Below are positions 1-64,000 of a DNA stretch of 64,000 nucleotides, piece by piece (within the stretch, counting starts at the first letter, position 1; every line of letters begins with the position of its first letter). The DNA comes from Acidimicrobiia bacterium (GTDB lineage: Bacteria; Actinomycetota; Acidimicrobiia; Acidimicrobiales; JACDCH01): assembly GCA_052387955.1 (NCBI GenBank), contig JBQTIQ010000064.1, forward strand, positions 6,219-70,218, in the 5' to 3' direction. Below the pieces are notes generated by a model. The model made no database searches, was not told the DNA's origin, and saw nothing but the letters and a program-made list of their open reading frames with translations. Position numbers and translations under genes: made by a program.

Positions 1-1079
1 GTGGCTCCCGGCACGAAGGCGGCCGATTCGGGGATCGCCGCCATCGCCGGGTCGGGCCGCCGCCCCAAGGCCCCCCAGCCCACGCCCATGCTCGAGATCG
101 GGACGGCCACGGCCTGCCCGAGGACGAGGACCAGGGCGACGACGGCCGGCGCCCGCACCGACATCCCCCGCCGCTGGAGGGCCACCAGCCCGAAGGGCAC
201 CATGAGCACGAGCGTCCGCAGCCCGACGGTGCTGAACTCGATCCACAGGCTTTCCAGCAGCGGCACCTGGGACGTCACCGGCGAGGCCAGCACCAGCCAC
301 GCCGCCGGCAGGGCCGCCACCATCGACACCAGCCACGACCGGACCAGCCGGCCTCGGTCGGACTCGAACGGCAACCGGCTCAGCACCACCAAGGCGGTGA
401 GCGGACCGAGGACGGCCACATGGGTGAACTGGGCCAGGCCGGCCAGCACGACGGCCCACCGGTGGCGGCCCCCCCGCCAGCACCCGATGGCGGCGTAGAG
501 CATGGCCGCCCCCCACACGAAGGGGAGCTGGCCCAGCATGAGGCCCTCCACGAGCGCCGGGTTGACCAGCACCGCGACCGCCCACCAACCCCGGCGGAGT
601 TCGGGCAGGGCCCAGAAGATGGCCGCCACCAGCCCCACGAAGCCGGCGCCGAGGCACAGCGTCACGGCGTACTCCCCGAGCAGGGGCCACAGCGCGACGG
701 CCACCATCCAGGGGACGAAGGCATAGGGAAAGGCCAATGCGTCGCCGCTGGCCAGTACCGGCATCCGATAGGGGAGCCCGTCGCCACCCCAGAGCGAGTC
801 GGCCACGAACCACACGTGCACGTAGTTGGACAGCGTGTCGGTCGAGATCACCTCGCGGTGGCGCATCAGCAGGACCAACAGCACTGCCCAGACGGCCACG
901 ACGACCCGCACCGCCCATCGGCCGCTGGGGTCGGTGGCATCGGCCTGGGGGCCGGCCGCCGGCCCGGCCGGGGTCGACGACAGCAGCGTCGCCGACGGGT
1001 GCCTCCGGGCACGCCGGCGTGGCCCGCTACCGTCCCCGCCCGATGCCGGTCCTGCCTCGGCTGCGGTCACCCGCGGCAC
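1..1079 (-). CDS. polytopic membrane protein (possibly glycan-processing); C-terminus lies beyond the left edge
   Basis: This gene is not in the supplied ORF track. My reverse-strand translation is stop-free from ~1079 down to base 1 (..GRWAVRVVVAVWAVLLVLLMRHREVISTDTLSNYVHVWFVADSLWGG..LMLGQLPFVWGAAMLYAAIGCWRGG..). It has many hydrophobic spans and G/C-rich third positions. The start is uncertain: the in-frame GTGs at 1079 and 1070 would both overlap the divergent deacetylase start. Confidence 0.5.
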   Translation of the reverse strand, partial: MPRVTAAEAGPASGGDGSGPRRRARRHPSATLLSSTPAGPAAGPQADATDPSGRWAVRVVVAVWAVLLVLLMRHREVISTDTLSNYVHVWFVADSLWGGDGLPYRMPVLASGDALAFPYAFVPWMVAVALWPLLGEYAVTLCLGAGFVGLVAAIFWALPELRRGWWAVAVLVNPALVEGLMLGQLPFVWGAAMLYAAIGCWRGGRHRWAVVLAGLAQFTHVAVLGPLTALVVLSRLPFESDRGRLVRSWLVSMVAALPAAWLVLASPVTSQVPLLESLWIEFSTVGLRTLVLMVPFGLVALQRRGMSVRAPAVVALVLVLGQAVAVPISSMGVGWGALGRRPDPAMAAIPESAAFVPGA

Positions 1080-2263
1080 TTCGTTCGGCCGCCGTCGGCG
1101 CCGGCTCGGCGTTCCCGGCGGCGCCACTGCTCACCGCCGCCGACAAGGGCTCTCTCACCGCCGTCGTCGTCGCGTCGGTGGCCCTGGCCGTGGTGGTGGC
1201 CGTGGCCACCGTCCGGGCCCGGCCCCGGCCGGCGCCGGCGCTGTTCGGAGCGGTCCTGGTGGGCGTCGCCTCGTTGCTGTTGGCCGTCACGCCGCCGGGA
1301 GCGATCACCGCGCTGATAGCCGTCGTGCTGGGGGCCGGGGCCGGTCTTGTCATGCCCACGGTCGAGGGTGCCGATCGACGTTTGGCCGTCTTCGCCGCCG
1401 CGGTCGTCGCCGCTTCCGTCGGGGTGCTGACGCTGGCCGGCGGTACCGGCGTCGGCCTGCGCCTCGTGGCCGTGACGGCCGTGGCGGTCGCCGCCGTAGC
1501 CGCCGCCGAGGGGCAGCCCGGCCCCAGGGTCCCAGAGGGCCGGCGGCGCCGGCTGCCGGTCACCGGGGTGTCGCTGCTGGCCGCCGGCCTGGTGCTGTGG
1601 GTGGCCGGCAACGACCCTGCGGTGGGCTGGTTCGGCCCGGTCGTGAGCCACGGCCCGCGGGAGCGGGCCGAGGTCGCCCTGACCTTCGACGACGGCCCCG
1701 ATCCTCGCTGGAGCCCGGAGGTAGCACGCCTGCTCGACGAGCGAGGGGTGAAGGCCACCTTCTTCCAGGTCGGCTCGGCCGTCGACGCCCATCCCGACGT
1801 GTCCCGGTCGCTGCTTTCGGGAGGTCACCTGCTGGCCAACCACTCCTACCACCACGACTACTGGCGCTGGCTCGATCCTCGTTACCCCGAGCTCGACCGG
1901 GCCGGGACGGCGTTCGAACGCAACCTGGGGGTCTGCCCCGCCTTCTTCCGTCCTCCCCACGGCCAGCGCACGCCGTTCATGGTGGCACGCGTCCGTCAGC
2001 GGGGCATGAAGGTGGTCACGTGGGACGTGTCGGCGAGGGACTGGTCGGACACCGATCCCCAACGGGTGGCCCAGCGGGTCCTCGATGGCGTCCGTCCAGG
2101 CTCGATCGTCCTGCTCCACGACGGCCTCGACGGCGCGGGCGGGGCCGACCGTTCCGTCGTGGTGGGCGCCCTCCCCCTGATCCTCGACGGGCTCGAGGGG
2201 CGCGGGCTCCAACCCGTCCGTCTGGACGATCTCCTCGACCGCAGCGGCTACCGGCCGTGCTGA
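1043..2263 (+). CDS. membrane-anchored polysaccharide deacetylase (NodB/CE4 domain)
   Basis: ORF 737..2263 trimmed to ATG 1043 (MPVLPRL..). Hydrophobic N-terminal segments are followed by NodB motifs TFDDGP, HSYHH, FFRPPHG and LLHDG. Confidence 0.85.
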   Translation: MPVLPRLRSPAALRSAAVGAGSAFPAAPLLTAADKGSLTAVVVASVALAVVVAVATVRARPRPAPALFGAVLVGVASLLLAVTPPGAITALIAVVLGAGAGLVMPTVEGADRRLAVFAAAVVAASVGVLTLAGGTGVGLRLVAVTAVAVAAVAAAEGQPGPRVPEGRRRRLPVTGVSLLAAGLVLWVAGNDPAVGWFGPVVSHGPRERAEVALTFDDGPDPRWSPEVARLLDERGVKATFFQVGSAVDAHPDVSRSLLSGGHLLANHSYHHDYWRWLDPRYPELDRAGTAFERNLGVCPAFFRPPHGQRTPFMVARVRQRGMKVVTWDVSARDWSDTDPQRVAQRVLDGVRPGSIVLLHDGLDGAGGADRSVVVGALPLILDGLEGRGLQPVRLDDLLDRSGYRPC

Positions 2264-2348
2264 CGAGCGGGCGCTCCCGGGTGACGGCACGAGCGACCTC
2301 GCCCGGGCGGCGATCGGTGTGGGCGCAGCCCACAGGAAGAAGCGACGG

Positions 2349-3158
2349 CTACCGACGCCGGGTACCGGCGCGCCAGGTCGCGGTGATGGCCCACAGCCCG
2401 GCACCACCGGCCGCGGCGGTCACCGCCAACGGGGGTATCAGGCTCGGCACGTTCGTGCCCGGGGGGCGTCGTCGGGTGACCCGGAGCGCCGCCGCCGGGA
2501 TAGCGACGAGGTCGATGACGACGTCGACCATCCGTGTCCGTGACCGGTACACCGGCACCGGTACCAGGACGTCGTTGCGGACCCGGTAGCCGAGGCGGCA
2601 CAGGACCACCGCCAACTCGACGGTCTCGGAGTAGCGGTGGCCGCGGTAGTAGTCGAGGGCGTCGGCGAGGGCGCCGAGCCGCAGGACCCGATAGCCCGAT
2701 TCGACGTCGTGGAGCCGGGTACCCCCGGCCCAGACCGTGGCCCACGCCGACAGGAGGCCGTTACCGAGCCGCTTGTAGAGCGGGTACGTCGACAGGTCGC
2801 GCCGCACGAGCAGCGCGTCCAGGCCGTCGTCGACCGCCCGCCGGTGCAGGTCGTCGAGCACGTCGAGGTCGTGCTGGCCGTCGGCGTCGACGGTGAACAC
2901 GACGTCGTCGGGAGACAGCTCGCCGGCCGCCAGCCGCCGGCGAAGGTCGCCGAAGGCGAGGTGGTAGGCCGCCGACAGGCCCTGGTTGTCGTCGAAGGAC
3001 AACATCCGGCAATGGTCATGGCCCGGCAGCCAGGACTCGATCTCGGACCGGGTGGCGTCGGTCGACCCGTCGTCGACCACGACCAACTCGTCCACCCGGG
3101 CGCTCAGCTTCTCGAGCACCTCGACGACGGTGGACTCCTCGTTGTACGCCGGCACCAC
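2349..3158 (-). CDS. family-2 glycosyltransferase
   Basis: ORF 2349..3788 contains VVPAYNEE, VVVDDGSTD and DADGQHD. The long N-terminal extension in the track runs through repeat DNA and the epimerase gene, so I trimmed it to GTG 3158. Alternative in-frame ATGs at 3257, 3281 and 3374 lie inside repeats, and no clear SD precedes 3158. Confidence 0.8.
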   Translation of the reverse strand: MVPAYNEESTVVEVLEKLSARVDELVVVDDGSTDATRSEIESWLPGHDHCRMLSFDDNQGLSAAYHLAFGDLRRRLAAGELSPDDVVFTVDADGQHDLDVLDDLHRRAVDDGLDALLVRRDLSTYPLYKRLGNGLLSAWATVWAGGTRLHDVESGYRVLRLGALADALDYYRGHRYSETVELAVVLCRLGYRVRNDVLVPVPVYRSRTRMVDVVIDLVAIPAAALRVTRRRPPGTNVPSLIPPLAVTAAAGGAGLWAITATWRAGTRRR

Positions 3159-3163
3159 CGCGA

Positions 3164-3256
3164 TGCTGGTCGCGTTGCTGGTCGCGTTGCTGGTCGCGTT
3201 CCCCGGCCACGCAGGCCGCTCGTGACCGCGCCTGCGCTGGCGCTCCGGCGCTCGCA
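3164..3256 (+). repeat. REP-like imperfect palindrome, copy a, with its first 12 nt (tgctggtcgcgt) triplicated
   Basis: The unit tgctggtcgcgt occurs at 3164-3175, 3176-3187 and 3188-3199. It is followed by ttccccggccacgcaggccgc..gcgcctgcgctggcgctccggcgctcgca, the same element seen at 22.3, 23.2, 23.3, 25.2 and 25.3 kb. Confidence 0.85.
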
Positions 3257-3431
3257 TCTGCGGCGCCGCGTCAGGGCTCATACCGGCTCCTCGGCGCCGG
3301 GTCGGAGCCCATACGGGCTCCTCGGCGCCGGGTCGGAGCCCATACGGGCTCCTCGGCGCCGGGTCGGAGCCCATACGGGCTCCTCGGCCGGCTCGAAGTT
3401 CATGCCGGCTCTTCGGCGCCGGCGGGCGCCC
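3255..3431. repeat. 31-bp tandem repeat array with three near-perfect central units and decayed flanking units
   Basis: The unit catacgggctcctcggcgccgggtcggagcc occurs at 3279-3309 (1 mismatch), 3310-3340 and 3341-3371. Diverged copies lie at 3255-3278, 3372-3400 and 3401-3431, and the last overlaps the epimerase stop. Each unit contains the stem GGGCTCC..GGAGCCC. Confidence 0.9.
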
Positions 3432-4374
3432 GGCCGGCGCTGTCGGCGGCCTGGTCCTCCACCGCGGCGGCCGCCGCCTGGGACTGGTACCAGGCGAAGG
3501 TACGAGCCAGGCCCTCGGCGAAGGCGGTTCCCGGCGCCCAGCCGAGCTCGGTCCGGGCGCGTCGGTTCGAGACGGTGCGAGCCTTGAGGTCGCCCGGCCG
3601 GGACGGCCCGTACTCGACCCCACCGTCCCCGACCAGGTCGATGACCGACTCCGCGATCTCCCGTATCGACACCGGTACCGCGCCCTCGATGTTGTAGGTC
3701 CGGTTGTGGGCGACGTCGCCCAGGGCCAGCACATGGGCCTGGGCCAGGTCCTCGACATAGACGAAGAACCGGTGCTGGCTCCCATCACCGTCGATCCGCA
3801 GGGTCTCGCCCAGCATGGCCCGTTTCATGAAGGCGGCCACCACGCAGGTGTCTCGCATCCGAGGGCCGAACGGGATGCCATAGCGCAACACCGTGTAGGG
3901 CTGGCCGTAGAGCGTGAGGTAGTCGCGGCAGGCCATCTCGGCCGCCACCTTCGAGGTCACGTAGAGGTGCCGGTCGGTGTTGGGGTCGAACGGGGTGTCC
4001 TCGTCGACGGTCTCGCCGGTCGTGGCCGCGTACACCCACACCGTGCTGGCCAGTACCACCCGGCCGGCCTGTGCCCGTCGCACTGCCTCGAGCACCCGCG
4101 CCGTCCCGAGCGTGTTCACTTCGACGGCCAGCGACGGGTTGGCGATGACGTCGTTGACGTCGGCGATGGCGGCGAGGTGGAACACGACGTCGGTCCCCTC
4201 GACGGCCTGGGTCAGGCCGTCGAGGTCGAGGACGTCGCACGGCACCCATTCGGCGTCGGCGCGGTGCGGGGGCTTGGGGTCGAGCACCCGGACCTCACAC
4301 CCGGCCGCCAACAGGGCGTCGACGACATGGGAGCCGATGAACCCGCTGCCACCGGTAACCGCCACCGTGGTCAC
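3400..4374 (-). CDS. NAD-dependent sugar epimerase/dehydratase (SDR family)
   Basis: ORF 3400..4566 trimmed to GTG 4374, which is preceded by GGAGG (4382-4386) at 7 nt. It has the Rossmann motif VTGGSGFIGSH and the catalytic YVTSK (YxxxK) motif. Confidence 0.9.
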   Translation of the reverse strand: MTTVAVTGGSGFIGSHVVDALLAAGCEVRVLDPKPPHRADAEWVPCDVLDLDGLTQAVEGTDVVFHLAAIADVNDVIANPSLAVEVNTLGTARVLEAVRRAQAGRVVLASTVWVYAATTGETVDEDTPFDPNTDRHLYVTSKVAAEMACRDYLTLYGQPYTVLRYGIPFGPRMRDTCVVAAFMKRAMLGETLRIDGDGSQHRFFVYVEDLAQAHVLALGDVAHNRTYNIEGAVPVSIREIAESVIDLVGDGGVEYGPSRPGDLKARTVSNRRARTELGWAPGTAFAEGLARTFAWYQSQAAAAAVEDQAADSAGRAPAGAEEPA

Positions 4375-4468
4375 GTTGCTGCCTCCGACTGTGGGTGCCA
4401 CGGGGTCACCACCATGCCAGCTCCCGGCTGGCGGCGAGGCCATGGTCGCCGACGGTCGGGCGCCGACT

Positions 4469-5635
4469 TCACGCCCGGGCGAGCGTGTCGCGAACGGCGC
4501 CGACCACGATCTCGGCCTGGTCGTCGGTGAGGACGGCCGAGATCGGCAGGCAGACGTGGGTGGCACAGGCGGACTCGGCTCCGGGCAACGGTCCCCGCGA
4601 CCACGGAGCGAAGACGGGCTGGAGGTGCAGCGGTAGCTCGTACACCTCGCCCGCCAGCCCCACCCCGTGCTCGGCCCGCAACCGGGCCTTGAACGCGGCC
4701 CGGTCCGTGCCTTCGGGGAGGAAGGCGACGTACTTGTAGTAGTTGCATTCGGCGTCGGCCGGCATCTTCAGCGGCCGTGCCGATGTGCCCGCCAACCCGT
4801 CGTCGTAGCGCTTGGCGACGCTACGACGATGGGCGATGAACTCGTCGAGGCGCCCGAGCTGGGAGAGGGCGATGGCGGCGTGGGGCTCGCTCATCCGCCA
4901 GTTGTAACCGAGGTGGGTGTGCAGGTTGGTGCTGAACCCGGCTTTGCCCTGGTCGCGGTAGACCCGGGCCTCGGCCGCGATCCGGTCGTCGTCGGTGACG
5001 ATCATGCCGCCCTCGCCGCCGGCCATGACCTTGGTGGGATAGAAGCTGAACGCACCCGCGATCCCGAAGGTGCCGGCGCTGCGGCCTCCGTAGGCGCACC
5101 CGTGGGCGTGGGCGGCGTCCTCGACCAGGAACAGCCCGGCACCGGCGCAGAGCCGGACGAGCTCGGCGGCGGCCGGGGTGACCAGGCCCCCGATGTGCAC
5201 CAACACGAGGCCGGCGGTCTCGGGCCCGATGGCGTCGGCCACCGACGCCGGGTCGGCTGCCATCGTGGCCGGGTCGCAGTCGACGAACCGGGGCCGGCCG
5301 CCGGCGGCGATAACCGCGGCGGCGGTGGCGAAGAACGTGTTGGCCGGTACCAGCACCTCACGGCCGTCGACGTCGAGGGCCCGCAGCGAGATCTCCAGCG
5401 CCGCGGTGCCGGAGCCGACGGCGACGGCGTGACGGGCGCCGTGGCGGGCGGCGAAACGCGTTTCCAGCTCGCTGCCGATCGCGCCCAAGGTCAGCTGCCC
5501 GCTGGCCAACGCACGGTCGATGTGGTCGAGGATGGCCCGGCGGTCCTCGACCGGGAAGTGGACCTGGGCCGGGGGCACCCGCAAGGGCGTCGATGCCGCC
5601 GGCGGACCGGTCGGTGGGCGGTCGGGGGCACTCAT
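4469..5635 (-). CDS. DegT/DnrJ/EryC1-type PLP-dependent sugar aminotransferase
   Basis: ORF 4469..5956 trimmed to ATG 5635 (MSAPDRPP). Motifs are GSGTAALE, DAAHAHG and SFYPTK (PLP lysine). Confidence 0.9.
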   Translation of the reverse strand: MSAPDRPPTGPPAASTPLRVPPAQVHFPVEDRRAILDHIDRALASGQLTLGAIGSELETRFAARHGARHAVAVGSGTAALEISLRALDVDGREVLVPANTFFATAAAVIAAGGRPRFVDCDPATMAADPASVADAIGPETAGLVLVHIGGLVTPAAAELVRLCAGAGLFLVEDAAHAHGCAYGGRSAGTFGIAGAFSFYPTKVMAGGEGGMIVTDDDRIAAEARVYRDQGKAGFSTNLHTHLGYNWRMSEPHAAIALSQLGRLDEFIAHRRSVAKRYDDGLAGTSARPLKMPADAECNYYKYVAFLPEGTDRAAFKARLRAEHGVGLAGEVYELPLHLQPVFAPWSRGPLPGAESACATHVCLPISAVLTDDQAEIVVGAVRDTLARA

Positions 5636-5813
5636 TTGGGCGGTGACTGTACCGATGAGCCGCGACCGTCTCGGACCGCCCCATCTCCGTCGAAGACGAG
5701 CCCGCGCACGGGCGTGCCCGGTGCTGTTCCTCGCCGCCGCCGACCGGTCTGCGGAGGCTGGAAGGAAGCGAGAGCCGACACGGACCTGGCGGCCACACCA
5801 GTACAGTGAGCCG

Positions 5814-5996
5814 GTGTTGGTTGAGCGTTGCTGGCGATGCCTCGAACAACCGGCCGTACTGGTGATCACCGACAGCGGGGGCCGGCGCATCCCGTTCTGT
5901 GACGTGTGCGCGGGCGACGCCTTCGATGCCCTGCCCGTCGAGGACGGGCACATCACCGACGCCGAGCTGCGCCGGCTGCTCGGCGAGCCTGCCTGA
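5814..5996 (+). CDS. small hypothetical protein with CxxC..CxxC (zinc-ribbon-like)
   Basis: This is the tail of ORF 5520..5996. From GTG 5814 it reads VLVERCWRCLEQPAVLVITDSGGRRIPFCDVCAGDAFD... G/C-rich third positions are present, but there is no strong SD. Confidence 0.35.
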   Translation: MLVERCWRCLEQPAVLVITDSGGRRIPFCDVCAGDAFDALPVEDGHITDAELRRLLGEPA

Positions 5997-6078
5997 CCTT
6001 GTCGGCCGATCCTCCCGGGTGCCCGCGCCCCGCCGGCATCCCGGCCGGTCGCGGCCCAGCCGCCAGCGCCAAACCCCG

Positions 6079-7299
6079 ATGAAGGGCCCCTCGTCTGGTC
6101 CCGGCCAGCAGCGCGCCCCCGACGACCGCCTCCTCACCGGTGCGTTCGCGGTCATCACCGCCGCCGCCGGCGCGTACTTCATCGGGCTCGGCATGGTGGC
6201 GCCGGTGCTGCCCCGATACGTCGAGGACCGCCTCGGCGGCGGCGGGGTGGCCGTCGGGTTCGCGATCGGCGCCTTCGCCGTCTCCGCCGCCCTGCTGCGC
6301 CCGGCAGTGGGCCGCATCGGCGACGAGCGGGGCCGACGGGTGCTGGTGGTCGGCGGGACGCTGATCGTCGCCGCCGCCACCCTCGGCTATCAGCTCGGCA
6401 GCAGCCTGGCGGTGCTGGTGCTCATGCGCTTGATCGCCGGCGTCGGGGAGGCCGCCGTCTTCGTCGGCGCGGCCACAGCCGCCCAAGACCTGGCGCCGCC
6501 GGGGCGACGGGGCGAGGCCACGTCCTACTTCTCGGTGGCGGTCTTCGGCGGCCTCGGCATCGGCCCGACGCTGGGGGAGACGTTGCGCACGTCGTGGGGC
6601 TACGGCGCGGTGTGGTCGGGCTCGGCCCTGGCGTGCGTGGCCGCAGCCGCCCTGGCCTGGAAGATGGCGCCCGCTCCCGCCCGGCCCGGTCCCACCGGGC
6701 CCCTGCGCTGGCGGCGGCCACCGGCCGGCTGTGGCCCGCAGGTACCGCTGCTCCACCCGGCGGCGCTGCGCCCGGGCGTCGTCCTGGCCCTCTCCACCAC
6801 CGGGTTCGCCGGTTTCCTCACCTTCGTCCCCCTGTACGTGGACGACCTCGGCCTCGACAGCTCCGGTCCGGCCTTTGCCCTCCTGGCTGTCGTGGTGCTG
6901 GCCGTGCGGCTGGCCTTCGCCCGCCTCCCCGACCAGCTGGGGCCGGCCCGGGGCGGAGCCATCGCCCTGTCCCTGCAGGCGGCCGGGTTCGCCTCGATGG
7001 CAGCCATCCCGAGCGTCGCCGGGTTCTACGGGGCCGTGCTGGTGTACGCCCTCGGCGTTTCGTTGCTCTACCCGGCCCTGTTCCCGCTGGTCGTCGACCG
7101 GGCGCCCGAGGAGGAGCGGAGCCAGGCGGTGGCCACCTACACCCTGTTCTTCGACGTCTCCCAGGGTCTCGGGGCGTTCGTCCTCGGCGTGGTGGTGGCC
7201 CTAGGTACCGAGCGGTGGGCGTTCGTCGCCGCCGCCTTCCTGGACCTGGTCGCCATGGCTGCGTTGCGACGTACCCATGCCCTCCCGGCCCCGGCCTGA
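6079..7299 (+). CDS. MFS transporter
   Basis: ORF 5899..7299 trimmed to ATG 6079 (MKGPSSG). It has about 12 hydrophobic spans and the MFS motif-A-like sequence GRIGDERGRR. Confidence 0.85.
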   Translation: MKGPSSGPGQQRAPDDRLLTGAFAVITAAAGAYFIGLGMVAPVLPRYVEDRLGGGGVAVGFAIGAFAVSAALLRPAVGRIGDERGRRVLVVGGTLIVAAATLGYQLGSSLAVLVLMRLIAGVGEAAVFVGAATAAQDLAPPGRRGEATSYFSVAVFGGLGIGPTLGETLRTSWGYGAVWSGSALACVAAAALAWKMAPAPARPGPTGPLRWRRPPAGCGPQVPLLHPAALRPGVVLALSTTGFAGFLTFVPLYVDDLGLDSSGPAFALLAVVVLAVRLAFARLPDQLGPARGGAIALSLQAAGFASMAAIPSVAGFYGAVLVYALGVSLLYPALFPLVVDRAPEEERSQAVATYTLFFDVSQGLGAFVLGVVVALGTERWAFVAAAFLDLVAMAALRRTHALPAPA

Positions 7300-7395
7300 C
7301 GTCGGCCCCCAACGGCCGGTCGACGGTGGCTGCCCGCCGGTCCCCAGTCGGGAGCGACGTCGACGACGGGCCAGGCTCCTGTCGAGGTCGGCCGC

Positions 7396-8421
7396 TCAGG
7401 GTGCGGCCGCGCCCGCCAGCCCCAGGGCGTAGCCGCGCCACCAGCTCCCGGCCGGCGGGCCGCCGCGGCAGGTGCCGTCCGATTCGCCGGGCCGTTTGAG
7501 CCACAGGTAGGCGTCGACCAGCGCATCGCCGGTGGCCGCGGTGGGGGTGGCCCCCAGCGCCCGGCCAGGCGGGTTGCACCACGCCTCCTCGACTCCGATG
7601 GCGGGCCCGGCGCCGTTGCGGGAGGTGTCGACGACGAACCGCTTCCAGCCGACGGCGGGGCTGATCTGTCGGCCGTAGGCGACCTGGTCAGCGGTCCAGC
7701 CGAACCCGGACACGTTGAGGGAGAAGCCCCGGGCGTTGGCGATGCCAGCCTGGGACAAGCGGCTCGCCATCACCGCCGGAGGGATCCAGGACCCATGGCC
7801 AGCATCGAGGTAGACGGCGATGTTGCCGCCGGCCGACAGCGTGTTGACCGCGTCTTTCAACAACGCCAGCCGCAGGGTGCGGTCCGCGCTGGAGAGGCAG
7901 TCGAGCTGGGCCAGGGCGTCCGGCTCCAGCACCACGGCGGCCCGCCGGTTACCGATCCCCGTGCGGAAGGCCCGGACCCAGGCCCGGTAGTCGTCGGCGC
8001 TGTGCACCCCACCGGCGGAATAGCTGCCGCAGTCCCGCTGGGGGATGGCATAGACCACGAGCACCGGGTAGGCGCCGGCGGCGATGATGGTGCTCACGCG
8101 GGTGCCGACGTCGCTCGCCACCTGTTCGGGCGGGTTCCAGTCGCCGAACCAGTCGGCCTGGGACCGGTCGGCGATCCGGCCCAGCAGCGCCGCCCCCGCC
8201 GGGTCGGTGAGGGCGAGGGTCCTACGGTCGCGGGCGGCGTTCGAGTCCGGGTCGACGAACAGCACCCGGCCCGTGAACGGGCTGGGGGACATGGGCGCGC
8301 CAGCGACCGGGCCGGCGGTGGCGAGTGTCGCGGCCAGGACGGCGAGACCGATCGAAGCCGCGAGCAGCATCGACCGTACGGGCACCCGGCGGACTGGCAC
8401 GACGGTGCAGGACTTGGGCAT
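7396..8421 (-). CDS. secreted glycoside hydrolase family 6 (endoglucanase/cellobiohydrolase-like)
   Basis: It has a signal-peptide-like N-terminus and the GH6 motifs YAIPQRDCG, LEPDALAQL and WLKRPGESDG. Confidence 0.8.
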   Translation of the reverse strand: MPKSCTVVPVRRVPVRSMLLAASIGLAVLAATLATAGPVAGAPMSPSPFTGRVLFVDPDSNAARDRRTLALTDPAGAALLGRIADRSQADWFGDWNPPEQVASDVGTRVSTIIAAGAYPVLVVYAIPQRDCGSYSAGGVHSADDYRAWVRAFRTGIGNRRAAVVLEPDALAQLDCLSSADRTLRLALLKDAVNTLSAGGNIAVYLDAGHGSWIPPAVMASRLSQAGIANARGFSLNVSGFGWTADQVAYGRQISPAVGWKRFVVDTSRNGAGPAIGVEEAWCNPPGRALGATPTAATGDALVDAYLWLKRPGESDGTCRGGPPAGSWWRGYALGLAGAAAP

Positions 8422-8520
8422 CGGCTCCCCGCGGCTACCGAAGGACGGATCGGGACGCTAACCCGTCGGCATTTCGGACCTGTTGCTGAGCCGTGACGCC
8501 CGGCGGACGGGCCCTGGCGT

Positions 8521-9189
8521 TCAGACCGCGATGCGCTGGACGTAGATCTGCTGGGCGACCGTGCGCCCGAGGGTCCGGTCCCGGCCGTCGACCCGCAGCA
8601 CGAGGGGCCCGTCGAAAGGGTGCTTCTCTCGCACCTCGACCCGGCCGCCGGGCCGCAAACCGAGCTTGTCGAGGAATGCGATCACTTCGGGGTCGGTCGA
8701 GCCCGGCACGGCCACCACGGCGACGTCGCCGGGCTCGAGGTCGTAGAGGGGAGGCAGGTCGGGGACGTCGTCGGCCTCGAGGGGCGGGATGGGAAAGCCG
8801 TGTGGGCAGGTCGCCGGGCGGTCGAGGGCGACGAAGATCCGGTCCTCCACTTCCTTGGGCAGGTCGTGCTCGAAGGACGTTGCCAGCCGGTCGGCCTCGT
8901 TCCAGGCGTAGCCGAGCATGTCGGCCAGGAACCGCTCGACGATCCGGTGGCGCCGGATGGCGGCGACGGCTTCCTTGCGCCCCCAGGCGGTCAGCTCGAC
9001 GCCCTTGTAGAGCTTGTGCTCGACCAGGCCCCGGTCGGCGAGGCGCTTCACGGTGGTGGTCACCGTCGACGGGCTCACCTCGAGCCGCTCGGCCAGGGCG
9101 CCGGTGTGGGCCGGCTGGTCTCCCTTGGTCAGCCGGTACACCGCTTTGAGCGTCTCCCGCTCCGACTTGGTCAGCTTCAGATCGTCCAT
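8521..9189 (-). CDS. DtxR/IdeR/MntR-family metal-dependent transcriptional regulator
   Basis: It has an N-terminal wHTH (TGALAERLEVSPSTVTTTVKRLADRGLV), a dimerisation/metal-site region (RRHRIVERFL..) and a FeoA/SH3-like C-terminal domain. Confidence 0.9.
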   Translation of the reverse strand: MDDLKLTKSERETLKAVYRLTKGDQPAHTGALAERLEVSPSTVTTTVKRLADRGLVEHKLYKGVELTAWGRKEAVAAIRRHRIVERFLADMLGYAWNEADRLATSFEHDLPKEVEDRIFVALDRPATCPHGFPIPPLEADDVPDLPPLYDLEPGDVAVVAVPGSTDPEVIAFLDKLGLRPGGRVEVREKHPFDGPLVLRVDGRDRTLGRTVAQQIYVQRIAV

Positions 9190-9289
9190 GGCCGGGCGGA
9201 GCTTGGTTTCGGTACCGCGAAAACTTCAAGTCGACCGGCCAACCGTCGAGCGCTGCGAGGCTTGGTTGGCCGGAACGGCCGGAACGGTT

Positions 9290-9339
9290 GGAAATTCCGG
9301 CCGAAGGCCGGCCCCGCGCTTCCCGCCGGCCGAAGGCCG
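9290..9339. promoter_or_regulatory. candidate operator/5' leader elements in the regulator-amidohydrolase divergent region
   Basis: An AT-richer palindrome GGAAATTCC lies at 9290-9298. Two copies of the hairpin CCGGCC-GAA-GGCCGG lie at 9297-9311 and 9326-9339, and a direct repeat ggccggaacg x2 sits just upstream. Confidence 0.3.
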
Positions 9340-9361
9340 ACCGTGCCCTACCCTCGCCACC

Positions 9362-10825
9362 ATGGGTGGCGCCCGAACCGACGAGGTCGACCCCGGCCTG
9401 CCGATCAAGCTGGCCCCGTGCTCGAACGGTGAATTCGTCCCCGCCCCCTTGGGTGCGGTGGCCCGCGAGGCCCTTCGTCGGGCTCGGGCCGAGGCCGACG
9501 GCCGGGCCCGCCAGCTGGGCCTGTCACGTCGCCGGTTCCTGCTGTCGTCGATGGGCGCCGCCGCCGGGCTGATCAGCCTCGGGGCCTGCAGCCGGGACGA
9601 GGCCCGCTCGCGGGACGCGGAGCCGGGGGGCACGTTCTCGGTCCCGCCCGATGCTGCCCGCGACCCCGGTGCCGCCGCCTCGGCGATCGGCGGCACCGAG
9701 GCGATCTTCGACGTGCAGACCCACCTGCTCGACTACGACGCCGTGCCGGACGCCCCCGACTTCTGGAGCGGGTTCCCGTTCAAGGACTGCGGCGACGACG
9801 ATCCCCGGCTGTGTTTCGGGATCGACCACTGGTACGAGGAGCTCTTCCTGCGCAGCGATACCGCCGCGGTGGTGCTCTCGGCCATCCCGGTGGTCGCCGA
9901 CGCCGACCCGCTGTCGATCGAGGTGATGGAGCGCGCTCGGGCCGTCGCCGGGCGGCTCTGCGGCGACGGGCACGTGCTGGCCCAGGGCCATGCCGTACCC
10001 AACGTCGGGCGCCTGCCGGCCGCCCTCGACGCCATGACCGCGCTCCACACCGACCACTGTGTCGCGGCCTGGAAGGTCTACACCCACGCCCCCGGGCCGC
10101 CGTGGTCGTTCACCGACGCCACCGGCGAGGCCTTCCTCAGCCGGGTCGAGGTGCTGGCCGCCGCCGGCGGGCCCCGGGTGGTGGCGGTGCACAAGGGCCT
10201 CAGCGGAGGCGACCCGGGGGCCTCACCAGCCGATATCGGCCCCGCCGCGGCGGCGCACCCCGAGGTGGCATTCACCGTCTACCACTCGGGCTACGAGGCC
10301 GGGACCGTCGAGGAGGCCTTGTCCGAGGACGGCCGAGGTGTCGACCGACTGGTCCGGTCGGTGCGCGACGCCGGGCTCGGGCCCGGGTCGAACGTGTACG
10401 CCGAGCTGGGCACGACGTGGCGGGTGCTGATGGGCCGGCCCGACGAGGCCGCCCACGTGTTGGGCAAGCTGCTCCTGGCGGTCGGGCCCGACAACATCCT
10501 GTGGGGGACCGACTCGATCTGGTACGGCAGCCCCCAGGACCAGATCCAGGCCTTCCGGGCCTTCGCCATCGGTGAGGCCTTCCAGGAACGGTTCGGCTAC
10601 CCGGCCCTGACTCCCGAGGTGAAGGCGAAGATCCTGGGCGCCAACGCCGCCCGCCTCTACGGCCTCGACCTCGCCTCGCTGTCCGGGGCCGCCTGCCAGG
10701 CCGACCCCGCCGCCCTCGAAGAGGCCCGCCGGGACACCGCCCTCGGCAACCGCACCTACGGCCCCGTCACCCCTCGGGCGATCCGGTCCAGCTTCGCCCG
10801 CGAGCACCCGTGGACGGTTTCCTGA
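9362..10825 (+). CDS. Tat-exported (lipo)protein, metal-dependent amidohydrolase-fold hydrolase
   Basis: ORF 9014..10825 trimmed to ATG 9362. It has the twin-arginine motif SRRRFLL followed by LGAC, and a C-terminal region typical of amidohydrolase_2-type TIM barrels (ILWGTDSIWYGSPQ). Confidence 0.65.
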   Translation: MGGARTDEVDPGLPIKLAPCSNGEFVPAPLGAVAREALRRARAEADGRARQLGLSRRRFLLSSMGAAAGLISLGACSRDEARSRDAEPGGTFSVPPDAARDPGAAASAIGGTEAIFDVQTHLLDYDAVPDAPDFWSGFPFKDCGDDDPRLCFGIDHWYEELFLRSDTAAVVLSAIPVVADADPLSIEVMERARAVAGRLCGDGHVLAQGHAVPNVGRLPAALDAMTALHTDHCVAAWKVYTHAPGPPWSFTDATGEAFLSRVEVLAAAGGPRVVAVHKGLSGGDPGASPADIGPAAAAHPEVAFTVYHSGYEAGTVEEALSEDGRGVDRLVRSVRDAGLGPGSNVYAELGTTWRVLMGRPDEAAHVLGKLLLAVGPDNILWGTDSIWYGSPQDQIQAFRAFAIGEAFQERFGYPALTPEVKAKILGANAARLYGLDLASLSGAACQADPAALEEARRDTALGNRTYGPVTPRAIRSSFAREHPWTVS

Positions 10826-10879
10826 CTCGACCGGGGTTCAGGATCGAGGGGCATCGGTTTCCTGTGCCCATCAGGCGCC

Positions 10880-12181
10880 CTACGTGCTGGCCAGGTACGC
10901 GGCCAGGGCGGCGGCGTAGGCGCCGGGGTCGGCCGAGCCCATCAGCTCCCGGGCCGAGTGCATGGCCAGTTGCGGGGCCCCCACGTCGACGGTGGGGATC
11001 CCGAGCCGGGCCGCGGTCATCGGGCCGATCGTCGAACCGCAGGGGAGGTCGTTGCGGTGCGAGTAGCGCTGGACGGGGATCCCAGCGTCGTCGCAGGCGT
11101 CGAGGAACGCCGCCGCCGAGCGGGCGTCGGTGGCGTAGCGCTGGTTGACGTTGGTCTTGAGCACGGGGCCGCCGTTCAGCGCGATGCCGTGGTTCGGGTC
11201 GTGCCGTTCGGCGTAGTTGGGGTGGGTGGCATGGGCCATGTCGGCGGAGACACAGGTCGACGCGGCCATGGCCCGGTGCAGGTCTTCGCCCTGGCCGCCA
11301 GCGGCGACGACGAGCCGTTCGAGGGTGCGGCCGAGGAGGGGGCCGCCGGCGCCGGTGGCGCTGGTGCTCCCGACCTCCTCGTGGTCGAACAGGCACACCA
11401 CCGGCACCGGCCTGTCGCCGTCGCCGTGTCCCGGGGCCCCCACGAGGGCCCGGACCGCGGCCCAGCAGGAGCACAGGTTGTCGAGGCGGGGAGCGGCGAT
11501 GAACTCGTCGTCGCGCCCGACGATGGCGCCGGGGGCGAGGTCGTGGACCATCGCGTCCCAGTAGCTGATGTCGTCGGCGGGTACACCGGCCTCCTTGGCC
11601 AGGAACCGCACGAAACCGTCGGTCTCGGGCGGGCCGAGCGCCCACACGGGGTCGAGGTGGTGCTGGGGGTCGAGCTGCAGCCCCTTCGTCGTCACCTCAC
11701 GATCGAGGTGGATGGCGAGCTGAGGGAGGTGGAGGACGGGCCGTTCGACCCGCACCAGGACGAGATCTCCGCCCCGGAGGCCGACCCGGCCCGACAGGCC
11801 GAGGTCCCGGCCCAGCCACGAGTTGGTCAACGCGCCGCCGTAGACCTCGACCGACAGCTGGCGGGCACCGGCGCGGCCCCCGTCGGGCCGGGGCCGGATG
11901 CGCAGGTTGGGGCTGTCGGTGTGGGCGCCCACGATGCGGAACGGTCGCCGTGCCGGACCGGGCCCGCCGGCGGACCAGGCGACCAGGCCACCGTCGCGGG
12001 CCAGGAACCGGCGACCGGGGCCCGCCGGCCACGACTCGGTCTCGGTGACCGCCTCGAACCCGGCGTCAGCCAGTCGGCGGGCGGCCTCGGCCACGGCGTG
12101 GTAGGGCGACGGGGAGGCATCGATGAACGCCAAAAGGTCGCGGGCGGCTTCCAGGCCGGGAGCGGCGTCCGGGTCGGGCAC
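10880..12181 (-). CDS. M18-family aminopeptidase (aspartyl aminopeptidase-like)
   Basis: The N-terminus DFIDASPSPYHAV, the GAHTDSPNL motif and the 433-aa length are all typical of M18. Confidence 0.88.
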   Translation of the reverse strand: MPDPDAAPGLEAARDLLAFIDASPSPYHAVAEAARRLADAGFEAVTETESWPAGPGRRFLARDGGLVAWSAGGPGPARRPFRIVGAHTDSPNLRIRPRPDGGRAGARQLSVEVYGGALTNSWLGRDLGLSGRVGLRGGDLVLVRVERPVLHLPQLAIHLDREVTTKGLQLDPQHHLDPVWALGPPETDGFVRFLAKEAGVPADDISYWDAMVHDLAPGAIVGRDDEFIAAPRLDNLCSCWAAVRALVGAPGHGDGDRPVPVVCLFDHEEVGSTSATGAGGPLLGRTLERLVVAAGGQGEDLHRAMAASTCVSADMAHATHPNYAERHDPNHGIALNGGPVLKTNVNQRYATDARSAAAFLDACDDAGIPVQRYSHRNDLPCGSTIGPMTAARLGIPTVDVGAPQLAMHSARELMGSADPGAYAAALAAYLAST

Positions 12182-12332
12182 GGTACCGAGAGTACGGCGT
12201 CAGCTCCCCGCCGTGGCGCGACGTCCCCTACACTTTGCCGGCTGGTTAGGGCCAACGTCGTCCCTTCGCTCCATGCGGTAACCGTCGTCCGGGACTCGTC
12301 CCGGAGGCGCACCCGATCATCGAAGAGAGACG

Positions 12333-16868
<4,536 letters not shown>

Positions 16869-16918
16869 TGCACCAGCCCGGCGCTCCCGCCTCCCGTCCC
16901 GACTCGCGAAAGCTGAAC

Positions 16919-18379
16919 ATGGGTGACATCCAAGGGTTCTTGAAGCACGACCGCGAGCTACCGCGGCGGCGGCCGGTGCCGGTGCGCCTGCTCGACTGGC
17001 ACGAGGTCTACGAGCCCTTCCCCGACCCCGCCCTGCGGGCGCAGGCGAGCCGGTGCATGGACTGCGGTATCCCCTTCTGCAACAACGGCTGCCCGCTCGG
17101 CAACCTCATTCCCGACTGGAACGACCTCGTGTTCCGGGACCAGTGGCACCAGGCCATCGACCGGCTGCACGCCACCAACAACTTCCCCGAGTTCACCGGC
17201 CGCCTGTGCCCGGCGCCGTGCGAAGCGGCGTGCGTGCTCGGCATCAACCAGTCGCCGGTGACGATCAAGCAGGTGGAGGTCAGCATCATCGACCGGGCCT
17301 GGGAGGAAGGCTGGGTCCGGCCGGTCCCACCGTCGAGCCATACCGGGAAGCGGGTGGCGGTGGTGGGCTCGGGCCCGGCCGGGCTGGCCGCCGCCCAACA
17401 GCTAGCCCGGGCCGGCCACACGGTCGTCGTGTACGAGAGGGCCGACCGCATCGGTGGCCTGCTGCGCTACGGCATCCCCGAGTTCAAGATGGAAAAGCGC
17501 CATCTCGACCGTCGCCTCGACCAGATGCGGGCCGAAGGCGTCGAGTTCCGGCCCGGCGCCGACCTCGGGGCCGACGACGGCGTGGCCGTCAGCGAGCTCG
17601 ACGGTTACGACGCGGTGGTGCTGGCCATCGGTGCCACCGCCTGGCGCGACCTCGACATCCCCGGCCGCCAGTTCGAAGGCGTGCACCAGGCCATGGAGTA
17701 CCTGCCGTGGGCCAACCGTGCCCAGGAGGGCGACCTCGACCCCGAGGCAACGCCCATCACCGCCAAGGGCAAGCAGGTCGTGATCATCGGCGGCGGCGAC
17801 ACCGGCGCCGACTGCCTCGGCACCGTGCACCGCCAGGGCGCAGCATCGGTGCACCAGCTCGAGATCATGCCCCGGCCCGCGGACGAACGCCCCGACACCA
17901 ACCCCTGGCCGACCTGGCCGATGATCTATCGCACTGCCTCGGCCCACGAAGAGGGCGGAGAACGGGTCTTCGCCGTCAACACCCAGGAGTTCCTGGGCGA
18001 CGACGAGGGACAGCTACGCGCCCTGGTCATGAACGAGGTCACCTTCGCCGAAGGCCGGTTCCAGCCGGTCGAGGGCACGGCCGTCGAGGTCCCCTGCGAG
18101 CTCGTGCTGCTGGCCATGGGCTTCACCGGGCCCCAACGCCACGGCCTCGTCGACGACCTCGGCCTCGAGCTCGACCCCAGGGGGAACGTGGCTCGCGACG
18201 CTGACTACCTCACCAGCCGTCCGGCGACCTTCGCCTGCGGTGACATGGGCCGGGGCCAGAGCCTCATCGTGTGGGCCATCGCCGAGGGCCGCGCCTGCGC
18301 CGCCGCCGTCGACCGCCTCCTCATGGGGACCACCCAGCTGCCCGAACCGATCAGCCCCTTCGCCCGGCCATTGGTCTGA
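16919..18379 (+). CDS. gltD: glutamate synthase small subunit (NADPH)
   Basis: ORF 16664..18379 trimmed to ATG 16919 (MGDIQGFLKH). It has the Fe-S cysteines CMDCGIPFC and the FAD/NAD fold GSGPAGLAAA. Confidence 0.95.
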   Translation: MGDIQGFLKHDRELPRRRPVPVRLLDWHEVYEPFPDPALRAQASRCMDCGIPFCNNGCPLGNLIPDWNDLVFRDQWHQAIDRLHATNNFPEFTGRLCPAPCEAACVLGINQSPVTIKQVEVSIIDRAWEEGWVRPVPPSSHTGKRVAVVGSGPAGLAAAQQLARAGHTVVVYERADRIGGLLRYGIPEFKMEKRHLDRRLDQMRAEGVEFRPGADLGADDGVAVSELDGYDAVVLAIGATAWRDLDIPGRQFEGVHQAMEYLPWANRAQEGDLDPEATPITAKGKQVVIIGGGDTGADCLGTVHRQGAASVHQLEIMPRPADERPDTNPWPTWPMIYRTASAHEEGGERVFAVNTQEFLGDDEGQLRALVMNEVTFAEGRFQPVEGTAVEVPCELVLLAMGFTGPQRHGLVDDLGLELDPRGNVARDADYLTSRPATFACGDMGRGQSLIVWAIAEGRACAAAVDRLLMGTTQLPEPISPFARPLV

Positions 18380-18459
18380 GGCTCGCCGGCACGGCCGCCG
18401 TGCACCACAGGGCGCGCCGACGCAGCGGCGTCCCGGCCGGCGGCGGCCTCGGTTCATGG

Positions 18460-19797
18460 TCAGCGCCGGCCGCCCACCGCGGCTCGCCGGTCGGCGAGCG
18501 CCCCGTCGACCACCTGCGCCAACAGGACCAGGCACGCCAGCCGCAACACCACCGCCGAGGTCAGGGCGTGCCGGCCGAGCTCGATGGTCGAGGAGTGCCA
18601 CGACAGGTATAGGCCGGCGACGGCCAGGCTGGCGGCCGCCACCGGGACCAGGTGGCGGGGCTCGACGCCGGCTCGTCGCCACCGCCACGCCACCGCCGCC
18701 ACTGCCCCCACGACCAGGGCGAGGGCGGTGCCGGTTCGGCCCGGGGCGAACAGCACGGCTTCGAGGGGTTCGGGGAGGAGCCGGCGGCTGGCGGCGTAGG
18801 CGTTGGCCGGGGCCAACAAGGGGTCGACATCGACCGGGGGGTCGGCGTAGGCGGGCCGCACCGACAACATGTCAGCCAGCGGTGCCGTCACCGTGTACCA
18901 CGGGTGCGTCACCAGGTAGAAGGCGTAGGTGGCGGGGGCGTCGTGCGAGAGCCACCGGGCAAAGGCCGGGTCGGCCTCCAACGGTTCGGGCGGCGTCGCC
19001 CTCCCCGGCTCCAGGAAGGGCGGGACCGGCATCCCATGGTCCTCGAACCAGTCGAGACGAGCCCGGTCGGGTGCCACCCGGGTGCCGACGACCAGGGCCA
19101 GGTTGTGGTCACGCGCTTCGGTGTTGCGGCCGTAGGCCACCTGGCCCCAGAGGGCGCTGGCCAGCAGGCCGGCGGCCAGCACCAGCCACGGCCCGGTCCG
19201 GGCCCGGGCCGACACCAGCACCGCCGCACCCACCACCGCCCACAGCAGGTACAGGTGGTCCTGCCGGGTGAACAGCCAGAGCACCGACAGGGCCACGACG
19301 GCGCCGGCCGCCACCGCCGACGGCCGCGCCACCATGCGGGCCCAGGCCGCCAGCAGGCCGGCGGAGAGGGACAGCGCCAGCGATTCCGACAGGATGGCGG
19401 CGTCCCAGTTGGTGACCGAGGTGGTCAGGCCCAGGGCCAGCACGGTCCCGGCGGCGGCGGCCGCCACCCGCCGGTCCCCCACGGTGCCGGCCACCGCCAG
19501 GGCGAGGCCCGTCCACGCCGCCGCCGCGACCAGGGCCTGCACCACCAGTCGGGCCTCGAGGGGCCCGAACGCCTCGTACAGGAGGGGTACCGTCCACGGC
19601 CGCTTCGCCCCGCCGGTGAAGTCGAGCAGCTCGTACTCGCCCGAGTCCACGTAGACGTAGGGGTGGATGCCGGCGATCGCCGCCAGTCGCAGGGCCGCGA
19701 CCATCGCGAAGAGGGCGCCGGCGACAACCGCCGCCCGCCGCCAGACGTCGCGGGCTACGACACGCCCGGTCCCCGTACCGTCGGCCCGTCCCGCCAC
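18460..19797 (-). CDS. polytopic membrane protein, function unknown
   Basis: The 445-aa protein has many hydrophobic spans and G/C-rich third positions. It is co-directional with and immediately downstream of lon. Confidence 0.6.
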   Translation of the reverse strand: MAGRADGTGTGRVVARDVWRRAAVVAGALFAMVAALRLAAIAGIHPYVYVDSGEYELLDFTGGAKRPWTVPLLYEAFGPLEARLVVQALVAAAAWTGLALAVAGTVGDRRVAAAAAGTVLALGLTTSVTNWDAAILSESLALSLSAGLLAAWARMVARPSAVAAGAVVALSVLWLFTRQDHLYLLWAVVGAAVLVSARARTGPWLVLAAGLLASALWGQVAYGRNTEARDHNLALVVGTRVAPDRARLDWFEDHGMPVPPFLEPGRATPPEPLEADPAFARWLSHDAPATYAFYLVTHPWYTVTAPLADMLSVRPAYADPPVDVDPLLAPANAYAASRRLLPEPLEAVLFAPGRTGTALALVVGAVAAVAWRWRRAGVEPRHLVPVAAASLAVAGLYLSWHSSTIELGRHALTSAVVLRLACLVLLAQVVDGALADRRAAVGGRR

Positions 19798-19853
19798 GAC
19801 GCGATCATCGCATCGACCCGCCTACCCACCGCCGAAACCGGGGAACGGCTACC

Positions 19854-22214
19854 TCAGACCAAGGCCAGTTCCAGCACCTTGGCAACGTCATCGACGGGAT
19901 GGAAGGTCATGGCCTGGCGCACCGCGTCGGGCACGTCGTCGAGGTCGGCTTCGTTGAGCAGCGGCAGGATCACATCGGTGATCCCTGCCCGATGGGCCGC
20001 CAGGACCTTTTGCTTGAGGCCGCCGATGGGCAGGACCCGGCCATGGAGGGTGATCTCCCCGGTCATGCCCACGGTCGACTTCACCGGCCGAGCGGTCAGC
20101 AGGCTGACCAGGGCCGTGGTCATGGTGATACCGGCCGACGGGCCGTCCTTGGGGACGGCGCCGGCGGGGAAGTGCACGTGGAAGCTGCGCCCGGCCAACG
20201 CCGCCGGCTCGATGCCCAGGTCGCCGGCCCGTGAGCGCACGTAGGAGAGGGCGATCTGGGCCGACTCCTTCATGACGTCGCCAAGCTGGCCGGTCACGGT
20301 GAGCGTCGGGGTGCCGTCGGCCCCGGGCCCGTCCATGGCGGTGGCCTCGACGAAGAGCACGTCGCCGCCGTGACCGGTGACGGCCAGCCCGGTTGCGACA
20401 CCGGCGACCGACGTCCGCTCGGCGACCTCGGCATGGAACTTCGGCCGGCCGAGATAGCCGCGCACGTCGTCGCGGTCGACGACGATGGGCGTGGGCCCAC
20501 CGCTGGCGATCCTGGTGGCCGACTTGCGTAGCACCTTGCCCAGCTCACGCTCGAGGCCGCGCACGCCCGCCTCACGGGTGTACGACGCCACCACCTCGTG
20601 CAGGGCGCCGTCGGTGACCACCACATCGCCTTCGAGCAGGGCGTTGCCGGCGAACTGGCGGCTGAGCAGGTGGTCGCGGGCGATGGCGACCTTCTCGTCC
20701 TCGGTGTAGCCATCGAGGCGGATGATCTCCATCCGGTCGAGCAGCGGTCCGGGGATGGTCTCCACCACGTTGGCGGTGGCGATGAACAGCACGTCGGACA
20801 AGTCGAGGTCGACTTCGAGGTAGTGGTCGCGGAACGTGTGGTTCTGGGCCGGGTCGAGCACCTCGAGGAGCGCCGAGGACGGCTCGCCGCGCCAGTCGGC
20901 ACCGACCTTGTCGACCTCGTCGAGCAGGACCACCGGGTTCATCGAACCGGCTTCGGTCAACGCCCGGACGATCCGTCCGGCCTGGGCGCCGACATAGGTA
21001 CGACGGTGGCCCCGGATCTCGGCCTCGTCCCGGATCCCGCCCAGGGACACCCGCACGAAGGTGCGCCCGAGGGCACGGGCGATCGACTCGCCCAGGGAGG
21101 TCTTGCCCACCCCGGGCGGGCCCACCAGCGACACGATGGCACCGGGCTTGCGACGACCCCCGCTCCCTTGGTCGTCGATACCCCGCTCGGCCCGGAGCTT
21201 GCGCACGGCGAGGAACTCGACGATCCGCTCCTTGACCTCGTCGAGGCCGGTGTGGTCGGCGTCGAGCACGGCCCGCGCCGCGTCGATGTCGAGCTCGTCG
21301 GCGCTACGTCCGGCCCACGGCACGGCGAAGACCGTGTCGAGCCAGGTCCGGATCCAGCCGTGCTCCATGTTCTGCGTCGGCGTGCGCTCCAGACGCCCGA
21401 TCTCACGCTCGATGGCCTTGGCCACCGACGCCACCAGCACGCCGTCGGCGTCGAGCGCGGCCAGCCGCTCGCGGTAGCCGGCGACGAGGTCTTCCTCGTC
21501 TCCTTCGTCGCCCAGCTCCTTGCGGATCGCCTGGAGCTGCTGGCGGAGGAGGAACTCACGCTGGTTCTTCTCGAGGCCTTCGGAGACGTCCTTGCGGATG
21601 GTCTCGGCCAGTTCCAGCTCGGCCATCGCCTCTTTGACCCAGCCCAGGACCTTCTCGAGGCGTTCTTCGACGTCGATGGTCTCGAGCAGCTCGACCTTTC
21701 GCGCCAGGCTCAGGTCGGGCCACCAGCCGGCGAGGTCGGCGAGGGCTCCGGGGTCCTCGGTGCCGCGCAGGACCTCGGTCAGCCGCCGGCCTCCGATCCG
21801 GTCGAACAGGGCGCGCACGGCAGCCCGCAGTTCGGCCGCCCGTTCAACGGCTCGGGAGGTCGGTGGAGTGTCGGCAACGGGGTCGGCATGGGCCCACAGC
21901 GCGGCGGTCTGGCCGAGGATGCCCTGGCCCATCCGGGCCCGTGCCGTAGCCCGGACCACGAGCGCACGGGCCCCTCCGGGCAGGGTGCCCTGGTTCTCGA
22001 TCTGGGCGATCGTACCGACGCGGGCGAGACGGCCCTTCTCGTCGCGGGGGACGAGCAGCAGGCGCCCGTCGGCGCCTTCGGCCGCCTCGGCGGCCAGACG
22101 AGCCTCGTCGGTCTCGAGGGCAAGGGTGACCACCATCTGCGGGAGCACGACGCCGGTGCTGAGGGGCAGTACCGGCAGGGTCAAGACCTCGAGACGATCA
22201 GCAGCGTCGGCCAT
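19854..22214 (-). CDS. lon: ATP-dependent Lon protease
   Basis: It has a LON N-terminal domain, the Walker A motif GPPGVGKTS and the protease serine motif PKDGPSAG. GAGGAG lies 5 nt upstream of the ATG. Confidence 0.97.
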   Translation of the reverse strand: MADAADRLEVLTLPVLPLSTGVVLPQMVVTLALETDEARLAAEAAEGADGRLLLVPRDEKGRLARVGTIAQIENQGTLPGGARALVVRATARARMGQGILGQTAALWAHADPVADTPPTSRAVERAAELRAAVRALFDRIGGRRLTEVLRGTEDPGALADLAGWWPDLSLARKVELLETIDVEERLEKVLGWVKEAMAELELAETIRKDVSEGLEKNQREFLLRQQLQAIRKELGDEGDEEDLVAGYRERLAALDADGVLVASVAKAIEREIGRLERTPTQNMEHGWIRTWLDTVFAVPWAGRSADELDIDAARAVLDADHTGLDEVKERIVEFLAVRKLRAERGIDDQGSGGRRKPGAIVSLVGPPGVGKTSLGESIARALGRTFVRVSLGGIRDEAEIRGHRRTYVGAQAGRIVRALTEAGSMNPVVLLDEVDKVGADWRGEPSSALLEVLDPAQNHTFRDHYLEVDLDLSDVLFIATANVVETIPGPLLDRMEIIRLDGYTEDEKVAIARDHLLSRQFAGNALLEGDVVVTDGALHEVVASYTREAGVRGLERELGKVLRKSATRIASGGPTPIVVDRDDVRGYLGRPKFHAEVAERTSVAGVATGLAVTGHGGDVLFVEATAMDGPGADGTPTLTVTGQLGDVMKESAQIALSYVRSRAGDLGIEPAALAGRSFHVHFPAGAVPKDGPSAGITMTTALVSLLTARPVKSTVGMTGEITLHGRVLPIGGLKQKVLAAHRAGITDVILPLLNEADLDDVPDAVRQAMTFHPVDDVAKVLELALV

Positions 22215-22328
22215 GATGGCTCCTCATAGCGAAGTAACTAGCAAACGACAAGTCACCGAACACTAGGCCGGCGCACGGCATTCCCCACCGAGGTACTTGC
22301 TTGGGCCGCTGACCGGCCGGCCCAGCCG

Positions 22329-22414
22329 CCTGACAGGTGCGCCCGTCTGCCGATGCGAGCGCCGGAGCGAAGGCGCGGTCGGGCGCGGCCTGCGGGGCCG
22401 GGGAACGCAGCCGG
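22329..22414 (-). repeat. REP-like imperfect palindrome, copy b (reverse orientation)
   Basis: The reverse complement reads ccggctgcgttccccggccccgcaggccgcgcccgaccgcgccttcgctccggcgctcgcatcggcagacgggcgcacctgtcagg. Confidence 0.8.
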
Positions 22415-22443
22415 CGTCTGCCTCTCCGGCGGGCCGGCCGGTG

Positions 22444-23136
22444 TTAGGGCGCGAGGCGAGCCCGGAGACGGCCCGAGGCCGGGCCCAGCCCCGGCAGCTG
22501 GACCTGGAGCGGCACGCCGGCCGCGGCAGCCAGGCCGGCGACGTGGTCCTCGACCTCGCGCCAGGTTTCCGCTCGGGGCCCCGCCAGGCCGGCGTTGTAG
22601 GGAGCATCGAACACGATCACGTTGCTCCCCGCCGCCCTGAGGGATTCCACGATGGTCGGGCTGTCGTCGACGTAGCAATCGGCGCCGACCTGCGGTTTGT
22701 CACCGAGGAAGCACAGGTCGCGGTACGGGATGTCATGACGGTCGAGCCAGGCGACGGTGTCGGAGACGGCGACCGCGTGGCCCCAGTTGACGCACAGCCG
22801 GTGCGTGATAATTCGGATCCAGACCCCGGCGTCGGACAGCCGCCAGAGGGCATCGGCGCATCCCGGCATCACCGGCATCTCGAGGAACATCCGGTGCTCG
22901 AGGACGGCGACCCGGTGGAGCCGGTCGAACCCGCCGACCTCGGCGAGACCCCATTCGTCGAAGTTCCAGGACCGGTCTGGTTCCAGCTGCGACGGGTCGA
23001 TCCCCCGTTCGCGCCCGACCACCCGGCCGAAGGCGGTGGTGTAGTCGCCGCACACGCCGTCGAGGTCGACGCCGAGCACGAAGGCCGACGACGCCGACGG
23101 CTGGGCCGCTGACCCCCCGCCGCCGTCACCGGTCAC
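22444..23136 (-). CDS. HAD-superfamily 5'(3')-deoxyribonucleotidase-like phosphatase
   Basis: It has the DxDG nucleophile motif (LGVDLDGVCGDY) and overall resembles NT5C-type nucleotidases. Confidence 0.7.
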   Translation of the reverse strand: MTGDGGGGSAAQPSASSAFVLGVDLDGVCGDYTTAFGRVVGRERGIDPSQLEPDRSWNFDEWGLAEVGGFDRLHRVAVLEHRMFLEMPVMPGCADALWRLSDAGVWIRIITHRLCVNWGHAVAVSDTVAWLDRHDIPYRDLCFLGDKPQVGADCYVDDSPTIVESLRAAGSNVIVFDAPYNAGLAGPRAETWREVEDHVAGLAAAAGVPLQVQLPGLGPASGRLRARLAP

Positions 23137-23190
23137 GGTCGCTGCCGTTCGAGCCGTGCGCCCAAGGGCCCGACGCTACCGGTCGGGCAA

Positions 23191-23373
23191 TGCTGGCTGC
23201 GTTCCCCGGCCACGCAGGCCGCGCCCGGCCGCGCCTGCGCTGGCGCTCCGCCGCTCGCACCGCCAGACAGGTACACCCGCCAGGCGCTGGCTGCGTTCCC
23301 CGGCCACGCAGGCCGCGCCCGGCCGCGCCTGCGCTGGCGCTCCGCCGCTCGCACCGCCAGACGGGTGCACTGG
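23191..23373 (+). repeat. REP-like elements, copies c1 and c2 (head-to-tail pair)
   Basis: Copy c1 spans 23191-23277 and copy c2 spans 23285-23373. Both read (t)gctggctgcgttccccggccacgcaggccgcgcccggccgcgcctgcgctggcgctccgccgctcgcaccgccagac(a/g)gg..cac. They lie in the divergent region between the HAD and ppm1 genes. Confidence 0.9.
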
Positions 23374-23500
23374 CCAGGCTCCACCTGGCGTTCACTCGCC
23401 GGACATGACTGGTAGTGGGTACCCGTCGGCGCCTAACTTCGGGCCCGGCCGCGTCACGCTGTCGTGGCATGGCCACCGTGGCGCCGCCCCAAAGACCCTG

Positions 23501-24313
23501 ATGCCCAGCTCCGATCCCACCGCCGGCGTCCCGTCGCGGCCCGTGCCCCCCGAGCGCCCGCTGGTCGTGCTGCCGACGTTCCAGGAGGCGGAGAACATCG
23601 CCGACGTGCTCGGCCGCATCCGGGCTGCTCTCCCGGCAGCGATGGTGGTGGTGGTCGACGACGGCAGCCCTGACGGCACCGCCGACCTCGCCGTGGCCGC
23701 GGCCGCGGAGTTGGGCCAGGTCGAGGTGCTCCGGCGCCCGGGTAAGGCCGGGCTCGGGTCGGCCTACCGCTACGGCTTCGCCTGGGGGCTCGCTCACGGC
23801 TTCGACGCCCTCATCGAGATGGACGCCGACCTGTCCCACGACCCGGCCATGCTGCCGACGCTGCTGGCCCCCCTGGGCGCTGGCTACGACCTCGCCATCG
23901 GGTCTCGCTACGTACCCGGCGGCTCCACCCCCAAGTGGAAGTGGTACCGGCTCCTGCTGTCCAAGGGCGGCAACCGCTACGCCGGAGTGATGCTCGGCCT
24001 GGGCGTGCGCGATGCCACCGCCGGTTTCCGGGCGTACCGGGCCGACCTGCTCGGCGGGCTCGACCTCTCGAGCATCAGGGCCGAGGGCTACGGGTTCCAG
24101 ATCGAGATGACGTACGAGGCACGCCGGGCCGGTGCCCAGATCATCGAGGTCCCGATCTCGTTCCGGGACCGGGTTCGTGGCACCTCGAAGATGTCGGGCC
24201 GAATCGTGGTCGAAGCCCTCGCGCTCGTCACCTGGTGGGGCGTGCGGGACCGGGTCCTGCGCCGTCAGCGACGGCCCTCGCCGCAGCCACTGAAGCCGGC
24301 CGACTGCCGCTGA
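23501..24313 (+). CDS. ppm1: polyprenol-phosphate mannosyltransferase (Ppm1/DPM1-type GT2)
   Basis: ORF 23156..24313 trimmed to ATG 23501 (alternative ATG 23405). Motifs are VVVDDGSPDGT and EMDADLSHDP. Confidence 0.85.
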   Translation: MPSSDPTAGVPSRPVPPERPLVVLPTFQEAENIADVLGRIRAALPAAMVVVVDDGSPDGTADLAVAAAAELGQVEVLRRPGKAGLGSAYRYGFAWGLAHGFDALIEMDADLSHDPAMLPTLLAPLGAGYDLAIGSRYVPGGSTPKWKWYRLLLSKGGNRYAGVMLGLGVRDATAGFRAYRADLLGGLDLSSIRAEGYGFQIEMTYEARRAGAQIIEVPISFRDRVRGTSKMSGRIVVEALALVTWWGVRDRVLRRQRRPSPQPLKPADCR

Positions 24314-24363
24314 CCGCGGCCCTACGGTCCCGTCTCCGGCGCCAGGAGCCGGGCGCTCGGCCG

Positions 24364-24384
24364 GTGCCTGTCCTCAGCAGGCAC
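24364..24384. terminator. hairpin between convergent genes
   Basis: GTGCCTG-tcctcag-CAGGCAC forms a 7-bp stem and spans the stop codon of the small minus-strand ORF. Confidence 0.35.
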
Positions 24385-24610
24385 AGCCCTCACCGGCGGC
24401 CCGGAGTGGCCGGACCTCGGCTCGCGACGCCAATCGGCGGACCTGACGGACCTCGTCGGTGCGAAAGCTGGCGACCCGGGTGCTCCAGGCGTCCACCACC
24501 TCCCGTCCGTCCCCATGACGGAAGAAGGTGGTCATGCGGCCCTCCTGTTGGTAGGCGTCGGCGTCGTCGATCAGAGCCCGGGTCTGGTCGAGAAGGATGA
24601 CCTCGTACAT
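24374..24610 (-). CDS. small hypothetical protein
   Basis: ORF 24374..24655 trimmed to MYEVILLDQTRALIDDADAYQQEGRMTTFF... It has coding-like composition, but I recognise no family. Confidence 0.4.
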   Translation of the reverse strand: MYEVILLDQTRALIDDADAYQQEGRMTTFFRHGDGREVVDAWSTRVASFRTDEVRQVRRLASRAEVRPLRAAGEGCAC

Positions 24611-24726
24611 GTGCCCAGTGTGAAGGGCGCGCCCTGTGGCTCGGAAGAGGCGCAACGGTGTCGATTTCCTGTGGAGGGTGCGGCTTGCAGGGCCGGTCTT
24701 CGCCGACGACTACGGCCGGACGATGT

Positions 24727-25203
24727 TCAGTCCGACGCCCGTTCGTTGATGGAGACGGACTGCATCACGTCGCCCACCTTTACCTGCTGGGCGATGTCGA
24801 TGCCCTCGATGACGTAGCCGAACAGGTTGTAGGACTTGGCCAGCTTGGGCCGGCAGTCGTCGATACAGATGAAGAACTGGGAGCCGTTGGTGTCGGGGCC
24901 GGCATTGGCCATGGCCACGGCGCCGAGGGTGTAGTCACCCCGGACCGGCTCGTCGTCGAACCGGTAGCCCGGCCCACCCCGCCCGGTGCCCTCGGGGTCA
25001 CCGGCCTGGATCACGAAGTCGGGCACCACCCGGTGGAACGTGAGGCCGTCGTAGAAGCCCCGCCGGGCAAGGCCGACGAAGTTGTTGACGGTCTTGGGTG
25101 CCAGCTGCGGATCGAGCTCCATCACGATCTCGCCCCGGGCGGTCGCGATGGTCACCTGGTAGATCGTGCTCAGGTCGATCTCGGTACCGGGAGGCTTGGC
25201 CAT
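24727..25203 (-). CDS. cyclophilin-type peptidyl-prolyl cis-trans isomerase
   Basis: ORF 24727..25719 trimmed to ATG 25203 (MAKPPGT). Motifs are FHRVVPDFVIQAGDP and GSQFFI. Confidence 0.93.
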   Translation of the reverse strand: MAKPPGTEIDLSTIYQVTIATARGEIVMELDPQLAPKTVNNFVGLARRGFYDGLTFHRVVPDFVIQAGDPEGTGRGGPGYRFDDEPVRGDYTLGAVAMANAGPDTNGSQFFICIDDCRPKLAKSYNLFGYVIEGIDIAQQVKVGDVMQSVSINERASD

Positions 25204-25219
25204 CCGCCCACCGTAACTG

Positions 25220-25380
25220 TGCTGGCTGCGTTCCCCGGCCACGCATGCCGCGCTTGGCCGCGCCTGCGCTGGCGCTCCGGCGCTCGCAGCTGTGCCGGCG
25301 GCGTCGGGCTGTGCTGGTCGCGTTCCCCGGCCACGCAGGCCGCGTCTGGCCGCGCCTGCGCTGGCGCTTCGGCGCTCGCA
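25220..25380 (+). repeat. REP-like elements, copies d1 and d2 (head-to-tail pair)
   Basis: Copy d1 spans 25220-25288 and copy d2 spans 25312-25380. They lie in the divergent region between the cyclophilin and glycosylase genes. Confidence 0.9.
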
Positions 25381-25467
25381 GCTTTGGTTCGGCGCGCCTT
25401 CGGGTTTGGTGCTCTGGCGGTCGTATCGGTGCCAGAGTTCGGCGGTGCGAACGCGGAGGGAGCAGCG

Positions 25468-26094
25468 GTGACGGCGGCCGACGTGAGGGCCGCGGCCGAC
25501 CAGCTGGCCGAACGAGACCCGGTGATGGCGCGGCTCGTGGCCGAGCACGGGCCGCCACGATTGGCCGGGCATCGGCGGGGACCGACGCGCTTCGAGCAGC
25601 TGGCCGAGGCCATCGTCTACCAGCAGCTGGCGGGACGGGCGGCGGCGGCCATCTGGTCCCGGGTGCGGGCGGTTGCCCCCGACGCCTTCGAACCTCCAGC
25701 GCTGCTGGCGGCCGGCCACGAGGCGCTGCGGGCGGCGGGATGCTCCAACGCCAAGGCGGTGGCGCTGTGTGACCTGGCAGCCAAGGTCGCCGGCGGCGAC
25801 GTCCGTCTCGAGCGGATCGGGCGCCTGGGGGACGACGACGTGGTGGCCGAGCTGACCAAGGTGAAGGGCATCGGCCGCTGGACGGCGGAGATGTTCCTGA
25901 TCTTCAGTCTCCGCCGGCTCGATGTGTGGCCCGTGGGCGATTTCGGGGTCCGGGCCGGGTACGCCAAGGCCTACGGGCTCGCGACGGCGCCGGCGCCGAC
26001 GGAGCTGATGTCGTTGGGGGAGAGGTTCCGCCCCTACCGCACCGTCGCCGCCTGGTACTGCTGGAGGGCGACCGAGTCGATGCCTCCGGAGTGA
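25468..26094 (+). CDS. HhH-GPD DNA glycosylase (AlkA-like 3-methyladenine glycosylase II)
   Basis: ORF 24658..26094 trimmed to GTG 25468, with GGAGGG 7 nt upstream. It has the HhH motif VKGIGRWTAEMFL and the catalytic Asp context WPVGD. Confidence 0.8.
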   Translation: MTAADVRAAADQLAERDPVMARLVAEHGPPRLAGHRRGPTRFEQLAEAIVYQQLAGRAAAAIWSRVRAVAPDAFEPPALLAAGHEALRAAGCSNAKAVALCDLAAKVAGGDVRLERIGRLGDDDVVAELTKVKGIGRWTAEMFLIFSLRRLDVWPVGDFGVRAGYAKAYGLATAPAPTELMSLGERFRPYRTVAAWYCWRATESMPPE

Positions 26095-26110
26095 ACTGTG
26101 ATGTAAGCAT

Positions 26111-26165
26111 TTCCGGGCCGCGCCGGCGCTCTCGTTCGCGCCTGCGCTGGCGGTCCGACCGGTGA
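26111..26165 (+). repeat. degenerate REP-like copy e
   Basis: The sequence ttccgggccgcgccggcgctctcgttcgcgcctgcgctggcggtccgaccggtga keeps the gcgcctgcgctggcg core. Its tail (gtccgaccggtga) resembles the 45.5/56.0 kb inverted repeats. Confidence 0.5.
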
Positions 26166-26484
26166 AGCTCAGCCAGTGGCCTCTGGCTTTGCGTCAGCCA
26201 CCACGCTTCATCCGCCGGCGATGCCGGCGACCCGCCCGCGCGAGGCCGCCGACATCAGATGATCGTGAATGCCTGGGCGGCAACCTCGACCATCGGTCCA
26301 CCCCTCTCAACCGCGTCGGTCGGCGAGACGTGGCGGAGAATGCAGCGGTGCGGGCAAAACGGGCCGAACGGCCTACCCCGCGGCCGGTCTCGGGCGCGGA
26401 TCGTGACCGGGTGAACGCGAAGCGGGCGCTCGAGTGCCCGAACCGCCTCGGCGAGCCACGCGCCACCAGTCCTGGCGTGAGCCC

Positions 26485-27141
26485 TTAGCGCCTTATGGCG
26501 AAGGTGAGGCCGTCGGCGATCGGGACGAGAACCGACAGGAGCCGCTCGTCGGCGGCGGCGTGGTCGTTGTAGCGCCGGATCGCCTCGGTGTCCTCGTCGG
26601 TGACGGAAGGATCGAGGACCTTGCCCGACCACAACACGTTGTCGACGAGGAGCAGGCCACCAGGCCGCAACCGGGGCACGACCTCCTCGTGGTAGTCGAT
26701 GTACTCGACCTTGAGGGCGTCGATGAATGCGAGGTCGAGGTAGGGCTCCGTAGGTAGCGCCCGCAGGGTCTCGAGGCCTGGCGCCAGCCGCAACTCGACC
26801 CGGTCGGCCACGCCGGCCTTGGCCCAGGCCGCCCGAGCGATCGAGGTCCACGCCTCGTTGACGTCGCAGCACAAGAGGCGGCCCCCTTCGGCCAGGCCGC
26901 GGGCGATGCAGAGGCTGGAGTAGCCGGTGAAGGTCCCGACCTCGAGGGCGTGGCGGGCTCCCACCAGCCGGGTGAGGATGGTCAGCAGCGCCCCCTGCTC
27001 GGGGGCTACCTGCATGATCGAGACGTCACCGAGGGCGGCCGTCTGGTCGATGAGCTCCTGTTGGACGTCGTCGATGACCGGCCCGTGGGCAAGCAGGTAC
27101 TCGTGCAGCTCGGGGCTGAGAAGGAAGGACTTCGGCGTCAC
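26485..27141 (-). CDS. class I SAM-dependent O-methyltransferase (caffeoyl-CoA OMT-like)
   Basis: It has the SAM motif LEVGTFTGYSS and the overall OMT family-3 layout at 218 aa. Confidence 0.88.
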   Translation of the reverse strand: MTPKSFLLSPELHEYLLAHGPVIDDVQQELIDQTAALGDVSIMQVAPEQGALLTILTRLVGARHALEVGTFTGYSSLCIARGLAEGGRLLCCDVNEAWTSIARAAWAKAGVADRVELRLAPGLETLRALPTEPYLDLAFIDALKVEYIDYHEEVVPRLRPGGLLLVDNVLWSGKVLDPSVTDEDTEAIRRYNDHAAADERLLSVLVPIADGLTFAIRR

Positions 27142-27203
27142 CCTGCGACCCTACCCGGGGGCCCGGGGGTGGCAGCGGGCGCCGGGGACCGGCGCCCGCC
27201 GGC

Positions 27204-28643
27204 TCACTCGACCAGCGCCGGGGGTGTCGCGGCCGCCGCCCGCATGGCGTCGAGGGGGGTCCCGTCAGGGGCGGTGACCGGCGGTGGGGGCGGCGGGATC
27301 GCGTACTGCCGGTAGGCCAGCGCGTGCTCGAGCACGGTGGCGGCGTACTCGTCGGAGTTGTTGTACCGGAGGAAGGCCCGGGTCAGGGCCTCGGGCGAAC
27401 CGAGAGGGCCGCTGTTGCACAGGTAGTAGCCCGCCCCCAAGGCGGCGTCGTACATGTTGTTGGGGTCCTCGGTCCCGTCGTCGTTCCCGTCGCGGCCCCA
27501 CGAGCTCCAGGTGGTGGGGATGAACTGCATCGGCCCTACTGCCCGGTCGTATTCGGCGTCGCCATCGAGGGCACCACCGTCGCTGTCGCCGATCAACGCC
27601 GTCTCCTGGGTCCCGTTCAACGCGATACCGATGATGTTGACCGAGGTGTCGCCGTTGGCCAGCAGCTCACTCCCGGCGAAGGTCCCGTGACGGCTCTCGA
27701 TCCGGCTGATCCCCGCCAGCACCCACCACTCGATCCCGCACTGGCTGCGCGCTTCGGCCAGGACCTTGGCGGCCTGCCAGAACGCGTCCATCGCCACCAG
27801 GGTGAAATCGGCGCCGCTGACTACCGACGTCGCCCTCACCCGTTGGAGCTCGTCGCCCCGTCGCAGCAGCTGACGGCGCAGGGAGGCTTCGTCGGCGGCG
27901 GCCTGGTCCCGGGCCGCGGTGACCACAGTCGTCCGTACCCGGACTCCCTCGCGCTGGCCGACGGCCTCGTTGAGGTCGGTCACGGCCCGTTGGAGCTTGT
28001 CGGCCGCGGCGTTGGTACGCCGCTCCTGGTCGATACGCACCGAGTCGAACAGCATCCGGTCGGCATTGAGATCGAGCATGGCGGAGAGGTCCTGGGCGCC
28101 GATCCGGCGGTCTTGATCGGCGTCGGTGCCCCGCACGTAGCTCGTCACCGCGATGGCCTGGAGGTTCTTTCGCAGGACCGCCAGCTCGACGGTGGCCTGC
28201 TTCTTGGCTGCCGTGCGCTGGACCATCGTCGCGGTCAGAGTGGCGTCGAGCGACGTCAGGAAGCTCAGCTCGTTCTCGGCCAGGACCAGGGCGGCGTGGG
28301 CGGCCACCAGCAGGTCGTTGGCCTCGAGGAACGCAGCCCGGGCCCGGCTGTAGGCCTCGCCGATGACCACGACACCGTCGAGGTCGGCCGACAGCGTGGC
28401 CCGGCCCGGGGCCGCCGGGGCCAACGGGCCGGAGCTGGTGGCGACTGCGGGCCGCACGCTGTCGGCGACGGCCGGGGACGGCCAGGCAACGACGGCCAGG
28501 ACGGTGGCGAGAACGCAACCGGCGGCACACCCGGCAATCGGGGCGCGACTCGGCCGCGTGAGCGGGGGAGCGGACGGTCTTGGCATCGTCGAGCACACGG
28601 TGGAGGTTGCCTTCGGCACACGCCGTGGCAGGCGGGGCGTCAT
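27204..28643 (-). CDS. secreted lytic transglycosylase with a coiled-coil N-terminal region
   Basis: It has a signal/TM segment, a long Ala/Leu/Arg/Glu-rich helical region and a C-terminal transglycosylase domain (ISRIESRHG, GPMQFIPTTW, YYLC). The start could instead be the internal MPRPSAPP. Confidence 0.8.
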   Translation of the reverse strand: MTPRLPRRVPKATSTVCSTMPRPSAPPLTRPSRAPIAGCAAGCVLATVLAVVAWPSPAVADSVRPAVATSSGPLAPAAPGRATLSADLDGVVVIGEAYSRARAAFLEANDLLVAAHAALVLAENELSFLTSLDATLTATMVQRTAAKKQATVELAVLRKNLQAIAVTSYVRGTDADQDRRIGAQDLSAMLDLNADRMLFDSVRIDQERRTNAAADKLQRAVTDLNEAVGQREGVRVRTTVVTAARDQAAADEASLRRQLLRRGDELQRVRATSVVSGADFTLVAMDAFWQAAKVLAEARSQCGIEWWVLAGISRIESRHGTFAGSELLANGDTSVNIIGIALNGTQETALIGDSDGGALDGDAEYDRAVGPMQFIPTTWSSWGRDGNDDGTEDPNNMYDAALGAGYYLCNSGPLGSPEALTRAFLRYNNSDEYAATVLEHALAYRQYAIPPPPPPVTAPDGTPLDAMRAAAATPPALVE

Positions 28644-28740
28644 TCTGTCCCACCTGCCGCCGGGATGCGAGGACCGCCGGTCCCGGCCACCCCGGCTGGA
28701 GCCCGTGGAGCGCGGATGAGCGGCGCCCGGCGAAGCGGCT

Positions 28741-29904
28741 TCAGCGGGGCCGGGCCCAGGACCAGGGGTAGCTGTCGTCGGCCACCTGGGCCGCGGCCGG
28801 CCCGAGCTGAAGCGGCCGGAAGGTGTCGATCATCACGGCCGTCTCCGCGGTGCCGGGCTGGCCCAGTGCGGCCTCGACGCTGCCGGGCTGGGGACCGTGC
28901 ACGAACCCGGCTGGGTGCAGGGAGATCGAACCCGGCCCGATCCCGGAACCCTTCCGGGACATGAAGTCGCCGCCGACGTAGAACAGCATCTCGTCGGAGT
29001 CGACGTTGGCGTGGTGGTAGGGGACCGGCACCGCGTCGGGGTGGAAGTCGAACGGCCGGGGCACGAACGAGCAGACGACGAAGTTCGGGCCTTCGAAGGT
29101 CTGGTGGACCGGAGGCGGCTGGTGCAGCCGGCCCACGATCGGTTCGAAGTCGGCGATGTTGAACGCATAGGGGTAGAGGCAGCCGTCCCATCCGACCACG
29201 TCGAAGGGATGCCGAGCATAGGTGTAGCGGGTGAGCCCGCCGCGATGGCGTGCGAGCACCGTCACATCCGTACCGTCCGCCAGTAAGGGTCCGTCGGGGG
29301 CCCGCAGGTCGCGCTCGCAGTAGGGGGCGCCCTCCCGGAACTGCCCCTCCGGGGTCAGGTAGCGGCCGGGCGGACGTACGTGGCCCCGGGCTTCGGCCAC
29401 CAGGGCCCGCAGTGGCCCGGCACCCGTTGGCACCCAGCGGTGTGTGGTCGACGCCGGGACCACGACGTAGTCACCGGCGCCGGCGTCGAGGGCGCCGAAG
29501 GAGGTCTCGAGCACACCCGTGCCCTCCTCGATGTAGGCCAGCTCGTCGCCGACCACGTTGCGGTACAGCTCGCTCGCTCCGAGCGCGGCGGCATAGCTGA
29601 CGAGGACGTCGTCGTTGCCGAACAGCAAGCGCCGCCCGGTCACCAGGTCGCCGCCCGGTTCGAGGTCTCGTGCCCGGAGGTGGCGGGGCAACAGGGGCCG
29701 ATTGGGGACCAGCTGGAGCTCCCCTTCCCCGACCGTTTCGGCACCGACCACCGCGCTCGGGGAGTGTCGGTGGTAGAGCAGGGCGGACTCGGCCGCGAAG
29801 CCGTGCTCGCCCATCAGCTCCTCGGCATGCAGCCCGCCTCCGGCCCGGGGGAACCGGGTGTGCCGCTTGCGGGGCACATCCCCCATCGACCGGTAGTAGG
29901 GCAT
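28741..29904 (-). CDS. hmgA: homogentisate 1,2-dioxygenase (short actinobacterial type)
   Basis: The N-terminus is MPYYRSMGDVPRKRHTRF. It has cupin core motifs (PVPYHHANVDSDE, SLHPAGFVHGP). Confidence 0.8.
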   Translation of the reverse strand: MPYYRSMGDVPRKRHTRFPRAGGGLHAEELMGEHGFAAESALLYHRHSPSAVVGAETVGEGELQLVPNRPLLPRHLRARDLEPGGDLVTGRRLLFGNDDVLVSYAAALGASELYRNVVGDELAYIEEGTGVLETSFGALDAGAGDYVVVPASTTHRWVPTGAGPLRALVAEARGHVRPPGRYLTPEGQFREGAPYCERDLRAPDGPLLADGTDVTVLARHRGGLTRYTYARHPFDVVGWDGCLYPYAFNIADFEPIVGRLHQPPPVHQTFEGPNFVVCSFVPRPFDFHPDAVPVPYHHANVDSDEMLFYVGGDFMSRKGSGIGPGSISLHPAGFVHGPQPGSVEAALGQPGTAETAVMIDTFRPLQLGPAAAQVADDSYPWSWARPR

Positions 29905-30012
29905 CGGGCACCCCCGTCTGGCAGCAGCTTGCGTTGCGTTCCTAGCAGGGTGAGGCGACGGCGCGTCGGCGGGCGGCCGGTGCCGGCTCCCGGCCAGCCG
30001 GGCGCCAGGGGC

Positions 30013-30516
30013 TCAACCGGTGCTCTTGGTCGTCCGCTTCGCCGGGGCCTTGGAGGGCGCGGCCTTCGTCGCGGCCGACTTGGCGGCCGACTTGGTGGGC
30101 GTCGCCTTCGTCGCCGCCGCCCGCGTGGCCGGTGCCTTCGTAGCGGTCGCGGGGACGGTCGACCGGGCCGGGGCCGCCTTGGTGGCGCCGACCTTGGCCG
30201 CCGGGGTGTAGACGCCCCGGGCCAGCTTCGGTGCCTGGCTCGGGGTCATGACCGAGTCCTTGAACGCCTTGAGTGGGGTGATACGGGCCTTCTTGGAGGC
30301 CTTGATCTTGACCGGCTGCCCGGTCTGGGGGTTGCGCCCCATACGGGCGGCCCGCTCCACCTTGGCGAACTTGGCGAACCCGGTGATCGCCACCGGCTCA
30401 CCCTTGGCGACCACCGCGGTGATCACATCGGTGAGACCTCGCAGGGCTGCGTCCACCTCCTTGGCCGCAATCCCGGTGTGCGCGGCGACGGTGTTGACGA
30501 GCTCGCGACGGTTCAT
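30013..30516 (-). CDS. hupB: HU/histone-like DNA-binding protein with an Ala/Lys/Pro-rich C-terminal tail
   Basis: ORF trimmed to ATG 30516 (MNRRELV), with AGGAGG 8 nt upstream. It has the HU fold (GFAKFAKVERAARMGRNPQTGQPVKI) followed by AKxA/TKAA repeats. Confidence 0.92.
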   Translation of the reverse strand: MNRRELVNTVAAHTGIAAKEVDAALRGLTDVITAVVAKGEPVAITGFAKFAKVERAARMGRNPQTGQPVKIKASKKARITPLKAFKDSVMTPSQAPKLARGVYTPAAKVGATKAAPARSTVPATATKAPATRAAATKATPTKSAAKSAATKAAPSKAPAKRTTKSTG

Positions 30517-30687
30517 CGTGGATACCTCCTGTAGAGACCCTTGCCGCCGCAGTCTGGTGCACACCCGTCAGCGGGACGCGGATGGTCCTCTGGGACAAGG
30601 GTTTTCCACCCCAGCCAGGATGGCAGCCCTTGCGGCACATGACGTTTCGAGGGTCGGGTCGGCGGCGAAACGGGCAGACTGGCATCC

Positions 30688-31998
30688 GTGGGCAAGCTGT
30701 CCTTCGCCTTGGGGTGCCTGGCGGTGCTGACGACCCTCAACGGCCTACGCCCCAACCGCAGCCTGCTCTTCGCCCTGCCCTTGTTCGTCAGCGCCTGGCT
30801 GACGATCGAACTGGCCCCGTTCTGGCTCCTCGTCCACGCCGCGGTGGGGGCGGCGCTCATCGCCAACGGGGCTCTCGACGATACGTGGGGAAAGCTCGGC
30901 CTGCTCCTCGGTGTGGCCAGCGCGGCCGGGCTCACGAGGATCATCGCCCGGTCCCGGCGCACGCTCCTGATCCTTCGGGACGCGACCGCCGACCTCGACA
31001 TCGACGACGCCGCCCCCGCCTTTCCCCGTAGCCACGTCATCTTCCCGTTCCTGCTGTCGCACCGGCGGGGGATCCGTCGCCATCGGAACCTGACCTTCGC
31101 ACGTGCCGGCGGGACGCCCTTGCGCCTCGACGTCACCTATCCGGCTGGCGACGCGGCCGGTCAGCGACGGCCCGGCCTCCTGCAGGTGCACGGCGGGGCG
31201 TGGGTGATGGGCGGCAAGCGCATCCAGGGCCAGCCGCTGGTGAACCACATGGCGGCCAACGGGTGGGTGGTGCTCAACGCCAACTACCGACTGAGCCCCC
31301 GGGTGGCGTTCCCCGAGCACCTCGTCGACCTCAAGCGGGCCGTGGCCTGGTACCGCCAGCACGCTGCCGAGTACGGCGCCGATCCCGACTTCCTGTGCGT
31401 CACCGGTGGTTCGGCCGGCGGGCATCTGGCCGCACTGGTGGGCCTGACCGGCAACGACCCGGCGTTGCAGCCCGGCTTCGAGGGCACCGACACCGGCGTC
31501 GCCGCCGCCGTGCCCTTCTACGGCGTGTACGACTTCACCAACCGCTTCCAGACGTGGCGACCGGCGCTGCTGCGCTACTTCATCGAACCGGTCGTGATGC
31601 AGGCGAAGCTTGCCGAAGCGCCCGAGGCCTTCGCCGCCGCGTCACCGCTCGACCGCTGCCGGGCCGACGCGCCGGCGTTCTTCGTCATCCACGGCGACCG
31701 CGACACGCTGGCCCCGGTGGCCGACGCCCGCAAGTTCGTCGAGCGGCTGCGGGAGCAGTCCGAGGCACCCGTGCTCTACGCCGAGATGCAAGGCGCACAG
31801 CATGCGTTCGACGTCTTCCCGTCCTACCGGACGGCACGCGTCATCGAGGCCGTAGAGAGGTTCCTCAGCACCGTTCACCGCGGCCACGTCGCCGGCCTCG
31901 GTCCGGCCGAGATCCCCGAGGCCGTCCTCGAGGAGGCGGTCCAGGAGGGCGGGCAGGAGGAGCTTCGGCCACCGCCCGAGACCTCACCCTCGCGGTAG
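30688..31998 (+). CDS. membrane-anchored alpha/beta hydrolase (esterase/lipase, Abhydrolase_3-like)
   Basis: It has N-terminal TM spans, the oxyanion motif HGGAW and the nucleophile elbow GGSAGGH. Confidence 0.8.
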   Translation: MGKLSFALGCLAVLTTLNGLRPNRSLLFALPLFVSAWLTIELAPFWLLVHAAVGAALIANGALDDTWGKLGLLLGVASAAGLTRIIARSRRTLLILRDATADLDIDDAAPAFPRSHVIFPFLLSHRRGIRRHRNLTFARAGGTPLRLDVTYPAGDAAGQRRPGLLQVHGGAWVMGGKRIQGQPLVNHMAANGWVVLNANYRLSPRVAFPEHLVDLKRAVAWYRQHAAEYGADPDFLCVTGGSAGGHLAALVGLTGNDPALQPGFEGTDTGVAAAVPFYGVYDFTNRFQTWRPALLRYFIEPVVMQAKLAEAPEAFAAASPLDRCRADAPAFFVIHGDRDTLAPVADARKFVERLREQSEAPVLYAEMQGAQHAFDVFPSYRTARVIEAVERFLSTVHRGHVAGLGPAEIPEAVLEEAVQEGGQEELRPPPETSPSR

Positions 31999-32037
31999 CT
32001 TGTCGGGGTCACCAACACCCTGGGTTCGCCATCATCG

Positions 32038-32463
32038 ATGAACGACGACGAGGTCCCGATACCGGTCCTGTGGCCGTGGGTCATCGCCGCCGGGGCTGTG
32101 CTGACCAGTGGCCTGCTCGGCCGGGCCCTGCTGTGGACCGGCGAGGACACCGGTAACGGGTTCCTCAACGCCGGCCCGGGCGTGGGCCGCATCATCCTCG
32201 TGATCCTCACCGGCTCGGTCCTGACCCCGTTGGCCCTGTCGCAGACCGCCAGCGGCCGGTGGCGCCAAGGGTTGGTCTGCATCAGCATCGAGGCCCTCGT
32301 GCTCGGTACGGTGGCGGCCAAGACGTGGTTCGGGAACGCATGTGTGTCACCGGGCGACAAGTGCCTGGTGTCCAAGGGCTCCGGCTACCTGATGCTGTTG
32401 CTGTGCCTGGCTCCGCTGGTGCTCGGGGCCCTGTACTCGCGAACAGTCGCGGGCGACGCCTGA
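32038..32463 (+). CDS. small integral membrane protein, hypothetical
   Basis: The 141-aa protein has about 4 hydrophobic spans. Confidence 0.5.
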   Translation: MNDDEVPIPVLWPWVIAAGAVLTSGLLGRALLWTGEDTGNGFLNAGPGVGRIILVILTGSVLTPLALSQTASGRWRQGLVCISIEALVLGTVAAKTWFGNACVSPGDKCLVSKGSGYLMLLLCLAPLVLGALYSRTVAGDA

Positions 32464-32492
32464 AAGAAGAGCCCCCGGCCCGACCGCCCCTG

Positions 32493-33146
32493 GTGCTGCG
32501 CTCGTGGGCCGGTGGGCTGCTCCCCGGGGCGAGGGCCCGCCGGGCCCAGGTAGTGGCCTTCGCCGCGGCATGGGAGCAGGCCAACGCCATCGCGCTGAAC
32601 GGCAACGGGCCGTGCTGGGTGGTGCTGGGCGACTCGACCGCCCAGGCCATCGGCGCCACAGGCATCGAGCGCGGCTACGTGGGGCAGGTGGCAGAGGCCC
32701 TCGAACGCCACCACGGCCATCCGTGGCGGGTGGTCAACCTGTCGCGCACCGGGGCGAGAGCGGCCGACGTCGTGGCCGAACAGCTGCCCCGCCTGGCCCG
32801 GCTCGGCGTCGCCGACCTGGTGTCGTGCGCGGTGGGCAGCAACGACCTGTTGCGCCGCGACGTCACCGCGCTCGAAGCCCTGGGCACGATCGCCGCCGCG
32901 CTCCCGGCCGGGTCCCTGCTGGCCAACCTGACCCGAGGCGTACGCGAACGCGCCGCCGGCCCCCTCAACGCCGCCGTCGAGCGCCTCGTCGTGGCACACC
33001 GGCTCCGCCTGGTCGACCTGTGGTCGAACACCGGGCCACCGTGGCGGGACAAGTTCTCGGCCGACTGGTTCCACCCCAACGACCGGGGCTACGCCGACTG
33101 GGCCACGTCGTTCTGCCGGGCGCTCGGGATCGACCGGTCGCTTTGA
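32493..33146 (+). CDS. SGNH/GDSL hydrolase
   Basis: ORF 32259..33146 trimmed to the first start after the upstream stop (GTG 32493; approximate). It has block I VVLGDSTA and block V DWFHPN. Confidence 0.72.
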   Translation: MLRSWAGGLLPGARARRAQVVAFAAAWEQANAIALNGNGPCWVVLGDSTAQAIGATGIERGYVGQVAEALERHHGHPWRVVNLSRTGARAADVVAEQLPRLARLGVADLVSCAVGSNDLLRRDVTALEALGTIAAALPAGSLLANLTRGVRERAAGPLNAAVERLVVAHRLRLVDLWSNTGPPWRDKFSADWFHPNDRGYADWATSFCRALGIDRSL

Positions 33147-33970
33147 GGCGGGCCGCCGGCCCGCCGGCCCATGTAGGCGATCAGGGCCACCGACAGGGCC
33201 AGCCCGATGCCCAGGGTGCCCACGTAGAGGGTGAACCAGGGCCCGGTGCGGAAGTCCTCGTGCGCTCGCACCGCCCCCACCAGGTTGACGGCGAAGACCA
33301 GCGCCACCGTCTCCTGGCCGAGGCGCAAGCTGCTCCAACGATCGTCGACCATGAACCACGCCCATGTCATGGCGGCGAAGGCGACGAACGCGCTCGCCGC
33401 CCGTGCGCTCAGCGGCGGCAGCAGCCACGGCCACAGCTCGCCCGCCCTCCGAGGGGCCAGGAACATCGCCACCGCCACCGTCAAGGTCGCGGCGCCGCCG
33501 GCGCCGATCGCCAGGCGAAGGGGGCGCGGCACCCGGAGCTCGCCCCCGACCACCGCGCCGCCGGGGTCTGTCCGCCGGTTCCTGGCCCACAGCCAGGGCA
33601 GCAGCACCGGTGTCGTGGCGTAGAGGCCGAGCCACCACCAGAACGCGACGTGGTCATGGTTGAACCGGTCCCAGTGCAGCACCGTGGCGGCGAGCAGGAC
33701 CGCGGTGAAGACGGCGACGGCGATGAACACCGAACCCGCCCGGTGCCACCGTCCCGACAACGCCACCCGGGTGAAGAAATACGCCCCTGACAGGTACCCG
33801 GCCCCCATGAAGAGGGCAGTGGGAGCAGGGGCGATCGTCCACGCCCACAGCTCACGGGTCTGCCCCGGGAACCCGAACAGCACGACGACGGCCGTGACCA
33901 GGACGGGCACGATGGCCCACACAGCCCATCGGGTAGGCGCCAGCAGCCGGTCGTCCCGGATCGATTCCAC
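33089..33970 (-). CDS. polytopic membrane protein, hypothetical
   Basis: The 293-aa protein has multiple Trp-rich TM spans. Its 3' end overlaps the convergent SGNH gene by 58 nt. Confidence 0.6.
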   Translation of the reverse strand: MESIRDDRLLAPTRWAVWAIVPVLVTAVVVLFGFPGQTRELWAWTIAPAPTALFMGAGYLSGAYFFTRVALSGRWHRAGSVFIAVAVFTAVLLAATVLHWDRFNHDHVAFWWWLGLYATTPVLLPWLWARNRRTDPGGAVVGGELRVPRPLRLAIGAGGAATLTVAVAMFLAPRRAGELWPWLLPPLSARAASAFVAFAAMTWAWFMVDDRWSSLRLGQETVALVFAVNLVGAVRAHEDFRTGPWFTLYVGTLGIGLALSVALIAYMGRRAGGPPQSDRSIPSARQNDVAQSA

Positions 33971-34067
33971 GGACAGCCATTGTCGCCGCCGGCCCGCCGC
34001 CGTGCCCGAGGGATGGCACCGGTGTCGAGTGGGGCGCGAGCGACAGCCGCCCCGGGCTCGGGCTGGG

Positions 34068-34268
34068 TCAGCCCGTCTTGGCCCGGCGTTCGGCGATCGT
34101 CACGCCGCCCGCGCACCAATTCTCGGGCGGGACCTCACGCAGGACCACGCGGACCGACTCGATCGGCGCGTCGAGCGTCTCGACCACCGTGTTGGTCAGG
34201 TTGCCCATGAGCTTGCGCAGGAGGTCAGGGTCGCGACCCTCGGTGAGCGTTACTTCGAGGAACGGCAT
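34068..34268 (-). CDS. 4-oxalocrotonate tautomerase family enzyme
   Basis: Trimmed to MPFLEVTL (catalytic Pro1 after Met), with GGAGGTG 9 nt upstream. It is 66 aa long. Confidence 0.85.
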   Translation of the reverse strand: MPFLEVTLTEGRDPDLLRKLMGNLTNTVVETLDAPIESVRVVLREVPPENWCAGGVTIAERRAKTG

Positions 34269-34481
34269 TGCGAGGTGCACCTCCGGATCAGCCCGTCGTT
34301 CCCGACGGCGACGTTGCTGTGTCTAGCATGCCGCAGATCTCCGGCCTTGGTGCCCGTGCAGCCCTGAGACGTGCGCCGGCCCGGTCGCGGCTGCGGCCCG
34401 GAGTGCACATCAGCAGTGACCGCTAACGAGGGGGACGACCGTGTCGGCCACACAAGCACACGACGTACCGGCAGGCGTCGG

Positions 34482-34910
34482 ATGAGCCCGGTACGGCAGA
34501 TTCCGGCCCTCACGTTGGAACTGGGCCGAAGCCTGGCCGAGGCGGCCCGGGCCAAGGCCGCTGAGCTCGGCATCAATGTCGCCGCCGCCGTCGTCGATCC
34601 CGGCGGCGCGTTGATCACGGTGGACGTGATGGACGGCACCCCCAAGCTCTGCATCGACATCGCCATCGACAAGGCGTGGTCGACGGCCAGCTTCCCGGTA
34701 CCGACCGACCAGTGGTGGCCCATCCTCAAGGACAACCCGGCGCTGGCGGAGGGCTTCCCCCACCGGCCCCGCCTGGTCGTGTTCGGCGGCGGCGCCCCCG
34801 TCATGGCCGGGGGCCAAGTGGCGGGCGGCATCGGCGTCAGCGGCGGGAGCGCCGAACAGGACGTCGAGTGCGCCAACGCGGCCATCGCCGCCGTCGCCCA
34901 CCTGTTGTGA
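34482..34910 (+). CDS. GlcG/HbpS-like (DUF336) heme-binding protein
   Basis: ORF 34371..34910 trimmed to ATG 34482. It has the C-terminal motif GGIGVSGG. Confidence 0.78.
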   Translation: MSPVRQIPALTLELGRSLAEAARAKAAELGINVAAAVVDPGGALITVDVMDGTPKLCIDIAIDKAWSTASFPVPTDQWWPILKDNPALAEGFPHRPRLVVFGGGAPVMAGGQVAGGIGVSGGSAEQDVECANAAIAAVAHLL

Positions 34911-35740
34911 CGGTCACCGGCGCCGACCGCCCCGAGATCGGTCGACAGGTCGACGCCGGCGGGATCGCCACCAACTACCTCGAGGCCGGCGACGGACCGA
35001 CGGTCGTGCTCGTGCACGGGTCGGGCCCCGGCGTCAGCGCGTACGCCAACTGGCGCCTCACCATCCCGCCCCTGTCGAGCCGGTTCCGTGTCCTGGCGCC
35101 GGACATGGCCGGCTTCGGGTTCACCGAACGCCCGGCCGGCATCACCTACGACATGGCCACCTGGGAGACGCAGCTTCTGGGGTTCTTCGATGCCCTGGGG
35201 ATCGAGCAGGCGTCGCTGGTCGGGAACAGCTTCGGGGGGGCGCTGGCGCTGCGCTTCGCGGTGACCCATCCCGAACGCGTCGACCGGCTGGTGCTGATGG
35301 GGGCGGCCGGTATCTCCTTCCCGCTGACCGAAGGCCTCGACGCGGTCTGGGGCTACGAGCCGTCGGTCGAGCGCATGCGCGAGCTCCTCGACATCTTCGC
35401 CTACGACCACGACCTGGTCAGCGACGAGCTGGCCGAGGTCCGCTACCGGGCCAGCGTGGAGCCGGGCGTGCAGGAGTCGTACTCGCAGATGTTCCCGGTC
35501 CCGCGCCAGCAGGGGATCGACGCCCTGGCCACTCCCGAGGACCAGATCCGGGCCCTGCCCCACGAGACCCTGATCGTGCACGGCCGCGACGATCGGGTCA
35601 TCCCCTACGAGAACGCCTTGCGCCTCAACCACTTGATCGACCGCTCCGAGCTCCACGGCTTCGGGCGCTGTGGCCATTGGACCCAGATCGAGCGTGCCGA
35701 CGACTTCGTCGCCCTCCTCCTCCACTTCCTCGCCCGGTAG
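34907..35740 (+). CDS. meta-cleavage product hydrolase (2-hydroxymuconate semialdehyde hydrolase-like alpha/beta hydrolase)
   Basis: The GTG 34907 start overlaps the upstream stop (GTGA). Motifs are HGSGPG, the nucleophile elbow GNSFGG and the C-terminal GHW. Confidence 0.88.
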   Translation: MTVTGADRPEIGRQVDAGGIATNYLEAGDGPTVVLVHGSGPGVSAYANWRLTIPPLSSRFRVLAPDMAGFGFTERPAGITYDMATWETQLLGFFDALGIEQASLVGNSFGGALALRFAVTHPERVDRLVLMGAAGISFPLTEGLDAVWGYEPSVERMRELLDIFAYDHDLVSDELAEVRYRASVEPGVQESYSQMFPVPRQQGIDALATPEDQIRALPHETLIVHGRDDRVIPYENALRLNHLIDRSELHGFGRCGHWTQIERADDFVALLLHFLAR

Positions 35741-35777
35741 CTGCGAACCTTGACCTCGACCGTCGCCCCTATTTAGG

Positions 35778-35788
35778 ATATTGAATAT
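35778..35788. promoter_or_regulatory. AT-rich palindrome ATATTGAATAT overlapping the GntR start
   Basis: This 11-bp palindrome sits in the only AT-rich patch of the 46-bp gap (cctatttaggatattgaatatgg). It is a candidate autoregulatory operator and/or the -10 of a leaderless transcript. Confidence 0.35.
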
Positions 35789-36536
35789 GGTCTTAGGGGG
35801 GCCCGAGCTCGGCCGACCGGAGTCGCGAGTCGACCAGCTGGTGGTCCGGCTCGAGCGCGAGATCCTCGACCGAGGCCTCCAAGCGGGCGTCCGCATCGGG
35901 ACCAAGGACGAGATCCGCCAGCGGTACCAGGTCGCCGCCGGCACCCTGAACGAGGCCTTGCGGGTCCTTCATGCCCGCGGGCACGCCAGCTTGCGCCGGG
36001 GCCCGAACGGCGGTGTGTTCGTGGCCGAGCCTCCCGGACGGCTGGCGCTGGCCAACCTCGTCCTCGGCTTCGAGGCCGATCCCAACGACGTCCGCGACTG
36101 TCTCGTGGTGCGCGACGCCCTCGAGCCCGTAGTGGCCGCTGACGCCGCCCAGCACCGCCGAGGCGACGACCTGGTCTCGGTGAAGGCAGCCCTCGAAGCC
36201 ATGCGGGGTGCCGCCACCGACCCCACCGCGTACCTCCATCAGAACTGGCAATTGCACCGGGCCATCGCCCGAGCCGGGCACAACGAGGTGGCCCAGCGCT
36301 TCTACCTCGCCTTGCTCGACCTGCTCGAGAGCGAACTCGAGGATGTCAGCGACCAGGACGACTCGTTCGCCCGGGGCATGGCCGACAACCTGGTCCTCCA
36401 CGAAGAGCTGGTGGCCGCCATCGAGGCCCACGATCCCGCGGCCGCGGCCGCCACCGCCCTACGCCATGCGTCATCCCTGCAAGCGGCCTCCGAGGTCCGC
36501 TTGCTCCCCGCCAAGACCCGCAGGAGGCCTGCGTGA
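35787..36536 (+). CDS. GntR-family (FadR/FCD subfamily) transcriptional regulator
   Basis: It has an N-terminal wHTH (IGTKDEIRQRYQVAAGTLNEALRVLHARGHASLRRG) and a helical FCD-like C-terminal domain. TTG 35781 is an alternative start. Confidence 0.85.
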   Translation: MVLGGPELGRPESRVDQLVVRLEREILDRGLQAGVRIGTKDEIRQRYQVAAGTLNEALRVLHARGHASLRRGPNGGVFVAEPPGRLALANLVLGFEADPNDVRDCLVVRDALEPVVAADAAQHRRGDDLVSVKAALEAMRGAATDPTAYLHQNWQLHRAIARAGHNEVAQRFYLALLDLLESELEDVSDQDDSFARGMADNLVLHEELVAAIEAHDPAAAAATALRHASSLQAASEVRLLPAKTRRRPA

Positions 36537-37333
36537 ACGACACCGACCGCAAGCGGTTTGCCGATGCCCTCACCGAGGCCTATCGCACGCGCGAGCCCAT
36601 CGACCCGATCACCGATTCGGTGCCGGAGATGACGGTCGAGGATGCCTACGCCATCCAGCTGCTCCAGATCGAGGACCGGAGGAAGGCCGGCCGCCAGGTG
36701 CGGGGCCACAAGGTCGGCCTCACGGCGGCAGTCATGCAGCGGATGCTCGGTGTCGACCAGCCCGACTTCGGGCACCTTTTCGACGACATGTTCTGGCCCG
36801 AGGACGCCTCGATCCCGGTCGACGCCTTCGTACAGCCCCGGGTCGAGCCCGAGATCGCCATCGTGTTGAAGAAGGAGCTACGGGGCCCCGGCGTCACCGC
36901 CGCCGACGCGCTCGATGCCGTCGATTTCGTGCTGCCCTCGATCGAGATCATCGACAGCCGCATCCGAGACTGGAAGATCAAGTTCTGTGACACGGTCGCC
37001 GACAATGCCTCCTCGGGAGGCCTCGTTCTCGGCAGCGACGCCACCTCCCCCCACGACATCGACGTCCGCCTGGCCGGCTGCAACCTCTACATCAACGGCG
37101 AGGTGGTGGCCACCGGCGCCGGAGGGGCCGCCCTCGGGCACCCGATGCTGGCCCTCGCCTGGTGCGCCAACACCCTCGGCGAGCGAGGTGTCGCCCTCGA
37201 AGCCGGGGAGGTCATCATGCCGGGCTCGTGCACGTCGGCCATCCGGGTCAATCCCGGCGACGTCGTCACCGCCCACTTCGCCGGCGTCGGCAGCGTCACC
37301 GCTGTCTTCGCCAAGGAGGACCAGCCGTCATGA
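36533..37333 (+). CDS. 2-oxopent-4-enoate (2-keto-4-pentenoate) hydratase
   Basis: The GTG start overlaps the GntR stop. Motifs are HKVGLT, EPEIA and EIIDSRI. Confidence 0.9.
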
Positions 37334-38232
37334 CCAAAGTGACCGCCGCCATCGTCGGCACCGGCAACATCGGGACCGATCTCATGGCAAAGCTGCGGCG
37401 CAGCGAGCGCATCGAGCTGCGCTACATGGTCGGCGTGGAACCCGACTCGAGGGGCCTCGCCCTCGCCCGCGAGGCCGGCATCGAAGCATCCCATGACGGC
37501 GTCGACTGGCTCCTGTCCCGGCCCGAGCTGCCCGACCTCGTGTTCGAGGCGACCTCGGCCCGGGCCCACACCGCCAACGCACCCCGCTACGAGGCGGCCG
37601 GGATCCAGGCCATCGACCTCACGCCGGCCGCCGTCGGGCCCTACGTGGTGCCCGTGGTCAACCTCGACCAGCACCTCGACGCGCCCAACCTCAACATGAT
37701 CACCTGCGGAGGGCAGGCCACGATCCCCATCGTGGCGGCGGTCAGCCAGGTGGCCGAGGTGACCCACGGGGAGATCGTGGCGTCGATCGCCTCCAAGTCG
37801 GCCGGTCCGGGCACCCGGGCCAACATCGACGAGTTCACCCACACCACCTCCAGGGGGATCGAGGTGATCGGTGGTGCCCGCAAGGGCAAGGCCATCATCA
37901 TCCTCAACCCGGCCGAACCGCCGCTCATCATGCGCGACACGGTGTTCTGCGCCGTGCCCGCCGATGCCGACCGTGAGGCCATCAGCGCCTCTGTCGTCGA
38001 CATGGTCAGCCGGGTGCAGAAGTACGTGCCCGGCTTCCGGCTCAAGGTGGAGCCGCAGTTCGACGACCCCCGCGACGGCTGGGACGGGTGCGCCCGAGTG
38101 GCGGTGTTCCTCGAGGTCGAAGGCAACGGCGACTACCTACCGCCCTACGCCGGGAACCTCGACATCATGACCGCAGCCGCAGCCGCCGTCGGTGAAGAAC
38201 TGGCGGCCAACCGTTCCGAGGTCCTCGCGTGA
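37330..38232 (+). CDS. acetaldehyde dehydrogenase (acetylating), DmpF/MhpF type
   Basis: The ATG overlaps the upstream stop (ATGA). Motifs are [11 protein letters not shown] and the catalytic Cys context [10 protein letters not shown]. Confidence 0.95.
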
Positions 38233-39284
38233 CCGCGCACACCGCCGAGCAGTTCGACCCGTCGCGTTACGACATCCGGATCACCGACGTCACCCTGCGC
38301 GACGGCAGCCATCCCATGGCCCACAGCTTCACCGTCGACCACGTCCGGGCCACGGTACGGGCGTTGGACGATGCCGGCGTACCGGTGCTCGAGTGCGCCC
38401 ACGGCGACGGCCTCGCCGGCAGCTCGTTCAACTATGGCTTCTCCAAGACCGACGAGCTCGACCTGGTGTCGGTGGCGGTCGAAGAGGCCAAGCAGGCCCG
38501 CATCGCCGTACTGATGCTGCCGGGCGTCGCCACCGTCGAGGACCTCGAACGGGCGCACGACCGGGGCGCATCGATCGTGCGCATCGCCACCCACTGCACC
38601 GAGGCCGACATCTCCATCCAGCACTTCGGCCTGGCCCGGGAACGGGGGATGGAGACAGCCGGCTTCCTGATGCTGGCCCACATGATCAACCCCGACGACT
38701 TGGCCAAGCAGGCCCGCATCATGGCCGACGCCGGCTGCATGTGCGTGTACGTCGTCGACTCCGCCGGTGCCCTCGTCCTCGACGACGTGAAGGACCGGGT
38801 CCAGGCGCTCGTGGCCGAGCTCGGCGATGACGCCATGGTCGGCTTTCATGGCCACAACAACCTCGGGCTCGGCGTGGCCAACTCGGTCGTCGCCGCCCGG
38901 GCCGGCGCCCTCCAGATCGACGGGGCCACCCGCGCCCTCGGGGCCGGGTCGGGCAACTCCAACACCGAGATCCTCACCGCCGTCTTCGACCGGGTCGGTA
39001 TCAAGACCGGCATCGACCTGTCCATGATCACCGCCGCGGCGGAGGAGGTCGTCCGGCCTTACATGCTGCGAGAACCGGTCATCGACCGCAACGCCATCAT
39101 GATGGGCTATGCCGGCGTCTACTCGAGCTTCCTGCTCCACGCCGAGCGCGCCGCAGCCCGCTACGACGTGCCCGCGCACGAGATCCTGCAGGAAGTCGGG
39201 CGCCGCCGCTATGTCGGCGGCCAGGAAGACATGCTCATCGACGTGGCCATCGACCTGGCCAAAGCCCGTAAGGGGGGCCAGTGA
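38229..39284 (+). CDS. 4-hydroxy-2-oxovalerate aldolase, DmpG/MhpE type
   Basis: The DVTLRDGSH motif, the 351-aa length and the 4-nt overlap with the partner dehydrogenase all fit. Confidence 0.95.
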
Positions 39285-40066
39285 ACGCTGACGATGCACT
39301 CAAGATCCTCATCGAGGCCGAGGACCGGCGCGAGGCGATACCCCCCCTCACCGACGAATGGCCCGAGCTCGACCTCCGCACCGCGTACGAGATCCAGGAC
39401 GCCGGCGTCCAGCGCCGGGTGGATGCCGGCGACCCGATCATCGGGATCAAGCTCGGCCTGACGTCGCGGGCGAAGCAGATCCGGATGAACGTGTCCTCAC
39501 CCAGCACCGCCTGGCTCACGGCGTCGATGGTCATGCCCGCCGGCGTCCCCGTTCCCCAGGACGAGCTCATCCATCCCCGGGCCGAGCCCGAGATCGTGTT
39601 CGTGATGGGGGAGCGGCTCCAGGGGCCGGGCGTCACCGCCCTCTCCGCCATGCGGGCGGTGTCCGAGGTCTACTGCGGGGTCGAGATCATCGACAGCCGC
39701 TACGCCGAGTTCCGCTTCACGCTGCCCGACGTGGTCGCCGACAACGCCTCTGCGTCGCGCTTCTACCTCGGCCCGGTCGGCACTCCGCCCGGCGGGCTCG
39801 ACCTCTCCCTCGAGGCATGCCTGCTCGAGGTCGACGGACGGGTGGTGGACTCCGCCACCGGCGCCGCCGTCCAGGGCCACCCCGGTGAAGCCCTCGCCCT
39901 CGCCGCCAACGACCTGGCCCAGCGAGGCCTGGCCATCGAGAAGGGCTGGATCGTCCTCACCGGCGGTATGACCGACGCCCAGCATGTCGGGCCGGGCACC
40001 ACCGTGACCGCTTCGTTCACCCATCTGGGCCGCATAACCGTGGCCGGCGGCGCGGCCGCAAGCTAG
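39281..40066 (+). CDS. 4-oxalocrotonate decarboxylase / hydratase-family paralog
   Basis: This is a second member of the hydratase/decarboxylase family (IKLGLTS, EPEIVF, EIIDSRY), with a 4-nt overlap with the aldolase. Confidence 0.8.
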
Positions 40067-40207
40067 TGCCCCGTCACGCAACATTGGCTACCTGTCCGGG
40101 CGAGCCGTGACAGGGCAGGCGCCACCTGACGCGGTACGAGAGCAGCAGCCCGCTGGGCGGCGCCGGAGACGGCCTTGCCCGATCATCAAACGCCGAAACG
40201 TGGAGGT

Positions 40208-41653
40208 ATGCAGGTGAAGACCATCACCCATGTGATCGACGGGGAGAAGGTCGAATCGCTCGACGGTGCCCGCTTCGAGACCGTCAACCCCTATACCCGG
40301 GAGCCGTGGGCCGAAGTCGCCCTCGGCTCACCGGCCGATGCCCAGCGCGCCGTCGAATCCGCCCGCAAGGCGTTCGACCATGGGCCATGGCCCACGATGG
40401 GCTTCGCCCAGCGCGGTGCGATCCTCCACAAGCTGGCCGACCTGATCGAGCGTGACGGCGACCAGCTCGGCGCCGCCGACACGGCCGACATGGGTAAGGC
40501 CGTGTCCGAGATCCAACACCGCGACATCCCCCGCTCGGCTGCCAACTTCCGGTTCTTCGCCGACCACGCCCGTCTCTCGGCCGCCGAGGTGCTGCCGATG
40601 GACACCGGCCACCATACGTACTCGCGCTTCGAGGCCGCCGGTGTCGTCGCCGCCATCGCCCCGTGGAACTTCCCGCTCATGCTCGAGACCTGGAAGGTGG
40701 CCCCGGCCCTGGCATGGGGCAACACCGTCGTGCTCAAGCCGGCCGAGAGCACCCCGGCGTCGGCCACGATGTTGGCCGAGCTCGCCCTCGAGGCGGGTAT
40801 GCCTCCCGGTGTCCTCAACGTCGTGCAGGGCTTCGGCCCCGACGCCCCGGGCCAGGCCCTCACCGAGTCGCCCCTCGTCGACCGCATCACCTTCACCGGC
40901 GAATCGACCACCGGGCGCACCATCGCCCGGGCGGCGTCGGCCAACCTGACCCCGGTCAGCCTCGAGCTCGGCGGCAAGGGGGCGAACGTGGTGTTCGCCG
41001 ATGCCGAGATGGACAACGCCATCTCGTGGGCGATCAAGGCCATCTACACCAACTCTGGCCAGGTCTGCCTGGCCGGCAGCCGCCTGTTCGTCCAGCGACC
41101 GGTGTACGACGAGTTCGTCGCCCGGTTCGTTGAGGCGGCCGAGGCCCTGGTGATCGGCGACCCGATGGCCCCCGACACCATGATCGGACCGCTGGCCAAC
41201 CACGAGCACTTCGAAAAGGTGACCCGGTTCCTCGACACCATCCCCGAGGACGGCGGGAAGGTGCTCACCGGGGGCCGCGACGAGGGCTGGTTCGTGCGCC
41301 CGACGGTTGTGGTCGATGCCCCTATGACCGCACGGGTGTACTGCCAGGAGGTGTTCGGGCCGGTGGTGACCATCCACCCCTTCGACACCGAGCAGGAAGC
41401 GGTGGCCATCGCCAACGACACGCCCTACGGGCTCAACGCCATGCTGTTCACCGAGAACTTGAGCCGGGCCCACCGGGTGGCGGCCGCGTTGACAGCGGGG
41501 ACGGTCTGGGTCAACTGCTTCTTCATCCGTGACCTGCGCGCCCCGTTCGGAGGCGTGGGCGACTCGGGTATGGGCCGTGAGGGTGGCTCCTTCAGCCGGG
41601 AGTTCTTCACCGAGCCCAAGGCGGTCGTCATGCAGATCGACAATCTGGCCTAA
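40208..41653 (+). CDS. NAD-dependent aldehyde dehydrogenase (2-hydroxymuconic semialdehyde dehydrogenase-like)
   Basis: It has the ALDH motifs ELGGKG and the catalytic Cys context NSGQVCLAGSR. The start is ATG 40208 or GTG 40214, after GGAGG. Confidence 0.88.
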   Translation: MQVKTITHVIDGEKVESLDGARFETVNPYTREPWAEVALGSPADAQRAVESARKAFDHGPWPTMGFAQRGAILHKLADLIERDGDQLGAADTADMGKAVSEIQHRDIPRSAANFRFFADHARLSAAEVLPMDTGHHTYSRFEAAGVVAAIAPWNFPLMLETWKVAPALAWGNTVVLKPAESTPASATMLAELALEAGMPPGVLNVVQGFGPDAPGQALTESPLVDRITFTGESTTGRTIARAASANLTPVSLELGGKGANVVFADAEMDNAISWAIKAIYTNSGQVCLAGSRLFVQRPVYDEFVARFVEAAEALVIGDPMAPDTMIGPLANHEHFEKVTRFLDTIPEDGGKVLTGGRDEGWFVRPTVVVDAPMTARVYCQEVFGPVVTIHPFDTEQEAVAIANDTPYGLNAMLFTENLSRAHRVAAALTAGTVWVNCFFIRDLRAPFGGVGDSGMGREGGSFSREFFTEPKAVVMQIDNLA

Positions 41654-41927
41654 CCGTTCGGCCGCGGCGGTCGCGGCGCACACGACCAGCGGCTCTGGGC
41701 TGCTACAGCTGCACGTGATCAGCTCGTACCGAGGCGACCAGGGCGGTCGCAACCGGTATCGTTGCTGACGCGAGCGAAGGGCCTTGCTCGCGGGCTGCAG
41801 GTCGGATCGAGCGCGCTGAGTGCCTGCGTCGTGGCCGAGGTGGCCTATCGAGGCAACCGCGGCCCGGCAGGTGGCGACCCGCCACCCTGCCAAGGCAAGC
41901 TCGTAACCTCAGGACCTCGGGGGACGC

Positions 41928-43520
41928 ATGTCAGGATCGGTGCTGCAAGGGGGAGAGTTGTTCCCCGGCTGGCGGCCGCCCGAAGGCGACATTGGCGGCG
42001 CCGGCACCGACGCCCCGGCGCCGTTCGGCGACGAGGACCGCGACCGGCTCTGGGTCCGAGACTTCCATTGGCCCCGGGGTTTCACGCCCTTGGGCATGAC
42101 CACCTTCGCCACGACCTACGCCCGCACCACCCACGAGGCCGCCGTCCGCCAGAAGATCCCCTACACCGACGGGATCGCGGTCCGCTTCCTGGGGCCTTTC
42201 CCCTACATCTCCCCCCGTTCTCCAGAGGCGTCGGCCCGCGAAGCGCGCCAGCCCGGGTTCCGGGCCGCCGGCGAGAAGCGGCTACGGGGGTTCCAACGGC
42301 GCTGGCGGTCGCGGACCCGCCAGCTCGACGCCGAGTTCGCCCGGCTGATGGGCGCGGTGGCGTCGACCCCGACCGAGCTGGCACCACTCCTGCAGGCCGC
42401 CGTCCGCCACGAGCACCACGCCTGGCGCATCCACTTCGAGGAGATGTACGTCCTCCTCGTCGGCCATCTGGACTACCGGGACCAGATGAGCCGGCTCGGC
42501 GTCCCGGCAGAGGTGGCCGACGCCTGCCTGGCCGGCTACCCGACCCGTATGGCGGCCGGCGACCTGGCCGTCTTCGACCTGGCCCGCAGCCGCGCCACCA
42601 TGGCCGCCGCGGGTGACGATCTCGACGCCCGTCTGGCCGAGATCGTCGCCGTGCACGGCGACCGGGCCGAGGGCATCGCCGACGTCGGGTGCCCGTCATG
42701 GCGGGAGCGGTCGCAGATCCTGCTCGAGCGGGTCCGCCTGGTCGGCGCCGGCGGCGTACCGCCCACCACCGAAGTGCTGGCCCAGCGCCGGTGGGCGGCA
42801 CGCGACACCGCCCGGAGCCTGTCGTCGCGACCGGCCGAGATCGAGGCCCTTTTGGCCGAGGCCGAGAAGGCCAACTGGATCTGGTGGAACGAGGAGCACA
42901 ACGCGGTCATCGACCTGCGGGCCACGTTGCCGCTACGCAAACACGCCCTCGAGGCGGGCCGGATGCTCTTCGACGATCCCGGCGATGCCCTGCTGTGCGC
43001 TATCGAGGAGCTGATGGGCGCCCTCGACGGCCAGGGCGCGCCGCCGGCCTGCCTGCGCGACAAGCGCCGCGACTGGCTGGAACTCTGGCGGGGGTGGAGC
43101 ACCGAGTTGCCGGCGACGCTCGGCAACGGCACCCTGCTTCGCTCGGACCCGATCCTGGCCGAGATCTTCGGCCTGCCCCACGGCGCCGGGCCGGTCGACC
43201 ACCAGGTCGTGGTCGGGCTGGCGGCGTCCCCGGGCCGGGTCGAGGGCACGGCCCGAGTTGTGCTGGCGGCCGACGACCTGGTGTCGCTTCGGCCGGGCGA
43301 CGTCCTCGTCTGCCCGGGAACGTCGCCCAACTGGGCCAGCGCCTTCGCGGTGGCGTCGGCGGTGGTGTGCGACGGGGGCGGGCTCACCACCCACGCCGCC
43401 ATCAGCGCCCGCGACTACGGGATCCCGTGCGTGGTGGGTACCCAGTCGGCGACCCGGCGGCTGCGGACCGGAGACCGGGTGACGGTCGACGGCAGCGCCG
43501 GCACCGTCAGCCTGCTCTGA
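41928..43520 (+). CDS. PEP-utilizing-enzyme mobile (phosphohistidine swivel) domain protein lacking an ATP-grasp domain
   Basis: The C-terminal ~100 aa match the swivel domain (SPGRVEGTARVV.., PGDVLVCPGTSPNW, GGLTTHAAISARDYGIPCVVG). I did not recognise the ~420-aa N-terminal region, and no nucleotide-binding module is present. Confidence 0.7.
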   Translation: MSGSVLQGGELFPGWRPPEGDIGGAGTDAPAPFGDEDRDRLWVRDFHWPRGFTPLGMTTFATTYARTTHEAAVRQKIPYTDGIAVRFLGPFPYISPRSPEASAREARQPGFRAAGEKRLRGFQRRWRSRTRQLDAEFARLMGAVASTPTELAPLLQAAVRHEHHAWRIHFEEMYVLLVGHLDYRDQMSRLGVPAEVADACLAGYPTRMAAGDLAVFDLARSRATMAAAGDDLDARLAEIVAVHGDRAEGIADVGCPSWRERSQILLERVRLVGAGGVPPTTEVLAQRRWAARDTARSLSSRPAEIEALLAEAEKANWIWWNEEHNAVIDLRATLPLRKHALEAGRMLFDDPGDALLCAIEELMGALDGQGAPPACLRDKRRDWLELWRGWSTELPATLGNGTLLRSDPILAEIFGLPHGAGPVDHQVVVGLAASPGRVEGTARVVLAADDLVSLRPGDVLVCPGTSPNWASAFAVASAVVCDGGGLTTHAAISARDYGIPCVVGTQSATRRLRTGDRVTVDGSAGTVSLL

Positions 43521-43681
43521 TCTGAGCGGACCGGACATGGGGCGGGCCAAACATCGGCGTTCCCGAGCCCGGAACGTTGTCGATCCGTACCCGTCGGGCT
43601 GACCATAAGCTTCCCGCTGGGGCCAGGAAGCCGTAGCCCCTCTCGTGTCAGGCAGTAACCGCCAACAGAGGAGACTCCAAC

Positions 43682-44398
43682 GTGCCTTCAGTACTGATCG
43701 TCCTGTCCGGTGTCGACTTCTGGATGCTGAAGAACGAAGAGAAGTCCCAGGCCGGGTACTGGTCCGAAGAGTTCGTCGCTCCCCATCGCATTTTCAAGGA
43801 AGCCGGCTTCGACATCACGATCGCCACCCCTGGCGGGGTGTCCCCGACCGCCGACGTCAAGAGCTTCATGCCGGAGTACACCGGCTACACCCCCGAGCAG
43901 GGCCAGGAGCTACGCAACTACGTCGAGTCGTTGGCCGACCTGCTCCGGTCGCCGGCCAAGCTCGAAGACGTCGACGCCGCCGACTACGACGCCGTCTTCA
44001 TCCCCGGTGGCCACAGCCCCATGGAGGACCTGCACCAGTCCGAGACCCTCGGCAAGCTCCTGGTCGGCTTCGACAGCCAGGACAAGGTCGTCTCGGCGGT
44101 CTGTCACGGGCCGGCCGGGCTCGTGTCCGCCGTGCGCGACGATGGCACGTGGGCCTTCGAAGGCCGCAAGCTCACCGGTTTCAGCAACGAGGAAGAGGCG
44201 TACATCGGCTTCGCCGACCGGGCGCCGTGGCTGCTCGAGTCGCGCTTGCGTGAGCTCGGCGGCGACTTCGAAGCAACCTCCGACGCGTGGGTCGGCGCCA
44301 AGGTCGTCATCGACGGCAACCTCATTACCGGCTCCAATCCCCCCTCGAGCGAGGGTGTCGCCAAGGCCGTGGTCGACGCCGTGGGCGCCAAGAGCTGA
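43682..44398 (+). CDS. DJ-1/PfpI (class I glutamine amidotransferase-like) family protein
   Basis: It has the nucleophile elbow AVCHGPAG. The GTG start has GAGGAG 8 nt upstream. Confidence 0.82.
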   Translation: MPSVLIVLSGVDFWMLKNEEKSQAGYWSEEFVAPHRIFKEAGFDITIATPGGVSPTADVKSFMPEYTGYTPEQGQELRNYVESLADLLRSPAKLEDVDAADYDAVFIPGGHSPMEDLHQSETLGKLLVGFDSQDKVVSAVCHGPAGLVSAVRDDGTWAFEGRKLTGFSNEEEAYIGFADRAPWLLESRLRELGGDFEATSDAWVGAKVVIDGNLITGSNPPSSEGVAKAVVDAVGAKS

Positions 44399-44552
44399 CC
44401 ATCCGACCGGCCGTGCCCGGTCCCGTTCGGGGCTGGGCCCGCCGCCGTCGAGCCAGTGCCCGGGTGCCACCGCCCGGGCACTGGCGCGTCCGGCTACAGG
44501 CGACGCCCGCGACCCAGAGGGAGCCCGACAGTATGGGGGAGGTGACGACCCG

Positions 44553-45320
44553 ATGAGCCTCGTCGTCGTCGAACGCCGCCCGCACACGTTGTTGATCGGG
44601 CTGGACCGGCCCGAGAAACGAAACGCCCTCGACCGGGTGCTCGTCGACGAGATCGACACCGTGCTCCGTGACGCGGCACGGGCCGAGCCGGCGGTCGTGG
44701 TCGTCTACTCCCGTATGCCGGGGATGTTCGTCGCTGGAGCCGACCTGCACGAGATGTTCGAGCGGACGTCCGAGGAAGGTTTGCAGGCGATCAACATCGG
44801 TCTCTTCGATCGTCTCGAAGCCCACCGATGGCCGACCATCGCGGTGGTGGACGGCCCCGCCCTCGGGGGCGGCTGCGAGTTCGCCATGGCCTTCGACTTG
44901 CGGGTCGCGTCGGTGCGGGCCCGGTTCGCCCAGCCCGAGCTCAGCCTCGGGCTCATCGCCGGCGCCGGCGGCAACTGGCGGCTACCACAGCTGGTCGGCT
45001 TGTCGTGGGCGCGGCGGATGCTCTACATGGGCGAGTCGCTGGACGCCCAAACAGCGCTGGAGGCCGGCCTGGTCGACCGGGTCGCCCGTGAGCCCGAGGA
45101 GGCCCTCGACGTCGCCCTGGCCGTCGCCGACCAGATCGCCACCCGCTCGTGGCGGGCGGTCGAGCTCACCAAGCTCGCCCTGCGCCAGCACCGGCCGGCG
45201 ACGACCAGCTTCGACATCGTCGCCCAGGGCATGATGCTCGACAGCGCCGACAAGCACGAGCGCATCACCGACTTCTTCGACCGCCAGGCCGCCCGCAAAG
45301 CTCGACCGCCGTCGGGATGA
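44553..45320 (+). CDS. enoyl-CoA hydratase/isomerase (crotonase) family protein
   Basis: ORF 44007..45320 trimmed to ATG 44553 after GGGGGAGGTG. It has the oxyanion-hole region GGGCEFAMAFD. Confidence 0.88.
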   Translation: MSLVVVERRPHTLLIGLDRPEKRNALDRVLVDEIDTVLRDAARAEPAVVVVYSRMPGMFVAGADLHEMFERTSEEGLQAINIGLFDRLEAHRWPTIAVVDGPALGGGCEFAMAFDLRVASVRARFAQPELSLGLIAGAGGNWRLPQLVGLSWARRMLYMGESLDAQTALEAGLVDRVAREPEEALDVALAVADQIATRSWRAVELTKLALRQHRPATTSFDIVAQGMMLDSADKHERITDFFDRQAARKARPPSG

Positions 45321-45334
45321 GAGATATCTCATCC
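45315..45334. terminator. AT-rich hairpin at the crotonase stop
   Basis: GGATGAGA-gata-TCTCATCC forms an 8-bp stem. It is unusually AT-rich for this DNA. Confidence 0.4.
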
Positions 45335-45350
45335 GGCGCTCAGCACCATC

Positions 45351-45555
45351 TCATGTGCAGGATGGCAGACGAATCGTTTGGTGGCCACCGCCGGCGGCAC
45401 CCTCCCAGAGGGAGCCCTGGTGCTTGACGACGGCCGGCACGACGTGGCCGTATGGCGCCTCCCGCACGATCCCCGCCCGGCAGCTTCGACAGCCCGAGCT
45501 GAGCCCCGGGGGACAGCCCCAGGCTGGCGGTTGCCGCCTCGCCGAGCGAGGTCAC
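45351..45555 (-). pseudogene. possible frameshifted small ORF starting at the outer edge of the left inverted repeat
   Basis: From GTG 45555 the first ~28 codons (VTSLGEAATASLGLSPGAQLGLSKLPGG) have G/C-rich third positions. From ~45470 that bias moves to another frame (..IVREAPYGHVVPAVVKHQGSLWEGAAGGGHQ.., stop 45351). Family unknown; it weakly resembles LGL-x-PG AbrB/SpoVT-type or Xis-type small DNA binders. Confidence 0.2.
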
Positions 45556-45661
45556 TGGTGCACCATCGCTTGCGATCCCAGGGTGACCGGTCGACGGCGC
45601 GAGCGCCAGCGAGCCGGGCGACGATGGGCCCGGAGGCGCAGCCTCCGAGCATGAACGGTCA
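45550..45661 (-). repeat. left copy of the ~112-115 bp inverted repeat (IR-L)
   Basis: The reverse complement aligns with 56009-56123, from tgaccgt.. to ..atggtgcaccagtgacc. Confidence 0.9.
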
Positions 45662-45726
45662 CGGGCTCCGGGGCTGCTGCTCCAGCGCCCGTGGCGACGC
45701 TGTCGGTGCCGCCCGGTCCGGGCCGA

Positions 45727-47049
45727 TCAGCCGGCTGGTGCCGTTGGGACGACCGTTCCCCGGACTTCGCCCAGCCCCAGGCGGACGCCGCCGCCGATGG
45801 CGGCCGAGCCTCGCAGGATCACCTCGTCACCGTCCTCGAGGAACGTCCTGGTCGCTCCCGATGCCAGGACGATGGGCTCGGACCCGTTCCAGCTCAGCTC
45901 GAGCAGGGACCCCCGCTGGTCTCGCCTCGAGCCCGAGACCGTGCCCGAAGCCACCAGGTCGCCGACCCGGAGGTGGGCGCCGTTGGAAGTGAGGTGGGCC
46001 ACCTGCTGGTCGAGCGTCCAGTACATGGAGGCGAAGTCGGTGGCGCTCAGGCGCTCCTCGGCATCCTGACCGTGCGGCCGCAGCCACATCTCGAGCTGCA
46101 GGTCAAGGGCCAAGGACGACTCACGACGGAGGTGGGGGAGGGGAGGCGGGTCCTGGTCGGGACCGGGCACCCGAGCCGGCGCCAGAGCGTCGAGGGGGAC
46201 CACCCATCCCGAGATCGACGTGGCAAACGACTTGCCCAGGAAGGGCCCCAGGGGCTGGTACTCCCACGCCTGGATGTCCCGGGCACTCCAGTCGTTGACC
46301 AGCACGCAGCCGAAGACATGCTCGGCGACGGCCCCGGCCGGGACCGACCGGCCCCGCTCGCTCGGCTGGCCCACGATGAATCCGACCTCGAGCTCGACGT
46401 CGAGGTGGGTGCTCGGCCCTGTAACCACAGCGCCGTCGGGACCTCGCCGTTGCCCGAAGGGCCGTACCAACGGGGTGCCGGTGACGACCACCGTCCCGGC
46501 CCGGCCGTGGTAGGCCAACGGCACGTGCCGCCAGTTCGCCGGCAACGGGTCGCCGTCGGGCCGCAGCATGCGCCCGACGTTGGTGGCGTGATCGATCGAG
46601 GAGTAGAAGTCGACGTAGTCGGCAACCTCGACCGGCAGGTGCAGCTCGATGGTCGACCGTTCGACGAGGGCGTCCTGAGTGGCGGCGCGTACCTCGGCGG
46701 CGGCATCGCCCCCGGTGGCAAGCAGATCGCTGACCCGCGCCCGGACCGCGGTCCACGTCGAGCGGCCCCGGGCCAGGAGGCGGTTGAGGCTCGGAGCGCG
46801 GAACACCGCCAGCGCGTTGCGGCAGGCATCTTCCAGGAGGCCGGCTTCGGCCACCGCACCGAGGTCGAGGACGTGGTTGCCGATGGCGACCCCGATCCGT
46901 CGGTCGCGGCCAGCGGCAGAGAAGACGCCGTAGGGCAGGCTCTGCACCGGAAAGGAGCTGCCGGTGCTGGCGGGCACCCAGCTCGACCGGGCGGGATCAA
47001 CGGTGGGGTCGGCAGTCAGGCCGTCGATGTCGGCAGCGGACAGGTTCAC
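45727..47049 (-). CDS. fumarylacetoacetase (FAH)
   Basis: It has SSWVPASTGSSFPVQSLPYGVF, typical of the FAH N-terminus, and a C-terminal FAH fold. The start is uncertain (GTG 47049 or ATG 47148). Confidence 0.85.
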   Translation of the reverse strand: MNLSAADIDGLTADPTVDPARSSWVPASTGSSFPVQSLPYGVFSAAGRDRRIGVAIGNHVLDLGAVAEAGLLEDACRNALAVFRAPSLNRLLARGRSTWTAVRARVSDLLATGGDAAAEVRAATQDALVERSTIELHLPVEVADYVDFYSSIDHATNVGRMLRPDGDPLPANWRHVPLAYHGRAGTVVVTGTPLVRPFGQRRGPDGAVVTGPSTHLDVELEVGFIVGQPSERGRSVPAGAVAEHVFGCVLVNDWSARDIQAWEYQPLGPFLGKSFATSISGWVVPLDALAPARVPGPDQDPPPLPHLRRESSLALDLQLEMWLRPHGQDAEERLSATDFASMYWTLDQQVAHLTSNGAHLRVGDLVASGTVSGSRRDQRGSLLELSWNGSEPIVLASGATRTFLEDGDEVILRGSAAIGGGVRLGLGEVRGTVVPTAPAG

Positions 47050-47189
47050 GTCCTCCTGGTATCTGCCGGTGACCGGGCCGACGCAGGCGGAGGCTGTACC
47101 GATGAGTGGAACTTGCGCCTTCCTCGGACCGCACGGGCGACCCATCATGGTCCCGAGGCTCCGGCCCTACTCATCATGACAGCTACCTG

Positions 47190-47525
47190 ATGCCCACGAT
47201 CACCTTCGTCGACCAGCGATTGACCATGGAGTCCCGTCCTGGCGAAGCCATCCTTTCCGCCATCGTCCGCTCGGGCTACAGCCACCGCTACGGGTGTCGC
47301 CGCGGGGGGTGCGGTGTGTGCCGGGCGGTCGTCACCGTAGGACAGGTCACCTATCCGTCGGCAGTGGCCCCTACCGTGCTCACACCCGACGAACGCGAGG
47401 ATGGCCACTGTCTCACCTGTCGGGCCGTCCCCGACGGCGACATCGAGCTGCGGCTTCCCGACGACGACGAGCTTCGCTGCGTGAACACCCTTCTCGCCCG
47501 CATCCTCACCAAGGAGAGAACCTGA
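47190..47525 (+). CDS. plant-type [2Fe-2S] ferredoxin, XylT/DmpQ-like
   Basis: It has the Cys pattern CRRGGCGVC..C and sits immediately upstream of, and overlapping (TGATG), the extradiol dioxygenase. Confidence 0.82.
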   Translation: MPTITFVDQRLTMESRPGEAILSAIVRSGYSHRYGCRRGGCGVCRAVVTVGQVTYPSAVAPTVLTPDEREDGHCLTCRAVPDGDIELRLPDDDELRCVNTLLARILTKERT

Positions 47526-48436
47526 TGGCCGTCATGCGTCTCGGTTACACCCATATCCGCGTCACCGATCTGGCAGAAGCGAAGAAGCACTACAGCCGCA
47601 CGATTGGTATGAACGTGGTGGCGGAGAGCGCCAACCAGGTCCATCTCAAGTGCTGGGACGAGTACGACCACCACTCCCTCGTGATCGAGGAAGGCGGCGT
47701 CGGCCTCGTCAAGCTGGGCTACAAGGTCGAGAAAGCCGACGATCTCGCCGCCTTCGAGTCGCGGGCGCAGCAGTTCGGCGCCATCGTCGAACGGATGGGC
47801 AGCGGCGACAACCTGGCCGTCGGCGACGGCGTTCGCATCGTGCTGCCTTCCGACCACGTGATCGAGCTGTACGCCGAGATGGAGTTCACCGGGACCGACA
47901 CCGGCTGCCTCAACCCCGACCCCTACCCCCGCGACACGTCGGGCATCGGCGTCCCCCGCATCGACCATGCCCTGATCACGGCCGAGGACGTCGAGACCGT
48001 CGAACGGTTCTTCCAAGAGGTGCTCGACTTCCAGGTCACCGAGCGGGTCATCACCGAACCGGTCGACCCGATGCTCATCGGCACGTGGCTCTCGTGCTCG
48101 AACACTCCCCACGACATCGCCTTCGTCAAGGGCCCGAACGGCAAGTTCCACCACTTCGCCTACCTGCTCGAGGACTGGAACGCCATCCTCAAGGCCGGCG
48201 ACCTCTTCGCCATGGACGACGTACCGGTCGACGTCGGCCCCACCCGCCACGGCATCACCCGGGGCACGACGATCTACTTCTTCGACCCGTCCGGCAACCG
48301 CAACGAGGTCTTCGCCGGTGGTTACACCGTCTTCAAGGACTTCCCCTGCATCACCTGGACCGCTGACCAGATCGGCAAGGGGATCTTCTACATCCAGCGC
48401 GAGCTGAACGAGCGCTTCACCACCGTCGTCACCTGA
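47525..48436 (+). CDS. catechol 2,3-dioxygenase (type I extradiol dioxygenase)
   Basis: It has a two-domain VOC fold (RLGYTHIRV, IDHALI, HDIAF, FHHFAY, YFFDPSGNRNE) and is 303 aa long. Confidence 0.93.
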   Translation: MAVMRLGYTHIRVTDLAEAKKHYSRTIGMNVVAESANQVHLKCWDEYDHHSLVIEEGGVGLVKLGYKVEKADDLAAFESRAQQFGAIVERMGSGDNLAVGDGVRIVLPSDHVIELYAEMEFTGTDTGCLNPDPYPRDTSGIGVPRIDHALITAEDVETVERFFQEVLDFQVTERVITEPVDPMLIGTWLSCSNTPHDIAFVKGPNGKFHHFAYLLEDWNAILKAGDLFAMDDVPVDVGPTRHGITRGTTIYFFDPSGNRNEVFAGGYTVFKDFPCITWTADQIGKGIFYIQRELNERFTTVVT

Positions 48437-48524
48437 GCACCGTCGAAGGCCCGTTCCCGCTGAGGTAGGAACGGCCGAGGGGCCGACGTCGCCCGCAGTC
48501 GGCTTCGCATTGGCCGTGGACGCC

Positions 48525-48557
48525 GAGCGCGGGCATCCTTCATCGGTGCCCGCGCTC
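48525..48557. terminator. strong hairpin downstream of the dioxygenase and upstream of the IclR gene
   Basis: GAGCGCGGGCA-tccttcatcgg-TGCCCGCGCTC forms an 11-bp perfect stem. A weaker hairpin, CCGTTCC..GGAACGG, lies at 48451-48474. Confidence 0.5.
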
Positions 48558-48673
48558 GACGTACCTGACGTGCGAGGGCCGCGAGCTCTCCAGGCCGTCG
48601 GCGCGAGCGCGAGCTCGCCCGGCGGCGACGGGTGTGGGGCGCAGCCCCACGGGAAGACCGACCGGTGCTGGCG

Positions 48674-49504
48674 ATGACCGGAAGCACGGGCGCGGCCCGG
48701 CCCGACGAGGTCCGCCTCCAGTCGCTGACCGCGGCGCTGGAACTGCTCAATCGGTTCGCCACCGCCAACGAGATCGGGGTGACCGAGGCCGCCGCCCATC
48801 TCGGCGTGGCCAAGAGCACCGCCCACCGCCTGTTGACGACGTTGGCCGCCTTCGGCTTCGTGGAGCGGACCGTCAACCGGCGCTACCGGCTGGGTGTGCG
48901 CATCTACGAGCTGGGCGAGATCGCGGTGAGCCGACTGGGGCTCCACGAGGTGGCCCTTCCGGTACTCGAGGAGCTGCGCAACGTCTGCGGCGAGACCGTG
49001 CACGTGGCCATCCCCGACGGTGCCGAGGTCGTCTACATCGCCCGCATGGAGAGCCACCAGGGCCTCCGGTTCTCGTCCCGGGTCGGTCGGCGCATGCCCG
49101 CCCACGCCACCAGTTCGGGCAAGGCCATCGCTGCCTTCAACCCCGAGGTGGCCAAGGCGGTGGTGAGCTCACCCCTGCTGCGGCTCACTGGCCGAACGAT
49201 CGTGTCGCCCCAGCTGTTCCTGAGGGCCCTGGCCGATGCCCGCACCGCCGGCTATGCCTGCAGCACCGAGGAAGCCGAGGTGGGCCTGTCGTCGGTTGCC
49301 GCTCCCGTGCTCGACGCCGACGGCGTCGCCATCGCCGCTGTCTCGGTGGCAGGCCCGTCCGAGCGGATCCTCCATGACGAAAGGCTCACCGCCGGACGGG
49401 TCAAGGCCGCCGCCGCCCGCCTGGCCAAGGACCACGCCGCCTGGCTCCCGCCTCGCCGTCGTTCCGCGCTGCGCGCCAGCCGCCCTACCGACGACCGCCG
49501 CTGA
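48674..49504 (+). CDS. IclR-family transcriptional regulator
   Basis: ORF 48632..49504 trimmed to ATG 48674. It has an N-terminal wHTH (EIGVTEAAAHLGVAKSTAHRLLTTL) and an IclR effector domain. Confidence 0.9.
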   Translation: MTGSTGAARPDEVRLQSLTAALELLNRFATANEIGVTEAAAHLGVAKSTAHRLLTTLAAFGFVERTVNRRYRLGVRIYELGEIAVSRLGLHEVALPVLEELRNVCGETVHVAIPDGAEVVYIARMESHQGLRFSSRVGRRMPAHATSSGKAIAAFNPEVAKAVVSSPLLRLTGRTIVSPQLFLRALADARTAGYACSTEEAEVGLSSVAAPVLDADGVAIAAVSVAGPSERILHDERLTAGRVKAAAARLAKDHAAWLPPRRRSALRASRPTDDRR

Positions 49505-49550
49505 GGGGTGAGGAGGGCATGGCCCCCCCACAGGTTGCTGGAAAACGACC

Positions 49551-49579
49551 GACGCCGGGCCCTGTGAGGGCCCGGCGTC
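49551..49579. terminator. bidirectional terminator hairpin
   Basis: GACGCCGGGCCC-tgtga-GGGCCCGGCGTC forms a 12-bp perfect stem between the convergent IclR and monooxygenase beta-subunit genes. Confidence 0.65.
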
Positions 49580-49623
49580 CCTGCCCGCGGCGGAGCGCGG
49601 TCAGGTGAGGTCAGTACCGGTTG

Positions 49624-50607
49624 TCAGGCCAGCAGCTCGTCGGTGCGGGCGTCGGCCGCAGCCTTGATGGCGGAGGCGGCAGCGGCACCGTCGACACCGG
49701 GAAGGGTGGCGGCGAGCGCGTCGACCGCGGCGCCGGCATGGCCCTTCCAGTTGTCGTAGTGGCCCCGGAGGATGTCCTTGTTGGCGGGGGTGTCAGTGAC
49801 GATCACCTTCATGAGATCGGCGCTGAGAGCCCGGTGCCACAGGGCGTCCTCGTTGAGCGAGAAGTGGATAGCGGACAGGAGGCGGTCGCTGTTGGCGGCG
49901 GCGGCCGCGCCGGCGATCTGCTCGTTGATGAGCGGGTCGACGTGGGGCTTGATCACCAGGTGCAGCACGGCGAAGGCCTCACCCAAGTCGTAGGCCACCA
50001 ACGCCCGCTCGATGAGCTCGCGCAGCGGCTGGAACGCCTCGGCGTTTTCCCAGATGCCCTGGTGCTCGGCCGGGTTGCAGGCGCCCCGGCTGGTGTTGAG
50101 CTGCACCGAGCGGTATGCGATCCGCTGGAGCCGGCGCATCTCGTCGGCGGCCTGGAAGGTGCCGCAGTTCTTGATCCGCGACGCGGGGGCGAGGTGGCCG
50201 CAGTAGGCGGCGAGCATCTCGAGCCCGTGGCACGGGTAGCGCAGCGGCGCATAGACGTTGTGCATGTAGGAGAGGTACTCGTCGCTCAGGGCGGCGTCGT
50301 AGTTGGAGTCGTCGATCTCTCGCAGGAGGCCGTCGACCACCGTCTCCTTGCTGTTCTGCAGGGTGTTGTAGCCCCGGTAGGTGGTGCGACGGGGATCGGC
50401 GAACGCCTCCCAGTCCTGCACCTGCAGGTTCGAGTCCTCGCGGTGGGCGTAGGTCCACTCGGCTACGGGGTTGCCCTCGCCGAGCTCGAAGCTGCGGGGG
50501 TAGTCGTACACGAGGCGGGTGCTGACCAGTTCGTACTCGGTCGGCATACGCCGCGACTCGGGGAGCTGGCGGGAGAAGGTCTTGAGGGTGGGTTTTGCGT
50601 CGGCCAT
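49624..50607 (-). CDS. soluble diiron monooxygenase beta subunit (toluene-4-monooxygenase TmoE-like)
   Basis: The 327-aa protein has blocks matching my recollection of TmoE: MPTEYELVSTRLVY, DWEAFADP..YRGYN and YAPLRY..LAPASRIKNCGTFQAADEMRRL. The DEMRR motif has Arg rather than the alpha-type His ligand. Confidence 0.82.
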   Translation of the reverse strand: MADAKPTLKTFSRQLPESRRMPTEYELVSTRLVYDYPRSFELGEGNPVAEWTYAHREDSNLQVQDWEAFADPRRTTYRGYNTLQNSKETVVDGLLREIDDSNYDAALSDEYLSYMHNVYAPLRYPCHGLEMLAAYCGHLAPASRIKNCGTFQAADEMRRLQRIAYRSVQLNTSRGACNPAEHQGIWENAEAFQPLRELIERALVAYDLGEAFAVLHLVIKPHVDPLINEQIAGAAAAANSDRLLSAIHFSLNEDALWHRALSADLMKVIVTDTPANKDILRGHYDNWKGHAGAAVDALAATLPGVDGAAAASAIKAAADARTDELLA

Positions 50608-50619
50608 GTCGTCCTCCTC

Positions 50620-50958
50620 CTATTCGCTCGGGATCTCGGGCTGGGGTTCGTGGGCAAGCCACCACGCCGCGCCGTCGGACGTCATCGAGACCTTGCCCGA
50701 GAACGAGGACATGATGACCTCGAGCTCGCCCGGCCACCGGAGCTCACGACCGAGGACTTCTTCGACCTGGCCCTTGGTCACGACGCACTTGTTCGGCGAC
50801 CAGACGCGGATGTAGGCACCGGCGTCGTCGGTAACGACACCTTCGTTGTGGGCCTCGATGGCCTCGACGATGGCCTGGCCTACCGCGGTCACCTGGACCA
50901 CAGGGCCGACCCCGGTCTCGATTGCGGCCGCCCTGGCCTCAGCTTCTGCTGTGCTCAT
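50620..50958 (-). CDS. monooxygenase effector/coupling protein (MmoB/DmpM/TmoD family)
   Basis: ORF 50620..51054 trimmed to ATG 50958 (MSTAEAE). Motifs are GVGPVV, AYIRV, VEEVLGR and IMSSFSG. Confidence 0.8.
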   Translation of the reverse strand: MSTAEAEARAAAIETGVGPVVQVTAVGQAIVEAIEAHNEGVVTDDAGAYIRVWSPNKCVVTKGQVEEVLGRELRWPGELEVIMSSFSGKVSMTSDGAAWWLAHEPQPEIPSE

Positions 50959-51136
50959 TCCATACCTTTCGATTGGTGACGAAGAACTTCGCCGGGCGCG
51001 ACGCGGACGACGGTCCCCAACGCGGACGACGCAACGAATCGAGGCAGCAGACAACCGGGTTGACCCCCTTACCGACGCCGCTCCGACCTCATGTCGGAGT
51101 TGGTCACGGCAACCCAGGTGCCGGTGCCCTTCGGGA

Positions 51137-51394
51137 TCAGGCGGCCGGGGCGACCTGGCGGATGGTGAAGAGATCGCTGTAGCCGAGGCCAGCCTCTTCG
51201 ATCGTCTGGGCAGGATCGAGGAACTCGCCGGCTTCGTTGTAGATCTGGAACTCGCCCCCGTTGTCGGGGATGCGTAGCCCGAGGACCCAGGTGGGGAACT
51301 GATCGAGAAGGCTCTGAACAGTGAGGTCCGGCATGGTGATGATCACCAGGCGCAGGAAGTCACCCTCGAACCAGCCGTTCAACGGCATGATCAT
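51137..51394 (-). CDS. TmoB-like small monooxygenase subunit
   Basis: The 85-aa protein (MIMPLNGWFEGDFLRLVII..EEAGLGYSDLFTI) resembles the 84-aa T4MO B protein in size and pattern. GGAGGAG lies 9 nt upstream of the ATG. Confidence 0.6.
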   Translation of the reverse strand: MIMPLNGWFEGDFLRLVIITMPDLTVQSLLDQFPTWVLGLRIPDNGGEFQIYNEAGEFLDPAQTIEEAGLGYSDLFTIRQVAPAA

Positions 51395-51563
51395 TGTGCT
51401 ATTTCTCCTCCGTATCGACGTACATACGTCTTACCAACCGGGGGAGCGGAGGCGTATTGGCGCGCGACCCTTCCCCGGGCTTGCTGATGATGAAGCGGCC
51501 TCCTCCGAAGTCGTTCAACGGTGGGCGCACTATACAACACGAGGCATCGCCGTGGGAAAGGTC

Positions 51564-51586
51564 CATGTTCCAGGATCTGGAACATG
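51564..51586. promoter_or_regulatory. perfect 10-bp inverted repeat CATGTTCCAG-gat-CTGGAACATG
   Basis: It lies in the lower-GC, 354-bp divergent region between the TmoB-like gene and the CHRD gene, and is a candidate operator. Confidence 0.4.
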
Positions 51587-51748
51587 TCCGGAGCAGTCGG
51601 AGCGACGAAAACCGCAGTTCGGCGCCATTGTCAGCCGTCCCGGAGGCCGGGACGAGGTACCCCATGAAGGGGCTGGGGCATCCGTGCGCGGCAAGGCTCC
51701 GGTGGCACTGCGCGTGCGGGCACGACCGTATTGGGTAAGACTCCGCCC

Positions 51749-52291
51749 ATGCGCTCAAGCATCATTGCCCGGGCCTTGTTGGCATGCTCCCTCCTGTTCT
51801 TCGCCGGCTGTGGCGACGACGACGACGACGGTGCCGTCAGCACCGGGTCGTCGAACACGGAGAGCCCGACGATCCCGCCCACGACCGCACCGGCCGCCGG
51901 GTCGGACGGCTCGGAGGGCCCGTCGAGCGACGATCCCTACGAGGCTCAACTGATGCTCTCCGGCCTCGCCGAGGTCCCCGGCCCTGGAAGCGCGGGAATG
52001 GCCTCCGCCGGCATCACCTATGACGGCGACGAGCTCTGTTTCGCCTTCGAGACCGACGGCGTCGGTGCCGTCACCGCCGGCCACATCCACGTCGGCGCCG
52101 CCAACGTCGCCGGACCGGTGGTGGTCAACTTCCAGCTCACGACCTCCGAGGACGGCCCGGTCGACGAGCGGTGCCTCCCCGACGACGAGAAGATCGCCGG
52201 GGTCTTCGCCGACCCGGGAGCCCACTACGTCAACCTCCACACCGCCGAGTTCCCCGATGGAGCGGTGCGGGCCCAGCTGCCGGGCCGATAG
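51749..52291 (+). CDS. CHRD-domain lipoprotein
   Basis: Trimmed to ATG 51749 (MRSSIIARALLACSLLFFAGC lipobox). A low-complexity linker is followed by CHRD-like HIHVGAANVAGPVV and HYVNLHT. Confidence 0.75.
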   Translation: MRSSIIARALLACSLLFFAGCGDDDDDGAVSTGSSNTESPTIPPTTAPAAGSDGSEGPSSDDPYEAQLMLSGLAEVPGPGSAGMASAGITYDGDELCFAFETDGVGAVTAGHIHVGAANVAGPVVVNFQLTTSEDGPVDERCLPDDEKIAGVFADPGAHYVNLHTAEFPDGAVRAQLPGR

Positions 52292-52378
52292 GCCGGTCCG
52301 CTCGCCTGACGACGACGGTCGAACCGGCGCCGTCGGGGCACGGCCCGAGCCTGAACACACCCCAGCAGGGCTGAACGA

Positions 52379-53626
52379 GTGGCAGCGGCGCAACTACAGG
52401 CGCTGGCCGACGCCACGCCGGCGTCGCGGGACCGCTACGTCGACTTCCTCCGGGCCACGAGCATCCTGGTCGTCGTGGTCGGCCACTGGACGATCGCCGT
52501 GATCCACTGGGACGACGGCGTCATCCGCTCGACCAGCGCCATCGGCCAGGCCCCGGGGCTGTGGTTGGCAACGTGGGTCTTCCAGGTGATGCCCGTCTTC
52601 TTCTTCGTCGGCGGGTACTCCAACTTCGTCGCCTACGCGTCGGCCCGGCGGCGCCACCAGACGGCGGTCGACTTCGTACGCACCCGCGCCCGCCGGCTCC
52701 TGGTGCCCTCCCTGGCACTGGTCGCGGTGTGGGCCGTCGTTCAAACGGGGCTGCACTTCACCGCTACCGGCGCCCCCACCGGCCCGAAGCTCGGTGGCCT
52801 GGTCGTGCTGAGGGGTGTCCGCCCGCCGGGCCAGACGATCCCGTTCGGCCCGCTGTGGTTCCTCGCCGCCTATCTCGTCGTAGTGTGCATCGCCCCGCTC
52901 ACGGTCGCCCTCCACCGGCGCTTCCGCTGGTGGGCCCCCGCCGTCCTGGCCGCCGGCGCGGTCCTGGCCGACGTGGCCGGCTTCATCGGCGGGCTGTCCG
53001 GTGCCCGCTACCTCAACGTGGTGTTCGTCTTCCTCCTGCCCCACCAGTTGGGCCACTTCTACGGCGACGGGTCCGCCACCCGTTGGCCCCGGTACGCGTT
53101 GGCGGCGATGGCGACGGGTGGCCTCGCCGGCCTCGTGCTGCTGACCAACGCCTGGCCGTTCCGCCCGGCGGGAGCGACCCGCTTCGACTGGTTCCCGGGT
53201 ATCGGCCACTACCCGCGCAGCATGCTCGGGACCGACGTCGAAACGGTCTCCAACGCCTACCCGCCGACGTTGTGCTTCCTGTTGGTCGGTCTCTGGCTCA
53301 TCGGGCTGGTGCTGCTGTTACGGCCCCGGGTCAGCCAATGGCTCCAGCGGCCGGGGCCGTGGCGGGCCACCATCGCCGGCAACGCCCGGATCATGACCCT
53401 CTTCCTCTGGCACATGACCGCCTACCTCGTGGCCATCCTGGTGCTGTGGCCGTTGGGTTTCGGCCGCCAGGACGAGCCCACCGCCCGCTGGTGGTTGGAA
53501 CGACCGTTGTGGGTCCTGGTTCCGGCGGTCGTGCTGGTCGGGCTGGTCATGATCTTCGGGCGCTTCGAAGCACAGGGCCGGCGCCAAGCGGCCACCCCGG
53601 GGCATCCGTCAAGTGAGCACCGGTGA
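52379..53626 (+). CDS. acyltransferase family 3 membrane protein
   Basis: It has the N-terminal motif DFLRATSILVVVVGHW and about 10 TM spans. Confidence 0.82.
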   Translation: MAAAQLQALADATPASRDRYVDFLRATSILVVVVGHWTIAVIHWDDGVIRSTSAIGQAPGLWLATWVFQVMPVFFFVGGYSNFVAYASARRRHQTAVDFVRTRARRLLVPSLALVAVWAVVQTGLHFTATGAPTGPKLGGLVVLRGVRPPGQTIPFGPLWFLAAYLVVVCIAPLTVALHRRFRWWAPAVLAAGAVLADVAGFIGGLSGARYLNVVFVFLLPHQLGHFYGDGSATRWPRYALAAMATGGLAGLVLLTNAWPFRPAGATRFDWFPGIGHYPRSMLGTDVETVSNAYPPTLCFLLVGLWLIGLVLLLRPRVSQWLQRPGPWRATIAGNARIMTLFLWHMTAYLVAILVLWPLGFGRQDEPTARWWLERPLWVLVPAVVLVGLVMIFGRFEAQGRRQAATPGHPSSEHR

Positions 53627-53644
53627 TAATCTCCCTTATCACCG
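53621..53644. terminator. AT-rich hairpin spanning the acyltransferase stop
   Basis: CGGTGATAA-tctccc-TTATCACCG forms a 9-bp perfect stem. Confidence 0.45.
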
Positions 53645-53660
53645 ATGTGGCCTTGACGGC

Positions 53661-53800
53661 CTCGGCTCGGGCGCCGCGGGCGACGGCCACATCGTTGACA
53701 AGGCCGCGGTCCAGATGACGCTCGGCTCGGGCGCCGCGGGCGCCGGCCACATCGTTGACAAGGCCGCGGTCCAGATGACGCCCGGCTCGGGCGCCGCCAA
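53661..53800. repeat. 60-bp tandem direct repeat, about 2.3 copies
   Basis: Units lie at 53661-53720 and 53721-53780 (2 differences), with a partial third unit from 53781. Unit: ctcggctcgggcgccgcgggcg(a/c)cggccacatcgttgacaaggccgcggtccagatgacg. The array lies between convergent genes. Confidence 0.9.
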
Positions 53801-53823
53801 CGACATGCCGGCACGGGTGACCC

Positions 53824-54222
53824 TTACCGGGGCCGATGCTCGGTCCCGCGGCCCGGGGTGATGAACAGGGCATCGCCGGGTTCGTGCACGTCGGCGGTGT
53901 GCCACACGCCGGGCGGGTTGATGATCGCGTGGCCGGCCTCGAGCGCGACCCGACGCTCGTGCCCGTCGACGTCCTGGATGAGCTCGGCCCGACCCGAGAG
54001 CAGGACGACGACCTCCTCGCCGGCCGGGTGGCGTTCCCAGGTGTCCCACGAGGCCGCGAGGTGGCCGAGGACGACGAGGCGGCCGTCGTCCCCGTCCACT
54101 TCGAACCGCTGGTCGTAGGCGTCGAGGTACTCGGCCGACCACTGGAAGTCGGGCAACGGTGTCGCCGTCGGCCCTCGGCCCAGGTGGATGTAGGTCGTTC
54201 GCAGGTCGAAGGTTTCGTTCAC
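53824..54222 (-). CDS. cupin-domain protein
   Basis: ORF 53824..54285 trimmed to GTG 54222. It has cupin-like strands EEVVVLLSGRAELI and INPPGVWHTA. Confidence 0.65.
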   Translation of the reverse strand: MNETFDLRTTYIHLGRGPTATPLPDFQWSAEYLDAYDQRFEVDGDDGRLVVLGHLAASWDTWERHPAGEEVVVLLSGRAELIQDVDGHERRVALEAGHAIINPPGVWHTADVHEPGDALFITPGRGTEHRPR

Positions 54223-54367
54223 GGCCCCCAGGCTGCCCGTTCGTGCATGACCTGTATTGGACGGATGGGAACGAAGCCTGCCCACCGCCTGTCCTCATTC
54301 AAAAGGCAGCCCTTGTGCTACAGAATAGGACTGCCTAACGTACAGCGCCCGAACGAGGAGGCCTTCT

Positions 54368-55801
54368 TTGTCGAACGACATCCGTATGCGCTGGCGACGT
54401 GGCACCGCCTGTCTCACGGCGATGGCGGCGCTGACCGGACTGGCCGCCTGCGGCTCCGACGATCCGCCTGCAGCGTCGTCGTCGGCCTCGTCCGACGTTG
54501 ACAGCGGGCCCACCGCCAGCGCATCGAGCGGTCCGGCGGTGAGCTCGGCGGTCACGCCCGTGAGCCTCTCCGACGACGACGACCGCCTGCTCGGGGTGAC
54601 CTACGACGATGCCGGCACCCTCTACGCGTCGGGTTGGGCAGCCACCGGCGACGACCAGGCCATGGCCGCGGTCCGTTTCGGCGACGACGGCGAGCCCGAT
54701 CCCACCTTCGGTACCGACGGGGTGGCGACCATCAACGTGGCTTCGGGCGGGAAGGCGGCCGAGCTGGCCCGATCGATCGTCGTGCAGTCCGACGGCAAGG
54801 TTGTCATCGCCGGCCCGGCCGAGCACGACCCGAGTGCGGCCGGCGACGCTGCCCGCGACACCGACATCGCATTGGCCCGCTTCGACCGCGCCGGCCAACT
54901 CGACCCGAGCTTCGGCCAGTCCGGCATCGCCCGTTTCGACCTGAGCACGGGCGTCGCCGACGGGGACAGCTTCGTCGGCGACACCGCCTGGGGACTGTCC
55001 GCTCTCGACGACGACCGGCTGGTGGTGGTGGCGGCCAAGGTCGGCGCCGACCCTGGGGGCGACCGCGACTTCGCCGTAATGCGCCTCACCCCCGAAGGCG
55101 CCGCTGATCCCAGCTTCGGCACCGAGGGCGTTTTCGACCTCGATGTCGGCGCCGACAGCGGGGACAGCCCCCGGGAGGCGACGGTGCTGCCCGACGGCAA
55201 GCTGCTCGTCAGCGGCTATTCGTCCGATGCCGACGACGTGGTGCGGGCCGTGCTGTTCCGGCTCAGCGCCGACGGCCAGCTCGACCGGACCTTCGGTACC
55301 GACGGCGTCACCACGGCCCAGCTCCTCGGGCAGGTGACCGAGGCCTACGCCGCGGCGGTGATCGGCGACCACATCCTCACCGCCGGCTACGGCAAGGAAG
55401 CCGAGGAGGACAAGGTCGACATGATCATCGGCAACTTCACCATCGACGGCGCCGTCGACACCGGTCGCGGTGAGGACGGTCTCGTCCAGGTCGACGTGGC
55501 CGGCGAGGACGACCGGGGCCGAGACCTGGTCGCCCTGCCCAACGGCGACGTGATGGTCGTCGGCAGCGGCAAGACCTCGGCCGACAACATCGACGCCATG
55601 GTGATGCGGCTGACCGCCGCCGGAGACGTCGACACCGGCTACGGCCCCGAGGGCTTCCAGCTGTTCGAGCTCGGCGGGCCCGAGGACTCGTTCTTCAGCG
55701 TGGCGGTGTCGCCCGACGGGTCGGAGGTGGCCGTCGTCGGCTACGTCGGCCAGGGCGATGACGGCAACGACGACGGGGTGCTGCTGCTGCTCGAACCTTG
55801 A
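54368..55801 (+). CDS. secreted lipoprotein with delta-60-type beta-propeller repeats
   Basis: It has the lipobox LTGLAAC. The motif D(P/R)(S/T)FG(T/Q)(D/E/S)G recurs about 6 times, spaced ~55-65 aa apart. Confidence 0.72.
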   Translation: MSNDIRMRWRRGTACLTAMAALTGLAACGSDDPPAASSSASSDVDSGPTASASSGPAVSSAVTPVSLSDDDDRLLGVTYDDAGTLYASGWAATGDDQAMAAVRFGDDGEPDPTFGTDGVATINVASGGKAAELARSIVVQSDGKVVIAGPAEHDPSAAGDAARDTDIALARFDRAGQLDPSFGQSGIARFDLSTGVADGDSFVGDTAWGLSALDDDRLVVVAAKVGADPGGDRDFAVMRLTPEGAADPSFGTEGVFDLDVGADSGDSPREATVLPDGKLLVSGYSSDADDVVRAVLFRLSADGQLDRTFGTDGVTTAQLLGQVTEAYAAAVIGDHILTAGYGKEAEEDKVDMIIGNFTIDGAVDTGRGEDGLVQVDVAGEDDRGRDLVALPNGDVMVVGSGKTSADNIDAMVMRLTAAGDVDTGYGPEGFQLFELGGPEDSFFSVAVSPDGSEVAVVGYVGQGDDGNDDGVLLLLEP

Positions 55802-55895
55802 ACCGGGGTCGGCCGGGTGAGCCCGGCGCCCGCCGTTGAGCGGAGCACGCGTAGCACTCGCATCTGGTCCATGGTCGCCCCCCCGGCGAGTGCCT

Positions 55896-55926
55896 GGTCC
55901 GTAGCCGGTCCGATCGGCTACGGACC
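55896..55926. terminator. strong hairpin downstream of the lipoprotein gene
   Basis: GGTCCGTAGCCG-gtccgat-CGGCTACGGACC forms a 12-bp perfect stem. Confidence 0.6.
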
Positions 55927-56008
55927 GGGCGGCGCCAGCTTGGTCGCGGCTGCGGTCGTCGACGCGCAGTGGTGATAACCGCGGGCCGGCGCTTAGCATC
56001 GTCGGTCA

Positions 56009-56123
56009 TGACCGTGCTTGCTCGGGGGCTGCGCCCCCGGGCCCCATCGTCGCCGGGCTCGCTGGCGCTCGCGCCGTCGACCGGTCACGGGTGGGAATCG
56101 CAACCGATGGTGCACCAGTGACC
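56009..56123 (+). repeat. right copy of the ~112-115 bp inverted repeat (IR-R)
   Basis: It aligns with the reverse complement of 45550-45661 and ends on the GTG-ACC start of the recombinase. Confidence 0.9.
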
Positions 56124-57173
56124 GTGGTCGACCCTCGCCGCTCTCCCGGCGACACCCGACCGGGCCCGTCACTGGCAGTCCTGGCCGAGGACTGGTTGGC
56201 AGCCCGTTCCGCCGCCTCCCGGTCGGACCCGACCAACTCGGACCGGGCTCGGCGCACGGACCTGTGCCGGATCGGCCGTACCCTCCAGGCCGCCTCCGGC
56301 GCTACCACCGCCGACGGACCGATGTCGCTCGACAACGACTGCGGTCCCGTCCGTCTCGGCGACCTGTCGGTCGACGCCCTCGCCGCCATGATCGGCGAGT
56401 TGCGCCGGCGCTACGAGCCGGCCACGGTCGAACGAACGGTGTCGACGCTGCGAGGCTTCACCCGCTGGCTGGCCCGCCGGGGCCACCTTGGCCGCGACCC
56501 CTGTGACGACGACACCGTCAGCGCCGGCCGGCGGCGAGCCGAGCCAGACGGGCCTCTGCCCTTCCATGCCTTTTCGTCCGCCGACGTGGACGCACTGCTG
56601 TCGGCCGCGGCCAACCCGGCTGCCGGCGCCCGCAGTGCGTGGGCCGCACGTGACGTCGCCATCATCTCCACCCTCGCCGGTACCGGTCTGCGAGCCGGCG
56701 AGCTCGCCGCCCTCCGGGTCAAGGACCTCGACGAGACCGTCGAGCGGCCCCTGTTGCGGGTGGTGCGAGGAACCAAGGGCGGGCGGCGTCGCGACATTCC
56801 TGTCCCTCGGGCCACCGTCGCCGTCGTCCACGACTATGCCGGCGAGCGGGCCCAACGGGCCGCCGCCGAGCCCGCCCTCGCCGCGAAACCTGGCGGCCCC
56901 CTGTTCGTACGGTCCGATGGCACCGGCCTCAACCAACAATGGCTCGACCGGCTCACACGACGCTGTGCCGCCGCCGCCCACGTTCATCTGCCCGGTGACG
57001 CCGCCACCCACGCCTACCGGCACCATTACGGCGTGCAGCTCGCACTCCGGGGTGTCCCGGTGCCGGTGATCCAGCAACTGATGGGCCACGTCGACCCCCG
57101 TACCACTTCCATCTACACCCGGGCCGCGGCCCGCGACCTCGTCGACCCCCTCGACGATGCCGGCTGGTTGTGA
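56118..57173 (+). CDS. tyrosine recombinase / phage-type integrase
   Basis: The catalytic signature is present: R in TGLRAGELAAL, HxxR in THAYRHHYG, and H..Y in LMGHVDPRTTSIYTR. The start is GTG 56118 or GTG 56091, both inside IR-R. Confidence 0.88.
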   Translation: MTVVDPRRSPGDTRPGPSLAVLAEDWLAARSAASRSDPTNSDRARRTDLCRIGRTLQAASGATTADGPMSLDNDCGPVRLGDLSVDALAAMIGELRRRYEPATVERTVSTLRGFTRWLARRGHLGRDPCDDDTVSAGRRRAEPDGPLPFHAFSSADVDALLSAAANPAAGARSAWAARDVAIISTLAGTGLRAGELAALRVKDLDETVERPLLRVVRGTKGGRRRDIPVPRATVAVVHDYAGERAQRAAAEPALAAKPGGPLFVRSDGTGLNQQWLDRLTRRCAAAAHVHLPGDAATHAYRHHYGVQLALRGVPVPVIQQLMGHVDPRTTSIYTRAAARDLVDPLDDAGWL

Positions 57174-57215
57174 GCGCCGGCGCCTGGTCCGCGAGCCGGC
57201 CCGAGGGCCCGCCCG

Positions 57216-57767
57216 CTATCGCCCCGCCCGCTCCCGGGCCAGGAACAAGCCGATGATCGTCTTGGAGTCGGTCAGCTCACCCGACGCCACCAGGGCGACG
57301 ACGTCGTCGAGGGGCACCCGCTCGACCGTCATGGCCCGCTCCTCGGCGCCGACCGGCGCCGCCGGCACCTCGGTGAGGTCACGGCCGAGGTAGATGTCGC
57401 ACCGTTCGTCGGAACAGCCCGGTGACGTCACGAACGACGTCATCAGCTCCAGGCGCCCAGCCCGCAAGCCGACCTCCTCGCCCAACTCTCGCTGCGCGGT
57501 GGCCACCGGCTCCTCACCCTCCTGGTCACGGATGCCGGCCGGGATCTCGAGCAGGACGGCATCGAGAGCGGGACGGTACTGGCGCACGAGCACGGCCCTG
57601 CCCTCGTCGTCGACGGCGACGACCGCCACCGCTCCCGGGTGACGGATGAGGTCACGGTCGAAGCGCTCCCCGTCGGGCGCCCGGAAGGCCGCCGCCACCA
57701 GGCTGAAGACACGGCCCTCGAAGAGGGCCCGTTCGGTGAGCCTGGCGAACCCGGCGGCGTCCCCCAC
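57216..57767 (-). CDS. NUDIX hydrolase (ADP-ribose pyrophosphatase-like)
   Basis: It has the Nudix box GIRDQEGEEPVATAQRELGEEVG. I trimmed to GTG 57767 because the track's upstream extension uses many A/T-ending codons. Confidence 0.85.
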   Translation of the reverse strand: MGDAAGFARLTERALFEGRVFSLVAAAFRAPDGERFDRDLIRHPGAVAVVAVDDEGRAVLVRQYRPALDAVLLEIPAGIRDQEGEEPVATAQRELGEEVGLRAGRLELMTSFVTSPGCSDERCDIYLGRDLTEVPAAPVGAEERAMTVERVPLDDVVALVASGELTDSKTIIGLFLARERAGR

Positions 57768-57939
57768 GGTCGGGCTTAGTGTCCCGTCAGGTTGGTTCGT
57801 TGGATATCTCGGCCGGGCCGGGCGTCGCCGACAAGTACACAGGTCGAAAGCGCAATCGGGCATCTGCGGTGAGACCGAGGACGCCGCCAGCGGCGCTCAG
57901 ACCGAGTCGAAATACCGACATGACCAGCCGGACCGGGCA

Positions 57940-59610
<1,671 letters not shown>

Positions 59611-59692
59611 CTATCGCAGAACCGGTCGGTCGTGGGGGGACGGTCCCGCTCTGCTCCCGCCGGGACCAGGGCGGCGCCGGTGGGTGCCGGGG

Positions 59693-61342
59693 TCATCCCG
59701 AGCGGTCGTGGCGGCGGTCCCGGGCGGCGGTGGCGAGCAGCTCGGCGGCGTGATGGCGGGCGGAATCGGACTCTGGCGATCCCGAAAGCATGCGGGAGAG
59801 CTCGACGACGCGGTCACCGTCCGCCACCACCGCGGCGTCGGCGCGGGTGGCGGTGCCGTCGTCGACCTTGGTCACGGCCACCTGGGCGTCGGCGTGTGCC
59901 GCCACCTGCGGCAGATGGGTCACCACCAGGACCTGCCGGTCCCGGCCCAGAGCGGCCAGGGCCCTGCCGACCGCGCTCGCTGCCCGTCCCCCGATACCGG
60001 CGTCGACCTCGTCGAACACCAGGGTGGGCGGCGCGGTGCCGTCGTCGTCGCCCGCCCCCGACAGCACCAGGCGCAGGGCGAGCATGGCCCGCGACAGCTC
60101 CCCGCCCGACGCCGCCCGGCTGAGCGGCAACAAGGGTGCCCCCGGGTTGGCCGCCAACAGGAAGGCGACCGCATCGCCGGCGCCATCATCGCCGACGTCG
60201 ATCTCAATGTGGGCCTTGGGCATGCCCAGGTCCCCCAGGTGTCGGGCCACCGCGGCGGCGAGCCCGGGCGCGGCGGCGCGACGAGCCTCCTTCACCTCCG
60301 CCGCGGCTTCTGCGACGCGGGCACCGGCGTGGTGGCGGCGGCCGTCGAGCTCGGCCGCGCGCTCGTCGTGGCTCTCCAACTCGGCCAGCCGGGCCGTGGC
60401 CTCGTCGCGGTAGGCCATCACCTCCAGCAGGCTGTCGCCGTACTTGCGACGCAGGTCGTGCAGGAGCTGGCGCCGTTCTCGCAGCCAGGTGAGCCGAGCA
60501 GGGTCGTCGTCGATCCCGTCGACCGCCGCCCGCAGGTCGGCGCTCACATCGGTCACCTCGGCGACGAGGCCCCGCAGGCGCCCCTCGTGGCCGGCGAACG
60601 GGGACCGGGACGCCACCGCGGCGACGGCGTTGCCCAGGGCGTCGAGGGCGGCGCCGTCGCCGGCGAGCGCGGCCAATGCCGCGGTCGCCGCCGCCCGGTG
60701 GGCGACGGCGTCGGCCAGTAGGTCCTCCTCGGCCCCGAGCCGGTCGTCCTCGTCGGCGTCGTCCAGCTTCGCCCCCTCGAGCTCCCCGACCTGGAAACGC
60801 ACGAGGTCGATCTCGCGTGCCCGGTGGTGCTCGTCGCCGCCCAGCGACGCCAGCTCCGTGTCGACGACGGCCAGCTCGTGACGGGCCGCGTGCAGGTTGG
60901 CGAGGTCCACGGCCCCGAAGCGGTCCAGCGCGGCCCGCTGGGTCGCGGCGGCCAGCAGTGACTGATGGGCGTGCTGTCCGTGAAGGTCGACGAGCACAGC
61001 CCCTCGTTCGGCGAGGGCCGACGCCGGGGCCAACCGACCGTCGATGTAGGCCCGCGACCGACCGTCGGCAGGGACCACCCGGGTCAGCACGACCTCGTCG
61101 TCGCCGGCCACGAAGCGCCCTTCGACGACGGCTTCGGTGGCGCCGGGCCGGACCGAGGAGGGGTCGGCCCGCCCTCCCAGCAGCAGGTCGATGGCGCCGA
61201 TCACCAGCGTCTTGCCCGCCCCCGTCTCGCCGGTCAGTGCCGTCATGCCGGGGCCCAGGAGCAACCGCAGGGATTCGATGACACCGAGGTCGGAAACCGC
61301 CAACTCGGTCAACACCCCGCAGAACCTACCGGCGACCGTCAC
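59693..61342 (-). CDS. recN: DNA repair protein RecN
   Basis: It has the Walker A motif GETGAGKT, a long coiled coil and a C-terminal signature/Walker B region (LVFDEVDAGIGG). Confidence 0.95.
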   Translation of the reverse strand: MTVAGRFCGVLTELAVSDLGVIESLRLLLGPGMTALTGETGAGKTLVIGAIDLLLGGRADPSSVRPGATEAVVEGRFVAGDDEVVLTRVVPADGRSRAYIDGRLAPASALAERGAVLVDLHGQHAHQSLLAAATQRAALDRFGAVDLANLHAARHELAVVDTELASLGGDEHHRAREIDLVRFQVGELEGAKLDDADEDDRLGAEEDLLADAVAHRAAATAALAALAGDGAALDALGNAVAAVASRSPFAGHEGRLRGLVAEVTDVSADLRAAVDGIDDDPARLTWLRERRQLLHDLRRKYGDSLLEVMAYRDEATARLAELESHDERAAELDGRRHHAGARVAEAAAEVKEARRAAAPGLAAAVARHLGDLGMPKAHIEIDVGDDGAGDAVAFLLAANPGAPLLPLSRAASGGELSRAMLALRLVLSGAGDDDGTAPPTLVFDEVDAGIGGRAASAVGRALAALGRDRQVLVVTHLPQVAAHADAQVAVTKVDDGTATRADAAVVADGDRVVELSRMLSGSPESDSARHHAAELLATAARDRRHDRSG

Positions 61343-61356
61343 CTGGCGGCGGGCGA

Positions 61357-62199
61357 CTATCTGTCGGCGAGCCCGAACTTGGTCTTGAGGATGCGGTGAA
61401 AGTTCCGGGCGCCGAAGCGCACCAGGCGGGCGGGCACGGCGGCGGCGGTGCAGGTGATGCCCTGGCCGGAGCCGAGCTCCCCCAGCCGCCGGCCGTCGGC
61501 CGACGCCACCGCCGGCCGGTAGCCGTTCACCTCGATGCGCACGACCGCCTCGGGCGCCAGCACGAGGGACCGGTCGAAGAGCATGTGGGGCGATACCGGA
61601 GTCAACAGGGTGGCGCGGTAGGAGGGGTCGACGATCGGGCCTCGGGCCGACAACGAATAGGCCGTCGACCCGGTTGGCGTGGCCACGATGAGGCCGTCGG
61701 CGACGTAGGTCGTGAAGTACTCGCCGTTGAGCGCCACCGAAAGGCGCACGGTATGCCCAATGGTGGTCTTCTCGACGACCGCCTCGTTGAGGGCCAAGGT
61801 CCGGGGGCCGCCGTCGACCTGGACGTCGAGCATCATGCGCTCCTCCACCTGGTGCTCACCGGCCAGTGCACGCTCGAGATCGGCGGTGAGGTCGACGGGC
61901 TCGACCTCGGTGAGGTAGCCGAGCTGGCCGACGTTGACCCCGAAGACCGGCACCCCCTTGGCCGCCACCGCGTCGACCGTTCGCAGCATGGTCCCGTCGC
62001 CGCCGAGGCTGATCGCCAGATCAGCCCCGTCAGCGATCACCGCGTCGGGACAGGCCAGGGCGGCCCGGCCGATGCGCGCCGCCTCGGGAGCGGACAGACG
62101 CACCTCGTGACCGCGCTCGGCCAGCCATTCGACAGCCTGGAGGGCCAAGGCGGCGGCCTCGTCGCGTTCGGGATGAAGGAAGAGCACCACGGTGGCCAC
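61357..62199 (-). CDS. nadK: NAD kinase
   Basis: It has the GGDGT motif (SLGGDGTMLR) and is 280 aa long. Confidence 0.94.
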   Translation of the reverse strand: MATVVLFLHPERDEAAALALQAVEWLAERGHEVRLSAPEAARIGRAALACPDAVIADGADLAISLGGDGTMLRTVDAVAAKGVPVFGVNVGQLGYLTEVEPVDLTADLERALAGEHQVEERMMLDVQVDGGPRTLALNEAVVEKTTIGHTVRLSVALNGEYFTTYVADGLIVATPTGSTAYSLSARGPIVDPSYRATLLTPVSPHMLFDRSLVLAPEAVVRIEVNGYRPAVASADGRRLGELGSGQGITCTAAAVPARLVRFGARNFHRILKTKFGLADR

Positions 62200-62202
62200 G
62201 GG

Positions 62203-62937
62203 CTATCTCGCGGCGGACGGGTGCCGATGGGGGGCGCGGGCGTGGAGCAGGAACTCCACGTTGCCGTCAGCGCCGGTGAGGGGCGATTCCATGGTCCCCA
62301 TGATGGTCGCCCCCCGCCCGGCGACGGCGGCCACCACGTCCCGGACCGCCTGGGCCCGTACCTCGGGGTCGCGCACGACGCCGTGGCCTTTGGACACTTC
62401 GGCCCGGCCTGCCTCGAACTGGGGTTTCACCAGCCAGACCAGTTCAGCGCCCGGGGCCGCGCACGCCAACAGCGAAGGGGCGGCCGTCCGCAGGGAGATG
62501 AACGCCAGATCGGCCACTACGACGTCGACCGGCCCCCCGATCGCCTCGGCGTCCAGGCCGCGGATGTTGGTCCGCTCCCGGACGTCGACCCGAGCGTCGG
62601 CCCGCAGCCGCGCGTCGAGTTGGCCGAAACCGACGTCGACGGCCACCACCTGCATCGCGCCCCGTTGCAACAGGCAATCGGTGAACCCGCCCGTCGAGGC
62701 GCCGGCGTCGAGGGCCCGCCGGCCGGTCACGTCGATGCCGAACCGCTCGAGCGCGGCGTCGAGCTTCTCCCCTCCCCGGCCGACGAAGCGCGGCCGCCCA
62801 CCGAGCACCCGGACCGGTTCGCCGGCGGCCACCAGCCGCCCCGCCTTCGCCGCCGGCGCCCCGCTGACCGTCACCCGGCCGGCGAGGATGGCCGACCGGG
62901 CCTGCTCCCGGCTCTCGACCAGGCCCCGCCGGACCAT
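62203..62937 (-). CDS. tlyA: TlyA-family rRNA 2'-O-methyltransferase
   Basis: It has an S4-like N-terminus and the SAM motif DAGASTGGFT. The first canonical start (ATG 62937) appears to cut into the conserved N-terminus (see finding). Confidence 0.88.
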   Translation of the reverse strand: MVRRGLVESREQARSAILAGRVTVSGAPAAKAGRLVAAGEPVRVLGGRPRFVGRGGEKLDAALERFGIDVTGRRALDAGASTGGFTDCLLQRGAMQVVAVDVGFGQLDARLRADARVDVRERTNIRGLDAEAIGGPVDVVVADLAFISLRTAAPSLLACAAPGAELVWLVKPQFEAGRAEVSKGHGVVRDPEVRAQAVRDVVAAVAGRGATIMGTMESPLTGADGNVEFLLHARAPHRHPSAAR

Positions 62938-62977
62938 CTCGACGTCAAGCCGGCGCCGTGGCGACGTCGACGTGGTT

Positions 62978-63610
62978 TCAGCCCGGGTCGGCGGGAGGCG
63001 GCGCGGTGTCGCCGTCGGGTGCTGCCAGCTTCGACGGTGCTGACGGTGCCTTCTTGGCCGGCGCCCGTTTCGCCACCGGCGCCGCCTTCTTCTTCGCTGG
63101 CGCTGACGCCGCCTTCTTGGCCGGCGCGGACTTCGCGGTGCCGGCCGCGGCCTTCGCCGCCGGCTGAGGGCGAGCAGCGGCGGCCTTCTTCACCGGCGCC
63201 GCCTTCTCCGTCGGCGCGGTCGACTTCGGGGCCGCGAGCGGTTCGTCGGGCGCCGGCACCTTCCCCGGCGCCGGCGCGCTCGCCCGGGCCGGCTTCGACG
63301 GTTTCGGCACGATCGGCAGCTGGGACCGCAGCTCGTCGACCTGTGCCTGCATCCGAGCGATCAGTTCCTTGGTGGCCGACTCTGCCGCCGTGAGCTGCTG
63401 GCGTACGTCACCCAGCACCTGCTTGATCAGCTTGTCGGTGTTCTTGCGGCTCTGCTCGACGAGGTCGGACACGAACGCCTGGGCTTGCTCGGCCTGCAAC
63501 TCGCCGGCCTTGACGAGGTCCTTCACGATCGCCTCGGCCCGTCGCTGGGTCATTTGCGTGAAGGCGATGCCGGCGTCCAGGTACCGCTTCAGAGGCTGGT
63601 TCTGCGCCAT
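62978..63610 (-). CDS. phasin-like helical protein with an Ala/Lys/Pro-rich tail
   Basis: The N-terminal ~100 aa are helical (AIVKDLVKAGELQAEQAQAFVSDLVEQSRKNTDKL). The C-terminal half consists of AKKA/PAKK repeats. Confidence 0.6.
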   Translation of the reverse strand: MAQNQPLKRYLDAGIAFTQMTQRRAEAIVKDLVKAGELQAEQAQAFVSDLVEQSRKNTDKLIKQVLGDVRQQLTAAESATKELIARMQAQVDELRSQLPIVPKPSKPARASAPAPGKVPAPDEPLAAPKSTAPTEKAAPVKKAAAARPQPAAKAAAGTAKSAPAKKAASAPAKKKAAPVAKRAPAKKAPSAPSKLAAPDGDTAPPPADPG

Positions 63611-63746
63611 TTGCGCACCTTAGTTGACCGTCCCCGAGGATTCCGGGGACCGAGGCGCGGCTGCTGGCGCCGCTTCGTCGCTGCTCCCGGGCGCCGCCGG
63701 CGCCGGCGCGGAACCGGGGCCGGGCGATTCTCAATACCGTGGTGCC

Positions 63747-64000
63747 GTGATCCCCCTCAAGGACGACAACCCGACCGCCCGCTTTCCGTGGGTGACGGTG
63801 TTGCTGATCGTGGCGAACGTCAGCGTGTGGCTCTTCGTCCAAGGGGCCGGGCAGTCACCGGTGGCCGAGCAGAACAAGTTCGTGTTCGAGTACGCCGCCA
63901 TCCCGTGCGAGGTGGTGACCGGCGAGCCCTTGACGATCGACGAGGTCGAGACCGATACGTGCATCAGCGAAGCCGAACCCCGGTCTCGTCAGCTGTTCCC
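63747..64000 (+). CDS. rhomboid-family intramembrane serine protease, N-terminal part (continues past the right edge)
   Basis: This gene is not in the ORF track. My translation from GTG 63747 reads VIPLKDDNPTARFPWVTVLLIVANVSVWLFVQG.., which matches the usual rhomboid N-terminus. Confidence 0.65.
   Translation, partial: MIPLKDDNPTARFPWVTVLLIVANVSVWLFVQGAGQSPVAEQNKFVFEYAAIPCEVVTGEPLTIDEVETDTCISEAEPRSRQLF

Follow-up and report, generated by a model that had tools for sequence, protein, structure and literature searches.

A pair of inverted repeats beside a tyrosine recombinase gene in an Acidimicrobiia genome probably represents two separate MIRU-like insertions

The window that we analyzed is a 64-kb stretch of DNA from an Acidimicrobiia MAG that contains two inverted repeats, a left copy (L) and a right copy (R), separated by 10.4 kb, with a tyrosine recombinase gene directly next to R. 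We consider it highly probable that L and R are two independent, non-coding, MIRU-type repeat insertions of 107-110 nt and that their opposite orientation and the adjacency of the recombinase are coincidental. They belong to a new MIRU-like family, found here in an Acidimicrobiia genome. Neither copy is a recombination site, and the intervening 10.4 kb is ordinary chromosome and not bounded cargo. A close relative has both the gene order and the recombinase but neither copy, so L and R do not mark a flippable segment, and the separate duplication of RTGACC at each of them marks separate insertions.

The original prediction described the copies as identical at about nine positions in ten with three small indels, and our alignments agree with this description: the reverse complement of positions 45550-45661 and positions 56009-56123 are identical in 104 of 115 columns of a global alignment with three 1-nt indels (blastn 90.4% identity, E 5e-38). 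In the window the 18-mer GATGGTGCACCAGTGACC has exactly two occurrences, where 0.07 would be expected. The repeat itself therefore stands, while its boundaries had to be corrected. R is a MIRU-like element of 110 nt on the plus strand (56008..56117) that begins ATGACCG (nhmmer with the family profile, E 1e-24), and L is an element of 107 nt on the minus strand (45556..45662) that begins GTGACCG on that strand (nhmmer E 5e-21). The duplicated target of R consists of a first copy, ATGACCG, at 56008-56014 (plus strand) and a second copy, GTGACCG, at 56118..56124 (plus strand), which contains the recombinase start codon; the second copy at the 3' end of L is GTGACC at 45550..45555 (minus strand). 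The palindromes TGGTGCACCA and GACCGGTC are each found in both L and R. Hairpin 1 reads CGGGGGC-TGC-GCCCCCG in R (56023..56039, plus strand) and CGGAGGC-TGC-GCCTCCG in L (45631..45647, minus strand), so that the compensatory change between the copies, GGAGGC/GCCTCC in L versus GGGGGC/GCCCCC in R, was also read correctly. An ORF does stay open through each copy, with peptides that diverge mid-way and rejoin at ..MVHQ*, and each ORF stops at a TGA that overlaps GTGACC. At 71% G+C an open frame of 36-37 codons is not rare, and the folding of the whole element was no better than that of shuffled sequence (z about -1). The key clue came from the original prediction itself, in the TGA/GTG overlap, by which MIRU-type elements show their translational coupling.

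Both insertion sites are empty in a sister lineage. Three Logan contigs (L001-L003) carry a recombinase that is 92% identical to the one in the window, in the same order Cupin-DUF5122-recombinase-NUDIX, and in all three ..CGTCGGCC|GTGACCGCGG.. runs uninterrupted through the R site; positions 2272-2278 of L001 align to both flanks of the R insert (blastn). A fourth contig, L099, whose FAA hydrolase is 91% identical to that of the window, is without L and its site reads ..GCACC|GTGACC|TCGG.., with positions 2042-2052 aligning to both flanks of the L insert. The flanks of the sister lineage and the window share 88-90% nucleotide identity over 4 kb and 1.4 kb, and 7-11 nt around RTGACC match both sides of each insert. 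The empty sites carry a single GTGACC(G), whereas the window has the 110-nt (R) or 107-nt (L) insert between duplicated (A/G)TGACC. This presence and absence between close relatives at both sites implies mobility. L and R may have been gained in the window lineage or precisely lost in the sister lineage, two histories that look alike when these two lineages are compared with each other.

These junctions bear directly on a composite mobile element, in which L and R would be the terminal inverted repeats and the 10.4 kb the cargo that came with them. Such an element would fit the inverted, outward-pointing copies and the catabolic, accessory-looking genes of the interior, but we give it next to no credence. 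The sister lineage joins the FAA hydrolase and Cupin/DUF5122 to the same exterior DNA without the repeats, and because these interior-exterior junctions pre-exist there, the interior was not brought by the repeats; the earlier picture of cargo bracketed by recombinase sites is lost with it. Duplications flank each copy and not the whole 10.4-kb unit, the interior has no transposase, and among the ~50 ORFs scanned in the window we found no transposase of any kind, including Y1/HUH. Passive RecA-dependent recombination between the copies, which would occasionally invert the interval with the recombinase uninvolved, could draw on ~110 nt shared at 90% identity in inverted orientation. We regard it as very unlikely, as the longest perfect stretch between L and R is just ~33 nt and the inverted arrangement is not seen in the sister lineage, and it would be a side effect rather than a function.

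The adjacent tyrosine recombinase suggested an invertible segment to the original prediction, that is, a recombinase flipping the 10.4 kb between the repeats as in the Fim, Hin and shufflon switches. The two copies are inverted with 90% identity, palindromes are present in both, and the FimB/E and shufflon segments likewise have inverted repeats beside a tyrosine recombinase. We now consider such a switch extremely unlikely. Unlike in those systems, relatives keep the recombinase without the repeats: the same gene order without repeats, which the original prediction had named as contrary to inversion, is what the sister lineage has, with identical orientation at both junctions and only the orientation of the window seen in its contigs. 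The separate RTGACC duplication of each repeat marks separate insertions. The interior consists of nine ordinary genes with no promoter switch or cassette switch, and related aromatic-catabolism genes go on leftward beyond L. Homologous elements are present at many loci in other genomes, and a tblastn search of ~170 element- or tail-bearing loci found no recombinase homologue at any of them, which breaks the proposed link and is the other outcome that the original prediction had named as contrary; nor did we find such repeats upstream of more distant recombinase homologues. The recombinase is a neighbour of R and not its partner, and the adjacency is incidental.

The right copy does lead into the recombinase gene as first described, with a corrected start. 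The GTG is at 56118, and therefore the gene spans 56118..57173 on the plus strand and encodes 351 aa (Pfam Phage_integrase, E 1.6e-23), as does its 92%-identical homologue P0001. Judging from its sequence, the protein is Xer-like and not a true XerC or XerD; we rejected a XerC/XerD (dif) identity given NCBIfam scores of 101-108 bits versus cut-offs of 330-335 and just 26% identity to the canonical XerD found in relatives. Its gene and NUDIX are convergent, whereas the canonical pyrG-NUDIX-xerD arrangement is co-directional. An integron integrase was rejected as well (TIGR02249, 51 bits versus a cut-off of 265). Integron attC sites are loosely like L and R in being folded hairpin sites with the crossover at the hairpin foot, but the units end in RTGACC/GGTCA and have no RYYYAAC/GTTRRRY cores.

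The insertion point of R is exactly the recombinase start codon. The L site is the spacer of two convergent genes and has no gene downstream. The small decayed ORF that was thought to follow L has no gene start, and its counterpart in the sister lineage is spacer plus the 3' tail of the gene on the opposite strand. L is decaying and its 3' hairpin has already decayed. Because L lies away from a gene start, the association of these elements with start codons is not universal.

We used exact matches to a 20-mer from the core to pick copies of the family in other MAGs, a way of choosing that is itself partly responsible for how conserved the core looks. An insert body of 81 nt, 86-95% identical, is present in MAG loci L014, L019, L034, L035, L056, L068, L072 and L087, which come from seven assemblies (Actinomycetota), and diverged relatives are present in one more assembly; loci L046 and L094 have shorter, more diverged matches (57-58 nt, 86%) and were treated as sister subfamilies. 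The family is laid out as single units, as are the window copies, or as tandem arrays, whose units in the MAGs are all 92 nt. The unit lengths seen (65, 68, 92, 104, 107, 110 and 122 nt) are all 3n+2. Copy number varies: L014 has two units versus one at the orthologous gene in L072, L068 has two, and L019 has five 92-nt units, four with the exact 20-mer and a first unit that differs at its 5' end. The last unit adjoins the ATGACC or GTGACC start of an ORF in 8/8 arrays (72-500 aa, GC3 0.81-0.95), and the genes opened at these array ends are real. From the ATG of each unit a short ORF can be read whose TGA overlaps the start that follows (ATGA/GTGA), as in the 31-codon, 92-nt unit of L034. R makes an upstream ORF of 37 codons, MTVLARGLRPRAPSSPGSLALAPSTGHGWESQPMVHQ* (56008..56121, plus strand), whose TGA overlaps the recombinase GTG by 4 nt (GTGA), the same overlap as in 8/8 MAG arrays; a simple promoter scan gave no hit. 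These sites show that insertion takes place at (A/G)TGACC, often at gene start codons, with the target duplicated on both sides, and the features that the members share are their own 5' RTGACC, a conserved G+C hairpin, a 3' arm that pairs with the following RTGACC and a 3n+2 length.

Across the family variants, the 7 pairs of hairpin 1 are 96% paired and 3 of them have changed on both sides. The 3' hairpin of R (56083..56123, plus strand) pairs GGTCAC..GGTG with CACC.GTGACC (-22.5 kcal/mol, z -1.9 by folding), and in the predicted fold the recombinase start codon falls within the stem. We folded four versions of this hairpin with the downstream start codon inside and obtained z of -3.7, -8.6, -4.5 and -1.9, the last of which is R; its homologues in other units and families are stronger (z -3.7 to -8.6). 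The tail stem in L087 carries a compensatory change from GAGC/GCTC to GGGC/GCCC. A leader, riboswitch or operator that serves two genes as a conserved cis-regulatory RNA would account for the conserved hairpins, the position of R directly 5' of a gene and the start codon sequestered in a stem, and the earlier suggestion of a shared 5' leader or operator holds for R, at a gene start, but not for L. As an explanation of the pair we think it very improbable, because L has no downstream gene, family members precede unrelated genes (for an oxidoreductase-like protein, a small Cys-rich protein, membrane proteins and the recombinase), neither gathering nor relaxed thresholds gave the element an Rfam match, and presence and absence in close relatives together with tandem copy-number change suit a repeat element and not a dedicated regulator.

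For a MIRU-type insertion the same features suggest how the host gene would be spared. After insertion at a start codon, the start signals that had served the gene would drive the short ORF inside the element, and translation of this ORF would end at a TGA that shares bases with the displaced start codon (RTGA). By termination-reinitiation the ribosomes would then begin anew on the gene and open the hairpin over its start, so that the gene would still be expressed and the insertion tolerated. We infer here both the translation of the upstream ORF, with leaderless or other initiation at its ATG, and the coupling. R would have done this to the tyrosine recombinase gene, and for L, in a convergent spacer, there is no gene to be coupled.

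MIRUs (Supply et al. 1997), as far as they are summarised in PMC12548453, resemble the L/R family in several ways: they are short (40-120 nt), lie between genes as single units or as tandem arrays of varying copy number, insert at start codons in the sense direction and have no transposase of their own. The ORF of each unit shares 4 nt with the start of the gene behind it (ATGA/GTGA), which keeps that gene translationally coupled. The host of MIRUs is Mycobacterium and the hosts of the L/R family are Acidimicrobiia and uncultured Actinomycetota. Because the host is an Acidimicrobiia MAG and our comparison with MIRU types I-III was one of architecture, we call the element at most MIRU-like. The L/R family also differs in its clear empty sites with duplicated RTGACC, its covarying G+C hairpin, its 3' hairpin pairing with the target or start codon, and a 3' tail module common to several otherwise different repeat bodies.

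Other small repeats share part of this architecture. Correia/NEMIS elements of Neisseria are non-autonomous insertions of ~100-150 nt with a short target duplication, often beside genes whose expression they alter. They and similar MITEs are like L and R in size class, non-autonomy and short target duplication, but terminal inverted repeats of 26 bp and a TA target set Correia elements apart, and they act via promoters and RNase III sites and not, as the L/R family would, via an upstream ORF overlapping a start codon. REP/BIME sequences (RAYT transposases) and hairpin MITEs derived from IS200/IS605 are, like L and R, small non-autonomous hairpin repeats without terminal inverted repeats that insert beside a short specific sequence, and the L/R segment complementary to the target recalls the guide-target pairing of IS608. 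However, the GTAG signature of REP is not evident in L and R, the RTGACC on both sides of L and R contrasts with the unduplicated target of IS200/IS605 elements, and REP sequences have neither strict 3n+2 lengths nor start-codon coupling.

The suggestion that the repeats are a subfamily of the REP-like elements was essentially right, in that L and R belong to a dispersed family of short hairpin-bearing repeats with a shared 3' tail module. This module is common to other repeat families, one of which has the body of the 94-nt REP-like repeats of the window; among the sequences searched, no other had the L/R body joined to the L/R tail in exactly this way. We tentatively raise the possibility, which we think more doubtful than not, that soil Actinomycetota harbour a large, undescribed superfamily of modular mini-elements to which L and R belong and whose different bodies share the 3' module (..GGTGCACCA). 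Pairing of this module, or of GGTCA in the 92-nt units, with the RTGACC target might be how start codons are chosen, for example by hairpin- and guide-directed single-strand cleavage as in IS200/IS605 or RAYT, while the 3n+2 length might keep the host gene coupled. If this were so, pairs of filled and empty sites such as those described here would be a handle on the mobility mechanism of MIRU-type repeats.

Members of the family in the window are L, R and one diverged third relative, M, which lies within the interval bracketed by L and R (48565..48653, minus strand; nhmmer E 9e-4). M is of the sister subfamily represented by L046 and has the hairpin GTGGGGC-TGC-GCCCCAC. It is antisense to the IclR gene and just upstream of it, and the start of that gene is probably the ATGACCG at 48674.

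The two repeat copies that flank an interval of about 10.4 kb in inverted orientation, which we call L (45556-45662, minus strand, 107 nt) and R (56008-56117, plus strand, 110 nt), form the inverted-repeat pair described in the original prediction. Pairwise alignment of the reverse complement of 45550-45661 with 56009-56123 gave 104 identical positions in 115 columns with three single-base indels, and a blastn comparison gave 90.4% identity (E 5e-38). The 18-mer GATGGTGCACCAGTGACC, common to L and R, occurs at no other site in the window (chance expectation 0.07). The palindromes claimed for both copies, the compensatory change between GGAGGC/GCCTCC and GGGGGC/GCCCCC, and the open frames with their TGA/GTG overlaps were likewise recovered. 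R contains a 37-codon ORF whose end, CAG-TGA, overlaps the GTG start codon of the tyrosine recombinase gene, and in L the frame is still open and ends in the same way, though its middle is frame-shifted. A diverged third copy, M, lies inside the interval at about 48565-48653 on the minus strand. The most likely start of the neighboring IclR gene is ATGACCG at 48674, rather than the first GTG (48632); M occupies the DNA upstream of this start (48632-48676), and ATGACCG is again the target motif of the family.

Because the window is 71% G+C, genes were called by third-position G+C together with Pfam. A DJ-1/PfpI gene and an enoyl-CoA hydratase gene, the latter ending at 45320, lie to the left of L. 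To its right are an FAA hydrolase gene (45727-47148, minus strand), an extradiol dioxygenase gene, the IclR regulator, a truncated multicomponent monooxygenase with three subunits and then, in that order, genes for a CHRD protein, an acyltransferase and a Cupin protein, with a DUF5122/delta-60 propeller protein (54368-55801) to the left of R. The recombinase gene (56118-57173, plus strand) directly follows R and is succeeded by NUDIX and pyrG genes, both on the minus strand. R is positioned at the start codon of the recombinase gene. L sits in a spacer where two convergent genes end, between their stop codons, with no gene downstream of it.

The original prediction read L and R as the ends of an invertible segment or of a bounded piece of accessory cargo, and comparison with a sister lineage decided against both. 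Closest to the window's recombinase is P0001 (92% identity), which was found on three independent Logan contigs, all with the gene order Cupin-DUF5122-recombinase-NUDIX seen in the window. Alignment showed the R site in these contigs to be uninterrupted, with TTAGCATCGTCGGCC joined directly to GTGACCGCGGTCGACC, while the window carries 110 extra bases that begin with ATGACCG and are directly followed by GTGACCG. The FAA hydrolase most similar to that of the window (P0105, 91% identity) is on contig L099, in which the spacer downstream of the gene reads GCACC-GTGACC-TCGG; the window has L at this point, with GTGACC on each side. The flanks are 88-90% identical between the window and the sister lineage over 4 kb and 1.4 kb (blastn), and each insert has, on either side, a match to the 7-11 bases around RTGACC in the sister contigs, so that both sites carry an insertion and a duplicated target. 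On this two-lineage comparison, L and R are discrete insertions or else precise losses in the sister lineage; under gain or loss alike, the interior and exterior DNA are joined in the same orientation in the sister lineage without the repeats. Since these junctions exist without either repeat, the 10.4 kb did not arrive as one repeat-bounded unit, and the bounded cargo is ruled out. Gene order and orientation preserved in the absence of the repeats is also the outcome that the original prediction itself had set against inversion. A tempting false positive is thereby removed, leaving neither a phase-variable 10-kb switch nor bounded cargo; elements of this kind can look like recombinase sites when two copies are inverted. 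Homologous recombination between L and R might still invert the interval on rare occasions.

The repeats are not linked to the recombinase. A tblastn search found no homolog of it in the approximately 170 loci bearing the element or its tail, the matches being confined to loci fetched via the recombinase's own homologs, and no transposase was found among the approximately 50 window ORFs scanned. The recombinase is Xer-like and scores far below the XerC/XerD cut-offs. In related Acidimicrobiia (L180, L181) there is a canonical co-directional block, recN-pyrG-NUDIX-xerD-dksA...scpAB, which the window follows up to NUDIX and then abandons, its recombinase being convergent with NUDIX and 26% identical to XerD. 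This synteny break (56118-57863), with a convergent non-Xer recombinase in the place of XerD, is found in the window and the sister lineage alike, and no xerD, dksA, tyrS or scpAB was found in the other 57 kb of the window. Homologs of the recombinase at 45-50% identity (L175-L179) lie beside giant RHS/YD-shell (polymorphic toxin-like) genes or in long co-directional arrays of small ORFs of unknown function, which may point to a recombinase family of cassettes or toxin loci. Because of these neighbors it looks like an element- or island-type recombinase, and because the sister lineage has the same arrangement it appears to sit where synteny broke long ago, before the repeats inserted. Between the DUF5122 and recombinase genes, a perfect 12-7-12 palindrome (GGTCCGTAGCCG-GTCCGAT-CGGCTACGGACC, 55896-55926) is conserved in the sister lineage, and its geometry would suit a recombinase core site or an intrinsic terminator lacking a T tract. 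We considered it as the true recombinase site, and the window holds no second copy.

L and R belong to a wider repeat family. Most matches to a core 20-mer in GTDB representative genomes were due to chance, and the copies from metagenome-assembled genomes (MAGs) were picked by an exact match to this 20-mer, which inflates the apparent conservation of the core. Matches of 81 nt at 86-95% identity were found at loci L014, L019, L034, L035, L056, L068, L072 and L087, which come from seven Actinomycetota MAG assemblies, with shorter and more diverged matches in L046 and L094. In MAGs the family occurs as single units of 92 nt or as tandem arrays with the same period; the L019 array has five units, four with the exact 20-mer, and copy number varies between orthologous loci (two units in L014 versus one in L072). 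Every MAG unit starts with ATGAC; conceptual translation of the 92-nt unit from this ATG gives a 31-codon ORF, with a stop codon (TGA) that overlaps the following ATG. In all eight arrays the last unit abuts an ATGACC or GTGACC that opens an ORF (72-500 codons, third-position G+C 0.81-0.95). The unit lengths seen (65, 68, 92, 104, 107, 110 and 122 nt) are all 3n+2, so the unit ORF keeps ending on the next RTGA, and the three indels between L and R total 3 nt and thus preserve the rule. Because RTGACC occurs 123 times on both strands of the window, the start-codon bias of surviving copies comes from either targeting or selection. The body of the family, with its hairpin and core, is shared by a tandem array of four 86-nt units in L094 (1797-2140), whose ends differ and which lacks RTGACC, so this module is not confined to elements with start-codon coupling. 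Scans of viral contigs gave one chance match to the core and none to the tail, and Rfam gave only chance-level matches, both for the whole window at gathering thresholds and for R and an L019 array at relaxed thresholds.

The hairpins of the element covary. Hairpin 1 (CGGGGGC-TGC-GCCCCCG) has 96% of cells paired across 11 variants, with both-side changes in three of seven pairs that represent only about two independent events. The 3' end of the 92-nt unit (GGTCAcGAGCnnnGCTCaTGACC) forms a hairpin with the next start codon as its 3' arm (-15.2 kcal/mol, z -3.7), in which L087 has a compensatory change from GAGC/GCTC to GGGC/GCCC. An equivalent hairpin forms in the longer tail of R (z -1.9) and not in that of L (z +0.2), as would be expected if a copy with nothing to couple had decayed. 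The whole element folds no better than shuffled sequence (z about -1), and only the sub-hairpins are informative. A scan for E. coli-type promoters and terminators found none around L and R, so a possible leaderless promoter at R (TAGCAT, 8 nt upstream of the start and conserved in sister contig L001) is a reading by eye.

Mycobacterial MIRUs are described as short mobile repeats whose insertion at start codons couples an internal ORF to the gene through a 4-nt overlap, which keeps the burden of insertion minimal (PMC12548453, citing Supply et al. 1997). In architecture the L/R family matches this description, and we interpret L and R as two MIRU-like elements of a subfamily active in this Acidimicrobiia lineage. 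The upstream ORF of R would be translated, perhaps by leaderless initiation, with reinitiation at the GTG at 56118, and the start-occluding hairpin may play a role in the coupling. As speculation, complementarity between the 3' arm of the element and its target could direct mobilization through a hairpin or guide. MIRU-type elements thus appear to exist well outside Mycobacterium; searching the literature for the tail and for elements resembling MIRUs in other Actinobacteria produced no relevant hits. The elements described here show clean pairs of filled and empty sites, a defined 6-7 nt target, covarying hairpins and the 3n+2 rule. At sites of this kind annotation pipelines will tend to put start codons in the wrong place or to predict small ORFs that are not real; this may explain why the recombinase of this MAG lacks an exact counterpart in the protein collection, whereas the pyrG product has one (P0225, 100% identical, annotated from an Acidimicrobiia MAG).

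Metagenomes scanned for the L/R tail 18-mer yielded no second element of the L/R type, but in them the 3' end GATGGTGCACCA followed by GTGACC is common to at least three other repeat families. Family A consists of 65/68-nt tandem units and family C of 122-nt units, and the body of family B matches the window's own 94-nt REP-like repeats (..TTCCCCGGCCACGCAGGCCG..GCTGGCGCTC..). In all three the terminal GTGACC is the start of a gene or of the following unit; in A and C an upstream GGTCACTGGTGCnCC is exactly complementary to the tail plus start codon, giving a perfect anti-start hairpin (z -8.6 and -4.5, respectively). The metagenome loci are L102-L174 (e.g. L125:1-220, L138:60-240, L116:4500-4640 and L132:1900-2010), and taken together the families resemble one modular superfamily of repeats associated with start codons in soil metagenomes.

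The 94-nt repeats of the window, partly in tandem, are at 3189-3282, 22366-22420 (reverse complement), 23192-23379, 25221-25406 and 26127-26192; they lack the GGTGCACCA tail and abut no start codon. Homology of L and R to them was considered and set aside, as alignment shows a short shared motif (GCTGGCGCTC) only. Four 31-nt units (CGGCGCCGGGTCGGAGCCCATACGGGCTCCT) stand in tandem at 3261-3384, adjoining one 94-nt repeat near tRNA-Gly (2657-2752). The partial monooxygenase cluster (49624-51394, minus strand) comprises TmoB-like, MmoB/DmpM effector and beta-subunit genes, with no alpha subunit, ferredoxin or reductase gene anywhere in the 64-kb window; its effector and beta genes share one frame with a single stop codon in between. 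Finally, at 53661-53840, in the gap between the acyltransferase and Cupin genes (53627-53823), a 60-nt sequence is duplicated in tandem almost perfectly (98% identity), with part of a third copy also present; the coding-frame signal of this gap is unlike that of both neighbors.
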